IMG/VR virus record: IMGVR_UViG_3300020577_004340
Location: 32,001-96,000 of that record
Source of the DNA: a virus
Lineage: Duplodnaviria; Caudoviricetes
Strand: one strand, 5' to 3'
DNA length: 64,000 bases
In this document: positions 1 through 64,000 of the stretch, piece after piece
Numbering within the stretch: the stretch's first letter is position 1
Layout: each line of letters opens with the position of its first letter
Made by a program: the position numbers and the translations under genes
Notes under the pieces: model-generated
What the model was told of the DNA's origin: nothing
Seen by the model: only the letters and a program-made list of their open reading frames with translations
Database searches by the model: none

Positions 1-603
1 AAATTTAAACGTAATTCTACTGCAACGTATGTAGCTGGAGGTGCTAGATTTGGGGGGTCATCGAAAGATGACAAGACTGGATTAGCCAGTATCGAAGCAA
101 TGACGGTTGGTGAAATGAATTCATATCCATTTTATGCAATTAATGTAAAGGTAGACCCCACATCAAAAACTGTAAATACCGATTTTAGTGCATCTATGGA
201 AGCCAATTACAGATTACTTGATAAGAAAAAATCTGAATACAAACAGAAAATAGTGGATATTAGAGCGGCTGCAAGAAAGGATGTAAAATATCCAGATGAA
301 TTGACTGATGGCGCAAATAAATTAGAAGAGATAGGTAATTTACTAACTAATTTATTTGAACTAGTTAAGAAAAATCCTGCTAAATACGCATCTTCGACTT
401 TTGGTAAGACAACGACATACGGCAAGGGGATGAGCTCTAAATCATACTATACAGATTTTTTGACTATGTATGCTAAAGTAGCTCGAATATTAGAAGATTC
501 GGCTACACTTTACACAAAAGGGGCTGATTTTTCAACTGAGATGAGACGTTTTGATACAGATGCTACTGACTTAATACAACGATTACAACGAGCACTTAAA
601 TAA
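1..603 (+). CDS. hypothetical phage protein, 5'-partial
   Basis: Frame is open from base 1 into the 100..603 ORF; its stop overlaps the next ATG. Confidence 0.6.
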   Translation, partial: KFKRNSTATYVAGGARFGGSSKDDKTGLASIEAMTVGEMNSYPFYAINVKVDPTSKTVNTDFSASMEANYRLLDKKKSEYKQKIVDIRAAARKDVKYPDELTDGANKLEEIGNLLTNLFELVKKNPAKYASSTFGKTTTYGKGMSSKSYYTDFLTMYAKVARILEDSATLYTKGADFSTEMRRFDTDATDLIQRLQRALK

Positions 604-1139
604 TGCCATTATACACAAAAAGAAAAGATGCTGGCCTTTTAAAAGGCATTAACCGTGAATTACTTCATAGAATAGTTTCTATTGAATTGGCGGTATATCA
701 ATTAAATTTGTCAGCATCTCCGACAAATATATACGGAGAATCATCGAAAAAAGCATATAATCCGCCGGTTAGAATTATCGCTTTACCTAGTATAGATCCA
801 AAATCAACATCAGGTGAAAATGTAGTGGATTATGTACAAACGACACGTTTTGCAATGATGGCATCCGATTTAAAAGAAGCTAACCTTGTTATAGAGGCGG
901 GTAATATTATTGAATTTAATAATAGATTCTATGAAGTGGATAATGTAATTGACACACATTATTGGTCTGGTAGAAACCCTGAGACGTTGTTCAATGTAAC
1001 AGAAGATAAAATGGCTGAATATGGATATAATCATTCAATTTCTATAGAATGTCATTTAACTAAGTTATCAAGTATATCTATTATAGATGTTCATACTGCT
1101 ACTACTTATGAATATCGACACACAAACAAAATAGTTTAA
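603..1139 (+). CDS. putative neck/head-closure protein (T4 gp14-like)
   Basis: NIYGE motif, size, and position in head/neck module. Confidence 0.55.
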   Translation: MPLYTKRKDAGLLKGINRELLHRIVSIELAVYQLNLSASPTNIYGESSKKAYNPPVRIIALPSIDPKSTSGENVVDYVQTTRFAMMASDLKEANLVIEAGNIIEFNNRFYEVDNVIDTHYWSGRNPETLFNVTEDKMAEYGYNHSISIECHLTKLSSISIIDVHTATTYEYRHTNKIV

Positions 1140-1202
1140 AGGAAAATGTAATGTTAACATTAAAAGAAAAAAAAATTAGTAAAACAGTATGCTCGTTCAC
1201 TA

Positions 1203-1448
1203 ATGGAATCCCCGGCAAATCAAGCTAAGGAAGATATAATATTGAATGCAATTAGAAAAAGTGGGTTAGCATCAACCGATAATAAAGTTTCTCAAGGAAA
1301 AATGCCCGGATTGTATTCATGTGAATTGAAAGGAAATAGTATAATTGATGTTGATAGATTAATCAACCTTCAAAAAAATTCATTTTCTAAAGTATCTATA
1401 CGTAGTGGTAATGACACTTTGAAAGCTTATTTTAGATTTAATAATTAA
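1203..1448 (+). CDS. hypothetical protein; true start may be ATG 1151 across an A9 run
   Basis: ORF track; AAGGA plus ATG at 1151 joins this frame if one A is removed from 1167-1175. Confidence 0.5.
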   Translation: MESPANQAKEDIILNAIRKSGLASTDNKVSQGKMPGLYSCELKGNSIIDVDRLINLQKNSFSKVSIRSGNDTLKAYFRFNN

Positions 1449-1460
1449 ACAAAATTAAAA

Positions 1461-1796
1461 ATGGCAATAAAAGCAAATTTAGAAGCAAACGACCAGATTT
1501 ATCCATCGGCGTATTATAAAATTAGTAAACTAATATTAGCCACAGCTGATATTGAATCATTTGTACCGGATAAAGATGGTAACTTAGTATTATCATATGA
1601 AAAAATACATGAGGATTTTGCTCATGTTGTTGTATATCTAGATGAAGAATCTAGACGTAAAAATGTGTTTCCGGTGAAAACGTTTGCAATTGAGTTTAAT
1701 TATGATATTAATAATACAAATAATGCCTATCAACAAGCATACGATGCATTGAAGAATGTAGAGGCGTTAGCAAATTCAGAAATCATTGATTGTTAA
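1461..1796 (+). CDS. hypothetical protein
   Basis: ORF in tightly packed + strand operon. Confidence 0.6.
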   Translation: MAIKANLEANDQIYPSAYYKISKLILATADIESFVPDKDGNLVLSYEKIHEDFAHVVVYLDEESRRKNVFPVKTFAIEFNYDINNTNNAYQQAYDALKNVEALANSEIIDC

Positions 1797-2137
1797 TGAG
1801 GAATAATATGACAGCATTTAATAAGAATGACAAAAGAGCTTTTTTAGAGAGACTTAAGACTTTCTCCAGCATGGGTGAATCGATTTATCGTGCAAAAGAT
1901 TTAAAAACTCGTTGTGACGAAGTTAGAAATATAATTGAAATTGCTGAGCAATTGACATTGCAGGAGACTGAAAATTGGTTCGATGATGTGACTGTTAATA
2001 AGCACATGAAGACACTTAAAGAATCATATAAAATCTTTGAGAAAACTACAAACGAAATTATTACTTCACAACAACGTCTAGAATCTTCATATGAAGATAT
2101 TGCGAATATTCTAGAAAGATATTATGATATAGGATAA
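1790..2137 (+). CDS. hypothetical helical/coiled-coil protein
   Basis: ORF in operon; exact start uncertain. Confidence 0.6.
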   Translation: MLMRNNMTAFNKNDKRAFLERLKTFSSMGESIYRAKDLKTRCDEVRNIIEIAEQLTLQETENWFDDVTVNKHMKTLKESYKIFEKTTNEIITSQQRLESSYEDIANILERYYDIG

Positions 2138-2141
2138 TATT

Positions 2142-2345
2142 ATGGGAATTACAGAAACTGTATTAAATGAAGTAGATGATTTACTCATGGATATTGAAAT
2201 ATTAATTGATTCTGATTATGGAAAGGTGGATGTGGCAACCTTTAAAAAGGCATATTCAAATATATCAGATGAATACATTAAGAAGTTTACTAAATTGTTG
2301 ACTACTATTCAAAGGAATGGCAATTTACAAAATACTGGAAAATAA
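2142..2345 (+). CDS. hypothetical protein
   Basis: ORF packed between neighbours. Confidence 0.5.
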   Translation: MGITETVLNEVDDLLMDIEILIDSDYGKVDVATFKKAYSNISDEYIKKFTKLLTTIQRNGNLQNTGK

Positions 2346-2348
2346 ATT

Positions 2349-3530
2349 ATGTACGAAGTTAATGTTAACATATGGCCAGGGTCTTCATCATTTGTAAGTG
2401 GGTCAACTCCATTTGGGTTCTATGATACAGACCCAGCATTTATAAATGATATTGATAAAGTAGCTGTTTGGTGTTCAAGACGGTTAGGGTATCCCATCAC
2501 TGACATTGAATTACAGGATGTTAATTTCTATGCAGCCTTTGAAGAATCGATAATTGAATATTCTTCACAAATCAATTCATTGAATGCTAGAGATAATCTA
2601 CTTCCGATGATTGGTTTACCATCAACAACAAATTTAAGTGGGCAATTAATTAACCCATCTTTACAAGGGATTTTTCGTGTTGCGAAACAGTATGGCTCTG
2701 AAGTAGGAGCTGGCGGTTATCTTACTTATTACACTGGTTCAATATCAATAACAAGAGATAAACAAGTATATGATTTATTATCAGAAGAGATAGATTTAGA
2801 AAAAGGTGATTTTAATACAGATACATTCACGATACGTAGAATATTGTATGAATATAGTCCAGCAATAAATAGGTCAATTGACCCTGGTATAAGTTCTGGA
2901 TTTGTAGATCAACAAATGTTAACACAATTTGGCTGGAGTGGTTTTTCATCTGGTATGAATTATACTACAATGCCATTATATCATGACCTGTTAAAATTAC
3001 AGGCAGTTGAATTTTATGACCAAATTAAAAAATCAGGCTATTCATTTCAATTAACGAATAATAGATTAAGAATATTTCCAATACCGACATCAGATTATAA
3101 AATATTCTTTTTATATACGTTGAACGATGAGATATTGGAAAATTTATCAACTGGTTCCGGGGCATATGATACTACTGGCTCAGGTGTAATTACTGATTAT
3201 AGTAATATTCCATATAATAATATTCCATATACATTAATAAATGATATTGGCAAAACTTGGATACGAAAATATACATTAGCATTATCGAAAGAAATGTTGG
3301 GGTTGGTTAGAGGAAAATATTCAGCAATACCAATACCAGAAAATGAAATCACACTAAATGGGGCTGAATTAGTTAGTTCCGCCCAAACAGAAAAAGATAC
3401 TTTGATTCAAGAATTAAAAGATACATTGGAATCAATGGGAAGGCAAGCACAATTAGAACGTAAGACAGCTGAATCAGATGCCTTAACATCTCAAATTAAT
3501 AAAGTTCCAATGAAAATATATATTAGATAA
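2349..3530 (+). CDS. neck protein (T4 gp13-like head-tail adaptor)
   Basis: RRLGYP..DIEL N-terminus; WIRKY.LAL.KE.LG..RGKY..IP....TLNG C-terminus. Confidence 0.7.
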   Translation: MYEVNVNIWPGSSSFVSGSTPFGFYDTDPAFINDIDKVAVWCSRRLGYPITDIELQDVNFYAAFEESIIEYSSQINSLNARDNLLPMIGLPSTTNLSGQLINPSLQGIFRVAKQYGSEVGAGGYLTYYTGSISITRDKQVYDLLSEEIDLEKGDFNTDTFTIRRILYEYSPAINRSIDPGISSGFVDQQMLTQFGWSGFSSGMNYTTMPLYHDLLKLQAVEFYDQIKKSGYSFQLTNNRLRIFPIPTSDYKIFFLYTLNDEILENLSTGSGAYDTTGSGVITDYSNIPYNNIPYTLINDIGKTWIRKYTLALSKEMLGLVRGKYSAIPIPENEITLNGAELVSSAQTEKDTLIQELKDTLESMGRQAQLERKTAESDALTSQINKVPMKIYIR

Positions 3531-3536
3531 AAATAA

Positions 3537-3568
3537 TTTGGAATATTACAATAATATTAATAACTTTG
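3537..3568 (+). promoter_or_regulatory. Bacteroidota-type housekeeping promoter
   Basis: TTTG-N20-TAACTTTG, matching the -33/-7 consensus. Confidence 0.75.
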
Positions 3569-3596
3569 TAGTATTATTTTAAAAATAAAAAATGTT

Positions 3597-3962
3597 ATGA
3601 GTGTATATAAAGAATTAAGATCAGTAGTTGATGTTATAGAAAAAGGCAGTAAACAAATTTATACTGATTCAATTGATTTTGGAATGCCAGTAAAAAGTAA
3701 AACTGACCCAATTGTGAAAACAATTAAGGGGATAATAACTCAATATAAACCAAGTGTTGATACACACTGACATGGAACCGGGTCAACACAAACAATTACA
3801 TTTAATGGTGGTGTTGGGCAATATATTGAGGCTGGAGATTCTATTATTAAGATAATATACACTACTACAAGAAAACATTCATCTGGTATAATTGGATATA
3901 TATCTGTTGAGGGAAATACTCCACCGGAGATAAAAAAACGAGCAAGAGCAATGGATTATTAA
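3597..3962 (+). pseudogene. 121-codon reading frame with a single in-frame TGA (3768-3770)
   Basis: ATG 3597 lies behind a consensus promoter; 57 codons, TGA, then 63 further open codons to TAA. Confidence 0.55.
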
Positions 3963-4018
3963 ATAATTTAGTTTAAAATAAAAAACATAAATTATTTTAT
4001 ATTTATTTATAAAAAAGA

Positions 4019-4249
4019 ATGACGAAATCGGAAAAGAAATTTTTATCAATAACACCAGGAACATTGGGCGTAAATGTAATTAATAATGATATTGCATTTG
4101 CATTAAGAGAATTTAAATCTTTAATGAAAAGAAGTGGAAAATTAAATAATATTAAAAAATGTTATGTAAAACCATCAATACGCAGAAAAGAAAAATTAGA
4201 TTCAGCAAAGTTTAAACAGTATTTGAAAACGAAGAGGGAATTATGTTAA
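4019..4249 (+). CDS. rpsU: phage-encoded ribosomal protein bS21 homolog
   Basis: V.NNDI..ALR.FK..MKRSG...YVKPS.RRKE pattern; basic 76 aa; directly upstream of scaffold and capsid genes. Confidence 0.8.
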   Translation: MTKSEKKFLSITPGTLGVNVINNDIAFALREFKSLMKRSGKLNNIKKCYVKPSIRRKEKLDSAKFKQYLKTKRELC

Positions 4250-4422
4250 ATAAACTTGAAAAAAGAATTACCAAAAGACCCAACAATCGATGATTTAGAA
4301 ACAGTATTAGATAAATATGGATATTCCTCAGTTTTTGATTGGGTAAATTCCTTGTTAAAATAACAATTAATCGATATTTTCTAGATTTTTTTAAAAAATA
4401 TTAATGTTTTGAAAAAAACTTT

Positions 4423-4431
4423 ATATTTATA
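4423..4431 (+). promoter_or_regulatory. candidate late promoter ATATTTATA
   Basis: Same motif precedes sheath, tube and other structural genes. Confidence 0.5.
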
Positions 4432-4529
4432 TTAAACAATATACCATATTCTTAATATATGGTTACACATAAAAAATCCTACCATTAAGATTCCTAATAA
4501 TCTTATATTTACAATACATAGAGGTATAA

Positions 4530-5414
4530 ATGAAGAAACCGGCAAAATCAACATTATTGTCCGAAGTAATCGCAGATGCTAAAGCAGTAAAACATACAGC
4601 TGAACAAGCAGCATTCTCAGCGTTAAAAGAGGCTTTCCAGCCAACCATCAATCGATTGGTTTCAAATAAATTGGCAGAAGAAGGTGAATTAGATGATGAA
4701 CCAGAAACTGATGATATCGATTTAGATTCAACAGAATCACCAGAACCACCAGCTGCAGAACCAACTCCAGAAGAAGAAGACTACATGGAAGACGAACCAG
4801 ATGAAGATGATGTTGACTTGGAAGAAATTTTGAGAGAACTGGATGGCGAAGATGATGAGGAAATGATGGATGAAGAAGATGACATGGAAGGCAACGAAGA
4901 TTTATTTAATGAATCAGATGATGCGGACGAAGACGATTTAGATGACTCAATTGATGAAATTATCAATGAAGTTGAAGATGAATTGGAAGAAGAAGACGAC
5001 ATGGAAGACGAACCAGCTCCGTCACCCGAAGTAACAGCTGAAAGTAAAAGATTACGAAGACAATTAAAGAAGACTAGATTAGACTTAAAAGAGGCGCATC
5101 TTGCAATCGCTACTTTAAAAAGTGCATTGACAGAAGTTAACATTTTAAATACTAAGTTGACATATGCAACAAAATTATTGAAAAATAATAATTTAAGTGA
5201 AGCTAAACAAACTGAAATTTTAAAATCGTTTGACAGAGCAAAAACTATAAGAGAAGTTAAGTTAGTCTATGCAACGATTGTAGAAAGTTTGAAGAAAGTT
5301 AAAACACCTACTATTAAAGAATCTATTAATAAAACACCTAAAGCAGTTAATCCAAATGGCAGTGATTTCTATTCATTCGCACCAAGATGGAAAGACTTAG
5401 CGGGTATTAAATAA
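4530..5414 (+). CDS. prohead core/scaffolding protein (gp22-like)
   Basis: Long D/E-rich tract, coiled coil, C-terminal RWKDLAGIK; immediately upstream of MCP. Confidence 0.8.
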   Translation: MKKPAKSTLLSEVIADAKAVKHTAEQAAFSALKEAFQPTINRLVSNKLAEEGELDDEPETDDIDLDSTESPEPPAAEPTPEEEDYMEDEPDEDDVDLEEILRELDGEDDEEMMDEEDDMEGNEDLFNESDDADEDDLDDSIDEIINEVEDELEEEDDMEDEPAPSPEVTAESKRLRRQLKKTRLDLKEAHLAIATLKSALTEVNILNTKLTYATKLLKNNNLSEAKQTEILKSFDRAKTIREVKLVYATIVESLKKVKTPTIKESINKTPKAVNPNGSDFYSFAPRWKDLAGIK

Positions 5415-5443
5415 TTAAAATAAAAACAGAAGGAAACTTATAA

Positions 5444-7096
5444 ATGGATATATCAAAATTAGCGCCGGGTAACTTGGCGGAACAAAAGAAAAAAGAAGCC
5501 ATGTTGTTAGTTAGCAAGTGGGCTAAAACAGGACTTTTAGAGGGCTTAGCTGAAAAAGATAAGGGAGCGGTAGCTACATTATTAGATAATCAGGCTAGAC
5601 AATGTCTAAAAGAGGCGAATAACACAAGTACACAAAATGGAGCTGAAGCTTGGAATGGTGTTGCATTACCATTGATTCGTAGAATTTTTGGTGAAATTGC
5701 ATCAAAAGAATTCTTATCAGTTCAACCAATGAATATGCCTTCAGGCCTTGTATTTTGGTTAGAATATAAATATGCAACTGGACAACCAGGTTATACTACT
5801 AATTCTGGATTAGGTTCACAAGAAGATTCAATCTGGGGTGTAACTGATGCTAGAAAAGGTGATGTGGCTGGAACAGGTGGTTTATATGGTGCTGGAAGAT
5901 ATGGTTATTCAATTAATGATTATAGTTCAAGTGCATTTAGATGTAATGAAACAGCATCTGCAGGTAATATACTAGCTGGTACTGGTTCAGTTGAGGCTTG
6001 TAATTTAACATCAGATATTAATTTTAATTCTGATTTCAGTGGGTCAGTAGTTAACGCTGCTCAAATTAAGAAAATTATAGTTCCAATATCTGGAAGTTCA
6101 CCGAACAACAATATTACAAACGCAGACCCATTGGGTGTAAGAGCATTTACAATTTCTGGAACTGGTATTAACGAAATATATCAAGAATTTACAACTGTAT
6201 CAAGTGATAGTAAGACGGTGACATTTGTGGTATCAGGTTCAATTACTTCAGCAACTGATGTTGTATTGTATTACCATAAACAACCAACTGATATTACTAG
6301 AGGTGATTTTGAGGACAGTAAGACACAAGAAAATCCATTGGATATTCCAAGTTTAGACTTACAATTCCATCAAGAGACAATTGTTGCTAAAACTAGAAAG
6401 TTGAAAGCACACTGGACACCAGAATTTGCACAAGACATTAATGCGTACCAAAACATTGATGCTGAAGCTGAATTGACTGGTATTTTAGGTGAATATGTAT
6501 CACAAGAAATTGATTTGGAATTATTAGATATGTTATTGGATGGGGCACAATCTAAAGATTATTGGTCAGCCAATTTAGGTTATGTGTACAACGCTGGTAG
6601 CAAATCATTTAGTCAAGTAGCAGCAAATGTTGCAGCATACAATCAAGGAACATGGTTCCAAACATTGGGAACTAAAATCCAAAAAATGTCAAATGAGATA
6701 CATTCATTGACACTTAGAGGTGGAGCCAATTTCTTAGTTACTAGCCCAAGAGTTGCAACTATATTAGAATCAATTCCAGGTTATGCAGCTGATACTGATG
6801 GCGATAAAATGAAATTCGCAATGGGTGTTCAAAAGATTGGTACTATTAACAGTAGATTTACAGTATATAAGAACCCTTATATGAGAAGTAATGTTATTTT
6901 AATGGGTTACAGAGGTGCTCAATATTTGGAAACAGGTGCTGTTTACAGTCCATATATTCCATTGATGATGACTCCAACTGTTTTAGATCCAGATAACTTC
7001 ACACCAAGAAAGGGTATTATGACAAGATATGCTAAGAAACTATTAAGACCTGAATTCTATGGTAAATTATATATCAAGGATTTAGATACGGTGTAA
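5444..7096 (+). CDS. major capsid protein (T4 gp23 family)
   Basis: VQPM..PSGL.F, AKTRKLKA.WT.E.AQD, Y.PYIPL, F.PRKG.MTRY motifs. Confidence 0.95.
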   Translation: MDISKLAPGNLAEQKKKEAMLLVSKWAKTGLLEGLAEKDKGAVATLLDNQARQCLKEANNTSTQNGAEAWNGVALPLIRRIFGEIASKEFLSVQPMNMPSGLVFWLEYKYATGQPGYTTNSGLGSQEDSIWGVTDARKGDVAGTGGLYGAGRYGYSINDYSSSAFRCNETASAGNILAGTGSVEACNLTSDINFNSDFSGSVVNAAQIKKIIVPISGSSPNNNITNADPLGVRAFTISGTGINEIYQEFTTVSSDSKTVTFVVSGSITSATDVVLYYHKQPTDITRGDFEDSKTQENPLDIPSLDLQFHQETIVAKTRKLKAHWTPEFAQDINAYQNIDAEAELTGILGEYVSQEIDLELLDMLLDGAQSKDYWSANLGYVYNAGSKSFSQVAANVAAYNQGTWFQTLGTKIQKMSNEIHSLTLRGGANFLVTSPRVATILESIPGYAADTDGDKMKFAMGVQKIGTINSRFTVYKNPYMRSNVILMGYRGAQYLETGAVYSPYIPLMMTPTVLDPDNFTPRKGIMTRYAKKLLRPEFYGKLYIKDLDTV

Positions 7097-7118
7097 CCGT
7101 TATAAACCGAAAAAATCG

Positions 7119-7151
7119 CCCCTATTAAGAAATTAGTAGGGGATTTTTTTT
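7119..7151 (+). terminator. intrinsic terminator after MCP
   Basis: CCCCTATTAA-GAAA-TTAGTAGGGG hairpin followed by a T-run. Confidence 0.85.
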
Positions 7152-7175
7152 GAATTGTCGTAAAATAATATTATA

Positions 7176-8720
7176 TTGTATTGTATGAATAAAAAATGTT
7201 TAATGTGTGGTACTGTATTGACTGTAAAACAAAAACAATTTTGTTCAGTTCAATGCAAAAGTAAATCACAAATTAGAAAGGTGGAAATTGATACAACAAA
7301 ATTGTTTAGATGTAAATTAACTGGAAAAACCGTGTCACTTGGTTCTAAAATGTCCGGATACTTAACTAAATATTCTAAGACAGTTTTGAATAAAGAATAT
7401 GATTCCGATGATTGGGAAATCATTGATAATATTATTACTGTTGTACCCACAATGAGTTGCCCGATATGTATGAGATGGTCAACAAAAGACGTACAAAACA
7501 AATCAGGATGTTTAACAGCACATATTAATAAAGAGCACAAATTAAATATAGATGAATTTTGTACAATTTATCCAGAATTCAAACATCTTTGGTCAATACA
7601 TTGGAAAAAACAAACATACAATGAAGAATTAAATATTCCAGATAATAATATACAATGTTTGGAGTGTGGGAAATTATTAAAAAAGATAACATGTACCCAT
7701 TTAAAAAAACATAATATGAGTAATTCCCAATATTCAGATAAATATGGTGTAACCAATCTATCGTCATTGAACACTAGAAAAAAATTACAAGTATTATATG
7801 CAAATAATGATAATTTATTAGATACTAATTGGAATTCTAAAGGACAGATTGAGATACAAACGTTTATTAATGATTTAGGATTTAAGACTGTAATTAGAAG
7901 AAAAGATCACGTTGAATTAGATATATTCATACCAGAAAAAAATATAGCTATTGAATATAATGGTTTATATTGGCATTCCGAATTTCATGGTAAAAAAAAT
8001 AAATTATACCATGTTCATAAAACTGATTATTGTGAAAAAAATGGAATTCATTTAATACATGTATTTGAGGATGAATGGTATAATAAAAATGATATTATTA
8101 AATCCAGAATTAAAAATATATTAGGAATTAATACAGAACGTATTTATGCTAGGCAATGTACAATACAACCAGTTTCAGGTATAGACAAAAAAGAATTTTT
8201 AGATTTAAATCACATTCAAGGGCATGATAACAGTTCATATTCAATCGGATTGTTTTATAAAACGGATTTGGTTTCCATAATGACTTTTAGGAAGCCGTTG
8301 GTTAGTATGGGGCACAAAAACACGGCTAATAATATAATTGAATTGTCTAGATTTTGCAGTAGATTAAATACAAATGTAATAGGTGCGGCAGATAAATTGT
8401 TTAAATACTTTTTAAAGAATAATACTGAATACGATACAATAATTTCATATGCAGATAGACGTTGGACAACGACAATACGAGAGTCTGTATATGATAAATT
8501 GGGTTTTGTTAATATTGGAAAATCTAACCCAAATTATTGGTACATGAAACGGCACAAAATTAGATTATCAAGATTTAATTACACAAAAAATGCAATATTA
8601 GATAAATTTCCAACTACCTCCCCTGAATTGACAGAATGGGAAAATATGTTGAAGTTAGGTTATGACAGAATATGGGATTGTGGGACATTAAAATATAAAT
8701 ACGATGTGAAAAATAATTAA
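7176..8720 (+). CDS. free-standing putative homing endonuclease (Zn fingers, PD-(D/E)XK/Vsr-like core, extra C-terminal domain)
   Basis: Multiple CxxC/H motifs; ELDIFIP...IAIEYNGLYWHS; LIHVFEDEW; ISYADRRW...RIWDCG tail. Confidence 0.7.
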   Translation: MYCMNKKCLMCGTVLTVKQKQFCSVQCKSKSQIRKVEIDTTKLFRCKLTGKTVSLGSKMSGYLTKYSKTVLNKEYDSDDWEIIDNIITVVPTMSCPICMRWSTKDVQNKSGCLTAHINKEHKLNIDEFCTIYPEFKHLWSIHWKKQTYNEELNIPDNNIQCLECGKLLKKITCTHLKKHNMSNSQYSDKYGVTNLSSLNTRKKLQVLYANNDNLLDTNWNSKGQIEIQTFINDLGFKTVIRRKDHVELDIFIPEKNIAIEYNGLYWHSEFHGKKNKLYHVHKTDYCEKNGIHLIHVFEDEWYNKNDIIKSRIKNILGINTERIYARQCTIQPVSGIDKKEFLDLNHIQGHDNSSYSIGLFYKTDLVSIMTFRKPLVSMGHKNTANNIIELSRFCSRLNTNVIGAADKLFKYFLKNNTEYDTIISYADRRWTTTIRESVYDKLGFVNIGKSNPNYWYMKRHKIRLSRFNYTKNAILDKFPTTSPELTEWENMLKLGYDRIWDCGTLKYKYDVKNN

Positions 8721-8727
8721 TGAAAAA

Positions 8728-8759
8728 TTTGGATAATACATAAACACTATATATATTTG
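8728..8759 (+). promoter_or_regulatory. Bacteroidota-type promoter
   Basis: TTTG-N20-TATATTTG. Confidence 0.75.
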
Positions 8760-8779
8760 TAAGGATAAAACTAAATAAA

Positions 8780-9034
8780 ATGAAAAGGTTCAAATTTACA
8801 TTAGTATATAAAGCATTTGGTGCTAATATCAATTTACCAGTTACATTCGAATATTCGGGTTGGAGGTATCCATCAAAAAGAACTCCACAAAAAGAAATAC
8901 TTAGCATTATAAGTTATGATACGAGTGATATTGACATTGCAACCATTGGATTAGACAATTCGTTTACTTATGGGTTAAAAGGAGATGTAATTAATCAATT
9001 ATATTCAAATTATTCAGAATGGCAAGAAATATAA
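8780..9034 (+). CDS. hypothetical protein
   Basis: ORF behind promoter. Confidence 0.55.
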   Translation: MKRFKFTLVYKAFGANINLPVTFEYSGWRYPSKRTPQKEILSIISYDTSDIDIATIGLDNSFTYGLKGDVINQLYSNYSEWQEI

Positions 9035-9045
9035 AAACTGAAATT

Positions 9046-9198
9046 ATGAAAAATAAAAAAATTGTAAAACGACAAAAAAAATCTCTTGAAGATAAGAAAC
9101 CTATTTTAACCAAAAAAGACTTGAAAATTACTAAACTATTTGATGAAATTGATACTGGCGTATCATATGATGATTTGTTAGAAGAATATGGCTATTAA
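9046..9198 (+). CDS. small basic hypothetical protein (50 aa, not in ORF track)
   Basis: MKNKKIVKRQKK...DDLLEEYGY fills the gap between neighbours. Confidence 0.4.
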   Translation: MKNKKIVKRQKKSLEDKKPILTKKDLKITKLFDEIDTGVSYDDLLEEYGY

Positions 9199-9242
9199 AT
9201 TTGTCAGAGAATTTATATTTATTAATATAATATAGGATTACA

Positions 9243-9497
9243 ATGAGCGTATTTAACGAAGAATATATTCAGGAAATCGTTGAGGTAACTGTTCCATTCC
9301 CATTTATATCAACCAACGAAGTTGGGGAAACGACGGCAATCACAATGGTTAACGACATTCAAGGCGAAGATATCAATGGTATGCCAATGATATTAGAATT
9401 AGAAACGGAAACTGAATATAGTTCAACATATGCTACATATCAATTAGTATCCTCGACGAAAGAATTTAAAAATAATAACGTAGTACAGGAAAATTAA
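9243..9497 (+). CDS. hypothetical protein
   Basis: ORF with upstream AGGA. Confidence 0.55.
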   Translation: MSVFNEEYIQEIVEVTVPFPFISTNEVGETTAITMVNDIQGEDINGMPMILELETETEYSSTYATYQLVSSTKEFKNNNVVQEN

Positions 9498-9498
9498 A

Positions 9499-9690
9499 AT
9501 GATAAAAGTATATATCCCACTAGCAGAAGTGAATCAAGTTATCCGTAGTGATAGTTATATTCCAACTGCCGTATATCTAGTAAACGATAAACCACAATAT
9601 ACAGAATTAGTTGAAATGACAATTCCATATAATAAATGGGAGAGTTGGTCAAAAAATATTCAAAATAAAAGAATGAAATTATGGGATTAG
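9499..9690 (+). CDS. hypothetical protein
   Basis: Coupled ORF. Confidence 0.5.
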   Translation: MIKVYIPLAEVNQVIRSDSYIPTAVYLVNDKPQYTELVEMTIPYNKWESWSKNIQNKRMKLWD

Positions 9691-9893
9691 AACCAGGTAA
9701 TTTAATATTAATATCATTAAACAATCTATGTGACAAAATCAAACAGAAAATATTATCAGCCGATAATAGAAATACTGGTATAATAGAATATATAGATTAT
9801 AATACTAATTTAGTTGATGTTAAAATTAATAGACCGACAACAACTTTACCAATTATTGTAGAGGTTCCACTAGATAATATCATTCCTATTTAA
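9681..9893 (+). CDS. hypothetical protein (possibly SH3/KOW-like)
   Basis: Coupled ORF; G.I..ID....VDV pattern. Confidence 0.45.
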   Translation: MGLEPGNLILISLNNLCDKIKQKILSADNRNTGIIEYIDYNTNLVDVKINRPTTTLPIIVEVPLDNIIPI

Positions 9894-9995
9894 AATTAAG
9901 TATTTATAGTGAATGAGTACCTGTAATACAATAACTTTTTATAATAAATAATATACTTAACTATTAATAAAATTACGTTAGAACTAAAATAAAAT

Positions 9996-10646
9996 ATGGA
10001 ACGAAATCTTCAGTTATTGGAATATGATAATATTCAAATACGTCACCCATTGACGAAAAAAATGGTTACATTATACAGAATAATTGCATTATATACATTT
10101 AAAATTAATGATTTTCACATTGAGAAACATCAGATAGGCGGTTATGTTCAATCCATTGATAATATCGATATGAATACGTTGAATTGGGTTGATGGTAAAT
10201 CAAAAATCTTTGATTCGGCTGTAATAAAGAATGGTACTGTCACTTTACATAATTCACTGGTATTTGGAAATGCGATTGTGAGTGATTCGGTTGTTGCAAA
10301 TTATGCTAGAGTATATGGTAATACAGTAGTTGAATCGACTTTAGTAAATGATTTATCGGAAATTAGAGGTAATGCAAAAGTAACGAATTCTACATTGTAT
10401 AATTCAACACTTATATTCGAAGATGCTGTGGTATCAAATACGGAATTGCATACTGGCTCCAATATTAGGGGTAAAACGAATGTAACAGATTCTTTTTTAT
10501 ATGATACTGCCGAAATTAGCGGAACAGCTATTTGTGTTGGATGTAAATTAACGGGTGCTGCATTATTTAAAGAGGGTGAACATATTAATGAATTGCAAGA
10601 CAGAACATCTAATTTGCGATTTATAGACCCAGTAAATAAAGAGTAA
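9996..10646 (+). CDS. hexapeptide/beta-helix repeat protein
   Basis: LYRIIAL...GGYV head followed by VFGNAIV/VYGNTVV/IRGNAKV repeats. Confidence 0.7.
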   Translation: MERNLQLLEYDNIQIRHPLTKKMVTLYRIIALYTFKINDFHIEKHQIGGYVQSIDNIDMNTLNWVDGKSKIFDSAVIKNGTVTLHNSLVFGNAIVSDSVVANYARVYGNTVVESTLVNDLSEIRGNAKVTNSTLYNSTLIFEDAVVSNTELHTGSNIRGKTNVTDSFLYDTAEISGTAICVGCKLTGAALFKEGEHINELQDRTSNLRFIDPVNKE

Positions 10647-11140
10647 TGAGTTATTCATTATTCAAGACAGAAATAATGGCATTAACTGGAATGCAACATG
10701 TTTCCAGAATCCAATTTGCCCAGACTGTTGGAAATGCTTATAATAATTTAGTGTTACGATGTTTCGAAACATTATCTGGCGGTGGGCAATTTCTGGCAGC
10801 TGCTGGTGGTGTAGGAGCTTTAATTAATGGAATACATTCAATTACCGAACAAAATCTACAACAGCACAATAACATTGATTTTTTTAATCAAATAGCTCCA
10901 TTTATATACACATATTGGGCAGGTCAACCATGTATTGGTCCATTAGGCGTGGTTACAGTTACGTCGCCAGGTACATTTCAAGGTCCAATAGTTCCACAAA
11001 ATTTCGATGCTACTATTTTTATAAATATTTTTCAAGGGGTAGTGGCCACCCATTTACTAACCTTACAAGGAACATATTTAAATTCAATAACAGGCGTTAC
11101 TACTCCATGGAGTGGGGCGACATTGATGACAACTCCATAG
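10646..11140 (+). CDS. hypothetical, probably virion protein
   Basis: YWAG...VTSPG...HL.TLQG...PW.G; composition resembles structural proteins. Confidence 0.5.
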   Translation: MSYSLFKTEIMALTGMQHVSRIQFAQTVGNAYNNLVLRCFETLSGGGQFLAAAGGVGALINGIHSITEQNLQQHNNIDFFNQIAPFIYTYWAGQPCIGPLGVVTVTSPGTFQGPIVPQNFDATIFINIFQGVVATHLLTLQGTYLNSITGVTTPWSGATLMTTP

Positions 11141-11143
11141 ATT

Positions 11144-11338
11144 ATGACTAAACCAACATTTCCGGAAAACAGTCCATTTTCATATGATGTATTGACGACA
11201 TATTCAATAAAGAAGTTGAAAAGAATGCAGGAAGATGAGAAAAAATCATCGGGTACATTCGTATGGTATATGTATCCATGTAATATTAAGAAATTATTGG
11301 AATATATTATTTGGGAAAAAACTGAAAATATTCAATAA
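11144..11338 (+). CDS. hypothetical protein
   Basis: ORF in operon. Confidence 0.45.
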   Translation: MTKPTFPENSPFSYDVLTTYSIKKLKRMQEDEKKSSGTFVWYMYPCNIKKLLEYIIWEKTENIQ

Positions 11339-11342
11339 AAAA

Positions 11343-11374
11343 TTTGGAATGTTATTAAAGTGTACTTAACTTTG
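11343..11374 (+). promoter_or_regulatory. Bacteroidota-type promoter
   Basis: TTTG-N20-TAACTTTG. Confidence 0.75.
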
Positions 11375-11399
11375 TTGAAAATTATTAAAAACAATTATT

Positions 11400-11948
11400 A
11401 TGAAGACAATTAATATTATTTTTGTTTTATTATTATCCAATGTTATAATTGGACAGACAATGAGAGTAACATATTTCAGAGCTAAAGAAGTTAATAATAC
11501 CATTAATTTATACTGGAAGACATTTGTTGAAGATGGTACTGATACATTCAAGATTTATAAATCAATTAATTCGGGGGAATGTGATTATTCCGAGGATAAT
11601 TGGGAATTGATAACTAAAATATCCAATACCAACACTAAAGATGGGGATTATTATAATATTAGTACTACAAGAATTGTTGGTAAACAATATTATAGGTTAG
11701 TTTGGGGGCAATATAAAACTAAATTATATTCATACACAAATCTTAAAGACACGAATGAAATTCCTTTAGTGTATTGTTATGATAACGTTATACATGTACC
11801 CAACATAGACCGTATATTTAATGTATATAATGTAAATAATCAATTGGTGTTGACTAATGTTCAAGACGGGCAATCAATAGAAAATTTGCCAAGTGGTATA
11901 TATATTATTACAGACGATAACAATAGTTATAAAATTATTAAGAGGTAA
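11400..11948 (+). CDS. secreted protein with T9SS type A C-terminal sorting-like domain
   Basis: Signal peptide ending IIG-Q; Ig-like F.A......L.W.T..E....F.I.KS...YYRL; C-terminal VYN..NQLV...ENLPSGIYII......KIIKR. Confidence 0.7.
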   Translation: MKTINIIFVLLLSNVIIGQTMRVTYFRAKEVNNTINLYWKTFVEDGTDTFKIYKSINSGECDYSEDNWELITKISNTNTKDGDYYNISTTRIVGKQYYRLVWGQYKTKLYSYTNLKDTNEIPLVYCYDNVIHVPNIDRIFNVYNVNNQLVLTNVQDGQSIENLPSGIYIITDDNNSYKIIKR

Positions 11949-11949
11949 T

Positions 11950-12681
11950 ATGCCAAAAGTAGATTATGCAGAGTATAAAACGATAAAAGATAAAGTAGTT
12001 GCTAAGGTTACTAAGCAAGGAGCATCTGCATTTACAAAATTAGCCAAACAATATGAAGAATTAGATAAAGAATTATCTATACTTGAGGCAAAAAAGAGAG
12101 AATTAAACGAATTCCAAAATTCAGTTAAGGACAAAGAATCGTCTTTAAAATCTCAAATTCGGGAAAAAATTCAATCGGTTTTCGATGAATCTGAACAAGC
12201 AATGACATTGACTGTTGAATGTTTAGGTTCGGCATTCACGTTATCCAAAGAAACTGAAAATAATAGAGAAAAGGTGATTACAAAATCAGGAGAAATAATT
12301 TCAACTGATTATCAAAAGGTAATTAATCTACTTCTTGAACAAACTCCCGAACTTAAATCGACGATTGATTTGTTGATTAAGAAAGCAAGTGTTATAGCTG
12401 AAAATGATATAACAAAGGCAGGAACAGCACGTGGAGTTAGAATTAGTGCAATTGAATCTATTGTGACTGAAGGTATATGGGATAAAATTACATCAATAGC
12501 GAATAAAATTAGTTCTAAATTAATGGGATTATTTTCAGCATTGACAAATAGACAGAAAAAAATTAATATATTATTGGGTAATCTTAAAGAATCAAAGAAC
12601 GAAAAACCAATTATGTTAAATAAACGTGAGAAAGAATTAGTAAAAGAATATGCTAGAAAAATAATAGAAAAACGTAAATAA
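11950..12681 (+). CDS. coiled-coil hypothetical protein (likely start 11950)
   Basis: GAGGT SD before ATG 11950. Confidence 0.6.
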   Translation: MPKVDYAEYKTIKDKVVAKVTKQGASAFTKLAKQYEELDKELSILEAKKRELNEFQNSVKDKESSLKSQIREKIQSVFDESEQAMTLTVECLGSAFTLSKETENNREKVITKSGEIISTDYQKVINLLLEQTPELKSTIDLLIKKASVIAENDITKAGTARGVRISAIESIVTEGIWDKITSIANKISSKLMGLFSALTNRQKKINILLGNLKESKNEKPIMLNKREKELVKEYARKIIEKRK

Positions 12682-12687
12682 AAATTC

Positions 12688-12945
12688 ATGAAAATAACAA
12701 ATCTCTTAACAATAGCTATTTTCGTTTCGTGTAGCTATTTAATTTTAAACCAATTTGGTTGTACCCCTGGAAATTGTGGATGTGATGAAAAGAAAGAGGT
12801 AATCACAAAAGCAGAAATAGACACAATACCTAATACTGTTGACACAGTAGTAGACAATGTTTCAGAAATTAATGATACTTTAATTGTATCAAAAAAATTA
12901 AAACATTTAAAAATGAAAATTGTTATACCTTACAGATACCAATAA
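12688..12945 (+). CDS. small membrane-anchored or exported protein
   Basis: Hydrophobic N-terminus with a Cys cluster. Confidence 0.5.
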   Translation: MKITNLLTIAIFVSCSYLILNQFGCTPGNCGCDEKKEVITKAEIDTIPNTVDTVVDNVSEINDTLIVSKKLKHLKMKIVIPYRYQ

Positions 12946-12954
12946 AGGAGTTGA

Positions 12955-13587
12955 ATGGCGAAATATAAAGTGCCAAAAGTTACCATTCCATTATGTGTTG
13001 AGCAAATAGCTGCAAAAGAATTAGTTATTACTAAACCAGTAAGCTTTTTAACTGGTAAACCTGGAACAGGTAAAACATGGCTAGCATGCCATATTGCATT
13101 ATCTTTACTAAATGTAGATAAAGATAAAATTATAATTACCAGACCAACTGTTGGTACTGAAGATAATGGGTTCATTCCAGGGGATATTAATGAAAAATTA
13201 GACCCATGGATGGTACCAATTAGAGATAATATTCGGAAATTAGTTGGAACTGAAACCTTACAAAAATTGGAATCGGATTTAAAACTTCAATTAGTATCAC
13301 TCCAACATTTCAGGGGTAGAACATTTGAAAATTCAGTTTGTATAGTAGATGAATTTCAGAATTTAAAGTGTAAACAATTGGCTATGGTGATTGGGCGTTT
13401 GGGAGTAAATTCAATGATGATATTATGTGGAGATGGTCGCCAGATCGATGTAGCTGGAGGATTATCAAAATCAGCATTTTCTAAAATGGAATTGTTAAGA
13501 CAATCAAAACATGTTAATATAATTGATTTACAAGAAAATCACAGACTGCCAGAATTGTTTGAAATATTGGAATTGTTAGATGAGTAA
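12955..13587 (+). CDS. phoH: PhoH family ATPase
   Basis: GKPGTGKT, IITRP, GFIPGD..EK..PW, RGRTF, DEFQN, RLG..S..ILCGD..QID. Confidence 0.92.
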   Translation: MAKYKVPKVTIPLCVEQIAAKELVITKPVSFLTGKPGTGKTWLACHIALSLLNVDKDKIIITRPTVGTEDNGFIPGDINEKLDPWMVPIRDNIRKLVGTETLQKLESDLKLQLVSLQHFRGRTFENSVCIVDEFQNLKCKQLAMVIGRLGVNSMMILCGDGRQIDVAGGLSKSAFSKMELLRQSKHVNIIDLQENHRLPELFEILELLDE

Positions 13588-14416
13588 TAAAATTCCATTT
13601 TCGCGAACACCAATTGCAGAGCCTAAAGATAGCAATAGAGCAATGGATATTAGACGGGATACCGATATATTCAACATCCCGTCTATTACTATCTATGATA
13701 TTGACTTCGCTGTATTATGGCACTTACAAAATAAAATTAGACCACAAATAACTGACAACGGTAGAATAATTGATGTTCCAATCATAATGGATAATGGAGA
13801 AAAATGGTCACAGATACAAGATTTTGGATTTCTCCGTGATAAAGATGGGAAGGTTCAATCACCATTAATTACATTAAGACGTACTACTTTTATAGCAGAC
13901 GACCGTATTCCAAAATTAGATTTACCTAATATATCATCTACAAACGATGCAGGTGATATTAACTCCAACAATGTATTAATCTATACGAGTAATAGACAAA
14001 AGAATAATCAATATGATTTTTTAAATGAATTACAAAACACGAAAAAGTCAATTGAATATTATGTTACAGTACTTCCAGAATATGTTAGAGTATCATATGA
14101 ATTGATGATATGGACTGATATGGTTGAACAATGTAATAAAATTATTGAATTAATTTGGCCACAATCTAGATGTCCATGGGGAGATTCATTGACATTCACA
14201 ACATATGTATTAGACCCAACATTTGAAGTGGTTAATACACTAGGTGAAGATAGATTGGTACGGTGTACAGTTGGTTTAGAAACGGCTGGACAGATACAGC
14301 AACAATATGAATTAAGACAATCAAACATTCGAAAAGCATATTCCAATAAAAGAATTGTGTTTCAAAATGACCGTTCTCAATATGACTTGAATGTCGACCA
14401 AGAATTTCCAATTTAA
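13580..14416 (+). CDS. tail terminator/sheath stabilizer (gp15-like)
   Basis: VPII...EKW, P.Y....YEL.IWT...EQ.N.I.E.I; directly before the sheath gene. Confidence 0.6.
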   Translation: MSNKIPFSRTPIAEPKDSNRAMDIRRDTDIFNIPSITIYDIDFAVLWHLQNKIRPQITDNGRIIDVPIIMDNGEKWSQIQDFGFLRDKDGKVQSPLITLRRTTFIADDRIPKLDLPNISSTNDAGDINSNNVLIYTSNRQKNNQYDFLNELQNTKKSIEYYVTVLPEYVRVSYELMIWTDMVEQCNKIIELIWPQSRCPWGDSLTFTTYVLDPTFEVVNTLGEDRLVRCTVGLETAGQIQQQYELRQSNIRKAYSNKRIVFQNDRSQYDLNVDQEFPI

Positions 14417-14450
14417 TATCTAAAAAATGTACGTTTAGAAAAAACCTTTT

Positions 14451-14459
14451 ATATTTATA
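14451..14459 (+). promoter_or_regulatory. candidate late promoter ATATTTATA
   Basis: Context nearly identical to the 4423 copy. Confidence 0.5.
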
Positions 14460-14491
14460 TAAACAGTATAATTAATTAAAGGTTTTAAACA

Positions 14492-16315
14492 ATGGGAAAA
14501 AGTACATTTTTATCAGCTGGTGTTTATACAAGGGAATTTGATTTATCATTTTTACCAGCAGACACACCAGCAGTAGGTGCCGCAGTAATAGGCCCAACAG
14601 CAAGAGGTCCAGCGATGGTACCGACTACCATATCAACATATTCAGAATATCTTAGATGGTTTGGTGATGTATTTAGTTCAGGTTCAGGAGCAAACGAACA
14701 GGAATATAAATATTTAACTTCATATTCAATTCAAGAATATTTACGTTGGGGAGAAACAGCTACCGTAGTTAGAATATTAGCAGGTAATTATCAACCAGCG
14801 TATAGCAATGTAATATCTTCAGCATCATTAGCTGCAAATTTACATGCAACCACAGACATGGCATTTACTTTGTATGCTTTAACTGATGGTGAAATTACTA
14901 ATTCAGGCCAGAATTCAGCTGCAATAAGTGGGTCTGGAATTTCTGGTGATGAAACAATTTCAGGGTCATTGGCATCTGGATCAAAATATAATATTAGATG
15001 GGAAGTAGCTAATATTGATAACAATCGTGGAACATTTGATGTATATATCAGACGTGGAGATGATTCCAGTAATAGAAAAATTATATTAGAATCATTTGTA
15101 GGTGTATCTTTAGATCCAAATACATCCAACTATATTGGAAAGGTAATAGGCGACCAGACTTACGCATTAAGATATGATTCATCTGGAGAACCTTATTTAC
15201 AGCCAAGTGGTTCGAATTTAAACCGTTCTAGATTTGTTAGATGTCAAGTTAATAAGAAGACTTTAAATTATTTGAACAATGATGGTGGTATAAGAGATGC
15301 ATCACTTTCAGGTTCGTTGCCAATAGCATGTTCTGGAACATTTGGTGCTGGAAATGATGGAAACGTGGCTCATCCAAGAGCAATGTACACTGATATCTGG
15401 AATTTAAATACACAAGGGTTTAACCTAGCATCGTCTTCATATGGACAAACAGCATACGAAGATGCAATAGACATATTATCAAATAAAGACCAATACGATT
15501 TTGACTTATTAGTGACACCAGGTTTAATTGACAACTTAGAAGACCATGCTAAAGTTATCACGAAAGCAATTAACATGGTTGAAGATAGAGGCGATTGTTT
15601 CTATATAATTGACCCTACATACTTTGGTTCAACTGTTGGTCAAGCTAGAATGGCATCAGAGGCAAGAAACACTAATTATGCATCATATTACTATCCATGG
15701 GTTCAAGTTGCAGACGCTGATTTAGGCGGACCAAAATGGGTTCCACCATCTGCAATGTTACCAGGCGTAATCGCATTTAATGATTATGCATCAGAGAAAT
15801 GGTATGCTCCAGCTGGATTAAATCGTGGTGGATTGGATACTGTATTGCAAACTGAAAGGTTTATGACACAAAATGATAGAGATAATTTATATCAAAAATC
15901 AATCAATCCAATTGCAACGTTCCCTAGAGAAGGTGTAGTTGTTTGGGGGCAAAAAACATTACAGAAGAAAAGAAGTGCCTTAGACCGTGTTAATGTTAGA
16001 CGATTGTTAATCGCTGCAAAAAGGCATGTTACTATAATTGGGCGACAAATTGTATTTGAGCAAAATACGAGAGAAACAAGAACAAAATTCCTTAATCTAG
16101 TAAGACCTTGGTTTGAAAATTGTCGAAGAAAACAAGGATTGTATGATTTCAGAATCATCGTTGACGAAAGAAACAATACGGCGGATGTAGTTGATAGAAA
16201 TGAAATGAGATGTCAAATATTTTTAAAGCCAGCAAAAACAGCAGAATTTATAATTACAGACTTTAACATTCTACCAACTGGTGCAGCTTTCCCAATTGAT
16301 AATGATGTGAAATAA
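14492..16315 (+). CDS. tail sheath protein (gp18)
   Basis: S.GVYTRE.DLS, YYPW, VPPS, W.APAG.NRG, INPI, WGQKT, RVNVRRL, KP.KTAEFI. Confidence 0.95.
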   Translation: MGKSTFLSAGVYTREFDLSFLPADTPAVGAAVIGPTARGPAMVPTTISTYSEYLRWFGDVFSSGSGANEQEYKYLTSYSIQEYLRWGETATVVRILAGNYQPAYSNVISSASLAANLHATTDMAFTLYALTDGEITNSGQNSAAISGSGISGDETISGSLASGSKYNIRWEVANIDNNRGTFDVYIRRGDDSSNRKIILESFVGVSLDPNTSNYIGKVIGDQTYALRYDSSGEPYLQPSGSNLNRSRFVRCQVNKKTLNYLNNDGGIRDASLSGSLPIACSGTFGAGNDGNVAHPRAMYTDIWNLNTQGFNLASSSYGQTAYEDAIDILSNKDQYDFDLLVTPGLIDNLEDHAKVITKAINMVEDRGDCFYIIDPTYFGSTVGQARMASEARNTNYASYYYPWVQVADADLGGPKWVPPSAMLPGVIAFNDYASEKWYAPAGLNRGGLDTVLQTERFMTQNDRDNLYQKSINPIATFPREGVVVWGQKTLQKKRSALDRVNVRRLLIAAKRHVTIIGRQIVFEQNTRETRTKFLNLVRPWFENCRRKQGLYDFRIIVDERNNTADVVDRNEMRCQIFLKPAKTAEFIITDFNILPTGAAFPIDNDVK

Positions 16316-16356
16316 AAAATCTGGATTAATTAATATTTATAGTAAAAAGGAATAAA

Positions 16357-16818
16357 ATGATATTTACACCATTTGAACCGAAAGTTGCTTTTAGGTTCTT
16401 GTTATCAATAGATGGAATACCAGCATATTTGATGAAAGCATCTAGTATGCCTAATCTAGACAATGGGGAAATAGTAATTGATTATATAAATACAGATTTT
16501 AAAGTTAAAGGAAAATCTAGATGGCAAGATATAACAGTTACCTTATATGACCCAGTCGACCCGTCAGGTGCAACAGCAGTTCACGATTGGATTAAAATAC
16601 ACCACGATTCAGAAAGTGGGGAAGACGGTTTTGCTTTTGATGAATATAAGAAAGATATTACGATTGAAGCCCTCGACCCTCATGGTTCACCAGTTGAAAC
16701 GTGGGATATAAAGGGAGCATTTATCGGGGCATCGAATTGGGGTGACATGGATTGGAGTACTGATGAAGCCAAGACTATCGAACTAACAATTAAATACGAT
16801 TATGCCGTATTATCATAA
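16357..16818 (+). CDS. tail tube protein (gp19)
   Basis: FEPK..RF, GK..WQDIT.TLYD, YKKDI, W..KGAF, LT..YDY. Confidence 0.9.
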   Translation: MIFTPFEPKVAFRFLLSIDGIPAYLMKASSMPNLDNGEIVIDYINTDFKVKGKSRWQDITVTLYDPVDPSGATAVHDWIKIHHDSESGEDGFAFDEYKKDITIEALDPHGSPVETWDIKGAFIGASNWGDMDWSTDEAKTIELTIKYDYAVLS

Positions 16819-16841
16819 TAATTAAAAAAAGAGAAAAAATT

Positions 16842-17096
16842 ATGTCAGAAGGTTTAAAATCATTAATTAGACATGCGCTTACCTTGTTAGGTGGATTATT
16901 GACAGTTTTAGGACTTGGTAAATATTCCGGTGCATTGACTTATTTATTGGACAATTTAGATGTCCTTTGGGCATCCATCGCAGCAATAGTAGGTATCGTT
17001 ACCATGTTATATGGCTATTTTAAAGATACTACTAGATTCGCAGTTAGAACTGAAGCTGCCGCTATTAACGAAGTTAGTTCCAGTAATAGTAAGTAA
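16842..17096 (+). CDS. small two-TM membrane protein (holin-like)
   Basis: IRHALT.LGG.L motif and two hydrophobic segments. Confidence 0.55.
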   Translation: MSEGLKSLIRHALTLLGGLLTVLGLGKYSGALTYLLDNLDVLWASIAAIVGIVTMLYGYFKDTTRFAVRTEAAAINEVSSSNSK

Positions 17097-17117
17097 TTTG
17101 TATTAACATGAAGAATG

Positions 17118-17152
17118 AAAGCTCTATCAAAAAGTTGGTAGGGCTTTTTTTT
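17118..17152 (+). terminator. intrinsic terminator
   Basis: GCTCTATCAA-AAAG-TTGGTAGGGC hairpin plus T8. Confidence 0.8.
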
Positions 17153-17205
17153 GTCGTTTCTATATATTTATATATGAATACAAATTTTAAAATAAAATTA
17201 TTGAT

Positions 17206-18006
17206 ATGGAATCTAAACTTATTAAAGACAGACAAACACCGGGTGAATATAAATACCCGACGGAATTAGTTAATTTACCATCAAAGGGGTTATTATATCC
17301 AGATGGTCATCCTCTACGTGATGGAGTCATTGAAGTAAAATACATGACAACAAAGGAGGAAGATATATTGTCAACACAATCATACATTAAAAATGGAGTG
17401 GTGTTAGATAAATTATTTGAGTCGCTTATTGTTACTAAATGTAATTACTCGGATTTATTGATTGGTGACAAAAATGCAGTTATGTTGGCAGCTAGAATTT
17501 ATGGGTATGGCCCAGAATATAACACAACTGTTATGTCAACGATTAGCAATAAACCAATTCCAATTACCATTAATTTAATGGAGGTGCCTCACAAAGAGTT
17601 AGACGAAACTCTTATAACACCAGGAATAAATAAATTTACATTTGTTACACCACGTGGTAAAAATGTATTGGAATTTAAATGTTTAACTGTTAAAGACCAG
17701 AAATATATTGAAACTACTTCAAATGAAGTTAAGAAGAAATTAGGTGTTAATAGAGCAGACGCAACATTTACAAATACTTTAAAAAGAATGATTGTAAGTG
17801 TTGATGGTGAAACTGACGAAGGCGTGATTTCAAATTATGTTAATAATATGTTGGCAATTGATTCGAGAGCATTTAGAGAATACTTCGGAAAAATTCAACC
17901 CGATATTAATTTAGAAGTGGAAGTGGAGGACCCAGATTCCGGAGAAACCTTTCGTGGTAACTTCGAAATTGGAATGGATTTCTTCTGGCCAGATTACAAA
18001 GGGTAA
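17206..18006 (+). CDS. baseplate hub/tail assembly chaperone (gp26-like)
   Basis: V.LPSKG..Y, MT.KEEDIL, LL.GD.NA....ARI..YG..Y, terminal DFFWP. Confidence 0.75.
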   Translation: MESKLIKDRQTPGEYKYPTELVNLPSKGLLYPDGHPLRDGVIEVKYMTTKEEDILSTQSYIKNGVVLDKLFESLIVTKCNYSDLLIGDKNAVMLAARIYGYGPEYNTTVMSTISNKPIPITINLMEVPHKELDETLITPGINKFTFVTPRGKNVLEFKCLTVKDQKYIETTSNEVKKKLGVNRADATFTNTLKRMIVSVDGETDEGVISNYVNNMLAIDSRAFREYFGKIQPDINLEVEVEDPDSGETFRGNFEIGMDFFWPDYKG

Positions 18007-18250
18007 ATTATTACGAACACGAATTAATCTAGAATTAAATCACGATTTTTTCGGAGTTACTTTTGAATATAAAGAAAAATTACACGCTCAGATATTTGAT
18101 TTTTTATATAGGTCTAAAGGTGGATTTACATATACTGATGTCTATAAGATGCCAATATCGATTAGGACAATGTATATGAATAGGTTAGCTAAATATATAG
18201 AAGAAGAAATAGAAGAGATGAAAAAGGCTAAGAAGAAGAAACGTGGATAG
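17954..18250 (+). CDS. small tail/baseplate assembly protein (chaperone C-terminal part)
   Basis: GGF...DVY.MP...R..Y motif; overlaps the previous gene in the +1 frame. Confidence 0.6.
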   Translation: MVTSKLEWISSGQITKGKLLRTRINLELNHDFFGVTFEYKEKLHAQIFDFLYRSKGGFTYTDVYKMPISIRTMYMNRLAKYIEEEIEEMKKAKKKKRG

Positions 18251-18282
18251 TATTATATATATTTAGATAAGGCTATTCATAT

Positions 18283-18525
18283 ATGAATTCAAATAAAATT
18301 ATACAATTTCAGGAAAATATATTAAACAATATCGTTAAGATACTTGCGATACCTGACATCAAAAAGAAGCTTTCCAAAGTAGAATTGATGTGTGATGAAG
18401 ACCCAACTCTTAAGAGTAAATTCCAGGAGTTGGATTTTCATTACAAAGACTTAGAAAAACAACTTAAATTCTTCTGCATTAATAACATAGATTCGTATTT
18501 ATGTAAAGATTACAAAGGTAAATAA
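18283..18525 (+). CDS. hypothetical protein
   Basis: ORF before the tape measure gene. Confidence 0.5.
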   Translation: MNSNKIIQFQENILNNIVKILAIPDIKKKLSKVELMCDEDPTLKSKFQELDFHYKDLEKQLKFFCINNIDSYLCKDYKGK

Positions 18526-18527
18526 TA

Positions 18528-21500
18528 ATGCCCGAACTTAATATTAAAAATAATATAGCAAATGTTAAGGCGGCGATTAATCAGCTAGACACAGCTGCCA
18601 AAAAACTATCAGATAACTCCAATGCAGTTATGTTGATATTGAAAGCTGTTGATAAAGGAATGTTAACAACTACAGATCAAATTAAAAAAGGATTGGAGTT
18701 AGCAGGAACAGGTATCTTTGATAAGAAAGATATTAAAGCATTTCAAAATCAATTAAATTTATCGGAAAAAAATGTTGAGGAATTATCTAGATATTGGGAA
18801 AAAATACGTACCATTTCCAAAGATAATTTAAAGAGTTCAATTGAGTTTAAAGAGATATATGCAGAGAATGGGGATATTGTTGATACTCTATTAAATACAT
18901 ATAGCCAAATAGGAACTCAACAGAAAGATAATTTGAGAATTGAACAAAAATCATTTGATTTAAGTTCCAATTTAGTTGATAAATTAAAACAATTTTCATC
19001 CAATTTCAATAAATTGACCCCTGTAACAAAGGGTGTTAATATAGATCTTAGTAACAGTATTGAATCATTGGCTAAGATGACAGCGGAATCAGTTAAATTA
19101 AGTAATTTATTTGACCCTGCTCCTTTTGATTGGGGGACTCTAGAACCTCAAATCAATGCCGCTAAAACATTGATTGATGCATTGGAACAGGGAAAAAGTT
19201 CAATTGAACTACCTGATATTGGTGAATTGGATACTGGTAATGCTGTTGAAGTGATTACCAAAGCTCATGATATTGCAGTTGGTATGATTAATCAAGAATC
19301 TGCTATAAGAATGCAGAAATTGAAGACATACATCGCTGCACAAATGGGATTCCAATACGATTTACAGAATCAAATATTAACAAATTTAAATACACAAGAA
19401 AAATTAAATAAATCATCGGCTAATGAAAAGATAGCTGAAATAGAAACGATTGCTAAAGAGATGGATTTGTTATCAGATAAACTGATAGTAATGGATTCGT
19501 TGAATGCCACTGATAAGACTGTTTTAATGCAAAAGTTAAGTGTATATGATGATATATCTAAACAATTATTAATTCAAAATACTTCAGCAAAAAATATTGA
19601 AAATACTCATTTGTCACAATTGGAGACACAAAAGAGTCAGGTTGATGTATTGAAATCAGTATCTAGGCAGATGGAATCTCTTAGAGATATATCATATTCT
19701 GTACAAGAAGGTATCCAATCAATGTTCTCTGCATTACCATATTCAATGCAAAATTTATTAGGAATCCAAAATGTATCGGCTGAAATAGGTAAGGCTACCA
19801 ATAAAGCAACAGAAGCTTGGTTAACTACTATTAAGGCAAGTAAAGGCCAAGTAGCACCAACCGCTTCATTTTTAAAATCATTTGGAACTTCGATAACAAC
19901 TGCAATTGGTCCATTAGGATTATTATTGGCTGGTGTCGGGTTGATAGCTGCTACATTAATGGGATTTGAAAATGCTGTAGGTGATATTGCAAAGGATTTT
20001 GGTATATCAAGAAAGAAGGCATTGGAATTATATGATGCTAATAATCAGTTACTTACATCATATGGAAATCAATTAGTATCACTTGAAGATATTAATGCTG
20101 TACAAAAAGCACATTTAGATACCTATGGGCGTACAATGGATGTTACAACTGAAGCTAATAAATCAGCAATTATGTTCGCATCTAATATGGCAAATGCATT
20201 CAACATACCAATTGAAGATGCTTATTCATTGTCATCAACAATGCAAAAACTCGGAGCCGACCAATCATTAGCAGAAAACTTAATTGCTAACATGGGTTAC
20301 ATATCAGAGATGGCAGGTATATCTCCAAATATTATATCAAAAGATTTATTGGAATCAGCAGACGAATTATCTTTATATTTTGCAAATCAGCCAAAACAGG
20401 CAATGAAAGCAACTATTGAGATTAGACGTATGGGTATGTCATTGAAAAAAGCTGGAGAAATTGCAACAAAAATGTTGGATATCGAAGGATTTATGACTGA
20501 TATGACTGAATTGGCTGCAATGACAAATGGTGGTTTGAATTTATCTAAAGCATTTGATTTGAGAATGAATGGTGATATTGAAGGTATGACCAAATCAATT
20601 ATGACAGAAATTGGAAGTCTACAAAATTTTAATAATCAATCAGAATTTGTACAGCGAAAATTAGCCAATACATTGAATATGAGTGTCTCAGAATTAAAGA
20701 ATTCCGTTAAATTAAATGAATTAAATAATTCTTTAAGTAAAGAAGAAAAGGCACTACTAGAATCCAAGCTAGGGTCAATAGGTGATATATCAGGTATGAA
20801 TGCAGACCAGCTTAAACAAAAGGCTCAAGAATTGGACAACCAACAAAGATTGAGTGTAGCATTTGGTAAATTAAAAGGGGTATTAATAACGGCATTATTT
20901 CCATTAATGGAGTCATTATCAAGAACTATTACTGATTTATCACCTGCGTTTGATATATTTATTGGAGGTGTTAAATTGGCATCTAAATTATTAACTCCAT
21001 TAATTTGGGTTGCCCAAGGATTTTTAATTCCATTTAAACTATTAGGAGTTGTTATAGGTAGGATTAATGATATTTTAGAAGATGTTGTAAACTTCTTTTC
21101 TAAGTTGACTGGCCAATCAACCACGTTAAACGGTACGTTAGATGTAACGAGTGGATTAATTAAAGGTATAGGAGCATATTTAGGAATTAAATATTTAGGA
21201 AAATTAATTGGTATTACTAATTTAATTGGTAAATTAACACAGACATCAAATGCGGCAAGTACAGTAACCGAATCATTTCAGAATATTGGAAAAAGCACTT
21301 CATTCTTATCTAAACTTAAAGGTATGTTGACTGGTGAAGGTAGTTTAATTGGAAAATTATTTGGAAAGAATATTGGTGAAACTACTGCTGGAACTATGTC
21401 TGAAACACTGACTAAGAAGAAAGGGTTAATTGGTAGAATATTTGATAAAATAAATCCATTTAAAGGGCCATCCAAAACGATTATTGAAGATACGATAACA

Positions 21501-23498
21501 ACTACTGAAAAATCTGGTAATATATTTTCCAAATTTTGGGAATTATTGAGTACTGGTTTTAGTAAAGTATCTGAAAAATTTATAGATGTGGCTAAATCAA
21601 TAGTTAAAGGGGCGAAACAATTAATAGGGTCGATAACCAGTACTATAACATCAATGGTAAAGAATATTCTTAGTACTATTGAAAATGTGGCGAATAGTGT
21701 TATTAATACAGTATTTAATATAGGTAAGAATATTGCCGATAAAATAGTTAAGTTATTTAATACAACCCTACCAGATTTAGGTAAAGGTATCGTTAAAATA
21801 ACCAATAAAATAGTTAGCGGAATATCACAGAGTTTTAACTCGATTATTGATATGTTATCAAAAGGAATTAAAACGGTAAGTTCAGCTGCTGGAAAATTAA
21901 TTGAAAATTTATTAACAGGTTTGAGTAATGGGTTAAATAAATTTAACACTAAATCATTGATAGGTGCTTCTACGTTATTAGTTGTGTCTGGTGCTTTATA
22001 TGTAACTGCAAAAGCGGTACAAGAGTTTATCAATGTGGATTGGGAATCATTAGGAAAAGCTGGCGCGTCACTTTTAGGGTTAACTGGAATAGCTATGTTA
22101 CTAGGTAATTCAGCCCCAATGGCAATAGCTGGAGCCGCTGCATTATTGTTATTATCAGCTGCCTTAATACCTATGGCATATGGATTGAATATGTTTAATG
22201 ATATTTCATGGGAATCATTAGGAAAAGCTGGAGTGGCTTTATTAGGATTAACGGCAGCTGTTATTGGTTTAGGGGCTATTATGTTATCGGGAGTAGGCGC
22301 CGCTGCAATAATATCAGGTACAATTGCTTTAGCTGCTATGGGTGTTGCATTAATGCCTATAGGTATAGCACTTAAAATGTTAAGTGGGGGTATTGATTCA
22401 TTGGCCAATGCTAATTGGGATGGATTAAATAAAGGTATCCCAATATTATTATCAATGAGTACATCATTGTTAGCATTTACATTACTAAGCCCAGGATTAA
22501 TTCTAAGTAGTTTTGCCGTATTAACTCTTGCAGGTAGTATATTAGCATTATCAGCTAGTTTAATTACATTACCATCGCTCAAAACAACGTTAAACGAGCC
22601 TTTAATAGGTCTTAATCAAATCGATTCTGGTAATATAATAAAATTATCGGGTGGGTTGATAGCATTGTCCGGCGCCTTGGCTATATTTTCTGGTGGTAAT
22701 TTGTTGACAACATTTGTCAATATGTTAGCTGGTAATCCATTCAAAGAATTACAAGTATTGGCAGATATGTCCAATCCAATAAAGACCGTAGCAGATTCAA
22801 TTGTTTTATTGGTTAGTTCATTAAGTGATTTAGGTGTAATAGTTAGTTCATTACAATTGGAAAAATTAGGCGACTTAAAAAATATTAGTGTTCCAGATAT
22901 TCAAAGAAGTGTGATGGCGTCAGCTGATATTAATACCAATAATACAATGTCAGATAAATTAACAAATAGGTTGGTTGACGCAAAACAAATTCAAACACCA
23001 ACTAAATTTACGACACCTACTTCAATTGAAAGGCCTATTAATAATAACAGTCAACTGAATGAAATAAATAAAAATTTCTTCAGACGAACTGATATTAATG
23101 CCGGTGGAAATAGTTTAGTTGATAATAAAATTATTGATGCTAAACAATTATACATTAATACTGATAAAATTATTCCTAAAGATAATATTAAACCAATTGT
23201 TGATAAACGATATGAAATGCAACCATTGGATAATAGACCGCAGATTAATGTAAATAATCCAGTACCTACTATTCGTCCAGAAAATACACAAACAGAAGTA
23301 ATTGATAAACCTACAACTCCAAAACAAACTCAAGTAAAATATCCTGATGTTAATCAAGATAATAATAGATTGGTATTTGTGTTAACACAAATATTAACAG
23401 AAATTAGAAATTCTAATGGGAAACCAATACAAGTAAATTTATCAGATGATACTTTAAAATCGATGAATAAAAAAATGAAGGCGTGGAATAATAATTAA
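18528..23498 (+). CDS. tape measure protein
   Basis: 1656 aa, helical, hydrophobic Ala/Gly/Leu repeats (WESLGKAG twice); follows tube and chaperone genes. Confidence 0.88.
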   Translation: MPELNIKNNIANVKAAINQLDTAAKKLSDNSNAVMLILKAVDKGMLTTTDQIKKGLELAGTGIFDKKDIKAFQNQLNLSEKNVEELSRYWEKIRTISKDNLKSSIEFKEIYAENGDIVDTLLNTYSQIGTQQKDNLRIEQKSFDLSSNLVDKLKQFSSNFNKLTPVTKGVNIDLSNSIESLAKMTAESVKLSNLFDPAPFDWGTLEPQINAAKTLIDALEQGKSSIELPDIGELDTGNAVEVITKAHDIAVGMINQESAIRMQKLKTYIAAQMGFQYDLQNQILTNLNTQEKLNKSSANEKIAEIETIAKEMDLLSDKLIVMDSLNATDKTVLMQKLSVYDDISKQLLIQNTSAKNIENTHLSQLETQKSQVDVLKSVSRQMESLRDISYSVQEGIQSMFSALPYSMQNLLGIQNVSAEIGKATNKATEAWLTTIKASKGQVAPTASFLKSFGTSITTAIGPLGLLLAGVGLIAATLMGFENAVGDIAKDFGISRKKALELYDANNQLLTSYGNQLVSLEDINAVQKAHLDTYGRTMDVTTEANKSAIMFASNMANAFNIPIEDAYSLSSTMQKLGADQSLAENLIANMGYISEMAGISPNIISKDLLESADELSLYFANQPKQAMKATIEIRRMGMSLKKAGEIATKMLDIEGFMTDMTELAAMTNGGLNLSKAFDLRMNGDIEGMTKSIMTEIGSLQNFNNQSEFVQRKLANTLNMSVSELKNSVKLNELNNSLSKEEKALLESKLGSIGDISGMNADQLKQKAQELDNQQRLSVAFGKLKGVLITALFPLMESLSRTITDLSPAFDIFIGGVKLASKLLTPLIWVAQGFLIPFKLLGVVIGRINDILEDVVNFFSKLTGQSTTLNGTLDVTSGLIKGIGAYLGIKYLGKLIGITNLIGKLTQTSNAASTVTESFQNIGKSTSFLSKLKGMLTGEGSLIGKLFGKNIGETTAGTMSETLTKKKGLIGRIFDKINPFKGPSKTIIEDTITTTEKSGNIFSKFWELLSTGFSKVSEKFIDVAKSIVKGAKQLIGSITSTITSMVKNILSTIENVANSVINTVFNIGKNIADKIVKLFNTTLPDLGKGIVKITNKIVSGISQSFNSIIDMLSKGIKTVSSAAGKLIENLLTGLSNGLNKFNTKSLIGASTLLVVSGALYVTAKAVQEFINVDWESLGKAGASLLGLTGIAMLLGNSAPMAIAGAAALLLLSAALIPMAYGLNMFNDISWESLGKAGVALLGLTAAVIGLGAIMLSGVGAAAIISGTIALAAMGVALMPIGIALKMLSGGIDSLANANWDGLNKGIPILLSMSTSLLAFTLLSPGLILSSFAVLTLAGSILALSASLITLPSLKTTLNEPLIGLNQIDSGNIIKLSGGLIALSGALAIFSGGNLLTTFVNMLAGNPFKELQVLADMSNPIKTVADSIVLLVSSLSDLGVIVSSLQLEKLGDLKNISVPDIQRSVMASADINTNNTMSDKLTNRLVDAKQIQTPTKFTTPTSIERPINNNSQLNEINKNFFRRTDINAGGNSLVDNKIIDAKQLYINTDKIIPKDNIKPIVDKRYEMQPLDNRPQINVNNPVPTIRPENTQTEVIDKPTTPKQTQVKYPDVNQDNNRLVFVLTQILTEIRNSNGKPIQVNLSDDTLKSMNKKMKAWNNN

Positions 23499-23504
23499 AT
23501 AATA

Positions 23505-23536
23505 TTTGGAAATATGAAATAATTTTATTATATTCA
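23505..23536 (+). promoter_or_regulatory. variant Bacteroidota-type promoter
   Basis: TTTGGAAA...N20...TATATTCA. Confidence 0.5.
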
Positions 23537-23545
23537 AGAATAAAT

Positions 23546-24121
23546 ATGAGTTCAACATTAAGAGCAGGCGGTACATTATTTGCGTTTTATCCAATTCCAC
23601 CTAATTCTGGAATATGGAATAACAAAAAAAATAATGAAAATTTAATTCAGTTCAGGGCATTGATTACCAATATATCTGACTCTTCATCTCCACAATGGGG
23701 GGAGTCATTAGATATGGGTAGAGCTGACCCGAAATATATGTATCAATCGTATAGTAGAGTATTAACTGTTGAATTTATGACAGCTGCGTTGTACAAAGAT
23801 GAGCATTGGGGCTGGATAAATACATTGAATAGCTTAGTAGAAATGACGAAACCGATTTATAAAAATAATCTTGGTTATAATGGTGTCTATACCCAGATGA
23901 TAATAGGTGAATTGTATAATGAAATTGGAGTGTTACAATCAGTTGATTTTACTATTAACAATGAGACTCCATGGAAAGATGATATTCCAATGTACATTCA
24001 ATGTTCATTATCATTGAAAATTATTGGAAAAAATAAACCAAATTATAAAAAGAATTCTGGAAATTTAGGTACTCGTCCTAACAAGACAGGTAAATTTAAA
24101 TATGGGGAATGGTATAAATAA
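23546..24121 (+). CDS. baseplate/tube initiator protein
   Basis: IQFRA.IT.ISD...P.W.....GR.DP.Y.Y..YSR; position after tape measure. Confidence 0.65.
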   Translation: MSSTLRAGGTLFAFYPIPPNSGIWNNKKNNENLIQFRALITNISDSSSPQWGESLDMGRADPKYMYQSYSRVLTVEFMTAALYKDEHWGWINTLNSLVEMTKPIYKNNLGYNGVYTQMIIGELYNEIGVLQSVDFTINNETPWKDDIPMYIQCSLSLKIIGKNKPNYKKNSGNLGTRPNKTGKFKYGEWYK

Positions 24122-24429
24122 TGAGATATTCAGATAATGTACAGTTAATTAATGAATTGAGGCGGGGTAAAACTAAACGTAGATACGAAACGATGTTATA
24201 TCCTACTATCCCAATAAGTGATAAAGATACTTATATAATATCGACCGCAGGGGCTAGATGTGATAATTTGGCATATGAATACTATCGAGATCAGCGATTG
24301 TGGTGGGTTATATCCAGGGCAAATGATTTACCAGTTGGGGCTTTTATGATTCCTCCTGCACGTAGAATTAGAATTCCTGATATTAATTCATTTCAAATTA
24401 AAACTTTAATACAAGATAATCAATATTAA
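24121..24429 (+). CDS. LysM-like baseplate wedge protein (gp53/gpX-like)
   Basis: R.DNLAYEYY.D..LWW.I.RAN......IRIP. Confidence 0.75.
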   Translation: MRYSDNVQLINELRRGKTKRRYETMLYPTIPISDKDTYIISTAGARCDNLAYEYYRDQRLWWVISRANDLPVGAFMIPPARRIRIPDINSFQIKTLIQDNQY

Positions 24430-26428
24430 TGAATCCATTCAGACGAAATCCAACAGGAAACGCAATATCTGATTTAAAAGCTAGGGCTTCTAAATATAGA
24501 AATGGGCCACATTACGATGCGGCTACTAGAAATCCGGCATGGATTCGTATTACTGGGAAAGGTCCAAAAGCAGGAAAGTCGGGAACTTATACAATACCAA
24601 AAGAACAAAATACATTTGCTGAGGCATACGGCAATCATTTTAAACCATCCCCAATACTATCAGATGCTACAATAACATTTGGTGGAGATTTTGGGTTGAC
24701 TATGACTTTAGAGGCAACTATTGAATGTCATTTAAAATCCGATTTTGAATTAGTAGAGAAGGCATTTTTATATCCGGGGTCAATAATTGATTTATCATTT
24801 GGTTATGGGAATCCTAGACCATCTGGATATTCTGACGGTCATAAATTTACTGGATTCAGAACTGCTACATATTCATTTAATACAACTGAACAGGGATTTT
24901 GGATTGCAAAATTTAAGGCAGTTGCTCCATCCGAAGCGGCTAAGACATTGGATATGTCAACATCGATATTTGCTAGTAATCTAACGTATTTAGATGGCGG
25001 AAAGACATATAAAGTGCATGGTATAGCTGAATTAATGGCACATGATGCTCAAGTTAATGGTCAGAAATCTATTGATGAATTGGCAGACGGTGAAACAATT
25101 ACCTCATTTAAATCACATGGATATAAAGAATCGCCTGGTGCTTGTGTTGTATTTACATCAGACCATTTAAAATCGGGTGGAGTAATGGCAAACTTCGCAG
25201 CTTCAATGATGGCAACGATTGGCGGTAGTACTTCAAGTGAAGTTACGGAATCTAAGAATATTCCGTATTATACACTTGAATATCTTGTTAACCGGGTAAT
25301 TATGGGTCAATTGAAAGAAACTCAGAACGCAGGAATCCATCCAAAAGATAAAGACGATTTTAAGAAAGTATCAATTAAATTTCATCCTAAATATTCGAAA
25401 TCGATTATAGATTTAAATATTCGAAATCGATTATAGATTTCCATATACAATCAGGGAGTCCAACAAAAATACTTTTATTAGGGTCTTCTTTAGGGGATTA
25501 TTTAAATTCAAAAGGTGCCGGGAAGAATTTTGAGAAAGCTCCTGCTATTAAATTAGGTTCTGTAAAATGTGTCACTAAAACAGAATCAGGTAAGAATGAA
25601 ATCGATTTCAAAAAAATATTAATTGAACGTTCTACTATATTAGCCGCATTAGGTGATATAGATAAAGCAAGACCACAGGCTAATAATACAGATGTTAAAC
25701 AATTTCAAGAAGGTGTTATTAATGTAGAGACCTTTTTAAATAATGTATTCAATCAAATAAAAGCAGCAACTGGTGGGGCAATTGCATTAAGATTAATTCA
25801 AAATCCAGATGAAGGAGATTCAGCAAAATTTGAACAGATTATTATAGATGAGAATTATGGTGTGGCTGATACTCTACAATGTATTGTATTTGACCCAATA
25901 GATGGTGATGGGTCAACTAGAACATGTTCAGTATCTTCCGGTGTAGGGTCACAAGAATATAAAGCTGGAATGTTTGCTGGTGCAATGAGAAAGGGAGATT
26001 CTGTAATGGCGGCTAAAGAAGCTTATTCAGATGTCGAACCCCAACGGGCTATTCAGTATGCCAAAGAAGTAATTAAACAAAAGGAAATAGTCAAAAGCCC
26101 AGGTGCATTAGGAGATTCACATTTTGACGCAGTACAACAAGATGCGTTGATGAATTGTATGGGGTCATTGCGACAAACGAGCCAAAACTCAGATAAATAT
26201 GATTTAAGTATGTATCCTGGAATGGGCATCGATGTATCATTAGACGGGGTTTGGGGGTTTGTTCCAGGAAATGCAATATCATCTACCCAATTAACATCTG
26301 GTTATTTTAAGACGAATTATTTCTTTGTGAAACAAGTTGTTCATACATTTTCCCAGTCAGATTGGGAAACTAAAATATCCGGTATATTATCTTTTTATTC
26401 TAATATTAAATATAATTATTTGAATTAA
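24429..26428 (+). pseudogene. baseplate hub-like gene frameshifted by a 26-bp tandem duplication (657 aa if restored)
   Basis: ORFs 24429..25436 and 25862..26428 join into one open frame when one repeat copy is removed. Confidence 0.75.
25389..25440 (+). repeat. perfect 26-bp tandem duplication
   Basis: AAATATTCGAAATCGATTATAGATTT twice. Confidence 0.95.
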
Positions 26429-26429
26429 T

Positions 26430-26984
26430 ATGTTACAAAAACCATATTTCGCCCCCCACCAAATACAAAGTGGTCAATACACATCAGGTAATGAATTTGT
26501 AGATGAATCTGGTAATGATTACATTGGGTTATATCATATATTACCTACTGGACAATGTTTTACAGAATCAACACAAACTGATAAATCAATTCTGTTATTA
26601 AAAAAACGTCTCGATTTGAGTGAATCTGGAAAAGTATTTAATAAAATTACTGATTTCAAAACTTTTAATTATGTATTACCTAAATCATATTTCCCACAAT
26701 TGACACCTAATGAATATGCAGCTGGACTTTTTACTCGATATTTCGTTCAGAAAAAAAACAATCCAATTTCAACAATTATGGAAATTGATGTTGAACAATA
26801 TGATAGTATTAATAATATCAATCAAGTTGGCATCAATGGGAATATCTATAATAAATGTATGGTAATTTGGAGAGTGTCTGGTCCTAAGGTTGACAGTTGG
26901 AATAAATTTTCTGTTTCAGTTGCACAACGAAATTTTCCATATTTAGAAACTTTCTTTACTAATTATTTGGAATTCACAAAATAA
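26430..26984 (+). CDS. hypothetical (baseplate-region) protein
   Basis: YT.G.EF.....Y.G.YH, G.F.RYF motifs; coupled to upstream gene. Confidence 0.6.
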   Translation: MLQKPYFAPHQIQSGQYTSGNEFVDESGNDYIGLYHILPTGQCFTESTQTDKSILLLKKRLDLSESGKVFNKITDFKTFNYVLPKSYFPQLTPNEYAAGLFTRYFVQKKNNPISTIMEIDVEQYDSINNINQVGINGNIYNKCMVIWRVSGPKVDSWNKFSVSVAQRNFPYLETFFTNYLEFTK

Positions 26985-26997
26985 ATTTGTATATTAA
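26966..26997 (+). promoter_or_regulatory. variant Bacteroidota-type promoter
   Basis: TTTGGAA...N20...TATATTAA. Confidence 0.55.
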
Positions 26998-27013
26998 TAA
27001 TAAATAATAAAAT

Positions 27014-28198
27014 ATGATAAGTGCAAAAGTCATTAAACATTCTATTACTACCTTTTCCGAAGAAATTGCGACGTTAAAATTAGTATTTCCTAGATTTATC
27101 TTATCTGAATTGAATACACATAGAGTGTTTACTAAAAATTCGGCGTCAAGTCGAGCAATACCATTTCTTAAAATGGTTAAAACAGTAAAAGAAAATACCT
27201 TTATACCAATAGCATATCAGAAGAACCACTCAGGTATGCAAGGTACTGAATATTTATCCAAATCGGTTAAATATGGGTTAACGGCATTTATAGGTACGTT
27301 AATTGATACTTTACAAACTTTTACGAAAGATTCTAAAGATTATGATGTATTAAAGGCGGAAGTGGATGAAAAAGTTGCGATGATAGAAACTACATTGCTA
27401 CCATATAAATTTCAAGAAAAAACTTTAGATGAATGGTGGTTATTTGCAAGAGACAAAGCAATAGAAGCAGCTTGTATTATGTATTGTTTCGGGGTCACTA
27501 AGCAACTCTGTAATCGATTATTAGAACCTTTTATGTGGCATTCAGTTATTTTAACAGCAACTGAATTTGAAAACTTTTTTAAACAAAGATGTCCTAAATA
27601 TGCTCTCTTTTCTGAAAATATTCCTATCGAATTTAGAAGTAAAAAAGATTTACTTAGATATGTTAAACAAGTTGAGGCGCCAGAATTTAAAGATTCATAT
27701 GATAATCTTACACAATTAGAATGGTTGGAAATAAACGAAGGCCAAGCAGAAATACATATGATGGCTCTAGCTGAAGCTATGTGGGATGCTTTAAATGAAA
27801 GTACTCCACAATTACTACAACCAGGAGAGTGGCATATTCCTTATGAGGAATTAATAGATGTAAAAAGTATTCATCCATTAGATTATAAAACTAAAGATTC
27901 ATTTACACCAATTAAAGTTTCTACCGCAATGTGTGCGAGGGAGTCATATACTACAATTGGCGATGAGAAAGAGTTTACTATTGAAAAACAAATAGCTCTA
28001 CATGATAAATTAATTAATTCAGATCCAAAACATTGGTCTCCTACAGAACATTGTTCTAAAGCAATGACAGCTGTAGAAAGAATGAAGTTTCTTGTTACAT
28101 ACGAGGATTCAAAAGGAAATTATTCGATAAAATATGGAGTATGTAGAAATTATACTGGATTTATCCAATACAGACATTTGCTAGATACGGGAGTATGA
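27014..28198 (+). CDS. thyX: FAD-dependent thymidylate synthase (phage ThyX/Thy1 type)
   Basis: PRFI..E.NTHR.F.KNSASSRAIP, KQ..NRLLEP, AQAEI-like, CAR.SY, H.SP.EH. Confidence 0.8.
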   Translation: MISAKVIKHSITTFSEEIATLKLVFPRFILSELNTHRVFTKNSASSRAIPFLKMVKTVKENTFIPIAYQKNHSGMQGTEYLSKSVKYGLTAFIGTLIDTLQTFTKDSKDYDVLKAEVDEKVAMIETTLLPYKFQEKTLDEWWLFARDKAIEAACIMYCFGVTKQLCNRLLEPFMWHSVILTATEFENFFKQRCPKYALFSENIPIEFRSKKDLLRYVKQVEAPEFKDSYDNLTQLEWLEINEGQAEIHMMALAEAMWDALNESTPQLLQPGEWHIPYEELIDVKSIHPLDYKTKDSFTPIKVSTAMCARESYTTIGDEKEFTIEKQIALHDKLINSDPKHWSPTEHCSKAMTAVERMKFLVTYEDSKGNYSIKYGVCRNYTGFIQYRHLLDTGV

Positions 28199-29511
28199 CA
28201 TATATAGAAGAATTATCTGAACATAACATAGATAGTTTGGCTGATGATTCTTTAATATTAATACCAGTTTTATCCGATTATAATAACCATTGGGTTGTTA
28301 ATGATATATCATTTGTGTATGTTTATCATATAATTAAGCGAAAGGGTTATATATTAAATATACATCATAACGATTATTCACCCAACTCAATTAAATTGTT
28401 GGATAGATTGTCTGGCGTTAAATTTATATATAAAAAGAATTTACTCAATCTATCTAATTCATATGATTTGGAATTATGTTATTGGTTTTATTCTAATGAA
28501 CCTGGAATACAATACAGAGTACAGAATAAAATATCTACGTATTATAAATGGTACGGCGATAAAAAAAATATTAATAACATAATTCCAATATATAATTTTT
28601 TGGAAACATTTAATATCATTGTTAATATTTTCATGACAATATACGATGACATTGAATTGAATTTCTCATTAAATTTTTATCAAAATATTTACAATACATT
28701 AAAGACGATTGAAAAAAATGGAATATGTGTTGATAGAAAAATTATATTAAATAAATTCAGGAAGAATGTAGATGTAGTGTATTCGGAATATAACTTATAC
28801 ACGAGTACCGGACGACCATCTAATAGATTTGGTGGTATAAATTTTGCAGCATTGCCAAAAGATAATGGGACTCGTAAGATGATTATTCCTGAAAAAAATA
28901 ACAATATATTAATTGAATTTGATTACGATTCATTCCATATTAGATTGGCATCTAAATTAATTAAATATCGACTACCTGATATGAATTTACATGAATATTT
29001 TGGTATGCAATATTTCGGGAAAACTGAATTGACTGATGAAGAATATACACTTGCAAAAAATTTATCTTTTAGGTTATTAAATGGCGCCCGGAATATTGAA
29101 TTTGATGATATCGTATTTTTTGAAAAAATATATGAATATAGAGAAAAGTTGTGGGATGAATATATTAAAAATGGATATATTGAATTACCATTATCAAAGA
29201 GAAAATTAAAAAAAGAGTATTATGAAAATATGTCTGAATCTAAATTATTTAATTATGTATTACAGGCAACAGAAACTGAATTTAATTCAATAATATTGGA
29301 TAAAATTAATACTTATTTACACACACAATCCAGTAAATTGATTTTATACACATATGATTCTTTTTTAATTGATTTTGATTTATCAGATGGAAGAAAGTGT
29401 ATTGAAGAATTAATAAAAATATTGGATATCAACGGGTTCCATGTTAAAATGAAATGTGGAAATACATATGATGATATGCTTTTAAAACAAATTAATACCA
29501 ATGGAAAATAA
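28195..29511 (+). CDS. short family A DNA polymerase-like protein
   Basis: T.TGRPS, EFDYDS.H.R (motif A), NY..QA.ETE, LYTYDSF (motif C variant). Confidence 0.7.
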   Translation: MTYIEELSEHNIDSLADDSLILIPVLSDYNNHWVVNDISFVYVYHIIKRKGYILNIHHNDYSPNSIKLLDRLSGVKFIYKKNLLNLSNSYDLELCYWFYSNEPGIQYRVQNKISTYYKWYGDKKNINNIIPIYNFLETFNIIVNIFMTIYDDIELNFSLNFYQNIYNTLKTIEKNGICVDRKIILNKFRKNVDVVYSEYNLYTSTGRPSNRFGGINFAALPKDNGTRKMIIPEKNNNILIEFDYDSFHIRLASKLIKYRLPDMNLHEYFGMQYFGKTELTDEEYTLAKNLSFRLLNGARNIEFDDIVFFEKIYEYREKLWDEYIKNGYIELPLSKRKLKKEYYENMSESKLFNYVLQATETEFNSIILDKINTYLHTQSSKLILYTYDSFLIDFDLSDGRKCIEELIKILDINGFHVKMKCGNTYDDMLLKQINTNGK

Positions 29512-30631
29512 ATTAAAAAATGTAATTAATGAGTGGTTTTCTCATTCCGATTCCGGATTTATAAATCCACCATATAATGAGAAAGATTTAACATTATTGA
29601 AAATTATTGTTAACGAATCGGTTGATTTAACGGAAGATGACAAACAAAAATTGACAACACACATAAATAATAAATTTAAAACACCTCCTACGCCTGAAAA
29701 GAAGGAAAAGCAAGATAGATTTATAGCAAAATCAGCACCATTCATTCAGGATGCTACTAGTTTTATACAATTTATTAATCAAGAATATCTTAATCCAGGA
29801 ATTGAAATTACAGGCTTGGAAGAATTATTTAATAATATTATTGCATTAGAAACTGAAGATTTTAATAATGTAGTTAAACTATTGGCAAAACATACTAATA
29901 GACAGATTGATTATGGTACGTTTAAAATGGGGCAATACGAATTAAAATTGGCAGAATTATTACATAACTCAATTACATTAACAGGGGCTTCATATTTAAA
30001 TTTATTACTTGCTATAATATTCAATGGAAAATTGTCGGGTACATTGGTACCGAATATATCAAAAATTGGAGTAAATATTAATGGCGTGATGGTTATTAAA
30101 AACGCTTCAAGTGATTTATATGTTCCATTAATTAATTTCAATGATGAGTTATCAACTATTGTTAATAATTTAAGAACATTAAATTCGGTTATCAATGATA
30201 ATGATGGAACTGACACCATGTCTAATTCAGATTTAAATGAATTGTTAAAGGCATTACAAAATGGATCATTGGATGATGATATTGCTAATATCATTAATCA
30301 ATCGAAAACTACTAAAGTTGTTGCAATTAAGACTTTAGCTGGAAAGTTAGAACAAATGTTAAAGGGTAATAATACATCAACTATATATGAATTATTTAAA
30401 ACGACTTATAATAGTTTAATTCAAGCTTCTAGTAAGAATATTACAAAAATATTTGATGTATTCTCCGATAAGATATTAATTGAAACATTCTCTGATTTAT
30501 ATAATAAATTACTATTTAAAGATACTATTCCATCTAATATTGAATTGGGAAGTACTTCAATTAATATATCATCAGAACTATTAAATTTATCAGGAAAAGA
30601 AGAAAAAAATACTGAAAATAATCAACAATAA
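29501..30631 (+). CDS. hypothetical protein
   Basis: 376-aa ORF. Confidence 0.6.
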   Translation: MENKLKNVINEWFSHSDSGFINPPYNEKDLTLLKIIVNESVDLTEDDKQKLTTHINNKFKTPPTPEKKEKQDRFIAKSAPFIQDATSFIQFINQEYLNPGIEITGLEELFNNIIALETEDFNNVVKLLAKHTNRQIDYGTFKMGQYELKLAELLHNSITLTGASYLNLLLAIIFNGKLSGTLVPNISKIGVNINGVMVIKNASSDLYVPLINFNDELSTIVNNLRTLNSVINDNDGTDTMSNSDLNELLKALQNGSLDDDIANIINQSKTTKVVAIKTLAGKLEQMLKGNNTSTIYELFKTTYNSLIQASSKNITKIFDVFSDKILIETFSDLYNKLLFKDTIPSNIELGSTSINISSELLNLSGKEEKNTENNQQ

Positions 30632-30633
30632 AC

Positions 30634-30664
30634 TTTGAAATGTCAGAAAAAAAGTGTATATTAT
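30634..30664 (+). promoter_or_regulatory. variant Bacteroidota-type promoter
   Basis: TTTG-N19-TATATTAT. Confidence 0.5.
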
Positions 30665-30673
30665 AAAACAATT

Positions 30674-30697
30674 TAATTAACTAATTAACTAATTAAC
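30674..30697 (+). repeat. (TAATTAAC)3 in the leader of the SSB gene
   Basis: Three perfect 8-mers ending 5 nt before ATG 30703. Confidence 0.85.
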
Positions 30698-30702
30698 AAA
30701 CA

Positions 30703-31569
30703 ATGAATTTAGACAAAGTTAGAGCACGCCTTGCATCGATGAATACAGGGCAAAATCAGAAGAAGCACATTTGGAAGCCAGCTCCTGGCGATACGGTAAT
30801 TAGAATAGTTCCGTATATTCACAATCCAGATTTCCCTTTTATGGAATTATATTTCCATTATGAGGTGACGAAACGTAGTGTGTTATCACCTATTATTAAT
30901 GAAGATCCAGATCCAGTAGAAGAGTTTGCAGCTCAATTGAAATCAACTGGTGATCCAAACGATTATTCATTAGCTAGAAAAATTTCTCCAACTATGAGAA
31001 CATATGTTCCAGTATTAGTTAGAGGCAAAGAAGACGAAGGTCCAAAATTTTGGGGATTTGGTAAAACTACTTACGAAGAATTATTAAAATTAATTGACGA
31101 TCCAGATTGGGGGGATATTACATCTTTACGTGACGGAAGAGACATTGTTATTTCATACGAGAAAGGACAAGGTGAATCGTATGCTAAGACTACTATTCGT
31201 CCAAAACCTAAAGCGACAGTAGCAACAGATGACAAGAATGTATTGGAATTGTTGGCGACTATGCCAAAAGTAGAAGACATTTGGCCGGTGGCTACTTATT
31301 CTGAGTTGAAAATTGCATTGGAACGATATATTAATAATATCGCTGGAGATGATGATTCAAACGATGAAGATGTTAAACCGGCAAATGAAAAGAGTTCTAC
31401 ACCTCCGCCAGCATCACCGGGTTATACAAATAAAGAAACGTTAGATGATGAATTTGCAGATTTATTAGATTCGAAACCATCTGCTAAGAAGGCTGAAACG
31501 CCAACTAATAAATCACAAATCAAGGAGACTGTTAATATTGACGAGGCCTTCGACGAAATGTTTAAATAA
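30703..31569 (+). CDS. single-stranded DNA-binding protein (gp32-like)
   Basis: WKP..G...IRI.P, FW.FGK, GDIT....GRD, acidic C-terminal tail. Confidence 0.85.
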   Translation: MNLDKVRARLASMNTGQNQKKHIWKPAPGDTVIRIVPYIHNPDFPFMELYFHYEVTKRSVLSPIINEDPDPVEEFAAQLKSTGDPNDYSLARKISPTMRTYVPVLVRGKEDEGPKFWGFGKTTYEELLKLIDDPDWGDITSLRDGRDIVISYEKGQGESYAKTTIRPKPKATVATDDKNVLELLATMPKVEDIWPVATYSELKIALERYINNIAGDDDSNDEDVKPANEKSSTPPPASPGYTNKETLDDEFADLLDSKPSAKKAETPTNKSQIKETVNIDEAFDEMFK

Positions 31570-31583
31570 TCTAAAATTTTTAA

Positions 31584-32786
31584 ATGGCAAAAACTAAAAC
31601 GCCTGCCGTTGAGCCGGTTGTTGTTGAATCACTAACTAATGATTTATTGAAATCATTAAATATAAAGTTTAAGAATCAACCGGACAAGGCAGCATTTTTC
31701 TTAAATGACCCTAATGTTACTTCCGATGTACATAGTTGGATTCCATCTGGAAATGATGTATTGGACATTGCAATAAGTAATCGACCGAATGGTGGATGGC
31801 CAGTTGGAAGAATTGTTGAATTGACAGGGTTAGAGGCTTCGGGCAAAAGTTTATTAGCCGCCCATGCCTTAAAAAATACACAAGCTTTAGGAGGGGTAGC
31901 AGTTTACATAGATACCGAGTCTGCAGTCTCAGAACAATATTTGGCCGCCATTGGTGTTGATATACCTAAATTAATTTATATGCCAATGGATGCCCTTGAA
32001 AATATATTTGAGGCGGTTGAGACTATTATATCCAAAGTTAGGGAATCTAGTAAAGACAGATTGGTTACAATTGTAATAGATTCTATAATGGGAGCATCTA
32101 CTATTGCTGAATTGGAATCTACATATGAAAAAGATGGGTATGCTACTTCGAAGGCAATTATTTTATCAAAGGCAATGCGTAAATTACCATTGTTAATTGC
32201 CAGAGAAAATATATTGTTGATGATGACTAACCAATTACGAGTTAATCTAGGTGTTAGTTTTGGAGAAAAATACAGTACTTCTGGTGGAAAAGCAGTTGGG
32301 TTTGCTGCATCAGTTCGTGTTCGTTTGACAAATAAAAATAAAATTAAAATTAAACAAGAAAACGGATTGGAGGCGATAGTTGGAATTAAAACCAATGCGA
32401 AAGTTACTAAAAATAGATTAGGCCCGCCATTGAGGGATGTTGATTATGATATTTATTTTGATTCAGGGGTGGACAATTATGGTTCTTGGTTGGAAACATT
32501 GAAGGATTATAAGGTCGTAACATCTGGAACAAATTGGTCATTACCATTAACTGGAGATTTGGTTGGAATTGAATTGGTTGACCCGACAACTGGAGAAGTT
32601 AAAACATTTTCCGATGGCGTCATGAAATTCAAGTCTAAAGATTTTAAACAATGGTTGGTAGCCAATCCAAAATTCAAAGATATCTTATATAATATTTTAT
32701 GTGACAAATTGATAATGAAATATAAGTTAAATGAAGATTTTGGGATTGATGATATATCATATGAAATAGACGACAACGACGAATAA
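31584..32786 (+). CDS. recA: RecA/UvsX recombinase
   Basis: GG.P.GRI.E..GLEASGKS, YIDTE, VIDS, NQLR, TSGGKA..F.AS.R, KNR..PP. Confidence 0.93.
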   Translation: MAKTKTPAVEPVVVESLTNDLLKSLNIKFKNQPDKAAFFLNDPNVTSDVHSWIPSGNDVLDIAISNRPNGGWPVGRIVELTGLEASGKSLLAAHALKNTQALGGVAVYIDTESAVSEQYLAAIGVDIPKLIYMPMDALENIFEAVETIISKVRESSKDRLVTIVIDSIMGASTIAELESTYEKDGYATSKAIILSKAMRKLPLLIARENILLMMTNQLRVNLGVSFGEKYSTSGGKAVGFAASVRVRLTNKNKIKIKQENGLEAIVGIKTNAKVTKNRLGPPLRDVDYDIYFDSGVDNYGSWLETLKDYKVVTSGTNWSLPLTGDLVGIELVDPTTGEVKTFSDGVMKFKSKDFKQWLVANPKFKDILYNILCDKLIMKYKLNEDFGIDDISYEIDDNDE

Positions 32787-33844
32787 TGAACAAAGAACGA
32801 TTACTTAATTTATATAATAAGATGTCAGATGACTTTACGGGCGTTGATACAAAACATTCCAGAACAGTCATTATTGATGGTACCAATACATTTATGAGAG
32901 TATTTGCAAATGTACCTGCATTAAATGACGATGGGCAACATGTTGGTGGTGTAGTTGGATTTTTAAAATCAATTGGATTTAATATCAGACAATTCCAGGC
33001 AACTAGTTGTATAGTAGTATTTGATGGCTCCGGAGGCTCACTTCGTCGAAAAAAATTATATAAAGAATATAAAGCAAATCGTACGACTAAAAGTAAATTG
33101 AATAGATTCGCTGAATTCGAGGGATTAATTGATGAAGGCGAATCTATGAAATTTCAATTTACTAGAATATTTGAATATTTGGATATTCTACCTGTTAATG
33201 TAGTGGTGTTGGATAATATAGAAGCAGATGATACTATTGCATACATATCTAAAATATTGGATACTGGCGCTAACAAAATTAAAATAGTTAGTTCTGACCG
33301 TGATTTTCTGCAATTAATTAATGATAATATTAATATATATAGCCCAATTAAGAAGAAATTGTATGATTTAAATATGTTATCAGACGAATTGGGTATTCAT
33401 CCTAAAAATTATTTATTATATAGAGCATTGACTGGTGATAATTCGGACAATATTCCAGGCATTAATGGCGTAGGATTAAAGACGATTTTGAAACTATTTC
33501 CAGAATTTGCTACTACCGAACTTGATTTGGATGTATTCATACAACTAGTTAATGACAAATTATCTATACCATTAAAGGGGAAAAAAACACCACCTTCTGT
33601 ATTAATTAATATTAGTCGTTCCGAAGCTGAATTACGTAGAAATTATCAATTGATGCAATTACAAGATGTTGACATTTCAGAAAATTCGAAATATACCATT
33701 CGTTCCAAAATTAATAGTAGTAATAAATTGGATTTTTTGAAATTTAAAGAATTATTTTTATACGACAAAATATATTCATCTATTAAAAATGGAGATGAAT
33801 GGGTAAGAAATACTTTTGGCAAATTAAATATATATGCAGGATAA
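32786..33844 (+). CDS. 5'-3' flap exonuclease / T4 RNase H-like
   Basis: IIDG.N, VFDG, YKANR, EADD, SSDRD.LQL, GD.SDNIPG..G.G.KT. Confidence 0.92.
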   Translation: MNKERLLNLYNKMSDDFTGVDTKHSRTVIIDGTNTFMRVFANVPALNDDGQHVGGVVGFLKSIGFNIRQFQATSCIVVFDGSGGSLRRKKLYKEYKANRTTKSKLNRFAEFEGLIDEGESMKFQFTRIFEYLDILPVNVVVLDNIEADDTIAYISKILDTGANKIKIVSSDRDFLQLINDNINIYSPIKKKLYDLNMLSDELGIHPKNYLLYRALTGDNSDNIPGINGVGLKTILKLFPEFATTELDLDVFIQLVNDKLSIPLKGKKTPPSVLINISRSEAELRRNYQLMQLQDVDISENSKYTIRSKINSSNKLDFLKFKELFLYDKIYSSIKNGDEWVRNTFGKLNIYAG

Positions 33845-35213
33845 ACTTAGTTTATATGGATTCACGTTCCAGACAAAATTAATAGCATGTATAATGACAG
33901 ATGCGTCATTTACAAGTAAGATATACGATTTAATTAAATTGAATTATTTTGAAAATAAAAGTATTCAAACTATAATTAAGATATGTCTAGATTATTTCAT
34001 AGAATATAAGACGCCTCCAACTCTTGAAGTTATTAAGGTCAAATTAGAATTAATCAATGATACGACACTTAAGCAGGAAATAATATCTACATTAAGAGAA
34101 TCTGTCCATAATGCTAGTGCATTGGATTTAGATTTTATTAAAGAGGAGACGTTACGTTTTTGCAAGAATCAAGAATTACGTGATGCTATATTGGATTCGG
34201 TTGAGCTCCTTAAACTGGGAAAATTTGATGCCATTAAAGAACGTATAGATGCTGCCTTTAAAGTTGGTTTGGATGATAATTTGGGTATTCATTATGAAGA
34301 TAATGATGCAATAGATGCTAGATATAATGAAGATATACGACAGACGATACCAACCGGATGGGATGTAATCGATGAATTATTGCGAGGGGGGATGGCTCCG
34401 GGGGATTTAGGTGTAATTTTAGCTTCATCTGGAGTAGGTAAGACTTGGGCATTAATTCATATTGGGGCATATGCTAAAAAATATAATAAACGAGTAGTAC
34501 ATTATACCTTGGAATTATCGGAAAATTACGTTGCTAAACGATATGATTCTGTATTGACAGGTATAAGCTTAGATAAAACTTCATTATATGTAGAAAACAT
34601 TAAAGAGACATTGGCAAAATTACCAGGTGAACTGTTAATTAAAGAATATCCAATGAAATCAATTTCTTTAATGGGAATTAGAGGGCATTTAACTAAGTTA
34701 AAGATGATAAATCAAATGCCCGATATAATTATGTTGGATTATGCGGACTTATTGAAATTTCAAAATTCATCTGCATCCAAAGAAGAAAGTTTAGCATTAT
34801 TGTACGAAGAATTGAAGGGGATGGCTAAGGAATTTAAGGTACCAATTTGGACTGTATCACAATCCGGACGAGAAGGGATGAAAGAATTAATTTTAGAAGC
34901 TGATAAATTATCTGGGGCATTTGCTAAATTATTTCCAGCTGATGTTATGCTATCAATTTCACGACGCCCAGAAGATAAATTATCCAATACAGCTCGTATG
35001 CACGTTATTAAGAATAGGCATGGTGCTGATGGTTTAACATTTCCAATGACGATGGATACGAATAGGGGCTATTTAAAAGTTCATCAGGCAAATTCAGAGG
35101 AAGGGAAAAGTACAACAAATAGAATGTCGACACCCGATGACTATCAGAAACAAATGTTGAGGAAACGGTACGCTGAACTTCAGGAAACACCGAAATTACA
35201 AAATTTATTTTAA
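33834..35213 (+). CDS. replicative DnaB/gp41-like helicase
   Basis: PTGW..ID....GG, A.SGVGKT, TLEL, LDYADL, WT.SQ, KNR.G. Confidence 0.92.
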   Translation: MQDKLSLYGFTFQTKLIACIMTDASFTSKIYDLIKLNYFENKSIQTIIKICLDYFIEYKTPPTLEVIKVKLELINDTTLKQEIISTLRESVHNASALDLDFIKEETLRFCKNQELRDAILDSVELLKLGKFDAIKERIDAAFKVGLDDNLGIHYEDNDAIDARYNEDIRQTIPTGWDVIDELLRGGMAPGDLGVILASSGVGKTWALIHIGAYAKKYNKRVVHYTLELSENYVAKRYDSVLTGISLDKTSLYVENIKETLAKLPGELLIKEYPMKSISLMGIRGHLTKLKMINQMPDIIMLDYADLLKFQNSSASKEESLALLYEELKGMAKEFKVPIWTVSQSGREGMKELILEADKLSGAFAKLFPADVMLSISRRPEDKLSNTARMHVIKNRHGADGLTFPMTMDTNRGYLKVHQANSEEGKSTTNRMSTPDDYQKQMLRKRYAELQETPKLQNLF

Positions 35214-35233
35214 TTAGAAAAAAAGGATAATAT

Positions 35234-35599
35234 ATGTATGTTTATGAAATAAGATATCTTCCAACTAAAGAATTTTATGTTGGATATGATACTGAATCAG
35301 TTACATTAGCTCAAGCTAAATTAGACCCGTATAATAAATTTAAGAAATACGGAAAGGGGTCAAATGCTCAATTACCTTTACCTAATATTGTTAAGACGGT
35401 ATTGTTTAAAGGTGGAAATGAACAGGAATTGAGAGATTACTTGACAACTATCGCAAAAGATAACGAAAATAACCCATTTTTCTTAGGTGTACACTATTTA
35501 AATATGAAAAACGATGTAATAGTTAAGACGGATTTTGAGCCGCTTAAAACAAAGGAAAATAAGGAAATTGTAGAACCTAAAAAAGAAGACAAAAAATAA
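35234..35599 (+). CDS. hypothetical protein (GIY-YIG-like N-terminus)
   Basis: YVY.I.......YVG. Confidence 0.5.
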   Translation: MYVYEIRYLPTKEFYVGYDTESVTLAQAKLDPYNKFKKYGKGSNAQLPLPNIVKTVLFKGGNEQELRDYLTTIAKDNENNPFFLGVHYLNMKNDVIVKTDFEPLKTKENKEIVEPKKEDKK

Positions 35600-35607
35600 T
35601 AAGGAGT

Positions 35608-37467
35608 ATGATGAATCTATCAACACAGATACTATCGGACATTACAGTTCACATGAAGTATGCGAAATATTTGCCCGATAAACAACGTCGAGAAAACTGG
35701 ACTGAAATAGTTACTAGAAATAAGGAAATGCACATAGAAAAGTTTCCATTTTTACGAGATGAAATTGATAAAGCCTATGAACTTGTATATGATAAAAAAG
35801 TGTTACCATCAATGCGTTCTTTACAATTTGCTGGGAAGCCGATACAAGTTAATCCGTCTAGAATATTTAATTGTTCATATTTACCAATAGACGATTATCG
35901 TGCATTCAGTGAAATAATGTTCCTTTTACTTTCAGGGTGCGGTGTTGGATTTTCTGTTCAAACTCACCATGTTGAACAACTTCCTGAAATTAAACCACCT
36001 AATCAATCTAAGACTACGAGGTATTTGATTAATGACTCTATTGAAGGGTGGTCGGATGCGATAAAAATGTTGATTAAATCATACTTTAATGGTAGTTCAA
36101 CATTAAGATTCGACTATTCAGATATACGACCAAAAGGGTCTAGATTAATTACTTCAGGGGGAAAGGCACCAGGTCCACAGCCATTAAAGGATTGTATATA
36201 CAATATTAAGAAAATATTAGATGATAAATTAGTTGGGCAAAAGTTAACATCTATTGAATGTCATGATATTATATGTCACATTGCGGATGCTGTATTAGCC
36301 GGCGGAATTCGACGTGCTGCTTTAATTAGTTTATTCAATGCCGATGATGTTGAAATGTTAAATGCTAAGACTGGGTCTTGGTGGGAATTAAACCCACAAC
36401 GTGGTCGTGCAAATAATTCAGCGGTTTTATTGAGACATAAAATAACAAAAGAATTTTTCTTTGATTTATGGAAACGAATTGAATTATCCGGTGCAGGCGA
36501 ACCAGGAATATATTTATCAAATGATAAGGATTGGGGAACCAACCCCTGCTGTGAAATTGCCTTACGACCATTTCAGTTTTGTAATTTGTGTGAAATAAAC
36601 GCATCTAATATTGAATCCGAAGAAGATTTTATACAAAGAGTAAAGGCAGCTTCATTCATAGGAACATTACAAGCATCTTATACTGATTTTCATTACCTAC
36701 GTCCTATTTGGAAAAAGACAACTGAAAGAGATGCGTTAATTGGCGTATCGATGACGGGGATTGCGTCTAATATCATTTTTAATTATGATTTAACTAAAAT
36801 GGCGCAAATAGTCAACGATGAAAATAAAAGAGTTGCCAGTTTAATAGGAATTAAAGCTGCTGCTAGAACTACTACAACAAAACCAAGTGGCACTTCATCC
36901 ATTGTATTAGGTACATCTTCGGGAATACATGCTTGGCATAATGATTATTATATTCGTAGAATTAGAGTTAATAAAAATGAATCGATTTATACGTATTTAA
37001 ATAATAATCACCCAGAATTATTAGAAGATGAATTTTTTAGGCCATATGATACAGCAGTAATTTCTATTCCACAGAAGGCACCAGTTGGGGCTATATTACG
37101 TTCGGAGACGCCTATAGATATATTAGAACGTGTTTCTACTGTATATAATAATTGGATTAAACCAGGACATGTGAATGGCGTTAATACACATAATGTATCT
37201 GCTACTGTATCGATTAAAAATGATGAGTGGGATGTAGTTGGTAATTGGATATGGGAAAATAAAAATTCATATAATGGTTTAAGTGTACTTCCATATTCAG
37301 ATCATACTTATGTTCAGGCACCATTTGAAGACATTACAGAAGAAGAGTATTTACGATTAGAGAAAACATTACATTCTATTAATTTAGATAATGTAATTGA
37401 ATTTGAAGATGATACTAACCTTATGGGGGAATTAGCGTGTGTTAATGGCCAATGTGAAATTGGATAA
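35608..37467 (+). CDS. nrdJ: class II (B12-dependent) ribonucleotide reductase
   Basis: LPSMR, FNC, G.GVG, GG.RR.A.I, GEPG, TNPCCEI, CNL.E, KPSGT.S, C-terminal C....C. Confidence 0.88.
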   Translation: MMNLSTQILSDITVHMKYAKYLPDKQRRENWTEIVTRNKEMHIEKFPFLRDEIDKAYELVYDKKVLPSMRSLQFAGKPIQVNPSRIFNCSYLPIDDYRAFSEIMFLLLSGCGVGFSVQTHHVEQLPEIKPPNQSKTTRYLINDSIEGWSDAIKMLIKSYFNGSSTLRFDYSDIRPKGSRLITSGGKAPGPQPLKDCIYNIKKILDDKLVGQKLTSIECHDIICHIADAVLAGGIRRAALISLFNADDVEMLNAKTGSWWELNPQRGRANNSAVLLRHKITKEFFFDLWKRIELSGAGEPGIYLSNDKDWGTNPCCEIALRPFQFCNLCEINASNIESEEDFIQRVKAASFIGTLQASYTDFHYLRPIWKKTTERDALIGVSMTGIASNIIFNYDLTKMAQIVNDENKRVASLIGIKAAARTTTTKPSGTSSIVLGTSSGIHAWHNDYYIRRIRVNKNESIYTYLNNNHPELLEDEFFRPYDTAVISIPQKAPVGAILRSETPIDILERVSTVYNNWIKPGHVNGVNTHNVSATVSIKNDEWDVVGNWIWENKNSYNGLSVLPYSDHTYVQAPFEDITEEEYLRLEKTLHSINLDNVIEFEDDTNLMGELACVNGQCEIG

Positions 37468-37468
37468 T

Positions 37469-37648
37469 ATGAAAGATTGGATTACTGAATTATACTATTT
37501 AGAGACAGTAAAAAAGACAACAACAACTCCGTTGACTAAAGAATTTTTAATACGTCAGGGAGTTTGTTGTGGGTCTAGGTGTTTGAACTGTCCGTATTCT
37601 CCAAAACACATTAAAGGGACTACTCAATTAAAAACAAATTTTAGTTAA
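37469..37648 (+). CDS. small Cys-rich protein (DUF5522-like)
   Basis: R.G.CCGS.C.NCPY; likely start MKDW. Confidence 0.6.
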   Translation: MKDWITELYYLETVKKTTTTPLTKEFLIRQGVCCGSRCLNCPYSPKHIKGTTQLKTNFS

Positions 37649-37665
37649 TTTTAAAAACATTTTAC

Positions 37666-38016
37666 ATGCAAATTAGAGTTATACAGAATTATAATTTTTC
37701 GTGTATATTTAACAATACGAAAAAAATAATACCTCAATCTAAAAATTTAGTTATTGGTTACACTAGACAAATCGACACATTAGAATTTGATAGGATTGTA
37801 GATAAAGTATTAGATGAATTTCGTGGATTGGTATTTGTATCAACAGAAATAGAAGAATATGAATATTTAGAGCAATTGGATTCATTAGGTATTATTGGAA
37901 TGGCGATAGTAGATTACGTTGATTATGATAATAAATATTTAATAGAATCTATTGAAGCAGAACTTATTTCGGAATTACACGAACCAGATGATTCCATTAA
38001 AATTCAATTATTTTAA
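37666..38016 (+). CDS. hypothetical protein
   Basis: ORF. Confidence 0.5.
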   Translation: MQIRVIQNYNFSCIFNNTKKIIPQSKNLVIGYTRQIDTLEFDRIVDKVLDEFRGLVFVSTEIEEYEYLEQLDSLGIIGMAIVDYVDYDNKYLIESIEAELISELHEPDDSIKIQLF

Positions 38017-38562
38017 ATGCACACCTTAGCGAAAAATCAACATCATAATGTACGGTTAATAGAATATTGTTTGACGAAAGCATATCCAGATGGAATTATT
38101 ACTGTTGAACGATTAATAAATGACAATTTAGTAAATGGCACACAGGTAGCCGAATTGGCAATTAGTAAAACCTCTGGCGTTGCAATGTGTACCCAAGGCG
38201 TTGGTAGAGATTTAGTTGACAATACCGACGTTAAGACGACGACTGTATATGCGCATAATACAAAATCTTGGGAAATTAAAGATAAAAAACGAACTGGCAA
38301 CTTTAAAGCTGGGATTGAACATGTTGCAAGAGTAACGGGTATCAATTGTAAAATTGGAGCCTTGAGAATTATAGCATATAATCCATTTTTTGAACGATGG
38401 TATTTTTTAATTGTGCCTAATTCTATTTACCATGGATTGTATGAAGTTACATTGCGATTTTCCAAAGAAAATGGCGATATTATAGGAAAATATATACCAT
38501 ATGAAGTACCTACGTGGGAAGAATTATGCCGACCAATACAATTTGAAATAAGAAAATATTAA
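38017..38562 (+). CDS. hypothetical protein (possible PD-(D/E)XK fold)
   Basis: AELAI...RD....DVKT pattern. Confidence 0.5.
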   Translation: MHTLAKNQHHNVRLIEYCLTKAYPDGIITVERLINDNLVNGTQVAELAISKTSGVAMCTQGVGRDLVDNTDVKTTTVYAHNTKSWEIKDKKRTGNFKAGIEHVARVTGINCKIGALRIIAYNPFFERWYFLIVPNSIYHGLYEVTLRFSKENGDIIGKYIPYEVPTWEELCRPIQFEIRKY

Positions 38563-38567
38563 TAAAA

Positions 38568-38600
38568 TTTGGAAATATGAAATATTTTTACATATATTAC
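38568..38600 (+). promoter_or_regulatory. variant Bacteroidota-type promoter
   Basis: TTTGGAAA...N21...TATATTAC. Confidence 0.55.
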
Positions 38601-38614
38601 GAAAAAATAAAAAG

Positions 38615-39481
38615 ATGACAAAGATATTACCAAATAAATTACTTGTAAGTGAAAAATTTCTTTCAATTCAAGGAGAAGGAATTACCACAGGCGTACCGGC
38701 ATACTTTATTCGATTAGCTAATTGTAATTTGCAATGTGGAAGTTCCATTAAATTTTTAAATTCAATAAAAAAAGGAACTGTAATACCAGACCCGAGTAAG
38801 CCATTTGTTGGCGATTTAGAAGAATCTGGTGAAGCTACTTGGTCATGTGATTCAACTGCTGTATGGTTGAGAGGTAACTATGTTGAATTTCAAGATATTA
38901 TAGATGATTGGAAAGCTCAAGGAATTTATGACGACATTGAATCTGGACTGATTCATATAATATGGACAGGAGGTGAACCAACAATTAAACAACATCAAGA
39001 AAGTATTTATAATTTCAATGAATACTGGAAAGATATGGTATATGGTAACTCACCAGCATACCAACACTCTACTTTCCAGGCAATGACTCCATTCCAAGAA
39101 ATTGAAACGAATGGTACTAATTTATTAACATATGACTTGTTTGTAGGTATTAATCAAATTAATTGTTCTCCTAAATTATCAAATTCCGGAATGGCAGCTA
39201 AACAACGTATCAATCCTAATGTTATCACACAATTCAAAAATCATTGGAATGTCCAATTTAAATTTGTAGTATCAACTGAAGATGATATAATTGAAATGTT
39301 TAATGATTTTATTACCCCATTTAATATTCCACTAAAAAATGTGGTATGTATGCCAGCATTAACTTCACAAAAAGATTTCTTTGAACGTACAAAATGGATA
39401 ATGGAAATGGCAAAAAAATATAAATTTATTGGATTGACGAGAAATCATATTGCGGCATGGAATGAATTAACTGGAGTTTAA
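38615..39481 (+). CDS. queE: 7-carboxy-7-deazaguanine synthase (radical SAM)
   Basis: E.F.SIQGEG..TG.P..F.RL..CNL.C, long insert, W.CD, TGGEP, IETNG, SPKL. Confidence 0.9.
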   Translation: MTKILPNKLLVSEKFLSIQGEGITTGVPAYFIRLANCNLQCGSSIKFLNSIKKGTVIPDPSKPFVGDLEESGEATWSCDSTAVWLRGNYVEFQDIIDDWKAQGIYDDIESGLIHIIWTGGEPTIKQHQESIYNFNEYWKDMVYGNSPAYQHSTFQAMTPFQEIETNGTNLLTYDLFVGINQINCSPKLSNSGMAAKQRINPNVITQFKNHWNVQFKFVVSTEDDIIEMFNDFITPFNIPLKNVVCMPALTSQKDFFERTKWIMEMAKKYKFIGLTRNHIAAWNELTGV

Positions 39482-39822
39482 TGACAAAAAGAGAGGTATT
39501 TGAATATATTACTAAAACATATCCCAAATACATTTCTAGAGAAAGTGAAGTATTAGATGAAGTATATATATGGATTGTTGAACCATATAAACATTATTTA
39601 GATATTGTTGAATTACTATTTTATTTAAATAAGAATGGTTGGGCATGCACATATTATAAATCTATACTGTATAACAACTCAAAGAAAAGAGATATATTTG
39701 TAAAAACCGAAGTATTGGATGCTATTAATAGGAAGATATTTTATAAATTATATCTATCATTTACTCCGAAAGATAAATTAAATTACGATTTAAATATAAT
39801 AAAGAAAAAAAATAGAATATGA
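39481..39822 (+). CDS. hypothetical protein
   Basis: Coupled ORF. Confidence 0.5.
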   Translation: MTKREVFEYITKTYPKYISRESEVLDEVYIWIVEPYKHYLDIVELLFYLNKNGWACTYYKSILYNNSKKRDIFVKTEVLDAINRKIFYKLYLSFTPKDKLNYDLNIIKKKNRI

Positions 39823-40256
39823 TAGTCAAAGTTAAAAAAAATGATAAAATGCCCCCATTAGCGTATGCAACAGATGGGTCAGCAGGATTTGATATTGCAG
39901 CATCGGATACAGTTGTAATAAATCCAGGAGAAACTAAATTGATTCCAACTGGTATATTTATGGAAATACCTCCAAATTGGGAATTACAGATTAGACCGAG
40001 AAGTGGCGTCACATTAAAGACTAAATTAAGAATTGCCAATTCTCCTGCCACAATCGATTCTGATTTTCGTGGCGAGATTCTTGTATTGATTGACCATATT
40101 GGGTTAAAAGGAGATTCTGAACCCGTAACAATAACTCCAGGGTATAGAATTGCTCAAGGAGTGTTAATGCCTGTAAGGCGTGCTACATTCGTGTATGTGG
40201 ATGATCTCTCCACTACGGATAGAGGTGATGGTGGATTTGGAAGTACTGGAGTTTAA
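39819..40256 (+). CDS. dut: dUTPase
   Basis: SAGFD, RPRSG, TID.D.RGE, RIAQ, RG.GGFGSTG. Confidence 0.95.
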   Translation: MIVKVKKNDKMPPLAYATDGSAGFDIAASDTVVINPGETKLIPTGIFMEIPPNWELQIRPRSGVTLKTKLRIANSPATIDSDFRGEILVLIDHIGLKGDSEPVTITPGYRIAQGVLMPVRRATFVYVDDLSTTDRGDGGFGSTGV

Positions 40257-40296
40257 AAAATAAAAAATAGTAATATTTATATAAAAAGGTTTTAAA

Positions 40297-40515
40297 ATGG
40301 CGAAAACTAACACGAAAGATTCAACACAACCAAATTTAATTGACAGCGATATTGAGATTCCAGGGAACGACAATATAGGTGATTCTACTGATTTATCTAA
40401 ATTAACACAAAAAGTAGAAGCCGTCTCAACTAGAAATGATTATACAAAAGTACCTTTAACTAAAGGGCAATTAAAATCAATGAGCCACCAGGCCGTTGAA
40501 TTATATTACAAATAA
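40297..40515 (+). CDS. hypothetical protein
   Basis: Preceded by ATATTTATA (40273) and AAGGT. Confidence 0.55.
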   Translation: MAKTNTKDSTQPNLIDSDIEIPGNDNIGDSTDLSKLTQKVEAVSTRNDYTKVPLTKGQLKSMSHQAVELYYK

Positions 40516-40518
40516 TTT

Positions 40519-41256
40519 ATGAGTATTTTTGAAGGAATTAGCGTTGTCAATGGGGAATTAAATTTTGATTGGGGTAAAGACTCGAGTCAAGATGTAATTC
40601 CTTTGAAAATACAGAACTACAATAAGCGGGTATCAACAATATCTAAATTCCCATATTATCTGGCATATCGTTTTCCTAAAACAGTCCCCAAAGAATCTAA
40701 AGATCGAGTTAGGGAATTAATAAAATATTTAAAGACTCCTAAAACAAAAGATGTTGAATTGATGGTTAATAAGGCAGTTATGCAATTTAATAATATTGAT
40801 TCGTTAAATTCATATGATACTGTTGTATTACCCCAATCAAGTAGCGTCTTATTAAAATTGATATTATCAAAAATAAAGCCTAAATTAAATCAACATGTCA
40901 CGATTACCAACCAAGCAATTGTAAAATTGCATGCAAGTGAAGTGACATTTAAAATGGATAAATTTGAAAAGTTAAACGACATACAAAAGAAAGCATTTGT
41001 AAAGGCTGTAATGTCAAAGAAAAATTTAGATAATTTCAAAATGACAAATCTCCACGCCAGACAACGTTCATTAATTGACCAGTTTTTATCATTATCCAAT
41101 GATTTTTGGATTAGTAAGATTGTAAATAAGAAAGTATTATTTATTGATGATATAACCACAACGGGTGCAACAGTTGCAGCAGCTTCAAAATTATTATTGG
41201 ATAAAGGTGCTAATAAAGTAATGTCTTTTATATTCTTAGGCCAACAAGATATTTAA
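40519..41256 (+). CDS. type I phosphoribosyltransferase-fold protein
   Basis: VLFIDDITTTGAT PRPP-binding loop. Confidence 0.75.
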   Translation: MSIFEGISVVNGELNFDWGKDSSQDVIPLKIQNYNKRVSTISKFPYYLAYRFPKTVPKESKDRVRELIKYLKTPKTKDVELMVNKAVMQFNNIDSLNSYDTVVLPQSSSVLLKLILSKIKPKLNQHVTITNQAIVKLHASEVTFKMDKFEKLNDIQKKAFVKAVMSKKNLDNFKMTNLHARQRSLIDQFLSLSNDFWISKIVNKKVLFIDDITTTGATVAAASKLLLDKGANKVMSFIFLGQQDI

Positions 41257-41259
41257 ATA

Positions 41260-41291
41260 TTTGGAAAATTGATATTAAATATATATCTTTG
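41260..41291 (+). promoter_or_regulatory. Bacteroidota-type promoter
   Basis: TTTG-N20-TATCTTTG. Confidence 0.75.
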
Positions 41292-41307
41292 TTGAAAATT
41301 ATTTTAT

Positions 41308-41496
41308 ATGATAACTAAGAGAGCTTTCAAGAAATCTAGAGTTTGGGAAACATTTATTATTGAATTGGAAGATATTAATACAAAAGCTATTCAGAAAATG
41401 GAGGTGGATGGTACATATTCATTGATGAGAATGAAGGCATTTCAATTAATGGGTCCTGGCATGTTGATAAAAGATATCTATCGAAAAAATAAATAA
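41308..41496 (+). CDS. hypothetical protein
   Basis: ORF behind promoter. Confidence 0.5.
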   Translation: MITKRAFKKSRVWETFIIELEDINTKAIQKMEVDGTYSLMRMKAFQLMGPGMLIKDIYRKNK

Positions 41497-41558
41497 ATTA
41501 TGAAAAATAAAAATCTAGATGTGATTACTTTTAAATAATATAATACTAAAATTATCAT

Positions 41559-41948
41559 ATGATAACGGCTTTTAAAATTGCTAAATTTAAAAAGGATGAT
41601 GTCGGTTTTACTAAAACTGGCTATGATGAATATATCGTGACATATATATTAGGTCCAAAAGCTCATCAATTACGCATCGTTGTTAATGGATTTATAACCA
41701 AACAAACTATCAATTTAATTAACGGAAATTCAGGATATAAAAATAATATATTATTGGGTATTAAGGAATATCTTGAGTTAAAATCAATCCCGACTAATAA
41801 AGTAGTGAAAAAGATTACACTACACTATTTAGAACAAATCTATTCTAAACGCCTTGTTAATAATATCAAAACACATCTAATAAACATTAACAAGGAAGAA
41901 TCACGTGATAAACTAACTAAACTTGGTTTTGTTGACAATGTTATATAA
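41559..41948 (+). CDS. hypothetical protein
   Basis: ORF. Confidence 0.55.
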   Translation: MITAFKIAKFKKDDVGFTKTGYDEYIVTYILGPKAHQLRIVVNGFITKQTINLINGNSGYKNNILLGIKEYLELKSIPTNKVVKKITLHYLEQIYSKRLVNNIKTHLININKEESRDKLTKLGFVDNVI

Positions 41949-41966
41949 TAATTAAAATTTTAAAAT

Positions 41967-42170
41967 ATGTTAAAAGACAAATCAGAAATACCTAATTATG
42001 ATTATATGGCATCAATTCTTAAAGAATCTGGGTGGGAAACGTGGTACCATGATGACAATTGGATCAAAGTGGAATGGGTTCAACAAGGAAAACGATATGA
42101 TATGATGGGGCGGTCAACGGAAAGTGCATATAAAAATGTTATTTCTTTACAAAACAAACCGCCGATTTAA
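41967..42170 (+). CDS. hypothetical protein
   Basis: ORF. Confidence 0.5.
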   Translation: MLKDKSEIPNYDYMASILKESGWETWYHDDNWIKVEWVQQGKRYDMMGRSTESAYKNVISLQNKPPI

Positions 42171-42192
42171 ATTAAAAATAACCAGAGAAAAA

Positions 42193-42224
42193 TTTGGATA
42201 TTTGAATTATTTTACTTATATTTA
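42193..42224 (+). promoter_or_regulatory. promoter of the folE-dpdA-polB operon
   Basis: TTTG-N20-TATATTTA. Confidence 0.6.
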
Positions 42225-42250
42225 AATATAAATAAACAAATAAATAATAA

Positions 42251-42871
42251 ATGAGTGATATTTTATTAAAATACGCTAATGATAACATTCAATTAACCCA
42301 TACTGAACGGGAGAATGTTATAACAAAAGCTGCCGAGGCATATGCTTTATTTTTAGATGCATTGCAAATTGATTGGAAAAATGACCCTAATTCGAGTAAT
42401 ACCCCATTACGAGTAGCTAAATCGTATGTTAATGATTTGATAACTGGTTGTTATGTACCGCCACCAGATGCTACAGCATTTGATAATTTACAGAATTATG
42501 ATGGCATAGTATGTCAGACAAATATAGAAGTGAATTCAATATGTTCACACCACCACCTTCCATTCATTGGGAAAGCCCACGTTGCATACATCCCCGGTAA
42601 AAAAGTAGTTGGGTTATCAAAGCTAAATAGAATTGTTGAGTGGTTCTCTAGACGACCACAAGTCCAAGAAAATTTAACAATGCAAATACATGATTTTGTA
42701 AATGTAATATGTGAAGGAAATGGGGGTGTAGCTGTAATGATTGAATGTAATCATTTATGTGCATGTCTACGTGGGGTGAAACATGATTCTGTAATGAAGA
42801 CGGCAAAATTGTCTGGTGCATTTAAAACAGATGAAATGGCTAGAGAAGAATTTTATAATTTTGTAAAATAA
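42251..42871 (+). CDS. folE: GTP cyclohydrolase I
   Basis: TP.RVAK, S.CSHH.LPF.G..H.AY.P, GLSKL.R, RRPQ.QE.LT, H.C...RG. Confidence 0.95.
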   Translation: MSDILLKYANDNIQLTHTERENVITKAAEAYALFLDALQIDWKNDPNSSNTPLRVAKSYVNDLITGCYVPPPDATAFDNLQNYDGIVCQTNIEVNSICSHHHLPFIGKAHVAYIPGKKVVGLSKLNRIVEWFSRRPQVQENLTMQIHDFVNVICEGNGGVAVMIECNHLCACLRGVKHDSVMKTAKLSGAFKTDEMAREEFYNFVK

Positions 42872-42879
42872 TATAAAAA

Positions 42880-43227
42880 ATGCACACTTCAATATTTGTA
42901 ACATTGCAATTAGAAGGATTACATCGATGGCCATTAGCAAATGAAATTCAACCAGAAGTTGGATTCTTAAGTAATGTGCATCGACACATGTTTCATTTTT
43001 ATTTAGAAAAATTAGTTTATCATGATGATCGTGATATTGAATTTATTATGTTTAAGCGTGACGTCACATCATATTTATTAAAAACATATATGAATAGTAA
43101 TGGAGTATTAGATTTTGATTCAAAGAGTTGCGAAATGATAGCAATTGATTTATTAAATAAATTTAAATGCACAATTGTATCAGTTTCCGAAGATGGGGAA
43201 AATGGTGCTAAAATAACTGCTATATGA
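42880..43227 (+). CDS. QueD-like T-fold protein with LxxxHRHxF motif (DpdL-like candidate decarboxylase)
   Basis: EG.H.W, LSNVHRHMF, DR..EFI.FK, SCE.IA, V.EDGENGA. Confidence 0.65.
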   Translation: MHTSIFVTLQLEGLHRWPLANEIQPEVGFLSNVHRHMFHFYLEKLVYHDDRDIEFIMFKRDVTSYLLKTYMNSNGVLDFDSKSCEMIAIDLLNKFKCTIVSVSEDGENGAKITAI

Positions 43228-44210
43228 TTCATTATTTACCATTAGAACATATTGATTCTAGATATACTTGTCATATGGATTTTGATATAGTTAATTATTT
43301 AAATCAAGAAAATATTGATTATAATCGAATATATCCTGATATAGATGTATATCCACTTAAACCAGGTCAATTTTTGGAATCATCAACAACTATTAAATTT
43401 AAAAATTTACAATTATCTGAAATCTCTGATGGGTATTATTCAGATAAAATACTGTCAGAAGATGTTATTTGGTCAAGTGATTTGTGGTTTCCTGGTATTG
43501 AATCAATTGGATATTTGAATTTATTTCACAAAAAAAACATTAAATTACAAGGATTACTACATGCAGGATCTTGGACAACTTCAGATTCAATTTCTAAGAT
43601 TGAACGTTGGGGGAAATATTTTGAGGAAATGGTATTTGATATATCAGAAAAGTTGTTTGTTGCAAGTGAGTTTATAAAAAATGATATTTTGCAAAAGCGG
43701 AATGTACCGGCAGATAAATTAATTGTAACGCCGTTTCCGTTAGATTCAAAATTGAAAAATTATAAACCAATTGCTGAAAAAGAAGATATTATATTGTTTA
43801 CTGGGCGAAATCATCCAGAAAAACAGCCTTGGTTATTTAATGAATTACGAACGATATTAGAAAAGAAATATCCTACATATAAATTTATATGGACATTGGA
43901 TTCGAATTTAACAAAAGATGAATATTACACATTATTAAATAAATCAAAATATATAGTTAGCTTCGCCTTGCAAGAAAATTTTGGGTATAGCATTGCTGAA
44001 GCAGTTTATTTAGGTGTAATTCCAATACTACCAAATCAAGTAGTATATCCTGAATTTTATAATGAGGCTTATTTATACACTACATTTACTCAATGCGTTG
44101 AATTATTAGATAGTTTAATGTCAAACGAAACTAAACCAACAATTGCTCCATTTAAAATCAATTCATTTAAGCAATTAAATCACCAATCATTACATAATTG
44201 GTTTAACTGA
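43224..44210 (+). CDS. GT-B (GT4-like) glycosyltransferase
   Basis: ILF.GR...EKQP, LQE.FG....EA...G..P..P. Confidence 0.8.
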   Translation: MIHYLPLEHIDSRYTCHMDFDIVNYLNQENIDYNRIYPDIDVYPLKPGQFLESSTTIKFKNLQLSEISDGYYSDKILSEDVIWSSDLWFPGIESIGYLNLFHKKNIKLQGLLHAGSWTTSDSISKIERWGKYFEEMVFDISEKLFVASEFIKNDILQKRNVPADKLIVTPFPLDSKLKNYKPIAEKEDIILFTGRNHPEKQPWLFNELRTILEKKYPTYKFIWTLDSNLTKDEYYTLLNKSKYIVSFALQENFGYSIAEAVYLGVIPILPNQVVYPEFYNEAYLYTTFTQCVELLDSLMSNETKPTIAPFKINSFKQLNHQSLHNWFN

Positions 44211-44226
44211 ACATAACAATATTTTT

Positions 44227-45459
44227 ATGAATAAAAAATTTATTTATTTTCCATCATTCTCTGCAGGGGAAATGGGTGGTGGTTTAAGCAAAAACACAAT
44301 ACTACGAAATGATCTACCATCGAGATTTTATTCAACCGATTTTCCAGAAAAATACCGACATCCGTATTTTTTAACTACTGCTGGCCATTTTTATAAGAAA
44401 AAAAATTTTAAAACTACTTGGGGATTTACTGATAATCCTGATGTTCTGTTATTAGGCGATTCAGGAGGATATCAAATTGCTGCTGGGACTATTAAATGGG
44501 ATAAAAATATTGTCCCAGTTATATTAGATTGGTTGGAATGTAATTCACATATTGCAATGAATTTGGATATACCCCCTAGATTAAAATATGTTGATAAATT
44601 TGATGAATGTTTAGATATTAGCATTCAAAATTTTAAATACTTTTCCGAAAATAGATCTGGGCAAACTAAATTTTTAAATGTTTTGCAAGGAAATTCAGAC
44701 GTATCATATGATAAATGGTATAATAATGTTAAATCATTTGATTTTGATGGGTGGGGTATTGGAGGATGCGGTGGATCATTGTATCGATTTATGGCAGGAA
44801 TAATGGTGTTATTAGAAGGTAAAGAACATTATAATGTCAACAATAAATATTTACATATATTAGGAACTAGTAAAATTATAGATTTTTTGATTCTATCTCA
44901 ATTACAAAAATCATTAGATAAATGTAACTCAAAAATACAAGTAACTACTGACTCGTCAACGCCAAGTCGTGCTACTGTTTTTGGTATGTTTTATAATGAC
45001 GCTAATTTAAGAAGGGGGTCTTTTTCATCAATACATTTTCCAAAAGAAAGAGGTGATTCAATTAAAAATAAGAGTGTACATTCAACAAATTCATTACGTG
45101 ATAGTGTAAGTTTAATGCCTGAAATTATTGAATTTGATACTCTCTTGCAAGGGGCATATACCCAAGATGATTTAATTAATTGGACTAGTGAAGCATATAT
45201 ATCTTTAGTATTGCATAATTTCATGTTCTTCAATTCTATTATTGATAAAATTAATATGTATGTTGATGGGCATCCGTATATTCTTGAACAAGTTATAAAT
45301 CCTGATTCATTTCTCATATTAAAATCAATTGACGAGATGGTGCTGGCGTATGAAAATGGAACTACTCCTCGAAAAGTTTTTGATTCATATAAACAATTGT
45401 ATTATAAATTGTCAAACACTAATATCCCGACTACTACTATTCAACATTCATTTTTTTAA
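44227..45459 (+). CDS. dpdA: TGT-fold 7-deazaguanine insertion enzyme (DpdA-like)
   Basis: GDSGGYQ, M.LD.PP, LNVLQG, GWGIGG, H.LG, T.DSS.P; lies in an operon with folE. Confidence 0.75.
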   Translation: MNKKFIYFPSFSAGEMGGGLSKNTILRNDLPSRFYSTDFPEKYRHPYFLTTAGHFYKKKNFKTTWGFTDNPDVLLLGDSGGYQIAAGTIKWDKNIVPVILDWLECNSHIAMNLDIPPRLKYVDKFDECLDISIQNFKYFSENRSGQTKFLNVLQGNSDVSYDKWYNNVKSFDFDGWGIGGCGGSLYRFMAGIMVLLEGKEHYNVNNKYLHILGTSKIIDFLILSQLQKSLDKCNSKIQVTTDSSTPSRATVFGMFYNDANLRRGSFSSIHFPKERGDSIKNKSVHSTNSLRDSVSLMPEIIEFDTLLQGAYTQDDLINWTSEAYISLVLHNFMFFNSIIDKINMYVDGHPYILEQVINPDSFLILKSIDEMVLAYENGTTPRKVFDSYKQLYYKLSNTNIPTTTIQHSFF

Positions 45460-45468
45460 AATAATTTA

Positions 45469-47565
45469 ATGTATCAAAATATATATTTCGATAAATTCCA
45501 AAATGAAATCCATATTTGGGATGACAAGACGGGGTATGACCGAGTTAAATTCAAAAATTATGCTTATTTATTAAATGATACTGGAGATTACACTACAATT
45601 GATGGGGCAAGATGTAATAAGGTATATAGTTGGTCTGAAACTGCTGTTAAAACTAAAATGGTATGTGAACATGATGTTCCGGAGACAACTAGATATTTAA
45701 TTGATAGATATGGAGATTCAGATGCCGTTTCTGATAATGTAATTACAATGTTCTTTGACATTGAGGTAGCTAAAGAGGGAAAATATAGTACGCCAGAAGA
45801 TGCAAACAATACAATTACATCAATTGCATATTATACTGAATTGCATGGTTACCATACATTGTTATTGGATAAACATAATCCACCTAGAACATACACAACG
45901 ATAATTAAACCAGATAAAAAAGAACTTAGTATAGAGGTTAAAACATTTAATGATGAAAAATCATTATTGTTTGCTTTTTTAAAGGAATACCGAAATATTA
46001 GCCCCCATATATTAACTGGTTGGAATATTGATTACTATGATATTCCTTATTTATACAACAGAATGATAAATGTTTTGGATGTTCAATATGCCAATCAATT
46101 ATCACCTATAAATAAAGTCAGAGTAAAGAAATATGACAATAACAATATAATTCAAATTGCAGGGGTTACCGCATTAGATTACTTGATGTTGTATAAGAAA
46201 TTTACTTATGCGGAGCAATCTAATTATAGATTAAATACAATATCTAATATAGAGCTTAAACGTTCTAAAATAGAATATACAGGGGATTTAGATTATTTAT
46301 ATTCAACTGATATTAATAAATTTATCGAATATAATGTTGTCGACGTTGATTTAGTATTGGAACTAGATAGAAAATTAGATTTAATTAATATAGCTAGGGG
46401 TATATGCCATAAAGGACATGTGTCATACGATGATATCGTTTTTACTAGTAAATATCTGGATGGTGCAGCATTGACATATTGTCGTAGAAACAATTTAATT
46501 GCAACCAGTACCAGAACAAGTGGAGAATCAACAACTGCTGAAGGGGCATATGTAAAAGACCCAACGCCTGGGTTGTATAAATGGGTATATGATTTGGATT
46601 TAACATCATTATATCCAATGAATATTATTAGTCTAAATATTTCACCTGAGACTAAATTCGCAAAAATATTAAATTGGGATGAAGAGGATTATGTTAATTC
46701 CCCTAATAAATTGTATAATATTAAATTATTCCGAGATGATACTGTTTTAGGAAATTTTAGTAATGAATTTGGAGTAAAAAGCGATTCAGTTAGAATATCT
46801 GGTAGCCAAGCTTTGTTGGAATTTGTTAAAAAACATAATTTATCAATTGCATCCAATGGAGTGATGTACACATTAGATAAGATTGGATTGATACCAGCAA
46901 TATTAGATACTTGGTTTGCTGATAGAGATGATTTTAAAAATTTACGAAAGCAATATGAAAAGTCGGGTGATTTAGTCTTGGCTGCATATTATGATAAGCA
47001 GCAATTAATTACTAAAATTATGTTGAACTCTTTTTATGGGGTGTTATTGCTTGAATCATTTAGAGTTTATGACATAGACAGCGGCGAAGCGGTTACAATT
47101 ACTGGAAAATCGGTAATTAAATGGGGAAGTAAAATGGCTAATTATTTCTATAATAAAAAGTTAGGAAATGAACATATTACAGATTATACTATATATATTG
47201 ATACGGATTCGGTAGCGGGTGATTCAAACATTATAGTTAACGGGGATACCCCCAGAACGTTAGATGATGTATTTGCAGATTCAATTAAAAATTCGTATTT
47301 TGTAGACTCCAATCATAGAGAATTTACATTTCCATCAATTAAATTGCCATATTATGATGAATCTACAAAATCAGTTAAATTAGGAGATGTTGAATATATT
47401 GAGCGCCATTACATAAAAAAGCGAAGATACAAAATTACACTAAAATCTGGAAAGCATATAGTAGTGACCGAAGATCATAGTGTTATGGTGGAATTGGATA
47501 ATGGGGAGTTGGTACAAAAATTGACTAAAGATCTAACAATATCCGATAAAGTAATTTCTATTTAA
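45469..47565 (+). CDS. family B DNA polymerase, N-terminal part fused to split intein N (47209-47562)
   Basis: FDIE, GWN...YDIPY, DLTSLYP, K..LNS.YG, YIDTD then SVAGDS...VTEDHS. Confidence 0.93.
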   Translation: MYQNIYFDKFQNEIHIWDDKTGYDRVKFKNYAYLLNDTGDYTTIDGARCNKVYSWSETAVKTKMVCEHDVPETTRYLIDRYGDSDAVSDNVITMFFDIEVAKEGKYSTPEDANNTITSIAYYTELHGYHTLLLDKHNPPRTYTTIIKPDKKELSIEVKTFNDEKSLLFAFLKEYRNISPHILTGWNIDYYDIPYLYNRMINVLDVQYANQLSPINKVRVKKYDNNNIIQIAGVTALDYLMLYKKFTYAEQSNYRLNTISNIELKRSKIEYTGDLDYLYSTDINKFIEYNVVDVDLVLELDRKLDLINIARGICHKGHVSYDDIVFTSKYLDGAALTYCRRNNLIATSTRTSGESTTAEGAYVKDPTPGLYKWVYDLDLTSLYPMNIISLNISPETKFAKILNWDEEDYVNSPNKLYNIKLFRDDTVLGNFSNEFGVKSDSVRISGSQALLEFVKKHNLSIASNGVMYTLDKIGLIPAILDTWFADRDDFKNLRKQYEKSGDLVLAAYYDKQQLITKIMLNSFYGVLLLESFRVYDIDSGEAVTITGKSVIKWGSKMANYFYNKKLGNEHITDYTIYIDTDSVAGDSNIIVNGDTPRTLDDVFADSIKNSYFVDSNHREFTFPSIKLPYYDESTKSVKLGDVEYIERHYIKKRRYKITLKSGKHIVVTEDHSVMVELDNGELVQKLTKDLTISDKVISI

Positions 47566-47581
47566 ACAACATCCAGATATC

Positions 47582-47668
47582 GAGGATGTTCTTATAATAT
47601 GGGAAAGTGATTTTAGAAACAACAAAACTGAAACAATTAAAAAATGTCTAGAATTTATAAACCAGTAA
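47582..47668 (+). pseudogene. C-terminal remnant of a Vsr/DUF559-like endonuclease
   Basis: Alternative frame reads EDVLIIWESDFRNNKTETIKKCLEFINQ*; no start codon; overlaps the IntC start. Confidence 0.65.
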
Positions 47669-48597
47669 CAGATGAAATTTCTTCAATCGAAGAGTTGCCA
47701 TTGGAAGATGTGTATATGTATGACATTGGGATGAAAGATAGTCCCCACACCTTTTTTGCCAATAATATATTGGTACACAACAGTTTATTTTTACCAATAC
47801 TTCCATTATTAAATGATGTTAATATTGAAGAGTTAACAGATACAGAATTAATTGAATTGGCTAAACCATTAGTTAAAGAAGTTCAAGAATTTATAAATAC
47901 ATCATACACACCATATGCGAAGAAATTCCATATGATAGATACTCACCGTTGGGACATTAAACAAGAATTAATTGCTAGACGAGCCTTTTGGATTACAAAG
48001 AAAAGGTATGCTCAATGGATAGTTGTTAAAGAAGGATTTCCCATAGAAAAATTGGATGTGAAGGGTTTGGACGTAGTTAGATCATCATTTCCAACAGCAT
48101 TTAGAAATTTATTAAAACAAGTTTTAATTGACATTTTACATGATAAATCTAAAAAAGATTTAGATATATTATTGTTAAATTTCAAAAAAACAGTTAATAC
48201 CACTGAATTAAATAACATTTTATTCCCTACAGGTGCAAAGGAAATTAAAAAATATGAAACTGGTGTTATAGGTAGAGTTAAATCTGGAACTCCAGCACAT
48301 ATCAAATCTGCTATTAATTATAACCATTTAATGGATTTGTTTAATATTGTAGATATACCAAAAATATCAGATGGGGATAAAATATTATGGGGATATTTAC
48401 ACAATAATCCGTATAATTTCGAATCTTTAGCTATAACTGGTAATTTCGATGATGAAAAGATTATTGAATTTATGGAGAAATATGTAGATAAAAATAAAAT
48501 ATTTGAATCAGGACTGTTAAAAAAACTTCAGGCATATTGGGATGCTATGGGATGGGGAAAAATTACATTTAATTCCAATGTTAATAAATTTTTCTAG
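47644..48597 (+). CDS. split intein C (47644-47781) fused to the C-terminal part of family B polymerase
   Basis: YDI.....HTFFANNILVHN then SLF; KKRYA, KGL..VRS. Confidence 0.93.
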   Translation: MSRIYKPVTDEISSIEELPLEDVYMYDIGMKDSPHTFFANNILVHNSLFLPILPLLNDVNIEELTDTELIELAKPLVKEVQEFINTSYTPYAKKFHMIDTHRWDIKQELIARRAFWITKKRYAQWIVVKEGFPIEKLDVKGLDVVRSSFPTAFRNLLKQVLIDILHDKSKKDLDILLLNFKKTVNTTELNNILFPTGAKEIKKYETGVIGRVKSGTPAHIKSAINYNHLMDLFNIVDIPKISDGDKILWGYLHNNPYNFESLAITGNFDDEKIIEFMEKYVDKNKIFESGLLKKLQAYWDAMGWGKITFNSNVNKFF

Positions 48598-48605
48598 AAA
48601 ATAAA

Positions 48606-48637
48606 TTTGGAAAAGTGAAATAATATTCGTATATTAG
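48606..48637 (+). promoter_or_regulatory. variant Bacteroidota-type promoter
   Basis: TTTGGAAA...N20...TATATTAG. Confidence 0.55.
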
Positions 48638-48658
48638 TTAATAAACAATAATAAAAAA

Positions 48659-49372
48659 ATGGAAAAGAAAAAACTTATTAATTTTATCAATAAATATCAT
48701 TTAGGCGGAACAGTTAATGCCGTGAAAATTAAGAGTAAAGGCGACAAATTATTAACAACATTCACCACAGATTCGAGAACAATTCTTGGATTCGTAGCAA
48801 CTAGTGGAATTCCATTTGATGAATGTGAATTGGGGGTGTATAATACACCACTGTTATTGAAATTGTTAAATGCAATGGATACTGAAATTGAATTAACACC
48901 AATCATTGAAAGAAGTAAATATACTGGTTTAAATTTAAAAGACAAAAGTCTTAAAGCAACGTTTATCCTTTCTGATTTGGATGTAATACCAGATGCACCT
49001 GAATTACAGAATTTACCGACAACTACTTTCGAAACAAATATAACTCCAGAATTTATTTCAAGATTTGCATCAGCAAAAGCCGCATTATCAGATGCTAAGA
49101 CGGTGAGTTTTGTTCAACAAGGTAATGAGATTCATTTGATTATTAATTATGAGGATTTTAATTCAGACAGGATAGCGATAGACTTGGGTATTGAATATTC
49201 CAATCCATTAATGCCACTGAAATTCGATTCAGATGCCTTTTTATCTATAATTAATGCAAATAAAGATTGTACTTCTGGAAAGATGTTAGTTAGTGAAGAG
49301 GGGTTACTTACCTTAACATTTACTGGTGATGGTTTCCAAACCAAGTATCTTTTAGTAATGTTAAGTAAATAA
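48659..49372 (+). CDS. sliding clamp (gp45/PCNA-like)
   Basis: 237 aa; G.Y....LL..L, ...S.EGL....F......Y.LV; lies between polymerase and clamp loader. Confidence 0.7.
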   Translation: MEKKKLINFINKYHLGGTVNAVKIKSKGDKLLTTFTTDSRTILGFVATSGIPFDECELGVYNTPLLLKLLNAMDTEIELTPIIERSKYTGLNLKDKSLKATFILSDLDVIPDAPELQNLPTTTFETNITPEFISRFASAKAALSDAKTVSFVQQGNEIHLIINYEDFNSDRIAIDLGIEYSNPLMPLKFDSDAFLSIINANKDCTSGKMLVSEEGLLTLTFTGDGFQTKYLLVMLSK

Positions 49373-49539
49373 TTAAATAATGACTGAATTAATAAGAATT
49401 GACGAAATATTAGCTGAAGCATCATCATATTTTATCAGAGGAGAGGTGACTGTTTTAGCTACTGTATTTAAATTGATACACCCACATAAATCTAATAGTG
49501 AGTGTTATAATGATGCTTTTTTATATTTAATAAATTTGT

Positions 49540-50082
49540 ATGGAATATAAGAAATTATTGAGTGAAAATGAAATTGACACTATTGTAGACAGTTTAGCTT
49601 TCTATTTATCGAGGGATTATTTAGATGAAACCAATCAATATTTATTTGTCAATGTATTAGATGGAGGCACTCCTTTTTTTAATTTATTGTATGATAAATT
49701 AGATAACACACGGTTTAAATTAATTCCAGATTCTGTAAAATGTAAATCATATACTGGTGTGAATACAACGGGTTGGAAATTAATACAACCGATTCATAAT
49801 ACCGATGAAACAATTAAGAAAGTTATAATAGTTGATGACATTCTAGATAGTGGACTTACATTATATAATTTAACAGATTATTTTATGGAATTAGGATTTA
49901 ACGAAATAATTTGTGTTACACTATTGGAAAAAGATGTACTTAATAAAACATATCATCCTGTCCCCAAATATATATCGGGTCATTACATAAATGACATTTG
50001 GGTTTGTGGTTTTGGTATGGATTCAATAGATGGAACCCGCAGGGATGCGAGAGAAATATATCAAATATTAATGTTAATATAA
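49540..50082 (+). CDS. hypoxanthine/guanine phosphoribosyltransferase-like
   Basis: VL.GG..F, KSY, IIVDDILDSGLTL, LL.K, V.GFGMD. Confidence 0.85.
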   Translation: MEYKKLLSENEIDTIVDSLAFYLSRDYLDETNQYLFVNVLDGGTPFFNLLYDKLDNTRFKLIPDSVKCKSYTGVNTTGWKLIQPIHNTDETIKKVIIVDDILDSGLTLYNLTDYFMELGFNEIICVTLLEKDVLNKTYHPVPKYISGHYINDIWVCGFGMDSIDGTRRDAREIYQILMLI

Positions 50083-50208
50083 TTGTAATGGAGGTAATAA
50101 GGCATTTATTTGGAATGTGTGGTGAACATTCACACCCGTCCATATTCAATATAGGGATGATTATCCCAGAAGTGTATTTTGTAATTAAAATAGTCAAACA
50201 TCTGTTTT

Positions 50209-50424
50209 ATGGGAAAACGAAAACAGACATTTCGCCAAGGAAATTTGTTATATAATACAGTAGATAATTATTTTTGTATTTATATACAAAAAAATACTAA
50301 ATTTAATTATCATCATATATTTCAGTTGGAAGAAGGTAATATTGTTGGGATGTACGTAGTAAAGGGGACAGAACTCACTATACCAAATACAATACCAGAA
50401 TATTTAAATCATTTAATTAATTAA
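50209..50424 (+). CDS. hypothetical protein
   Basis: ORF. Confidence 0.45.
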   Translation: MGKRKQTFRQGNLLYNTVDNYFCIYIQKNTKFNYHHIFQLEEGNIVGMYVVKGTELTIPNTIPEYLNHLIN

Positions 50425-50426
50425 TT

Positions 50427-51240
50427 ATGGGAAAAAAACAGTATATTACTAGAAAAGGGAATTTTGATTCGGGGCATCGTGTTATGAACGAACGTCTTAA
50501 ATGTTTTCATGTCCATTTTTAATTGATGGTGGACACTAAATTGGGTGAATTGCTGGAACGCTAAGTTATTTAATATGCCAATCAGCAGCCAAGACTAACT
50601 TAGGTTTAAAGAGTTAGTAAGGTTCAGAGACTAGGAAGTGAGCCTAACAATATTCTTCCCACGAGCGCCCAACACTTATTAATAGGTGATGATATAGTCC
50701 GAACTTATAAGAAATTATAAGAAGTGAATGATAAAGAACTTTCACGATAACATTTTGGGTCATACGTATTTGTATCAATTAACTTTTTCCTTTAATTCCA
50801 TGGAAGAAATTGGTTATGCAATTGATTTTAAAGAAATCAAAAGAGTAATGTGTCAATGGATAGACGATTATTTAGATCACGGTATAATTTTAAATCCACA
50901 TGATTCAGTATTAATATCAGCTGCTGCAGAGTTAGGCAGTAAAATGTGGTTAATGTCCCTAAATGGGATTGGCGAATATTGTAACCCATCAGTAGAGAAT
51001 ATCGCTAAAGAAGTGTGCATTGCAATTGATACTTTGACGAGACTTTTATATGCCAAATCCTCTACTAAATTAACTTTACATAAAGTTAAAATATATGAAA
51101 CACCTAATTGTTTTACTACAATTAAAAGAGAAGATATACCTAAAAGTGAAGTGAATAATTTTTTAGATAAAAACATGCAATTTCTTGTTGATTATGCTAA
51201 AGAAAAGGGTGTTGTTCAATACGATGATAGAAAATTGTAA
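50427..51240 (+). CDS. queD: 6-carboxytetrahydropterin synthase, spliced: join(50427..50516,50758..51240), 190 aa
   Basis: Exon 1 FDSGHR......KC..VH plus exon 2 GHTY...IDF..IK......LDH...NPS.ENIA...YETP rebuilds CxxxHGH. Confidence 0.9.
50517..50757 (+). ncRNA. group I self-splicing intron (IA-like, 241 nt, no ORF)
   Basis: P1 TGTCCAT/GTGGACA with U.G at the splice site; P3 TTGGGTG/CGCCCAA; P AATTGCTGGAA; Q AATCAGCAGC; R TCAGAGACTA; S GATATAGTCC; terminal G. Confidence 0.92.
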
Positions 51241-51263
51241 TTTTTAATATTAAAATAAAAAAG

Positions 51264-51476
51264 ATGGAAAAATTTTATGAAGTAAAAGTGGTGGTTAAAA
51301 CTGAAAATGACAAGGGTGGATTAAAAAAATCAACTGAAACTTTTTTAGTTAGTGCTGTAGGTGTTACCGATGCTGAAGTTATCATTACTAAAGATTTTGA
51401 AGGTGATAGGAGAGAATGGGAAATTTCTGCTGTAAGAGAAACCAAAATAATTAAGGTATTATCTGCAAATGAGTAA
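51264..51476 (+). CDS. DUF4494-like small protein
   Basis: F.E.KV.....G..KK..E..LV.A...T.AE...I.AV.ET.I..V. Confidence 0.65.
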   Translation: MEKFYEVKVVVKTENDKGGLKKSTETFLVSAVGVTDAEVIITKDFEGDRREWEISAVRETKIIKVLSANE

Positions 51477-52521
51477 GAGAATATATATCTTCGATAATTC
51501 AACTTCTGGACTAAGATATAATATTCAATGGAGTAAGTTTATTCCAGATGAATTACAATCTTGGGGTTATGAAGTTCAGGTTATAAGTGGCCTTGAATTA
51601 AATTACCATAAGTTGGGTTATCGAGGAAATATATTAAATAGTGGCGCCCTAATAACTAATTTAGGGAATCTATTATTGGAAAGTAATTTAACTGAAAAAA
51701 GTATTTTTATATTCCCTGAAGCAAGAAATCCAATGGTCATTTATCTTAATGAATTACGTCAAATGTATGATTTAGATATTACAATTATTGGGTGGTGGAA
51801 TGACCATACATTCAATACCGATGGGAATATACGAAAACAATTTTCCAGAAGAAAACGAGATTGGACGGTTAAAGTTGATAGAGCCTTAATGTCGGCATAT
51901 GATTATAATATGTGTTACACAGATCGACAATATAAGGTATTAAGTTACAACAACCGCCATGAAAAGAATATATATAAATGTTGTTTGCCATTATCGAGTA
52001 TCAATGGAGAAAATGTAGATAGATTGTTAGGATATGATTATACAAAGGAAGACAGAATTATCATTAATACTAATTTTAACAATCGTTATGACCCTGATTT
52101 TATAAAGACATTACAGTTATTATATAAAGATTATGAATTTCATGTAGTACACGAACAGAATTTAACATATAAAGAATATTATCAGATTGTACGTAAGAGT
52201 AAACTTTGTATTAATGTTAATCAGACTGATACTACACCTTGGTCAATTTATGAAAATTTAGTTTTAGGAGCAATTCCAATACTACCTGCCACTGAATTAT
52301 ACACACATATATTTTCAGAAAAACAATGTTTATTTTTTAAAAAACACTTGATGAAAAAACCTTATATTAAATACATGAGAAACACTGAACATATTACAGA
52401 ATATGTTAAACGTTTATTAACCGATTATGACGATATGTATGCGCAATTGGATATTCAAAGCATCCATGACGCATATTTCAATTCAAACGATTTAAAACAG
52501 ATTTTAAATGAGCTTAAATAG
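51469..52521 (+). CDS. divergent GT-B glycosyltransferase-like protein (probable paralog of 43224)
   Basis: LRY..QW N-terminus; LT..EYY....KSK...DT....IYE...LG.IPILP...Y..F matches the 43224 C-terminus. Confidence 0.6.
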   Translation: MSKRIYIFDNSTSGLRYNIQWSKFIPDELQSWGYEVQVISGLELNYHKLGYRGNILNSGALITNLGNLLLESNLTEKSIFIFPEARNPMVIYLNELRQMYDLDITIIGWWNDHTFNTDGNIRKQFSRRKRDWTVKVDRALMSAYDYNMCYTDRQYKVLSYNNRHEKNIYKCCLPLSSINGENVDRLLGYDYTKEDRIIINTNFNNRYDPDFIKTLQLLYKDYEFHVVHEQNLTYKEYYQIVRKSKLCINVNQTDTTPWSIYENLVLGAIPILPATELYTHIFSEKQCLFFKKHLMKKPYIKYMRNTEHITEYVKRLLTDYDDMYAQLDIQSIHDAYFNSNDLKQILNELK

Positions 52522-53140
52522 AAACATTGAAAATACCTTATGGGTAGAAAAATACAGACCAAAAACAATGGACGATTATGTTGGTAATCAATCGATAATC
52601 GATACTATTAAAACGTATATTGAGAATGATGATATTCCAAATCTATTATTATATGGTAGTGCAGGAACTGGTAAGACAACGTTGGGAAAAATCGTAACTA
52701 ATACACTTGATTGTGATTGTCTATATATAAATGCGTCCGATGAAAATAATATTGATACTGTTCGAGATAAGATTAAATCATTTGTTAGCTCAATTGGTTT
52801 TAAGAAATGGAAATTGGTATTTTTAGACGAATGTTTAGAAGCGGGTACATTAGTTCGTATCTTGAGAAATGGGGGTGAAATATCCATACCAATTGAAGAT
52901 TTGGACCCAATTAATGATTTAGTTAAATCATTTAATGTTGATACAAAATGTATTGAGTGGGTTCCGTTTACATTGTATTACAAAGATATACAGAATATTT
53001 GGGAAATTGAATTAGAGAATGGATTTATTATTAGATGTACAGATGACCATAAATGGTATGTATTAGATGACGTTGGAGAGACGATAGTAGTAAAAACGAT
53101 TGATTTACATAAATATGACCATATATTAAGTCCAAAGTAA
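52508..53140 (+). CDS. clamp loader large subunit (gp44/RFC), N part fused to split intein N (52832-53137)
   Basis: LWVEKYRP, G.AGTGKTT, NASD, VFLDE then CLEAGT...CTDDHKW. Confidence 0.93.
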   Translation: MSLNRNIENTLWVEKYRPKTMDDYVGNQSIIDTIKTYIENDDIPNLLLYGSAGTGKTTLGKIVTNTLDCDCLYINASDENNIDTVRDKIKSFVSSIGFKKWKLVFLDECLEAGTLVRILRNGGEISIPIEDLDPINDLVKSFNVDTKCIEWVPFTLYYKDIQNIWEIELENGFIIRCTDDHKWYVLDDVGETIVVKTIDLHKYDHILSPK

Positions 53141-53181
53141 TACATATAAATTTAAAAACATGTTGTATATGTGGTGTTGGT

Positions 53182-54420
53182 ATGACTAAAAATCATTTAC
53201 GTCGGCATAACATATCTAGACGGGAGTATTATGATTTATATGTAAAGAGTGATACTGAAGGTATTTGTAATGGGTGTGGAATACCAACACAATTCATTAG
53301 CTGTACCTTTGGATATATAAATAATTGTATATTATGTTCTAACCGTTTAATAGGAAAAAACAAAGCGGATACAAATAAAAAGAAATTAATAAAATGTACA
53401 TGTAAAATATGTAATACAGAATTTTTAAATAAAATTTTTAGAAATATATGTACTAGTCGTAAATGTCGAATATACATTCAAACATGTCCAATAGATGATT
53501 ATACAAAGGTATCGTTCATTGAATATATGAGTTGCCCATATTGTAATAAAAAATTTAATAAGTTATCCGGTTTCAAAACTCATTTACGTACTCATTTTTC
53601 GTTCGAACGCGTGCCTGAGATTCTACAATATATTGGAATGTCCGTTTGGAAAACGGCTATACCAAAATGTAAATATTGTAATAATTTATTTATTGAAAAA
53701 TATTCCGATAAATTCTACAATTCAGTTGGACAATGTTGTCCGGAGTGTTTTGAGTCCAAGATATGGTTATCTAATGAATTTCGTGACAGAAAGGCGATAG
53801 GTAAAAAAATTGGGGAAACTAGAAAAATTACCAATAAAACTGAAAGAGGTAAAGCTATTCTGAAGAGAGTTGGCGAAATAAATTCCAAGAAAATGCAGTT
53901 ATATTTAAAAACTGATATTGGTAAAGAATCTATGTTATTACGTGCGAAGAAGAATTCAATTAAGATGAAGAAGAATATTGCAAATGGCAAATTCACTCCA
54001 TGTATTACAAATTCTTGGACACATTGGAAATCACAGATAATTTTAGAAGACGGTACAATTAAAAAATTTAGAAGTAGTTGGGAAGCATGTGTATGGAATA
54101 GTAATAGGCATTTGGAGTATGAAACAATTAGGATACCATATCAATACAATGAAGACACTAAAAATTATGTTGCTGATTTTTACGACAAAGAAACCAATAC
54201 TATATATGAAATAAAACCAAAAAAGACTTGGGATAAAGTTCATACTAAAATGGAACAGGTGATATTTTATTGTTCAGAAAAAAAGATTAATTTTATTTGG
54301 ATAAATGAAGATAATATATTATCTTATATAAACACTTTAGATTTTGAAGGTGAGAATTTAACACAATTAAATAAATTATACAATGGAATTACAACAAATA
54401 AAAATAAAAACAATAACTAA
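53182..54420 (+). CDS. free-standing endonuclease (Zn fingers plus TnsA-like PD-(D/E)XK domain) between intein halves
   Basis: Many CxxC motifs; FRSSWE...LEYE..RIPY......Y..DF......EIKP. Confidence 0.8.
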   Translation: MTKNHLRRHNISRREYYDLYVKSDTEGICNGCGIPTQFISCTFGYINNCILCSNRLIGKNKADTNKKKLIKCTCKICNTEFLNKIFRNICTSRKCRIYIQTCPIDDYTKVSFIEYMSCPYCNKKFNKLSGFKTHLRTHFSFERVPEILQYIGMSVWKTAIPKCKYCNNLFIEKYSDKFYNSVGQCCPECFESKIWLSNEFRDRKAIGKKIGETRKITNKTERGKAILKRVGEINSKKMQLYLKTDIGKESMLLRAKKNSIKMKKNIANGKFTPCITNSWTHWKSQIILEDGTIKKFRSSWEACVWNSNRHLEYETIRIPYQYNEDTKNYVADFYDKETNTIYEIKPKKTWDKVHTKMEQVIFYCSEKKINFIWINEDNILSYINTLDFEGENLTQLNKLYNGITTNKNKNNN

Positions 54421-55123
54421 TACACAAACAAGTTCGCCTGTTTATGATTTAACTGTTCCGTCGAATCATAATTTTTTTATTGGAGAGTCGGGGGACATAT
54501 TAACCCACAATTGTGATTATTTGACGACCAATGCCCAATCAGCATTAAGAAATTTAATAGAAACATTTTCTAAGAATTCACGTTTCATTTTAACATGTAA
54601 TTATGTCGAAAAGATATTAGACCCTATACAAAGTCGGTGCACAGCATTTCAAATTCATCCCCCGACACAACAAGATATCGCAAAAAGATTGTTTACAATA
54701 TGTAAGGCAGAAGATATTAAATGTGAATTACCAGATATAGTAACAATTGTTAAAAAGACGTATCCAGATATTAGAAGATCTATAATGTCATTGCAACAGC
54801 AAAGTATTTCAGGTGAATTGAAATTGAATAATGATTTGTTGTTGGAAACTGGCTATCTTGGATTAATATTGACTGAACTATGTAATATTAAAGACCCGAA
54901 GACAACATACAAAAATATACGAAAGATAATTGCCGATTCTAAAGTTAGAACATTTGAATCTTTATACAGATTTTTATATGATAATTTAGATTCTTACAGT
55001 AAAGCAAACCAAGCAAACATTATATTAATAATTGCAAGATATCAATATCAAGATTCGTTCGTTGTTGACAAGGAGATAAATGTAATGGCAATGCTACTAG
55101 AAATATTTTCGGAACTAAAATAA
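54383..55123 (+). CDS. split intein C (54383-54511) fused to the C part of the clamp loader
   Basis: VYDLTV..NHNFF......THN then CDYLT..AQ.ALR..IE.FS, TCNY, SRC motif. Confidence 0.93.
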   Translation: MELQQIKIKTITNTQTSSPVYDLTVPSNHNFFIGESGDILTHNCDYLTTNAQSALRNLIETFSKNSRFILTCNYVEKILDPIQSRCTAFQIHPPTQQDIAKRLFTICKAEDIKCELPDIVTIVKKTYPDIRRSIMSLQQQSISGELKLNNDLLLETGYLGLILTELCNIKDPKTTYKNIRKIIADSKVRTFESLYRFLYDNLDSYSKANQANIILIIARYQYQDSFVVDKEINVMAMLLEIFSELK

Positions 55124-55132
55124 AAAACTATT

Positions 55133-55351
55133 ATGACACCTGATATGTTAATGACCCACGCCAATGACGTGGAATGTAAGAATTGTAAATCTATATTCTT
55201 TACCCAAGAATTTTTATTAAAGAGAGTATCAAAATTTGTAACTGCACAAGAAAAGGATACTGTAATGCCAATACCAGTATTTAGATGTAGTAATTGTTTA
55301 GCGCCCCTAGAGTTGTATGATGAAACAAATCCATCGGATTTAATTAATTAA
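55133..55351 (+). CDS. small Zn-ribbon protein
   Basis: CKNC...CSNC. Confidence 0.65.
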   Translation: MTPDMLMTHANDVECKNCKSIFFTQEFLLKRVSKFVTAQEKDTVMPIPVFRCSNCLAPLELYDETNPSDLIN

Positions 55352-55356
55352 AAAAT

Positions 55357-55806
55357 ATGAGTAAAAGTATATTTGAATTCATTTCGGATATTTTTGAAAA
55401 AAAAACACCTTGGGCTGATTTAACAGAAAGTGATCGAAAATCATTTAATACATATATGCTTAATCGATGGATATCCATGAATCCAGATTATACAGAATTT
55501 ATTAATATGATTCAACAATATTCAATAGGAGTGTTGAATGCCAGAGAGGTGTATAAACTTTATCAAGATATTCTACCTAAAACTAAATTTTATGTTAAAT
55601 ATGTTAAAGGGGATGGCGTTAATAAAGATTTTAATGATAATTTAATTGAGTTTATAGCAAATAAAATGGAATGGTCTCAATATCGAACCGTTCAGTATTT
55701 AGAGTTATTAAAAATGTTGGACACTGATAATAATATCCTAAAAGAATTTATTGGAAAATATGGTTTTGATGCACCCACATTGAAAAAACAATTTGGTTTA
55801 AAATAA
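55357..55806 (+). CDS. clamp loader small subunit (gp62-like)
   Basis: F.FI..I..K...F..YM.NR..S......N..Q; next to gp44. Confidence 0.6.
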   Translation: MSKSIFEFISDIFEKKTPWADLTESDRKSFNTYMLNRWISMNPDYTEFINMIQQYSIGVLNAREVYKLYQDILPKTKFYVKYVKGDGVNKDFNDNLIEFIANKMEWSQYRTVQYLELLKMLDTDNNILKEFIGKYGFDAPTLKKQFGLK

Positions 55807-55812
55807 AATAAT

Positions 55813-56775
55813 ATGGATGAAAAGGATTCGATAAAATATGCTTCGGGTATCTTTGCAATTAAACCTAAGCCAATCGATTGGTCGTGTGAAAAAATAGTTT
55901 CTTTTTCTCAATTTTCGTCTTTTAATTCATGCCCCAAAAAATGGGCATTGCGATATATTCATCGTCACAAATTACCATCAGAATCAATTGATTTAGTATA
56001 TGGTACTGCTGTACACTATGTGATTCAACTATATATCAAAACTATGTTTTTAGAAACAATTAAAAAGGCGAATGAACTAGATTTAAATGATATATTGTTA
56101 AACAAATTAAAATCAGAGTATAAACTAAGAGTAGAAATCAATGGGGGGCATTTTTCAACACCAACAGAATTGGCGACATATTATTCATATGGAGTAGAAG
56201 TGTTAAATTATCTTAAAAAGCATAGAGCTAAATATTTTACAACTAAAAATACTAAATTAATTGGAATTGAATTGCCTATAAGTACGATATCTACACCGGA
56301 TAGACCTTTCACTAGATTAGAATGTCATTTAGATTTAGTATTATATAATACAGTTATTGATAAATATTCAATAATAGATTTCAAGACATCCAGACGTGGA
56401 TGGAATGAATATAAAAAGAAAGACAAAAACACCACCAATCAATTGGTGTTGTATAAGAAATTCTTTTGTGAAACATACAATATAGACTATGATAAGGTTG
56501 ATGTACAATATTTTATATTGAAATCAGAAATTGATGCAAATTCATTGTGGCCACAAAAAAGAATACAAGAATTCAATCCTTCACACGGTAAGATTTCAAT
56601 GGGAAATGTATATAAAGAATTTAAATTATTCATAGAATCTTGTTTCAATCGCGATGGCACATATAATATTAATAGAAATTACCCAGCATTTGCTAGTAAG
56701 GGTGGTTATAATTGTTCATTTTGTCCATATCTAGATCGAGATGATTTATGTCCAAAAAATAATAGAATTACTTAA
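55813..56775 (+). CDS. PD-(D/E)XK nuclease (RecB/Cas4-like)
   Basis: SFSQ.....CP, GTAVH, DL........IIDFKTS, QL.LY, C.FC.Y...C. Confidence 0.85.
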   Translation: MDEKDSIKYASGIFAIKPKPIDWSCEKIVSFSQFSSFNSCPKKWALRYIHRHKLPSESIDLVYGTAVHYVIQLYIKTMFLETIKKANELDLNDILLNKLKSEYKLRVEINGGHFSTPTELATYYSYGVEVLNYLKKHRAKYFTTKNTKLIGIELPISTISTPDRPFTRLECHLDLVLYNTVIDKYSIIDFKTSRRGWNEYKKKDKNTTNQLVLYKKFFCETYNIDYDKVDVQYFILKSEIDANSLWPQKRIQEFNPSHGKISMGNVYKEFKLFIESCFNRDGTYNINRNYPAFASKGGYNCSFCPYLDRDDLCPKNNRIT

Positions 56776-57179
56776 TGGAACATATTGCTATATTCGGGAC
56801 GACTACATATTTCAAAAAAAGTAGTATTATATCTTTGTTAGCTAAATTGAAAAAAACCTATGGGCCAAAATATTTGACTATTAATACGAGTGGTAACCAA
56901 GAAGGGGCTGACCCGATAATTAAGAAAATATCATTGGAATTGGGATTTTATGTAAAAGAATATAACCCAAGCTATACAGGGTATCACATGTATTCAGCTG
57001 AATCAAGGGAATATTATGGAAAATCGTTCCATATATCACATATATATCATCGGTATAATCAATTATTTAGAAACAGTACGAAAATAATAATATTTGCTGA
57101 AAAAAGTACACATCCCGAATTAAAAATTCCAATGGGGATTCTAACAAAATACAATATTCCTATAATTATAATTAATTAA
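56775..57179 (+). CDS. SLOG/YspA-like protein
   Basis: IAI.G, SG...GAD, R... Confidence 0.5.
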   Translation: MEHIAIFGTTTYFKKSSIISLLAKLKKTYGPKYLTINTSGNQEGADPIIKKISLELGFYVKEYNPSYTGYHMYSAESREYYGKSFHISHIYHRYNQLFRNSTKIIIFAEKSTHPELKIPMGILTKYNIPIIIIN

Positions 57180-57192
57180 GGGAGTATGACAC

Positions 57193-57969
57193 ATGAGACC
57201 ACTGTTGATATTATTGATAATATTTAATTGCATTGCTTGCATAAAGAATACGAATACTACATCTGTTAAATCGGAATATTATAATAATAGTATTATTGAT
57301 ACTCCTCCATTGGAAAGTAAGACTATAACAATTAAAATTAAATATCATTATTTAATTAATACCGATGCTATTATTAATTATGATGGGTTAATGAGAAGGG
57401 TTAATTTATATAATAATAATTTAAATTTAGCATTTAAAAATGTCATTAATTTTAAATGGAATCAAGAAATTTTAATTCATCCATTTGACACATTAACTCT
57501 TAATAATTTATATAACGAATCAATGATTAATAGTGCACACAATATATATGATTCCACTATTAAATCATACAGTCAAACTGGTTATTACAATGTTTATATT
57601 GTTAGGACAAATTTCAATGTATTCGGGGATATTTTATTAGGATTTACTCCGGTGTTAAATTCACCCGACACAACAGATTATTCGGCACTTATGCCTAGGT
57701 TTGACAATACATTTATAGCATATGAATCTATAGTTGATGATGAATATCTTACTGAAAATACATTAATCCATGAAACAGGGCATTGGTTGTCATTAGACCA
57801 CCCATGGGAATTATCGGATTCAATGAAAGTTATTATGGGGTTGAATTCGAAAAGTAAATATTGTATTAATTATATGAATTATAATTGTTATACTTCAGAA
57901 TTTACCAATCAACAATTAAATAAAATGTATTATTTTGCAAAAAACTATCGAAAATATTTGGTTAATTGA
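57193..57969 (+). CDS. exported Zn metallopeptidase (M43/pappalysin-like), probable lipoprotein
   Basis: Signal peptide with IAC; HETGHWLSLDH; NYMNY Met-turn; FT.QQ..KM. Confidence 0.8.
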   Translation: MRPLLILLIIFNCIACIKNTNTTSVKSEYYNNSIIDTPPLESKTITIKIKYHYLINTDAIINYDGLMRRVNLYNNNLNLAFKNVINFKWNQEILIHPFDTLTLNNLYNESMINSAHNIYDSTIKSYSQTGYYNVYIVRTNFNVFGDILLGFTPVLNSPDTTDYSALMPRFDNTFIAYESIVDDEYLTENTLIHETGHWLSLDHPWELSDSMKVIMGLNSKSKYCINYMNYNCYTSEFTNQQLNKMYYFAKNYRKYLVN

Positions 57970-57988
57970 TAAAAAAATTGTATATTAA
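57957..57988 (+). promoter_or_regulatory. variant Bacteroidota-type promoter
   Basis: TTTG-N20-TATATTAA. Confidence 0.5.
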
Positions 57989-57991
57989 TAT

Positions 57992-58501
57992 ATGACACAT
58001 GAATATAATTGTTTAATGTTATCAGTTGGATTTACTAATTGGGATGTTTGGAAAAATCGCTTACCATATTCCATATTGTATTCACCGGATGACCCATCAT
58101 ACGGCTTAGAAACATCCCCACATATTACAATTTGTTATGGGTTACATCTACATATTACACCGGAAATGATAACAGAAAAGTTACCACAATTAATTGATTT
58201 AAATGATATATATCTAACAGGTATTTCGACTTTTCCAACTGATAAAGGTTATACAGTATTAAAATTTGATGTTGACTCACAAAGTTTAAAAAATTTAAAT
58301 TCAACATTAATAGAATCATTTCCTTGTTTTGTACAATTTCCGATTTACAAACCACATGTTACAATTGGATTTATCGACTCTAAATTTGACACACAAATAC
58401 AAAAATTTATAGGAATATTTGACCCAATACAAATTATTCCAAAAAATTATAATTATAATTACAAAGGGACTAAAAATATATTATATGCAGGGAACAATTA
58501 A
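57992..58501 (+). CDS. 2H phosphoesterase (Acb1/gp57B-like)
   Basis: G.E..PHITI.YGL and Y.PHVTI paired HxT motifs. Confidence 0.75.
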   Translation: MTHEYNCLMLSVGFTNWDVWKNRLPYSILYSPDDPSYGLETSPHITICYGLHLHITPEMITEKLPQLIDLNDIYLTGISTFPTDKGYTVLKFDVDSQSLKNLNSTLIESFPCFVQFPIYKPHVTIGFIDSKFDTQIQKFIGIFDPIQIIPKNYNYNYKGTKNILYAGNN

Positions 58502-60017
58502 TGTAAATGATTTGCAGCTAATACCATTCAATCCAGACAAGCCAACAATACTACTATTATCAGATGATTTAAATGCACCAAGTGGAATTGGTACAGCAGC
58601 AAAATCATTTGTATTTGGTACAGTAGATCGGTTTAATTGGATACAAGTAGCAGCAGCAATTAAACACCCAGATACGGGTAAAATATTAGACATATCAAGT
58701 GCAGTAGCTGAAGTTACTGGTGTTGAAGATGCCAATGTTAAATTATATCCTTATGATGGGTATGGCGACCAAAACTTAATTAGATACATATTACAGAACG
58801 AAAAAGTAGATGCAATCTTACATTTCACAGATCCTAGATTTTGGATTTGGTTGTACGATATGGAATATGAACTTCATACTACATTCAAGGTTCCGTTGAT
58901 GTATTATTCAATTTGGGATAACCTACCATATCCTTTTTGGAATTTTCCATATTATGCTTCATGTGATTTAATAATGGGTATTAGTAAGCAATCCCACATA
59001 ATTCATCAACAAGTATTGGCATATGGGAAGCGTGAAACACTTGATATCACAGATAAAACTGCTGATGATGTAGAAGTGTTTGAAGGTACACCACCAGTTC
59101 TGTTATCATATGTTCCACATGGAATAGACAGACAAGAATACAGACCAATTTTAGAAATTGGTGACAAAGATCCAGACTATGCAGAATTCATTAAATTCAA
59201 AAAAGAGTTCGCCGAAAAGAATTCAGCCAAGTTTGTCGTATTTTGGAATAATAGAAATATTGCAAGAAAAATGGGATCCACAGTGATTCTAGCATTTAAA
59301 GAATTTGTAGATAGTTTAGATCCAGCAGAAAGAAGTGGATGTGTACTGTTAATGCATACAGATCCAGTAGACCATAATGGAACTGATTTATATGCAGTAC
59401 ATGAAATGTTAGCACCAGAATGTCGAGTTATATTTTCAAGTAACAAGATTGATAAACGTGGAATGAACTTCTATTATAATCTAGCTGATGTTACTATCAA
59501 TATAGCTAACAATGAAGGATTTGGATTATCAAGTGCTGAATCTATAATGGCAGGTACAATGGTTATTAACAATGTGACTGGTGGATTGCAAGATCAAATG
59601 AGATTTGTGGAAGATGAATCTCCTGATACAGTCTTTAAACCAACATCTAAAATACCAAGTAACCATTGCGCTAATTGTTTAGGATGTGGTGATTGGGCAA
59701 TTCCAGTATTTCCAGAAAATAGATCATTAAATGGTTCAGTGGCAACTCCATATATTTTAGATGATCGGTGTGGGATATTGGATATAGCAGAAGCAATTTT
59801 AACAGCATATTCTATAGATCCAGAAGTTAGATATGCTAATGGATTGGCTGGTAGAGAATGGATGTTAAGCAATGAAAGTAAAATGTCAGCAACTGCAATG
59901 GCAGACGGAATTGCAAATGGTATACTAACTTGTTTGAAAACATTTAAACCAAAGAATAAATATTCATTGGAAAAGGTTGAGACTCGCAAAAAGTTAGATA
60001 CTGGTATCATATTTTAA
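58485..60017 (+). CDS. GT4-like glycosyltransferase (likely start 58485)
   Basis: LLLSDD...SG, HFTDPRFW, PHG, NNRN..RK, EGFGL...E. Confidence 0.85.
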   Translation: MQGTINVNDLQLIPFNPDKPTILLLSDDLNAPSGIGTAAKSFVFGTVDRFNWIQVAAAIKHPDTGKILDISSAVAEVTGVEDANVKLYPYDGYGDQNLIRYILQNEKVDAILHFTDPRFWIWLYDMEYELHTTFKVPLMYYSIWDNLPYPFWNFPYYASCDLIMGISKQSHIIHQQVLAYGKRETLDITDKTADDVEVFEGTPPVLLSYVPHGIDRQEYRPILEIGDKDPDYAEFIKFKKEFAEKNSAKFVVFWNNRNIARKMGSTVILAFKEFVDSLDPAERSGCVLLMHTDPVDHNGTDLYAVHEMLAPECRVIFSSNKIDKRGMNFYYNLADVTINIANNEGFGLSSAESIMAGTMVINNVTGGLQDQMRFVEDESPDTVFKPTSKIPSNHCANCLGCGDWAIPVFPENRSLNGSVATPYILDDRCGILDIAEAILTAYSIDPEVRYANGLAGREWMLSNESKMSATAMADGIANGILTCLKTFKPKNKYSLEKVETRKKLDTGIIF

Positions 60018-60036
60018 TCATTAAAACAAAACATAA

Positions 60037-61308
60037 ATGTATAGTATAGTATTTGCAGGACCAATTAATTCTAGGAGTGGGTATGGTGCTAGGTCATTAG
60101 ACATTGCCAGAACACTAATTAAAATGGGTCATAATGTTGGATTTATATTCACTTCATGGGGAGTATGCCCAAATAATGTATTGGATAGGAATAAGCCAGA
60201 TGATTTGGAAATATTGAATCGAGTTATTACAACTGGGTTAAATTATAAGCCATCAGTATTTTTACAATGTACAATTCCAAATGAATTTCAGCCAATTGGT
60301 GTATACAATATTGGAATAACCGCTGGTATTGAAACTGATACTTGTAGATTGGAATGGATTGAAGGTTGCAATAAAATGGATTTAGTTCTAGTATCAAGTA
60401 ACCATGCTAGAAATGTATTCAAGAATATCAAATTTGACAAGGTTGATAAGCAATCCAATCAAGTTATTGAACAGATATCATTGACAACTGAATGTGAAGT
60501 ATTGTTGGAAGGATGTGATGTAAATGTATATACACCTAAGAATACTGTCACTATCAACGACTTTGATAATCTACCAAAATTCAATTTTCTATGTGTAGGT
60601 CATTGGTTACAAGGTGACTTGGGTGCTGATCGTAAGGATATTGGTATGTTGATTCATACATTCCTACATACATTCATTCAGATTCATCCTAAGAATCAAC
60701 CAGGATTAGTATTGAAAATATCTGGTGCTGGATTTTCAATTACTGAAAAAGAAGCTATTCTAAATAAGATTGAAGCCATTAAAAAAATGGTTAGGGCAAA
60801 CAATACCAATTCCAATCCATTACCACCAATTTACTTGCTGTATGGAGATTTAACTGATATTGAAATGAATTCAGTGTATAATCATCCAAAAATTAAAGCA
60901 ATGGTATCTTTTACACATGGGGAAGGATTTGGTAGACCACTACTTGAATTTAAAACCACAAATAAACCGATTGTAGCATCTGCATGGAGTGGGCATATAG
61001 ATTTCCTTAATAAAGAAACATCTGTATTACTACCAGGACAGCTTCAACAAGTACCTAGAAGTGCTGTCAATGATTGGATTATTGCTGAATCTAGATGGTT
61101 TATTGTTAATTATAGTGTAGCGGCACAATTTTTATATGATATATACAGAAACTATCCAACATATTTGGAAAAGTGCAAAAAAAATAGTATGTTTGTGAAT
61201 AACAATTTTTCATTGAAAAAAATGGGGGAATCATTGAATACTTTTATAAAAGATAAAGTATTAGATGTTCCAATTGTTACTCAATTACAATTACCAATTA
61301 ATAATTAA
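60037..61308 (+). CDS. GT4-like glycosyltransferase
   Basis: SGYG, GHW...DRK, T.GEGFGRP.LE, WSGH.DF. Confidence 0.85.
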   Translation: MYSIVFAGPINSRSGYGARSLDIARTLIKMGHNVGFIFTSWGVCPNNVLDRNKPDDLEILNRVITTGLNYKPSVFLQCTIPNEFQPIGVYNIGITAGIETDTCRLEWIEGCNKMDLVLVSSNHARNVFKNIKFDKVDKQSNQVIEQISLTTECEVLLEGCDVNVYTPKNTVTINDFDNLPKFNFLCVGHWLQGDLGADRKDIGMLIHTFLHTFIQIHPKNQPGLVLKISGAGFSITEKEAILNKIEAIKKMVRANNTNSNPLPPIYLLYGDLTDIEMNSVYNHPKIKAMVSFTHGEGFGRPLLEFKTTNKPIVASAWSGHIDFLNKETSVLLPGQLQQVPRSAVNDWIIAESRWFIVNYSVAAQFLYDIYRNYPTYLEKCKKNSMFVNNNFSLKKMGESLNTFIKDKVLDVPIVTQLQLPINN

Positions 61309-61310
61309 AA

Positions 61311-61775
61311 ATGACAGGGTCAGACAGAAAATTTTTAACAACCATAAAAAACATTAAACTACAATTAGAAAATTTAGTGGATGATGTATCACCATCCACA
61401 CATAGTAAAACAGTAATTACTCTTGATTGTGGTGATAAGGTTTGTTTAACAAGTGGGTATATGAAACCTGTTGATACTCTCGACCCACTTATCCCAATTC
61501 CTGATTATATTAATAATACCAAAATCGTTGATTTGGATGGTAATTATTGGTATTACACTATTTTAACATTCAACGAATATTTATTGGAGCCCATTAATTT
61601 TGTTGACGGTAATCCGACGGCTTGGCAAATTTCAATGTTAACTCCAATTGATAATCCACTTGATGTTGCCGATGATGTTGAAACTATTTTGTTAGATAAT
61701 CAATGGCATAAAGTTAGTAAAGCGGAATTTTCAAAATTTGTTGATGCATTTATAGCATTTAAACTACTTAATTAA
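61311..61775 (+). CDS. hypothetical protein
   Basis: ORF in sugar-modification operon. Confidence 0.55.
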   Translation: MTGSDRKFLTTIKNIKLQLENLVDDVSPSTHSKTVITLDCGDKVCLTSGYMKPVDTLDPLIPIPDYINNTKIVDLDGNYWYYTILTFNEYLLEPINFVDGNPTAWQISMLTPIDNPLDVADDVETILLDNQWHKVSKAEFSKFVDAFIAFKLLN

Positions 61776-61776
61776 T

Positions 61777-62460
61777 ATGACAAAAATAACATATGCAATA
61801 ACAGCCTCTACTGAAATCAATGAATTAAAATTATTGTTGGATGTGTTGAGGACTAACATTGATTTCAGTACTGGAGAATATGAATTACTAATTCAATTGG
61901 ATTCAGATAATTACGATAAGTTTTTATATGATTATATAGTTGAATTGATAGATTCAAATAGTGAATTGGATATTACCTTAATAATGTATCCACTTAATAA
62001 TAATTTTGGAGAGTTTAAAAATAATTTAAGTAAACACTCTAATGGGGAATACATATTTCAAATTGATGCTGATGAATTATTGGGAGATAATTTATTAGAC
62101 CCAGTAATATTAAGAAGTATATTGGATTTAAATAATGTTGAATTCTATATGGTGCCTAGAATTAATATAGTTGTTGGCATAACAGATGAGTATGTTAAGA
62201 GTCAAGGATGGTCTTCCGAATTCAAAGGGTTTTCAGTGGAAGAAACATTACAACATAAAACTATTAATTATCCGGATTATCAAGGTAGAATTTATAAAAA
62301 TCTACCATCGATTAGTTGGGTTGGGAATGTGCATGAAAGGATTGTTGGTCCTAAGACGATGACATTTTTCCCACAACGAGAAGAATATTCATTAACACAT
62401 ATTAAATCATTTGAGAAACAAATTTCACAAAATAATTTATATAAAAATATACAGGGATGA
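61777..62460 (+). CDS. GT2-like glycosyltransferase
   Basis: YIFQIDADE, PR.N, PDYQ.R, W.G.VHE. Confidence 0.85.
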   Translation: MTKITYAITASTEINELKLLLDVLRTNIDFSTGEYELLIQLDSDNYDKFLYDYIVELIDSNSELDITLIMYPLNNNFGEFKNNLSKHSNGEYIFQIDADELLGDNLLDPVILRSILDLNNVEFYMVPRINIVVGITDEYVKSQGWSSEFKGFSVEETLQHKTINYPDYQGRIYKNLPSISWVGNVHERIVGPKTMTFFPQREEYSLTHIKSFEKQISQNNLYKNIQG

Positions 62461-63671
62461 GAAAGCAAATACCATTATTTAAAGTTTTCATGTCAGATGC
62501 AGCCATCAATTTATCAACTGAAACTCTATTGAGTGGGTGTGTTGGAGAAGGTCCAAAAGTTATTGAATTTGAAAATAAATTAAAAGATAGATTTACTCGG
62601 AATTCCAATGGTTATTACGATGTAATTACTTGTAATTCAGCAACGTCTGCTGAACATTTAATATATTATTATCTAAAACAGCCGAGAAAATTAATAAATT
62701 ACTTTCCATGGGGGAGTACGGAATTAAATTGGAAGGGTTTTGATGTAAATAAACACCATGTATTAACGACTCCGTTGACATGTACTGCTACAAATTTTCC
62801 AATCTTACTAAATGGGATGAAATTAAAATGGGTTGATGTAAATCCATTTACAATGAATATGGATTTGGGCGATTTGGAAAACAAAATAGATGAAAACACA
62901 CGAATCATTACTGTGGTTCATTGGGGTGGCTATCCAATCGATTTATATAAATTACATTCGATTGTAACAGCCGCCAAGAAACGATATGGTAATGATATAT
63001 TGATTATTGAAGATTGTGCCCATTCATTTGGTTCGACGTATGATGGTATCCCATTAGGATTCCATGGCAATATCGGTACATTTTCTACACAAGCTATAAA
63101 ACACTTAACCACAGTTGATGGGGGATTTATTTCATCTCCGTATAAAGATTTAACCGATAAATCAAAATTGTTAAGGTGGTATGGCATTGATAGAAATACA
63201 CCTAGAACTGATTTTCGTTGTGAACAAGACATTCCAGAGATTGGATTTAAATTCCACATGAATGATGTTAACGCATCAATAGGATTGGGTAATTTAAAAT
63301 ATATCGATGATTTGGTTAATACACACAAACAAAATGCTGATTATTACAGTACTTATATCGATAAAGCTGTATTGAAGGATGTAATTCAGTTTAAACATGA
63401 ATATCTTAATATTGAAATTGACCCGGCTTATTGGTTATATACAATCTTAGTGGAAGATAGGCCAAATTTTATGAAAAAAATGGAATCGGCTGGAATAATG
63501 ACTTCTCGAGTCCACGAAAGGAATGATAAACATTCATCATTAACTGAATTTAAGACTGAATTGCCATTATTAGAATCTTTTATTGATAATATGGTATGTA
63601 TTCCAGTTGGTTGGTGGGTTCAACCTGAAGACCGTGAATATATAATACAGACTATTAATTCAGGTTGGTAA
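62457..63671 (+). CDS. DegT/DnrJ/EryC1 PLP-dependent sugar aminotransferase
   Basis: G..V.EFE, NS.TSA, VHWGG, IEDCAH..G, FS.QA.K.LTT.DGG. Confidence 0.92.
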   Translation: MRKQIPLFKVFMSDAAINLSTETLLSGCVGEGPKVIEFENKLKDRFTRNSNGYYDVITCNSATSAEHLIYYYLKQPRKLINYFPWGSTELNWKGFDVNKHHVLTTPLTCTATNFPILLNGMKLKWVDVNPFTMNMDLGDLENKIDENTRIITVVHWGGYPIDLYKLHSIVTAAKKRYGNDILIIEDCAHSFGSTYDGIPLGFHGNIGTFSTQAIKHLTTVDGGFISSPYKDLTDKSKLLRWYGIDRNTPRTDFRCEQDIPEIGFKFHMNDVNASIGLGNLKYIDDLVNTHKQNADYYSTYIDKAVLKDVIQFKHEYLNIEIDPAYWLYTILVEDRPNFMKKMESAGIMTSRVHERNDKHSSLTEFKTELPLLESFIDNMVCIPVGWWVQPEDREYIIQTINSGW

Positions 63672-63737
63672 ATATGAATATGGATAAACATATTAGAATA
63701 GTTGAATCTGTTGATAGAGTAAAGGAATTTATAGAAT

Positions 63738-64000
63738 GGAGCGTAAAACCCATTGGTCAGCTTTGCTGCCGATGGGATGTAAGCGACTCCTTTACACTTA
63801 CATTTTAAATAATTTTGACATTTTGTCAGATTTGTATAAATTGGTATGGTTTTTGCAGTAATTAAAGTATGTATAAAGCATTTAAATATCGTCTGTATCC
63901 AACAGAGCCACAAAAAGAGCTTATTGCCAAACATATTGGTAGTAGCCGTTTTTTGTACAACCTTGCGTTGGAAACTAAAAACGCTGCATATATAAGTGCT
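63738..64000 (+). mobile_element. left end of an IS200/IS605-family TnpB element (exact boundary uncertain)
   Basis: GC-rich subterminal hairpin CCCATTGG...CCGATGGG (63749-63776) about 90 nt before tnpB; no tnpA in between. Confidence 0.7.
63869..64000 (+). CDS. tnpB: RNA-guided endonuclease TnpB, 3'-partial (not in ORF track)
   Basis: MYKAFKYRLYPTEPQKELIAKHIGSSRFLYNLAL, the typical OrfB_IS605 HTH N-terminus. Confidence 0.85.
   Translation, partial: MYKAFKYRLYPTEPQKELIAKHIGSSRFLYNLALETKNAAYISA

Follow-up and report, generated by a model that had tools for sequence, protein, structure and literature searches.

The head operon and its bS21 gene

The window, a stretch of 64,000 nucleotides from a 124-kb record of a tailed phage (Caudoviricetes; IMGVR_UViG_3300020577_004340, positions 32,001 to 96,000), contains a head-gene unit that opens with a gene for the ribosomal protein bS21 (positions 4019 to 4249, 76 amino acids). 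This gene and the other features listed below with both end positions are located on the plus strand. As claimed in an earlier note on this DNA, bS21 lies upstream of scaffold and capsid: 280 nucleotides separate it from an acidic, scaffold-like gene (4530 to 5414, 294 amino acids), and the gene for the major capsid protein of the T4 Gp23 family comes next (5444 to 7096; Pfam PF07068, E = 9.7e-72). The scaffold-like gene, which has no Pfam match, was assigned from its location ahead of the capsid gene and its richness in aspartate and glutamate, and it has 76 homologues in related loci. An intrinsic terminator with a 10-bp stem and a T run (7119 to 7152) is situated 3' of the capsid gene and closes the unit, while none was identified between the bS21 and capsid genes. 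In this genome, bS21 is co-located with the genes for terminase, portal, protease and capsid, and the order bS21-scaffold-capsid was seen in 54 related loci.

The bS21 gene is preceded by an A/T-rich leader without a Shine-Dalgarno (SD) sequence (+1.6 kcal/mol), and the extended SD of the autoregulated, host-type bS21 gene is thus absent from it. The two genes that follow have SD-like motifs, GAGGT at 4521 to 4525 with a spacer of 4 nucleotides to the scaffold ATG (-7.2 kcal/mol) and AAGGA at 5430 to 5434 with a spacer of 9 nucleotides to the capsid ATG (-6.6 kcal/mol). The candidate late motif TTATATTTA does precede bS21, at 3997 to 4005 (14 nucleotides 5' of the start), and further copies are found in the bS21-scaffold spacer (4421 to 4429) and 19 nucleotides before the scaffold start (4503 to 4511), but the motif is not enriched overall, with 12 copies as compared to 9.3 expected. 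Five of the eight copies on the plus strand are located in late-gene leaders, namely those of bS21, scaffold (two copies), the gene at 9243 and the tail sheath. Logan contigs from three wastewater metatranscriptome runs contained scattered pieces of the late region, from which transcripts, levels and strand are not readable and which may represent DNA carry-over.

The open reading frame at 4019 to 4249 matches the Pfam family Ribosomal_S21 (PF01165) with E = 7.6e-8 and 32.4 bits, as compared to a cut-off of 27, and a six-frame search of the whole record recovered bS21 at 32.1 bits; the score against the NCBIfam S21p equivalog (TIGR00030), 28.4, is marginally below the threshold of 28.95. The bS21 chains of solved structures in the PDB align to residues 22 to 72 of the phage protein, and a profile of the phage family aligns without gaps to residues 10 to 60 of chains 9i5v_9 and 7jil_z, of which 9i5v_9, with Tyr at chain position 54, was the top match. 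The conserved core is present, with the KPS motif between the helices at K51-P52-S53. An AF2 model, for which the alignment left out the sequence from Microcystis phage Mel-JY01, has a pLDDT of 92 and helices at residues 3 to 10, 25 to 39 and 52 to 75. A Foldseek search with this model gave no significant match, the mitochondrial bS21m being a weak hit with an E-value of about 1; weak Foldseek scores can arise for an extended protein that is modelled off the ribosome. Judged from its sequence, the gene encodes a genuine bS21, for which binding to the 30S subunit is predicted. It also has an N-terminal extension of about 14 to 17 amino acids (MxKxxKxxxSIxPG) that is conserved and specific to phages.

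Searches with a word index recovered only 3 close relatives of this protein, as compared to 34 in an exhaustive search. A tblastn search with the bS21 of the window against cultured phages gave zero matches, and with the bS21 of a relative as the query no cultured Bacteroidota phage with this bS21 family was found. We also looked for phage versions of bS18 and bS6, the other proteins of the pocket, and found none. A search for tRNA genes returned no ordinary genes and a single odd tRNA-like match with a 2-nucleotide anticodon.

SD leaders of late and early genes

Every SD motif quoted in the earlier note was found at its correct coordinate. Besides the two in the head operon, these are GAGGT at 11942 to 11946 before the gene at 11950 (-6.7 kcal/mol), AAGGAG at 12945 to 12950 before a PhoH-like gene at 12955 (-8.6 kcal/mol) and AAGGA at 16347 to 16351 before the tail tube gene (16357 to 16818; -6.2 kcal/mol), along with two weak AAGGT motifs, one at 14479 to 14483 before the tail sheath gene (14492 to 16315; -3.8 kcal/mol) and one at 18515 to 18519 before a gene for a tape-measure-like protein of 1656 amino acids (18528 to 23498; -4.0 kcal/mol). 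The gene at 1461 indeed has no SD, and AAGGAG is present at nrdJ (35608), but it ends 1 nucleotide before the ATG, which is too near for normal spacing.

For the SD tests, 164 to 166 genes were called in the 124-kb record and classed by function, and a leader was counted as SD-like if its duplex energy to the 16S rRNA tail was at or below -4.5 kcal/mol between positions -20 and -4. No enrichment was seen over all genes pooled, with 13% of leaders at or below this value as compared to 17.6% upstream of internal ATGs, and the signal was visible only after the genes had been split by class. SD-like leaders precede 12 of the 46 late genes, as compared to 10% in shuffles of their own upstream sequences (binomial p = 0.0016), so that SD use in this genome is modest (26% of late genes). 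In the early class, 7 of 107 genes (6.5%) have such leaders, which is at the level of the shuffles (5.9%; p = 0.45), and the two classes differ from each other (Fisher p = 0.002; Mann-Whitney p = 3e-6). The comparison of SD energies between structural and early genes that had been proposed as a check thus shows enrichment in the late class only, and the split into SD-led late genes and SD-less early genes is real. A block consisting of genes 18 to 82 was rejected as a "structural" class because the PHROG matches inside it are to thyX, SSB, UvsX, DnaB, RNR and QueE.

The late-gene sites fit SD initiation sites in that they are complementary to the 16S rRNA tail, lie 4 to 9 nucleotides before the start and occur above chance, and they are predicted to pair with the anti-SD. 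A different origin would be that the purine-rich motifs are left over from SD-using, T4-like ancestors or follow from G-richer leaders and are read by no ribosome; the sequences upstream of late genes are G-richer (13% as compared to 8.6%), and only a quarter of the late genes in this genome carry a motif. However, the enrichment persists against shuffles of these same sequences, and SD 4-mers form a sharp peak at positions -14 to -5 of the late genes, with 30 observed and 4.9 expected from flanking positions (20 and 10.8, respectively, in early genes). The related loci described below also speak against motifs that no ribosome reads: a peak in G frequency of 23 to 38% at positions -12 to -7 is confined to the loci with bS21 (711 leaders), and the SD motifs are kept at orthologous genes across 54 to 65% protein identity. 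We consider a relic or a compositional effect very improbable.

Bipartite promoters of the type TTTG-N16-21-TAnnTTTG were identified 13 times in sense and 0 times in antisense orientation, with 0.36 expected in shuffles. Promoters of this Bacteroidota type are located at 3537 to 3568 (TTTGG-N-TAACTTTG) before an SD-less gene at 3597, at 11343 to 11374 before an SD-less gene for a T9SS-tail-like protein (11400 to 11948), and at 41260 to 41291 before an SD-less early gene at 41308. That genes behind host-type promoters lack SDs, as the earlier note had it, was largely borne out, with an SD in only 1 of 13. The bipartite motif is specific in this genome and in the related genome G005; in G006, G001 and Flavobacterium phage immuto it is not. 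The single -7 box, TAnnTTTG, was rejected as a host marker because it is not enriched in immuto, a known Flavobacterium phage. One protein matches the T9SS sorting domain with 23.3 bits, at the cut-off, as compared to 47 bits for the positive control from immuto. Taken together, the promoters, the T9SS tail and the SD-less early genes indicate a host in the Bacteroidota, most likely a Flavobacteriia-like one, and Tyr54 of chain 9i5v_9, a mark of Bacteroidetes bS21 (PMC7797042), agrees with this. The ribosomes of Bacteroidia are SD-blind owing to sequestration of the anti-SD (PMC7797042), and in F. johnsoniae, the Bacteroidia model, a strong SD is present on rpsU only (PMC9976891, PMC13000457).

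bS21 and SD use in related phages

The late-over-early SD bias recurs in three further genomes with bS21. At the same threshold of -4.5 kcal/mol, SDs precede 13 of 26 late genes and 4 of 36 early genes in the complete genome G005 (p = 0.0012), 16 of 26 and 5 of 20 in G006 (p = 0.019), and 12 of 19 and 6 of 23 in Mel-JY01. The bias is gone in two relatives in whose full records bS21 was searched for and found absent, namely G001 (143 kb; 0 of 20 late and 0 of 17 early genes) and the complete genome of immuto (1 of 16 late and 0 of 16 early genes).

We also surveyed 99 non-identical loci, of which 43 have and 56 lack bS21. An SD precedes the capsid gene in 42 of the 43 loci with bS21, as compared to none of the 56 loci without it, and the scaffold gene in 40 of the 43; exceptions are 10 of the 56 bS21-less loci, in which the scaffold gene is SD-led. 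Across all 99 loci, 53.6% of the genes carry an SD where bS21 is present and 10.5% where it is absent, while the bS21 genes themselves have an SD in only 2 of 42 distinct phage copies. On the capsid tree, the bS21 state changes only twice, so that no more than two independent pairs are available and a sign test is not significant. The association of bS21 with SDs is therefore not statistically independent, and a host shift could account for it equally well.

Under such a host shift, the clade with bS21 would infect a lineage, of Bacteroidota or others, that already reads SDs on highly expressed genes, the bS21-less clades would infect fully SD-blind hosts, and bS21 would leave SD reading unchanged and only boost or capture ribosomes, a role put forward for phage S21 in general. 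Besides the small number of state changes, this agrees with the retention of an aromatic residue at position 54, with the SDs on 25 to 32% of the non-late genes in G006, and with Mel-JY01, which is recorded as a Microcystis phage and shows the same SD pattern despite Lys at the Tyr54 position. However, the early genes of the phage studied here stay at shuffle level, whereas 63% of the early genes of T4, which has an SD-reading host, carry an SD in the same pipeline. Nor do the near-absence of SDs behind host-type promoters and the ordinary Bacteroidia-type host suggested by promoters and T9SS tail, with strong SDs limited to rpsU in F. johnsoniae (PMC9976891, PMC13000457), fit an SD-reading lineage. 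On balance, we regard an effect of host lineage as rather unlikely.

Tyr54 is a signature of Bacteroidetes bS21 (PMC7797042). In the anti-SD-masking bS21 of Bacteroidia, it stacks on A1534. The sequence SAKF in the phage protein sits at the equivalent position, with S53 corresponding to S42, so that F65 corresponds to Tyr54 of F. johnsoniae. The further claim that SAKF instead of KAxY is what frees the anti-SD fails. Phenylalanine differs from the signature residue, but it is a conservative replacement which, being aromatic, is able to stack like tyrosine, and most relatives have Tyr: of 44 distinct phage bS21 proteins, 34 have Y at this position and 7 have F, while H, L and K each occur once. 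SD use does not follow this residue, as each of the five variants is found together with SD-led capsid genes. Bacteroidia-type bS21 is further marked by a C-terminal domain of less basic character than that of other phyla. The charge of the C-terminus was rejected as a discriminator; the net charge after KPS is +6 in this phage bS21, with a family median of +3, and about +6 by manual count in the aligned stretch of the Tyr54-bearing chain 9i5v_9, so that there is no clear difference. If phage bS21 frees the anti-SD, residue 65 would thus not be the determinant, and the N-terminal extension would be the most obvious candidate.

The retained aromatic would also fit a host-like protein that masks the anti-SD. 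The SD-led late mRNAs would then be read by host ribosomes that naturally lack bS21 or lose it as rpsU expression collapses, and phage bS21 would sustain the SD-less phage mRNAs or blunt the rpsU feedback, accompanying SD use without being its cause. In wild-type F. johnsoniae, more than 10% of the ribosomes reportedly lack bS21 and prefer the SD-led rpsU, and the helix between SD and anti-SD excludes bS21 (PMC13000457); the phage bS21 gene, moreover, has no SD of the kind that drives host autoregulation. Yet this leaves the loss of SDs in the bS21-less sister phages unexplained, and a masking bS21 made from the same operon would counter the SD-led genes just downstream. We judge this explanation to be improbable.

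A possible specificity switch and its relation to known systems

That bS21 causes the use of SDs on late genes is plausible but unproven, and we put it somewhat short of an even chance. In F. johnsoniae, deletion of the bS21 C-terminus, Y54A or depletion of bS21 releases the anti-SD and increases SD-dependent translation 3-5 fold (PMC9976891), and phage bS21 is expressed along with late structural genes (PMC9723584). On the other side weigh the two changes of bS21 state, the similar C-terminal charge, the modest SD use in this genome and the bS21-less loci with SD-led scaffold genes. In addition, Chen et al. read the retained aromatic as continued masking of the anti-SD, which is against its release (PMC9723584), and in huge phages Watson et al. 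(2020) could discern no clear link of S21 to ribosome-binding sites (PMC7550191).

The mechanism that we propose starts from a presumably lytic myophage with a T4-type capsid in a host whose ribosomes would hold the anti-SD tail of the 16S rRNA in a pocket of bS21, bS18 and bS6. Early and middle genes, with host-type promoters and A-rich, SD-less leaders, should be usable by unmodified host ribosomes, and since the leader of the bS21 gene at the head of the late operon is likewise SD-less, ordinary ribosomes could make phage bS21 as well. We infer that this protein, which retains the bS21 core required by the mRNA channel, would enter the 30S subunit, either in new subunits or by exchange with host bS21, and would then move the 3' tail of the 16S rRNA towards a free state. 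Short SDs of 4 to 7 nucleotides located 4 to 9 nucleotides before the start on the scaffold, capsid, tube, sheath and other late mRNAs could then be read, and the virion proteins would obtain a privileged translation channel. The full proposal, in which phage bS21 is a specificity switch that unlocks the anti-SD, short SDs address the late mRNAs, and SD leaders are acquired or lost as a consequence of bS21 gain or loss, is a tentative one that we think has a somewhat better chance of being wrong than right.

Published proposals state that phage bS21 "selects phage mRNAs" and leave the selectable feature of the mRNA unnamed. SD leaders are a candidate for this feature, being concentrated on late genes, co-occurring with phage bS21 and missing from the bS21 gene itself, in a host phylum that is SD-blind. 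If this is true, we would have a naturally occurring example of a virus that changes which mRNAs the ribosome selects, through exchange of a single protein. Such an exchange would then open a channel closed to host mRNAs other than rpsU, and it could be put to use for orthogonal gene expression in Bacteroidota. The pattern of SDs and bS21 makes the idea that phage bS21 re-tunes the ribosome a concrete one that can be tested at the bench.

The phage resembles clades a-e of Chen et al. (2022; ISME Commun 2:31, PMC9723584), which are freshwater Bacteroidetes myophages with bS21 among the terminase, portal, protease, scaffold and capsid genes, a predicted Bacteroidota host, an aromatic retained at the Tyr54 position and a proposed role in favouring late phage mRNAs. 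In contrast to our proposal, that study names no mRNA feature and holds the anti-SD to be masked, whereas here the feature is supplied by SD leaders that are absent in bS21-less relatives; bS21 is also on the strand of the head genes here and on the reverse strand there. Among cultured phages, the capsid protein is closest to those of vB_FspM_immuto (MW353176; 48% identity) and Microcystis phage Mel-JY01 (PP395634; 54% identity), which have the same order of the head module. Unlike the phage described here, immuto is without bS21 and without SD leaders, while in Mel-JY01 the late genes are rich in SDs and a bS21 is encoded whose residue at the Tyr54 position is Lys.

The F. johnsoniae system (Jha 2021, PMC7797042; McNutt 2023, PMC9976891; Arpin 2026, PMC13000457) concerns a protein of this family in which KPS, 12 residues and an aromatic follow in the same register, and the same logic is proposed here, namely that translation of SD-led mRNAs depends on the state of bS21 in the ribosome. 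There, a single gene, rpsU, with a 13-nucleotide SD is read by bS21-free ribosomes, whereas dozens of late phage genes have short SDs here and the bS21 gene has none. Phage bS21 also differs from host bS21 in its N-terminal extension of about 14 to 17 residues, a feature shared with the S21 proteins of Pelagibacter phage HTVC008M and of huge phages (Mizuno 2019, PMC6375957; Al-Shayeb 2020, PMC7162821; Watson 2020, PMC7550191), for which the hypothesis is likewise that they substitute for host bS21 and bias initiation; the HTVC008M protein enters E. coli ribosomes according to McNutt et al. (PMC9976891). The hosts of those phages are mostly SD-reading, and the contrast is sharp here because the host phylum is SD-blind.

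Genome organization and predicted host

The IMG/VR record comprises 123,975 bp with a G+C content of 30.4% and is 66% complete according to CheckV; the window corresponds to its bases 32001-96000. Nearly all genes are carried on one strand. As assigned from PHROG and Pfam matches, the gene order begins with a primase and an SbcCD-like nuclease, followed by several large unknown proteins, the large terminase in two pieces, the portal and the prohead protease, and then bS21, an acidic scaffold-like protein and the Gp23-family capsid protein. Next are PhoH, the tail sheath, the tail tube and a 1656-aa tape-measure-like protein, after which come thyX, SSB, UvsX, DnaB and ribonucleotide reductase, and finally QueE with the remaining replication and nucleotide genes. 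The two terminase ORFs, of 281 and 242 aa with TerL matches, are located upstream of the window (L005:9413-11875, genome 24413-26875) and flank a 299-aa ORF with an SD-like leader and no PHROG match, an arrangement suggestive of either a split gene or the insertion of a mobile gene. Adjoining the capsid terminator on its 3' side (7176-8720) is the gene for a 514-aa protein that combines a ROS/MucR zinc-finger region with a weak Mom-like domain. The record contains no ordinary tRNA genes; ARAGORN calls one tRNA-like element whose anticodon has 2 nt (L007:14356-14426, genome about 122356-122426).

The motif TTTG-N16-21-TAnnTTTG, which we take to be the bipartite housekeeping-promoter consensus of Bacteroidota, was found no more than 120 nt upstream of 13 genes on the sense strand, as compared to none on the antisense strand and a mean of 0.36 (maximum 2) in shuffled sequences. 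Its form before these 13 genes is very regular, AAATTTGGAAA-N17-TAnnTTTG(TAG), with copies at 3537-3568, 8728-8759, 9174-9203, 11343-11374 and 41260-41291 and eight others in the genome, and only one of the genes carries an SD. Five of the 13 are placed inside the late structural block, which is thus not purely "late". One such promoter (11343-11374) precedes an SD-less gene for a 182-aa protein (11400-11948), the C-terminus of which resembles a T9SS type-A sorting domain (TIGR04183, 21.6-23.3 bits, the upper value being at the cut-off); immuto, a known Flavobacterium phage included as a control, scores 47 bits. For window positions 1-20000, the phage or relatives at 95% or above were recovered from riverine, wastewater and activated-sludge metagenomes in about 10 studies. 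Fragments of the phage or such relatives were also present in three wastewater metatranscriptome runs. Taken together, the promoters, the T9SS-like tail and the Bacteroidia-type register of bS21 make a Bacteroidota host a well-supported prediction. The ribosomes of such hosts are SD-blind (PMC7797042), and removal or mutation of bS21 (deltaC, Y54A, depletion) increases SD-dependent translation 3-5 fold (PMC9976891).

Shine-Dalgarno leaders of late and early genes

The co-occurrence of bS21 with SD-led late genes and SD-less early genes, as observed in an earlier note, was confirmed, and all SD motifs listed there are present at the positions reported. For 164-166 genes called with a codon model, the region from -20 to -4 was scored against the Bacteroidia 16S rRNA tail by RNAduplex, with an SD threshold of -4.5 kcal/mol and with late and early classes set by gene function. 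The genome-wide comparison of SD free energies that had been proposed supports the contrast between the classes, with 12 of 46 late genes reaching the threshold versus 7 of 107 early genes (Fisher p=0.002, Mann-Whitney p=3e-6), but no enrichment was seen when all called genes were pooled. The late-gene frequency of 26%, which means that only about a quarter of the late genes in this genome carry an SD, exceeds the 10% obtained in shuffles of their own upstream windows (p=0.0016), while early genes were not above their shuffles (6.5% versus 5.9%). SD 4-mers in late genes were concentrated at -14 to -5 (30 matches versus 4.9 expected). As a positive control, the identical pipeline gave 63% for the first 50 kb of T4, which contains early genes read by an SD-reading host.

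The phage bS21 protein

The bS21 ORF (4019-4249) encodes 76 aa and matches Pfam Ribosomal_S21 with 32.4 bits against a gathering score of 27; solved bS21 chains also match. Searches for bS18 and bS6 in the phage found neither. A 16-codon mini-ORF (MLNKLEKRITKRPNNR) at 4243-4293 has a start that overlaps the final bS21 codons. An exhaustive HMMER search yielded 34 relatives of 72-102 aa, aligned from residue 1, and the family-wide feature is an N-terminal extension (consensus MxKxxKxxxSIxPG) that precedes the usual bS21 core and was also remarked on by Al-Shayeb et al. (PMC7162821). The AF2 model (pLDDT 92) contains an extra N-terminal helix at residues 3-10 and helices at 25-39 and 52-75; a Foldseek search with this model gave no significant match. 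In one sub-clade (L009-L013, bS21 ORF 8596-8929), the protein has 110 aa, with about 33 added N-terminal residues and His at the position of Tyr54, the signature residue of Bacteroidetes bS21; the start codon that gives this longer form may have been called wrongly.

The family profile (consensus KPSxxRRxxxxxAK[Y/F]xQ) gives a gap-free alignment with residues 10-60 of the solved chains 9i5v_9 and 7jil_z, the latter from F. johnsoniae, and Tyr54 of 9i5v_9 falls at the Y/F position of the family. Since S53 aligns with S42, F65 of the window protein occupies the Tyr54 position, and the SAKF motif had thus been correctly located. The proposed release of the anti-SD through replacement of Tyr by Phe was not supported: Phe retains the aromatic ring, Tyr is found in 34 of 44 distinct phage bS21 proteins, and capsid-gene SDs occur alongside Y, F, H, L and K at this position. 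Chen et al. took the conserved aromatic residue as an argument for continuing masking (PMC9723584).

bS21 and SD-led late genes among relatives

The capsid protein of this phage retrieved 80 viral contigs with 54-65% identity, and a search with the immuto capsid added 79 new contigs and one locus from the earlier set. In 54 loci from the first search and three from the second, a family bS21 precedes the capsid gene by 1.1-1.5 kb, and the order is bS21-scaffold-capsid. Among loci whose capsid proteins were not identical and whose upstream sequence spanned 2.5 kb or more, an SD precedes the capsid gene in 42 of 43 loci with bS21 versus 0 of 56 without, and the scaffold gene in 40 of 43 versus 10 of 56; over all genes, the frequencies are 53.6% and 10.5%. 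The G frequency climbs to 23-38% at -12 to -7 only in the leaders of bS21-bearing loci (711 distinct leaders), whereas in the others (691 distinct leaders) the G profile is flat and the leaders are A-rich. The ten exceptions to this link (e.g., L171, L173, L176, L185, L186, L196) have a strong SD (TTTAAGGAGAAAC) at the scaffold gene only, some 25 nt ahead of it, and none on the capsid gene itself; the contigs are short, such that bS21 may be encoded elsewhere.

The pattern extends to longer records. Late and early SD frequencies are 13/26 and 4/36 in a related 188.5-kb genome with terminal repeats (G005), 16/26 and 5/20 in a second relative (G006), and 12/19 and 6/23 in Microcystis phage Mel-JY01, all of which encode bS21. 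They are 0/20 and 0/17 in the 143-kb relative G001 and 1/16 and 0/16 in the complete immuto genome, and no bS21 was detected in either record.

On the capsid trees, only two changes of bS21 state are needed: one bS21-less clade (L018-L031 and L035) is nested beside the clade of this phage with 99% SH-aLRT support, and the other is immuto-like. The difference between 42/43 and 0/56 thus represents just two independent comparisons, too few for a claim of significance; the association is real but phylogenetically thin. That phage bS21 causally reprograms the ribosome towards SD-led late genes is a plausible but tentative reading, to which we give somewhat less than even chances. The main rival, a host-lineage effect in which a host shift altered bS21 and SD traits together, agrees with a bS21 state that changes just twice, and we consider it somewhat less likely than the causal reading. 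Alternatively, the late SD-led mRNAs may be read by bS21-free ribosomes, with phage bS21 serving another job.

The phage bS21 genes themselves almost always lack an SD (present in 2 of 42 distinct copies), unlike host rpsU. No paper recovered in a full-text literature search ties the SD-led late genes of Bacteroidota phages to phage bS21. Watson et al. set the ribosome-binding sites of phages with S21 against those of hosts, and no clear relationship emerged (PMC7550191). The presence of phage bS21 in head modules, its late co-expression and the general idea of a "hijack" have already been published (PMC6375957, PMC7162821, PMC9723584).

Follow-up and report, generated by a model that had tools for sequence, protein, structure and literature searches.

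On the evidence of sequence comparison, the operon considered here is a real and widespread variant of the deazaguanine DNA-modification system, one with a glycosyltransferase (GT) tied to DpdL and DpdA, an enzyme described in no paper that we found. It lies on the plus strand at 42251-45459 of the window, a 64,000-nucleotide stretch of DNA of an uncultured phage taken from a 123,975-bp contig that is ~66% complete, and consists in tight succession of folE, a dpdL-type, putative T-fold gene, a GT4/GT-B glycosyltransferase gene and a TGT-family, DpdA-like gene, with polB next. We give about an even chance to the reading that this is a QueC-less system replacing G in DNA with a 7-deazaguanine, in which a tailoring cassette of DpdL and the GT4 enzyme adds a sugar.

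Linkage of the glycosyltransferase to DpdL and DpdA

In IMG/VR, DpdL adjoins the GT or lies <= ~2.5 kb upstream of it in 78 of 80 GT loci; a contig end cuts the locus in the remaining two, leaving 78 of 78 informative loci with DpdL. Approached from the transglycosylase, a member of this GT superfamily is present in 64 of 80 DpdA-family loci, mostly directly upstream of dpdA, and the DpdL-GT-DpdA arrangement is kept in each of three deep clades of the GT. Among cultured phages the GT-DpdL pairing occurs in PA5oct, ACP17, Phosso, X1, BUDD, BCSR5 and BUCT-ZZ01 (six lineages), and in the cultured-phage collection on its own a GT accompanies the DpdL gene in 18 of 29 records, or ~6 of 13 lineages; megablast of the operon itself against cultured phages gave no match. 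Co-occurrence of the GT with dpdA and dpdL had been proposed as a test in a preliminary description of this DNA, and these counts, the seven cultured phages included, speak strongly in its favour.

Might the GT nevertheless have an unrelated acceptor, be it hydroxymethyl-pyrimidines in DNA as in T-even phages, glycans of the host envelope or proteins of the virion, and owe its position to an accident of gene order? Phage GT-B enzymes that glucosylate 5-hydroxymethylcytosine (5hmC) are well known and many phage glycosyltransferases are morons. We nonetheless think this very unlikely, as chance gene order cannot explain the presence of DpdL beside or shortly upstream of the GT in every informative locus of unrelated lineages; further, the T4 enzymes AGT and BGT are absent from the 50 best VIA entries for the GT and from the Foldseek matches listed, an absence still compatible with some similarity, and the 124-kb contig (~66% complete) has no PF00303 or PF02511 match, that is, no ThyA-family hydroxymethylase or ThyX.

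Two close relatives, L086 and L003, share the folE...dpdA-polB backbone and have a DpdA that is 58-59% identical, but their folE-dpdA slot holds QueC-based genes. DpdL plus GT thus behaves as an exchangeable tailoring cassette; a long DpdA is not peculiar to phages with the GT either, members of its family also serving alongside QueC cassettes. A scan of bacterial genomes with the GT profile yielded two orthologs, both on phage-like MAG contigs with DpdL (L171, L172) and one of them with a DpdA of the operon's family too; the other 78 matches were generic GT4 C-terminal domains with neither DpdL nor DpdA, so that bacterial islands for this GT clade were not reproduced.

The operon, its neighbours and their products

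The genes lie where they were first placed, on the plus strand. In operon order up to polB the intergenic spacers are 8, -4, 16 and 9 nt, the negative one being an ATGA overlap in which the start ATG of the GT gene shares bases with the stop TGA of dpdL, which bears out the coupling of the two genes that had been noticed from the letters. The polB reported after the TGT-family gene is indeed there, with its start at 45469, though it occupies two ORFs. The opening gene, folE (42251..42871, +), encodes GTP cyclohydrolase I (Pfam PF01227 GTP_cyclohydroI, 4.5e-50; phrog_2197, 3.5e-60). The statement that no queC or queF is visible in the window held when the search was extended to the whole 123,975-bp contig, in which the sole QueF match is a cross-match of folE, but with the contig ~66% complete, absent genes are possibly elsewhere.

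The remaining genes for 7-carboxy-7-deazaguanine (CDG) flank the operon, so the CDG-forming set FolE, QueD and QueE is encoded in full. Upstream is a queE-like radical SAM gene (38615..39481, +; 288 aa; CDG synthase) with a full-length match to phrog_2076 (QueE-like, 5.2e-37); its product gives partial matches under the cut-offs to the NCBIfam QueE models, and its cluster cysteines are oddly spaced, CNLQC being followed by the next Cys 36 residues on. Downstream, the queD placed at 50427 in the preliminary description is present but broken by a group I intron (50517..50757, +; Rfam RF00028, 110.4 bits, E 8e-28, at 50489-50721), with boundaries inferred from protein homology. Exon 1 (50427..50516, +), as far as ...KCFxxH, matches the N-terminal part of the homologs that L011 and L046 carry without interruption; exon 2 (50758..51240, +) falls in an ORF, 50728-51240, that matches Pfam PTPS (3.2e-17) and phrog_2389 (1.1e-19); and joining the exons between CFHVH and GHTY gives back the CxxxHGH motif of the uninterrupted homologs.

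A phosphoribosyltransferase gene at 49540..50082 (+; Pfam Pribosyltran, 2.4e-14) may be an accessory, with salvage of released guanine or nucleotide formation as possible roles; its homologs adjoin polB in 19 of 80 DpdA loci, and the BUCT-ZZ01 cluster has an XGPRT within it. At 51469..52521 (+) a second GT-B glycosyltransferase gene, with weak Pfam glycosyltransferase matches, had been taken for a probable paralog of the first. The two are related, but distantly so (BLASTP 1e-9 over 96 residues; 38.8 bits against the GT profile), and the second falls in a cluster with those of L006 and L144, which adjoin neither DpdL nor DpdA. As homologs occur in L086 and L144, relatives lacking DpdL and the first GT, it is a gene of the genome backbone and not part of the cassette. 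Hence the case for a GT neighbour in each half of the pathway is weakened, and the earlier interpretation is, taken as a whole, partly supported, its strength being the co-occurrence and the pathway logic.

The dpdL-type gene (42880..43227, +) encodes a 115-aa, putative T-fold paralog of QueD, a proposed CDG decarboxylase, which has LxxxHRHxF (L30-x3-H34-R35-H36-x-F38) in place of the CxxxHGH of QueD. That motif, 44% identity to the DpdL of Cellulophaga phage phiST (CGPG_00067) and a match to phrog_17812 (2e-31) uphold the DpdL-type identity first suggested. The family profile has a full-length collinear match to PH0634 chain 2dj6 (E 0.029), and hhalign gives a probability of 5.7% against canonical QueD; the published HHpred value for phiST DpdL and a T-fold (PTPS/QueD-like) structure is 99.9% (PMC10516641). 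The annotated DpdL ORFs of MA9V-3 and Bakedbeans have N-terminal extensions that match neither MazG nor QueE.

The DpdL invariants H15, H34, H36, R51, E54, S83-C84-E85 and E104 are common to GT-less and GT-linked homologs, and a chemical difference of DpdL between the two sets of phages was accordingly rejected. The same identity of active-site residues suggests the same core chemistry in both, and could be taken to mean that the GT is a biosynthetic helper, its glycosyl product being a passing intermediate or carrier on which the formation or delivery of 7-deazaguanine depends, with the DNA holding plain 2'-deoxy-7-deazaguanosine (dDG) as in phiST. Moreover, in phiST and MA9V-3 a P-loop kinase occupies the GT's position, between DpdL and DpdA3, and two group-transfer enzymes could be alternative activators. 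Against this, decarboxylation of a heteroaromatic acid requires a free, not an esterified, carboxylate, we know of no precedent for a GT4 enzyme as transient activator in base biosynthesis, and decoration fits better with retention of the GT in three deep clades, often with a second GT paralog present. A helper role seems to us unlikely.

The glycosyltransferase itself (43224..44210, +; 328 aa) has an alignment-based AF2 model (pLDDT 87.8) with the two Rossmann domains of a GT-B fold, as in GT4-type retaining enzymes. In VIA it aligns with many GT4 structures at Z 21-24 over 273-311 residues, sucrose-phosphate synthase (Z 24.4), BshA (23.9) and MshA (23.6) among them. Across 22 homologs there is no change at the donor-binding positions R195, K200 and E251-x7-E259, and the GRxxxxKxP stretch of the enzyme aligns to WlaC; against Pfam Glycos_transf_1 the enzyme scores 21.0 bits, under the gathering cut-off of 26.4, and many homologs at ~50% identity have a precomputed PF00534 match. 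From the GT-B/GT4 model and the invariant donor-binding residues the enzyme looks catalytically active, though the fold gives no information on its acceptor. Fused forms were sought at 575-2000 aa and did not turn up, though little weight attaches to that, and in the literature we found no paper on this transferase or on DNA with a sugar-bearing purine.

Among the structural neighbours are UDP-glucose:tetrahydrobiopterin (BH4) glucosyltransferases (Z 21.4-21.9), and it is conceivable that DpdL and the GT make a soluble pterin or deazapurine glycoside outside DNA, perhaps to serve as a cofactor or to inhibit host enzymes: DpdL is a PTPS/QueD paralog with folE adjoining, the GT is acidic, as is its family (median pI 5.8), and nature does make free deazapurine glycosides, as HuiG demonstrates (PMC7439116). 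Yet the BH4 enzymes rank under other GT4 enzymes, whose top Z is 24.4, no sepiapterin-reductase-type gene was seen, the GT directly adjoins dpdA in most DpdA-family loci, the cassette sits in the slot of QueC-type base-tailoring genes, and the DpdL of phiST goes together with a base in DNA (PMC10516641). A soluble product is on these grounds quite improbable.

The last gene of the operon (44227..45459, +) encodes a 410-aa, long-type DpdA-like protein with a GDSGGYQ motif. The earlier assignment as a TGT/DpdA-like enzyme stands at the level of the family: on its own the protein has no match in Pfam, PHROG, NCBIfam or PDB, so that the assignment rests on its relatives, over 900 metagenomic homologs, some of them annotated queuine/archaeosine tRNA-ribosyltransferase. 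Pfam TGT (PF01702) is matched by 8 of 18 family members, at best with 8.6e-7; hhalign gives the family a probability of 94.6% against ACP17 DpdA; and alignment to E. coli Tgt is weak and at motif level (E 0.0015). Invariant are D78 (DSGG), D114, Q154-G155 and T241-D242-S243, the aspartates among them (D78, D114, D242) representing the catalytic Asp motifs of the TGT superfamily. Sequence and profile searches of PDB with the family gave no match, and a single-sequence AlphaFold model is uninformative (pLDDT 32). By hhalign there is no detectable similarity (probability 0.2%) to phiST DpdA3 (CGPG_00065, gp042, 259 aa), for which phmmer finds no match in 160 viral loci with the GT or the operon's DpdA family. 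By these comparisons the operon's DpdA groups with the long ACP17/X1/PA5oct type and not with the DpdA3 subfamily (phiST, CP220 type). The GT-linked DpdL phages have a long DpdA of 410-540 aa; the GT-less DpdL phages phiST, MA9V-3 and D479 have the short DpdA3.

Proposed pathway and its significance

FolE, QueD (after intron splicing) and QueE would, by established pathway knowledge, convert GTP to CDG, which DpdL, a putative Zn-type T-fold enzyme, would process, probably to 7-deazaguanine as proposed for phiST. The GT would set a sugar from a host nucleotide-sugar on the deazaguanine, and the long-type DpdA, to go by its family membership, would swap the modified base for G in DNA, and virion DNA is predicted to end up with a sugar-bearing 7-deazapurine as a shield from restriction. 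The first half of this scheme, FolE/QueD/QueE to CDG and then DpdL with no QueC, was anticipated in the preliminary description and fits the published phiST model; decarboxylation of CDG to 7-deazaguanine by DpdL is a proposal in that work too (PMC10516641). Does the GT act before or after insertion? We incline slightly to glycosylation of the free base over glycosylation on DNA, as the nearest structures are GT4 enzymes acting on small molecules, the family is acidic and HuiG is proposed to act on a free 7-deazapurine. There are points against a sugar: 7-deazaguanine has no obvious C7 hydroxyl or amine as acceptor, and a sugar on N2 should interfere with base recognition of the TGT type. We put at slightly below even the chance that a glycosylated 7-deazapurine, made by the GT4 enzyme and DpdL and inserted by a long DpdA, is present in virion DNA here and in PA5oct, ACP17, X1, BCSR5 and BUCT-ZZ01.

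What would it mean? The deazaguanine DNA bases known to us number eight, all with small groups at C7, and sugars on natural DNA are, to our knowledge, confined to pyrimidines: glucosyl- and arabinosyl-5hmC, base J and the thymine derivatives of SP15 and Pbunavirus. A sugar-bearing purine, if real, would as far as known be the first in natural DNA, and a widespread one, in marine and freshwater phages. As the GT stays with DpdL and DpdA across hundreds of phage contigs, and in therapy-relevant phages such as PA5oct, a new class of purine hypermodification is predicted. If it exists, it would bear on defences (restriction, CRISPR and those that sense modification, for instance the END nucleases targeting PA5oct), as well as on nanopore and enzymatic handling of such DNA, and it could explain why no dDG arose in E. 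coli from dpdL and dpdA alone. Cultures exist for several of the hosts and phages, which puts the question within direct experimental reach.

Comparison with known systems

The T4 alpha- and beta-glucosyltransferases are phage GT-B enzymes that transfer sugar from a UDP-sugar onto 5-hydroxymethylcytosine in DNA, thereby evading restriction. Their acceptor is a pyrimidine hydroxymethyl group provided by dCMP hydroxymethylase, none such being present in this contig, and unlike them the operon's GT is GT4-like with an EX7E motif. The only sugar-bearing 7-deazaguanines we know of in nucleic acid are the galactosyl- and mannosyl-queuosine of vertebrate tRNA, and the queuosine mannosyltransferase GTDC1 is, like our enzyme, GT4-type; they differ from the present system in being in RNA and in having as acceptor queuosine's cyclopentenediol, a group that this phage is unable to make.

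HuiG, of the huimycin pathway in Kutzneria albida, is proposed to take a free 7-deazapurine base and attach GlcNAc at its 2-amino group (PMC7439116) and belongs to PF13439, a GT4-type domain family (bioRxiv 10.64898/2026.04.15.718813). Going by its description, it resembles the operon's GT in being encoded with FolE/QueD/QueE genes, but its setting is a secondary-metabolite pathway with QueC (preQ0 core), without DpdA and with a soluble antibiotic as product.

The DpdL/DpdA3 system of phiST (Cui, Hutinet et al., NAR 2023, PMC10516641) likewise has FolE, QueD and QueE without QueC, a DpdL with LxxxHRHxF and the same invariants, and a TGT-family enzyme adjoining replication genes; its DNA has been measured to contain dDG at 100% of G. 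It differs from the operon in having a P-loop kinase (AAA_18) between DpdL and the 259-aa DpdA3, and in lacking this GT family, phiST being absent from the tblastn matches and the GT profile empty at its locus.

The same module as in the operon is present in the Acidovorax phage ACP17, as QueD-FolE-x-DpdA(424)-GT(342)-DpdL(127)-QueE, and in the Pseudomonas jumbo phage PA5oct, as split polB, clamp, DpdA(540)-GT(353)-DpdL(125)...QueE. ACP17 dpdL and dpdA expressed in E. coli without the GT gave no dDG (PMC10516641, which makes no mention of the ACP17 GT), but neither did phiST dpdL and dpdA in the same host (PMC10516641), so that the ACP17 result does not single out the lack of the GT. PA5oct DNA resists cutting at G-containing restriction sites, the base not being identified there (PMC12191111). 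For both ACP17 and PA5oct the annotation makes the GT a hypothetical protein; in the PA5oct twin vB_Pa-PAC2 it is called a GT4 family protein. In both phages the order is DpdA-GT-DpdL as against DpdL-GT-DpdA in the operon, and protein identities to the operon are 25-36%; the GT of ACP17 is the best viral structural match to that of the operon, with a TM of 0.84.

Gene layout around 42251-45459

Four tightly packed genes occupy 42251-45459 on the + strand and are followed by polB; the gene set and positions in the preliminary description were correct, subject to four amendments. The first gene is folE (42251-42871, +), with a GTP cyclohydrolase I match of 4.5e-50, and 8 bases past it starts a dpdL-type ORF of 115 aa (42880-43227, +; phrog_17812, 2e-31). 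The glycosyltransferase (GT) ORF of 328 aa (43224-44210, +) is coupled to this putative T-fold gene as had been described, its ATG overlapping the dpdL TGA as ATGA, and 16 bases beyond it begins a DpdA-like ORF of 410 aa with a GDSGGYQ motif (44227-45459, +), from whose stop the polB start is 9 bases away. Upstream lies queE (38615-39481; phrog_2076, 5e-37). Its product has CNLQC with the next Cys 36 residues on, after an insertion, an unusual spacing for a radical SAM cluster, and NCBIfam QueE models match it in pieces only.

Two amendments concern continuity. queD is present downstream (50427-51240) but is not continuous: a group I intron that carries no ORF and measures about 241 nt divides it, scoring 110 bits against Rfam RF00028 at 50489-50721. 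The exon junction, placed by homology, is CFHVH/GHTY, inside the catalytic CxxxHGH, and joining restores the motif of uninterrupted homologs. polB does follow the operon but is encoded in two ORFs of 698 and 317 aa with 78 nt between them (45469-48597), the first of which has a weak Intein_splicing match at its end (2.6e-7); polB of phage PA5oct is split too, its two parts separated by a gene for a homing endonuclease. Another replication gene that seems to be broken up is that of the clamp loader (52508-54420), whose ORF ends with an intein-splicing-like stretch (Pfam, 4e-5) and is followed by a 412-aa zinc-finger/endonuclease ORF (phrog_15427, 6e-22).

The source contig (IMG/VR, 123,975 bp, about 66% complete) extends the absence of queC and queF beyond the window: there is no QueC in it, and the sole QueF match is the usual T-fold cross-match within folE. 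Nor does this partial contig hold a ThyA-family or ThyX gene, or a sugar nucleotidyltransferase. Phosphoribosyltransferase-like genes are at 49540-50082 (Pribosyltran, 2.4e-14) and 40519-41256 (weak, 7e-4); such genes adjoin polB at 19 of the 80 DpdA loci, and the cluster of phage BUCT-ZZ01 includes an XGPRT. They could serve in salvage of DpdA-released guanine or in deazapurine nucleotide formation as in tubercidin biosynthesis.

The encoded enzymes

Taken alone the 410-aa protein has no match in any library searched, and the TGT/DpdA-like label given to it earlier stands at the family level, where its relatives do point to TGT/DpdA. Over 900 metagenomic relatives exist, several annotated as queuine/archaeosine tRNA-ribosyltransferase; Pfam TGT is matched by 8 of 18 aligned relatives (best 8.6e-7), and the family profile aligns with the DpdA of phage ACP17 at 94.6% probability over 182 columns, the DSGG aspartate included. 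D78, D114, Q154-G155 and T241-D242-S243 are invariant in the family. Identity with the short DpdA3 of Cellulophaga phage phiST was ruled out (hhalign probability 0.2%).

The 115-aa protein carries L30-x3-H34-R-H36-x-F38 and is 44% identical to the product of the phiST DpdL gene. A profile of the DpdL family gives a full-length but borderline match (E 0.029) to the 115-aa chain 2dj6; for the phiST protein an HHpred link between DpdL and QueD has been published (PMC10516641).

The predicted structure of the transferase (alignment of 22 homologs; pLDDT 87.8) puts it among the GT4-type enzymes with a GT-B fold. Structure comparison and Foldseek matched the model with sucrose-phosphate synthase (Z 24.4), BshA (23.9), MshA (23.6) and PglA (23), while its closest viral structural match is an unannotated ACP17 protein (TM 0.84). 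Tetrahydrobiopterin glucosyltransferases come in at Z 21.4-21.9, and that the product is a soluble pterin or deazapurine glycoside strikes us as improbable. The enzyme looks catalytically intact, since R195, K200 and E251-x7-E259 are invariant in its family and its GRxxxxKxP stretch aligns with the GT4 enzyme WlaC.

Distribution of the module and the folE-dpdA slot

Does the transferase travel with deazaguanine genes in other phages? The preliminary description had proposed its co-occurrence with dpdA and dpdL as a check, and this was borne out. When IMG/VR was scanned with the GT profile and 80 loci were retained, a DpdL homolog was upstream of GT in 78, in most as the immediate neighbour and in the rest no more than about 2.5 kb away, and the two loci lacking it both begin at GT; folE is present in 65 of the 80 and queE in 49. 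An acceptor unrelated to deazaguanine is, to our minds, very improbable. Of 80 loci retained with the DpdA profile, 64 hold a GT of the same superfamily, usually as the gene just before dpdA, and 46 of these also a recognisable DpdL. Three deep clades emerge when 124 non-identical transferases of both sets of loci are placed in a tree, and the DpdL-GT-DpdA arrangement occurs in all three. Eight IMG/VR loci (L097, L103, L108, L113, L124, L126, L139, L141) have a clade II/III GT directly upstream of dpdA and no DpdL detected in flanks of up to 8 kb each side; they may have DpdL elsewhere, or a GT-DpdA pairing that dispenses with it.

Profile matches back the module in six cultured phages: ACP17 (QueD-FolE-x-DpdA-GT-DpdL-QueE), PA5oct and relatives (DpdA-GT-DpdL beside the split polB, near QueE), Phosso (DpdL-GT), BUCT-ZZ01 (DpdA-DpdL-GT), X1 (GT-DpdA-DpdL-QueE) and BCSR5 (same module). 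In bacterial species genomes only two GT orthologs were found, both on phage-like MAG contigs; the orthologs known for this GT clade are thus all but confined to phages.

DpdL also occurs without the transferase. The order in two phages of Bacteroidota, phiST and Chryseobacterium phage MA9V-3, is DpdL, AAA_18 P-loop kinase, short DpdA3 (259-264 aa), and Vibrio phage D479 has a DpdA3 relative as well. The AAA_18/AAA_33 P-loop kinase-like gene (L166:7284-7781 in phiST; L167:4339-4809 in MA9V-3) is in the usual place of GT, between DpdL and DpdA3; the phiST gene was treated as unknown in PMC10516641. DpdA is long (416-540 aa) in each of the six cultured lineages with a linked GT, and no phiST-type DpdA3 is present in the 160 viral loci with GT or DpdA. 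The DpdL invariant residues are identical in the two groups, from which the chemistry of DpdL is probably the same in both and the difference comes after it.

Comparison with backbone relatives places the cassette. The window shares dUTPase, folE, dpdA, polB, clamp, phosphoribosyltransferase, queD and clamp loader with L086, a 124-kb contig that is its closest IMG/VR relative, and with L003, a 171-kb JGI contig; the DpdAs of both are 58-59% identical to that of the window. Between folE and dpdA, L086 (L086:6167-8008) has an NT5C-like 5'-nucleotidase, QueC and a 176-aa Rossmann-like protein with a weak RmlD match, and L003 (L003:5806-10001) a PPDK_N/PEP-utilizer-like protein, Gat-QueC, a 279-aa unknown and a class I methyltransferase that matches Methyltransf_25/31 and differs from the published DpdM family; the L003 slot is possibly for another undescribed preQ1-derived modification. 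With QueC and Gat-QueC genes filling it there, DpdL and GT by gene order occupy the exact slot where other phages hold the genes deciding which deazaguanine is made. The GT paralog reported at 51469 (51469-52521) is related but distant: it belongs to a small clade adjacent to neither DpdL nor DpdA, and, being kept in L086 and L144 which both lack DpdL and GT1 (the operon's transferase), reads as a backbone gene.

A possible route to sugar-bearing deazaguanine

FolE, QueD and QueE yield 7-carboxy-7-deazaguanine (CDG), and DpdA-type enzymes replace DNA guanine with a deazaguanine. Genes, gene order, family assignments and co-inheritance being observed, a route can be envisaged in which the first three enzymes would supply CDG, DpdL would decarboxylate it (an activity proposed by others, PMC10516641), the GT4 enzyme would add a sugar and DpdA would place the sugar-bearing base in DNA. 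That the transferase glycosylates deazaguanine and that the product ends up in DNA has, we judge, about an even chance. The chemical weak point is that 7-deazaguanine has no obvious sugar acceptor at C7; the sugar could be taken by the CDG carboxylate or by N2, or form a C-glycoside with the pyrrole ring, which is electron-rich. Alternatively, though we consider this unlikely, GT would be a helper and the DNA product plain 2'-deoxy-7-deazaguanosine (dDG), which was measured as 100% in phiST DNA (PMC10516641); none of the phages measured there carries GT.

That paper never mentions a glycosyltransferase, the literature search found no paper discussing the phage GT of the DpdL module, and nothing further was found on DpdL, glycosylated deazaguanine or ACP17. 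The module is nevertheless common and already in public phage genomes, its GT there unannotated or generically annotated. New here are the comparison of swapped cassettes, the GT tree with its three clades, the tie of GT presence to the long DpdA type, the identity of DpdL active sites between GT-linked and GT-less phages, and the near-restriction of orthologs of this GT clade to phages.

Is the sugar added before or after the base enters DNA? T4 AGT and BGT are absent among the structural matches listed for the model, and members of the GT family are acidic proteins, with a median pI of 5.8 and, in the window copy, a net charge of about -8 on the N-terminal acceptor domain. Action at the DNA level, as in T4, is slightly less favoured; we lean slightly to the free base because GT is tied tighter to DpdL than to DpdA, is acidic, resembles small-molecule GT4 enzymes and has a precedent in HuiG. 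The system is a variant of the known kind of deazaguanine DNA modification. HuiG, a GT4-type enzyme of huimycin biosynthesis, is proposed to glycosylate a free 7-deazapurine at the 2-amino group (PMC7439116; bioRxiv 10.64898/2026.04.15.718813).

Follow-up and report, generated by a model that had tools for sequence, protein, structure and literature searches.

In an uncultured phage, the family B DNA polymerase is encoded by two neighboring plus-strand genes, with the halves of an intein at the break. The genes lie within a window of 64,000 nucleotides, the whole stretch of viral DNA that was analyzed. The translation of ORF1 (45469-47565, 698 aa) ends ...TIYIDTD/SVAGDS...VTEDHS...DKVISI, where the slash marks the splice junction, and that of ORF2 (47644-48597, 317 aa) begins MSRIYK...NNILVHN/SLFLPIL. 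An earlier note had described ORF1 as carrying YIDTD and a 118-aa N-terminal intein half (IntN), and ORF2 as starting with a 46-aa C-terminal half (IntC) that ends LVHN/SLF; coordinates and translations show this to be exact. The intein is very probably a naturally split class 1 intein with Ser1 and Ser+1 at the DTD/S site of PolB, and the same allele as those of Aes123 PolB1, CP21 PolB1, LCGC14, and GOM-OPS-1. We infer its trans-splicing activity from the sequence and the modeled fold alone. The features of the locus are as follows.

45469..47208, plus strand: N-extein, family B DNA polymerase, 580 aa (Pfam DNA_pol_B_exo1, 3.9e-23; DNA_pol_B, 2.2e-22)
47209..47565, plus strand: IntN, 118 aa and TAA stop (coding 47209-47562), no Cys (Pfam Intein_splicing and 9HTH matches)
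47555..47668, plus strand: Vsr-like homing endonuclease fossil, 37 codons and stop in the +1-shifted frame (ending ...KQHPDIEDVLIIWESDFRNNKTETIKKCLEFINQ before the stop)
47566..47643, plus strand: spacer between ORF1 and ORF2, 78 nt, with four further in-frame stops and an A-rich leader
47568..47590, plus strand: 7-bp inverted repeat AACATCC/GGATGTT directly after the IntN stop (MFE and centroid folds)
47644..47781, plus strand: IntC, 46 aa, no Cys (Pfam, 1.3e-3; 8CPN, 8.7e-8; 9HTH, 3.5e-3)
47782..48597, plus strand: C-extein, 271 aa and stop, beginning with the +1 nucleophile Ser (SLFLPIL) (Pfam DNA_pol_B, 1.5e-5)

The predicted spliced polymerase has 580 + 271 = 851 aa, the size proposed earlier. 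ORF1 and ORF2 are in the same frame. Between them lie five in-frame stops, the TAA of ORF1 counted, with TAA, TGA, and TAG all represented. Since an in-frame TAA sits two codons upstream of the ORF2 ATG, the start of IntC is fixed.

The exteins together carry motifs A, B, C, and KKRY of the T4 gp43-like family B polymerases. In translation, the N-extein contains the exonuclease motifs (FFDIEV), motif A (DLTSLYP), and motif B (KIMLNSFYG), and it stops within motif C at YIDTD. In the C-extein, Ser+1 completes DTDS, and the KKRY motif and the thumb are present. Pfam DNA_pol_B_exo1 and DNA_pol_B match ORF1, and DNA_pol_B matches ORF2. In the alignment, two intein-less alleles (L011 and L012) read Y[VT]DTDSIFCSAVPL across the junction, that is YxDTDSIF, and the C-extein aligns straight after their DTD. 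Because these alleles read DTDS without interruption, the Ser1 junction after YIDTD is fixed. No PolB other than ORF1 and ORF2 was found in the viral record, which is estimated to be about 66% complete. A weak PolA-like ORF is present in the same record, and the dependence of replication on trans-splicing that the earlier note had deduced is overstated as it stands.

The residues expected of a class 1 intein, and those specific to Ser1 inteins, are all present by sequence alignment: S1, RH of the NX motif, TxxH, the block F Asp, HN, and S+1. In IntN, Ser1 is encoded at 47209-47211, and the NX motif is Arg66-His67 (His at 47407-47409). A His preceded by Arg or Lys in this motif is specific to Ser1 inteins (PMC10189870). 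The N3 motif (block B) reads VTEDHS, with Thr87 at 47467-47469 and His90 at 47476-47478. In IntC, Asp27 of block F (YDIGM) is at 47722-47724, and His45-Asn46 of block G (ILVHN/S) is at 47776-47781. Both halves had been reported as free of cysteine and as using Ser for both nucleophiles; our count of Cys is 0 in IntN and in IntC, and Ser1 and Ser+1 are read directly. The exteins do have Cys. The net charge is -2 for IntN and -5 for IntC.

Profile searches and alignments to known PolB split inteins, which the earlier note had suggested as checks, bear out the assignment. Intein_splicing (PF14890, gathering cut-off 35.8 bits) matches both IntN (E 3.6e-8, 33.8 bits) and IntC (E 1.3e-3, 19 bits) below the cut-off, and when the halves are joined across the stops, the score rises above it (49.7 bits, E 2.4e-14). 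IntN matches the Aes123 PolB1 structure 9HTH (E 7.4e-7); the KH of 9HTH aligns to RH (IMKH/IERH) and its TADHS to TEDHS. IntC matches 8CPN (PolB16; E 8.7e-8) and 9HTH (E 3.5e-3), and ILVH(A)/S of both aligns to the end of IntC. Thus, the catalytic residues of the two known structures are in register with those of the locus. Across 41 aligned relatives, H72, T92, H95, and D177 (P0004 numbering) are invariant, and H195, N196, and S197 are nearly so. Furthermore, since the 164 aa of IntN and IntC together fit the contiguous mini-inteins of the family (154-172 aa), nothing is missing from the intein.

A read-through model was built with AF2, using an artificial 26-residue linker and an MSA fitted from relatives. 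It reached a pLDDT of 89.6 and a pTM of 0.83, with low confidence confined to the linker. Its best match was again 9HTH (Foldseek E 8e-13; VIA Z 24.8, rmsd 2.2 Å, 170/173 residues), and the top 50 Foldseek matches were all intein or Hedgehog/BIL-type HINT domains. In this model, the two halves together are predicted to form the horseshoe fold of a HINT domain.

The same halves could in principle be splice-dead and serve as a non-covalent dimerization module, which would give a two-subunit PolB like the intein-less split gp43 of some Aeromonas phages. Split PolB genes that are not spliced do exist (Petrov and Karam, as cited in PMC2677866), and those of Aes012 and IME13 are annotated as "split DNA polymerase"; moreover, splicing at our locus is deduced rather than observed. 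However, a module that only connects should not keep its splicing residues, and all of them are intact here and kept in the next relative, L038, with 48% identity in IntN and 67% in IntC. In addition, a 164-residue insertion would continue to break motif C in the active site. With the catalytic columns conserved in L038 and in the 41 relatives, we judge a dead connector to be improbable.

A second strain of the locus (L036/L037) was found in Logan assemblies of two sequencing runs. It differs at 78 of 3129 positions (2.5% nucleotide divergence), and it is split in the same way, around a 78-nt spacer that is identical but for one base. The ratio of synonymous to non-synonymous substitutions is 46:18 in the exteins and 10:3 in the intein halves, where the evidence of selection thus amounts to only 13 substitutions. 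L038 is also split and keeps the catalytic residues.

These data bear on whether the split is an artifact: a contiguous intein (a mini-intein or one with an endonuclease) whose gene was collapsed in assembly or misread in sequencing, or else the pseudogene of a defective phage. The shared frame of the ORFs and the source of the sequence, a metagenomic viral contig of 66% estimated completeness, would be compatible with it. Nevertheless, because the second strain has the same split and spacer in independent assemblies, the split is not due to assembly collapse, an explanation that the earlier note had left in play; we reject it also because the intein halves are of full length when set against contiguous relatives. 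Since there are five in-frame stops, a single nonsense error does not explain the split either. Moreover, the substitutions are mostly synonymous, and the spacer can be read as a 3′ remnant of an endonuclease gene, of a kind that recurs at other lengths in L038 and L028. An artifact is highly improbable on this evidence. With independent assemblies in agreement and a homing endonuclease fossil to account for the spacer, the split is genuine.

Joining of the halves at the level of RNA or translation, by read-through, frameshift, or bypass, would produce a precursor that splices in cis. The shared frame and the small hairpin directly after the stop would suit this explanation. However, five stops of three kinds would need suppression, known recoding signals are absent, and shuffled sequences fold as well as the hairpin region (z-score -0.40). 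The split relatives act in trans (PMC12707363). Read-through is therefore rejected together with the single nonsense error, and we give joining before or during translation almost no credence. The hairpin was not called as a terminator and is absent from the homologous segment of L038; scans of 45000-49000 for terminators and promoters gave nothing above shuffles and nothing within the spacer. Hairpins upstream of endonucleases were described in fractured loci by Dassa et al. 2009 (PMC2677866).

No intact free-standing homing endonuclease gene is present between the IntN and IntC genes; only the 37-codon remnant was found. This fossil lacks a start codon, and its last 25 nt overlap the beginning of IntC. 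By alignment, it corresponds to the very C-terminal ends of the endonucleases whose genes lie between those of IntN and IntC in PTm1, Aes123, CP21, and seven IMG/VR loci; none of 2000 shuffles and none of 497 natural 37-mers scored as high. Longer remnants were detected in L038 (67 codons, homologous to the fossil here) and in L028 (63 codons, 94% identical to the endonuclease of an intact neighbor). As judged from these comparisons, the locus is in a derived state, after loss of the endonuclease. The remnants of the three lineages are nested, which is consistent with a putative role of the endonuclease tail as the IntC gene leader. No Shine-Dalgarno motif was found in the A-rich leader within the spacer.

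Based on these results, we propose the following history and mechanism. In the past, the halves would have flanked a free-standing gene for a Vsr-like homing endonuclease, as in a "fractured gene". Deletion would then have removed the greater part of that gene and left its last ~32 codons, which would now make up the bulk of the 78-nt spacer as well as the IntC gene's leader. The locus would correspond to step III in the model of Dassa et al. 2009, in which the endonuclease is lost and the halves are still adjacent, as those authors saw for gp41-7 (PMC2677866). It shares with their fractured genes the gene layout and, judged from the fossil, the Vsr-like endonuclease family; it differs in that a recognizable 3′ remnant of the endonuclease is left, likewise in L038 and L028. 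The locus is thus a clean snapshot of the stage that follows endonuclease loss.

ORF1 and ORF2 are probably co-transcribed and translated apart. With its basic distal segment (IKKRRYKITLKSGKH), IntN would capture the acidic IntC (46 aa), and both would fold together into the HINT domain. Ser1 would undergo the N-O acyl shift, helped by His67 of the NX motif and by Thr87 and His90 of N3. Ser+1 would then attack the oxyester, and Asn46 of IntC would cyclize. The product would be the 851-aa polymerase, in which motif C is restored as YIDTDSLF. Apparently, the only recognizable replicative polymerase of the phage must be assembled post-translationally, inside its own active site.

The kinship with the Aes123 PolB1 type that the earlier note had proposed holds, while its claim of novelty is overstated, as four natural relatives (Aes123, CP21, LCGC14, and GOM-OPS-1) are already characterized biochemically. 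All four trans-splice in vitro (PMC11923092, PMC12707363). Efficiency varies within the family: it is ~30% for Aes, and CP21 and GOM-OPS-1 are prone to aggregation (PMC11923092, PMC12707363).

Aes123 PolB1, from T4-like Aeromonas salmonicida phages (9HTH; engineered as CL and CLm; PMC11923092), shares with our locus the DTD/S site, Ser1/Ser+1, an NX His after Lys or Arg, TxxH, HN, and the complete absence of Cys. Its IntN has 120 aa against 118 aa here, a typical split site, and its IntC 39 aa against 46 aa. Identity is only 32% for IntN and 44% for IntC. In Aes123, an intact Vsr endonuclease gene lies between the halves and the polymerase is split further (gp43A/B1/B2); neither is the case here. 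Because the net charges here (-2/-5) are less complementary than those of Aes123 (+8/-11), the association of IntN and IntC could be weaker.

GOM-OPS-1 PolB2, LCGC14 PolB2, and CP21 PolB1 (PMC12707363) are likewise split at the typical site, with Ser1/Ser+1 and DTD/S junctions. The IntN of each carries a single non-catalytic Cys, replaced by mutation when the inteins were made into tools, whereas our intein has none. GOM-OPS-1 has a short 47-nt gap and no endonuclease between the genes (PMC12707363), comparable to the 78-nt gap here. CP21 is 35% identical in IntN and 46.5% in IntC; the LCGC14 and GOM-OPS-1 sequences are clearly different from ours, as judged by eye. PolB16 OarG (8CPN/8CPO; PMC10189870) shares the DTD/S site, Ser1/Ser+1, the NX histidine, and homology in the IntC region (E 8.7e-8). 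In contrast to our intein, which is split at the canonical endonuclease-insertion loop, it is split atypically after 15 residues, and it has two non-catalytic Cys.

A census at E<=1e-3 placed at least 703 protein clusters in the family. Split N-halves made up 48 of the best 150 family representatives. Ser1 was found in all of the 33 split N-halves surveyed, and Ser1/Ser+1 in 50 of 51 contiguous members. Five of the 51 contiguous members and 7 of the 33 IntN halves were fully free of Cys (~10-20%). IntN lengths range from 115 to 128 aa across the family, so that the 118 aa here correspond to a typical split site with a short 46-aa IntC. In view of these counts, in which Ser1/Ser+1 is the norm, the rarity that had been claimed for cysteine-less split inteins is overstated. 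The locus is one more member of a published, very large family, and its novelty is modest.

Nevertheless, one natively Cys-free candidate is added to a toolbox that the literature calls small, with few efficient cysteine-less split inteins. The census indicates that hundreds of comparable natural candidates exist, and the value of this one as a tool would rest wholly on its rate, yield, aggregation, and orthogonality. In the same phage, a Cys1 split intein fractures the clamp-loader gene ~5 kb downstream. The IntN is <40% identical to those of Aes123 and CP21. It is conceivable, and rather doubtful, that the intein is an efficient trans-splicer orthogonal to Aes/CLm, LCGC14, and PolB16, and in vivo to the clamp-loader intein. 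If this were true, the PolB and clamp-loader split inteins would be a natural orthogonal pair within one replisome.

The best match of the polymerase was Microcystis phage Mel-JY01 (39%). In a megablast search, none of 50,697 phage records matched the locus; the phage has no close cultured relative. A Shine-Dalgarno-like motif precedes only 10 of the 51 genes of the window. This scarcity, with relatives such as Tenacibaculum phage PTm1, gives at most a hint of a Bacteroidota host.

The family B DNA polymerase gene (PolB) of the window is divided into two ORFs, which the window translation places in one shared reading frame:

45469-47565, plus strand: ORF1, 698 aa, N-extein followed by the N-terminal intein half (IntN), ending ...TIYIDTD SVAGDS...VTEDHS...DKVISI*
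47644-48597, plus strand: ORF2, 317 aa, C-terminal intein half (IntC) followed by the C-extein, starting MSRIYK...FFANNILVHN SLFLPIL

After the TAA of ORF1, the 78-nt spacer carries four further stops in the ORF frame (TGA, TAG, TGA and TAA). Since an in-frame TAA is located two codons 5' of the ORF2 ATG, the IntC start is unambiguous. IntN and IntC comprise 118 and 46 aa, without any Cys, and the exteins sum to 851 aa (580 + 271); the coordinates, lengths, Cys counts and product size in the earlier note were all correct on translation. ORF1 contains motifs A and B together with the exonuclease motifs, and KKRY is on ORF2. The nearest IMG/VR polymerases, L011 and L012 (42-46% extein identity), are intein-less and read VIY[VT]DTDSIFCSAVPL at the exact abutment of the window exteins (TIYIDTD + SLFLPILPL). 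Thus, precise splicing would restore motif C. No other PolB sequence was found within the 123,975-bp record, which is ~66% complete and contains a 438-aa ORF (window 28195-29508) with sub-threshold similarity to family A DNA polymerases (PF00476, 28.3 bits against a cut-off of 34.3). This ORF may represent an additional, divergent polymerase-like gene of the phage.

The proposal of a split intein at the YxDTDS motif is borne out by these empty-site alleles, by profile and PDB matches, by the catalytic residues and by the predicted fold. Pfam Intein_splicing matched the two halves over complementary stretches of the profile, at positions 27-93 for IntN (E 3.6e-8) and 121-155 for IntC (E 1.3e-3). 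Translated through the stops, they jointly scored 49.7 bits against the curated cut-off of 35.8. Among PDB sequences, IntN matched 9HTH, the fused Aes123 PolB1 split intein (E 7.4e-7), and also PI-PkoII, and IntC matched PolB16 OarG (8CPN/8CPO, 8.7e-8) and 9HTH (3.5e-3). The catalytic set is complete: Ser1, Arg66-His67 of NX (a motif specific to Ser1 inteins as defined in PMC10189870), Thr87/His90 of N3, Asp27 of block F and His45-Asn46 in IntC, and Ser+1. The NX Arg-His aligns with KH of 9HTH, and the catalytic columns were invariant or nearly so in an alignment with 40 relatives. Using this alignment, we folded P0004, the translation of 47194-47802 with its five stops replaced by Gly/Ser. 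The predicted structure had a mean pLDDT of 89.6 and a pTM of 0.83, with low confidence limited to the artificial linker. In Foldseek, 9HTH was the top match (E 8.4e-13), and the best 50 were all intein or Hedgehog/BIL-type HINT domains. VIA-align superposed 170 of 173 residues on 9HTH (Z 24.8, rmsd 2.2 Å), in agreement with homology to Aes123 PolB1.

The earlier note had considered that the gap might be an assembly collapse of a contiguous intein. This is contradicted by L036 and L037, Logan contigs of a second strain from two other sequencing runs. Both carry a 698-aa homologue (98% identity over the searched IntN region; 96-98% for the flanking N-extein plus IntN), the same 78-nt gap and then a 317-aa ORF. 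Along the 3129-bp locus, 78 positions are different between these contigs and the window, one of them in the spacer. The substitutions were 10 synonymous and 3 non-synonymous in the intein halves, and 46 and 18 in the exteins; these small counts would fit purifying selection on the intein. Furthermore, the 164 aa of IntN plus IntC lie within the 154-172 aa of contiguous mini-inteins of the family, and therefore no piece is missing. The split architecture is not an artefact.

In the next frame over, 47555-47668 encodes FLFKQHPDIEDVLIIWESDFRNNKTETIKKCLEFINQ*, which has no start codon and ends 25 nt inside the IntC gene. In Aes123, PTm1, CP21 and seven IMG/VR loci, the IntN and IntC genes are separated by a gene for a Vsr-like endonuclease (290-357 aa). 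The spacer peptide occupies the corresponding place and matches the C-terminal ~25-30 residues of these enzymes (e.g. DVFVVWESEFNNEY in PTm1). Neither 2000 shuffles nor 497 natural 37-mers taken from the window produced a summed score as high as that observed. L038, the closest intein relative (IntN 48%, IntC 67% identity) and also split, has a homologous 67-codon remnant at 6324-6527 (...KKHPKVKDILIIWENDYRKNK...). A third split, endonuclease-less locus, L028, has a 63-codon remnant (4530-4720) with 94% identity to the intact L022 endonuclease, which indicates a recent 5' deletion. At least three lineages have kept a 3'-terminal part of the endonuclease gene. On this evidence, the locus corresponds to step III in the gene-breaking model proposed by Dassa et al. 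2009 (PMC2677866), at which the endonuclease is lost and the halves are still adjacent. The remnant may be kept as the leader of the IntC gene. No Shine-Dalgarno motif was found in this leader, as in 41 of 51 window genes; nothing stood out in the terminator/promoter scan, and a 7-bp hairpin 3' of the IntN stop was not significant.

When 1.84 billion cluster representatives were scanned in full with HMMER, 703 clusters passed E<=1e-3 and 111 passed E<=1e-10, with a best identity of 56%. Among the best 150 of the 703, both halves lay within one protein in 99, and 48 representatives stop exactly at the IntN end and are therefore split. Within the same 150, Ser1 was present in all 33 delimitable split N-halves and Ser1/Ser+1 in 50 of 51 delimitable contiguous members, and complete absence of Cys was found in 5 of these 51 and 7 of the 33 IntN halves. 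Members from cultured phages include Campylobacter CP21, F379 and CC_R7, Tenacibaculum PTm1/PTm5, Pseudomonas PA5oct-like phages, Salicola SCTP-2, Lak phages and Aeromonas phages. The published GOM-OPS-1 is already endonuclease-less, with a gap of 47 nt against 78 nt here. Since the window IntN shares no more than 35% identity with either Aes123 or CP21, the two characterised members for which this was calculated, the intein is, on sequence grounds, a divergent new addition to a known family. The earlier interpretation was right in substance, but rarity was oversold, cysteine-less inteins being the family norm and complete Cys absence a minority trait, though not a unique one; so was the dependence of replication on trans-splicing.

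In SCTP-2 (L010 2501-3001), the D|TDS site alone is occupied (YGD|SVTHD...LLKN|TDS). Three metagenomic PolBs (P0039, P0044, P0093) carry two inteins two residues apart (...ILVHN|TD|S...), at D|TDS with a +1 Thr and at DTD|S.

The two genes would be transcribed together and translated independently of each other. The basic distal segment of IntN would then associate with the acidic IntC, and the canonical four-step class 1 pathway would proceed via oxyesters. Net charges of IntN/IntC are -2/-5 in the window versus +8/-11 in Aes123, so that overall complementarity is weaker in the window. For the same-site relatives Aes123, CP21, LCGC14, GOM-OPS-1 and PolB16, reductant-free trans-splicing has been demonstrated in vitro (PMC11923092, PMC12707363, PMC10189870). 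From its residues and modelled fold, the window pair is very probably a functional trans-splicing intein. The intein halves of the window are 48-67% similar to those of L038 or L039, against 33-39% for the flanking exteins; this fits horizontal spread through homing in the past.

The gp44-like clamp loader gene is also divided by a split intein (window 52508-55123), in the order of a 210-aa AAA+ part with IntN (Pfam Intein_splicing 4e-5), a 412-aa zinc-finger ORF and a 246-aa IntC plus Gp44_lid part. Its IntN is very distant from that of PolB (28% identity, E 0.07), and no alignment was obtained between the two IntCs. This distance would fit orthogonality of the two inteins. Outside the window, a weak Intein_splicing match in a 242-aa ORF (G000:C1:26225-26353, L004 1501-1629; E 0.0024, 14 bits) may be noise.

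The genes flanking the polymerase (44227-45459 and 49540-50082) look like a tRNA-guanine-transglycosylase/DpdA-like gene and a phosphoribosyltransferase gene, and a Pribosyltran annotation is present in the L036 gene table; they fit a 7-deazaguanine DNA-modification cluster. Across the window, GC is 26-34%, almost all genes run on the same strand, and Shine-Dalgarno-like motifs are limited to 10 of 51 long ORFs, a combination typical for phages of Bacteroidota-like hosts.
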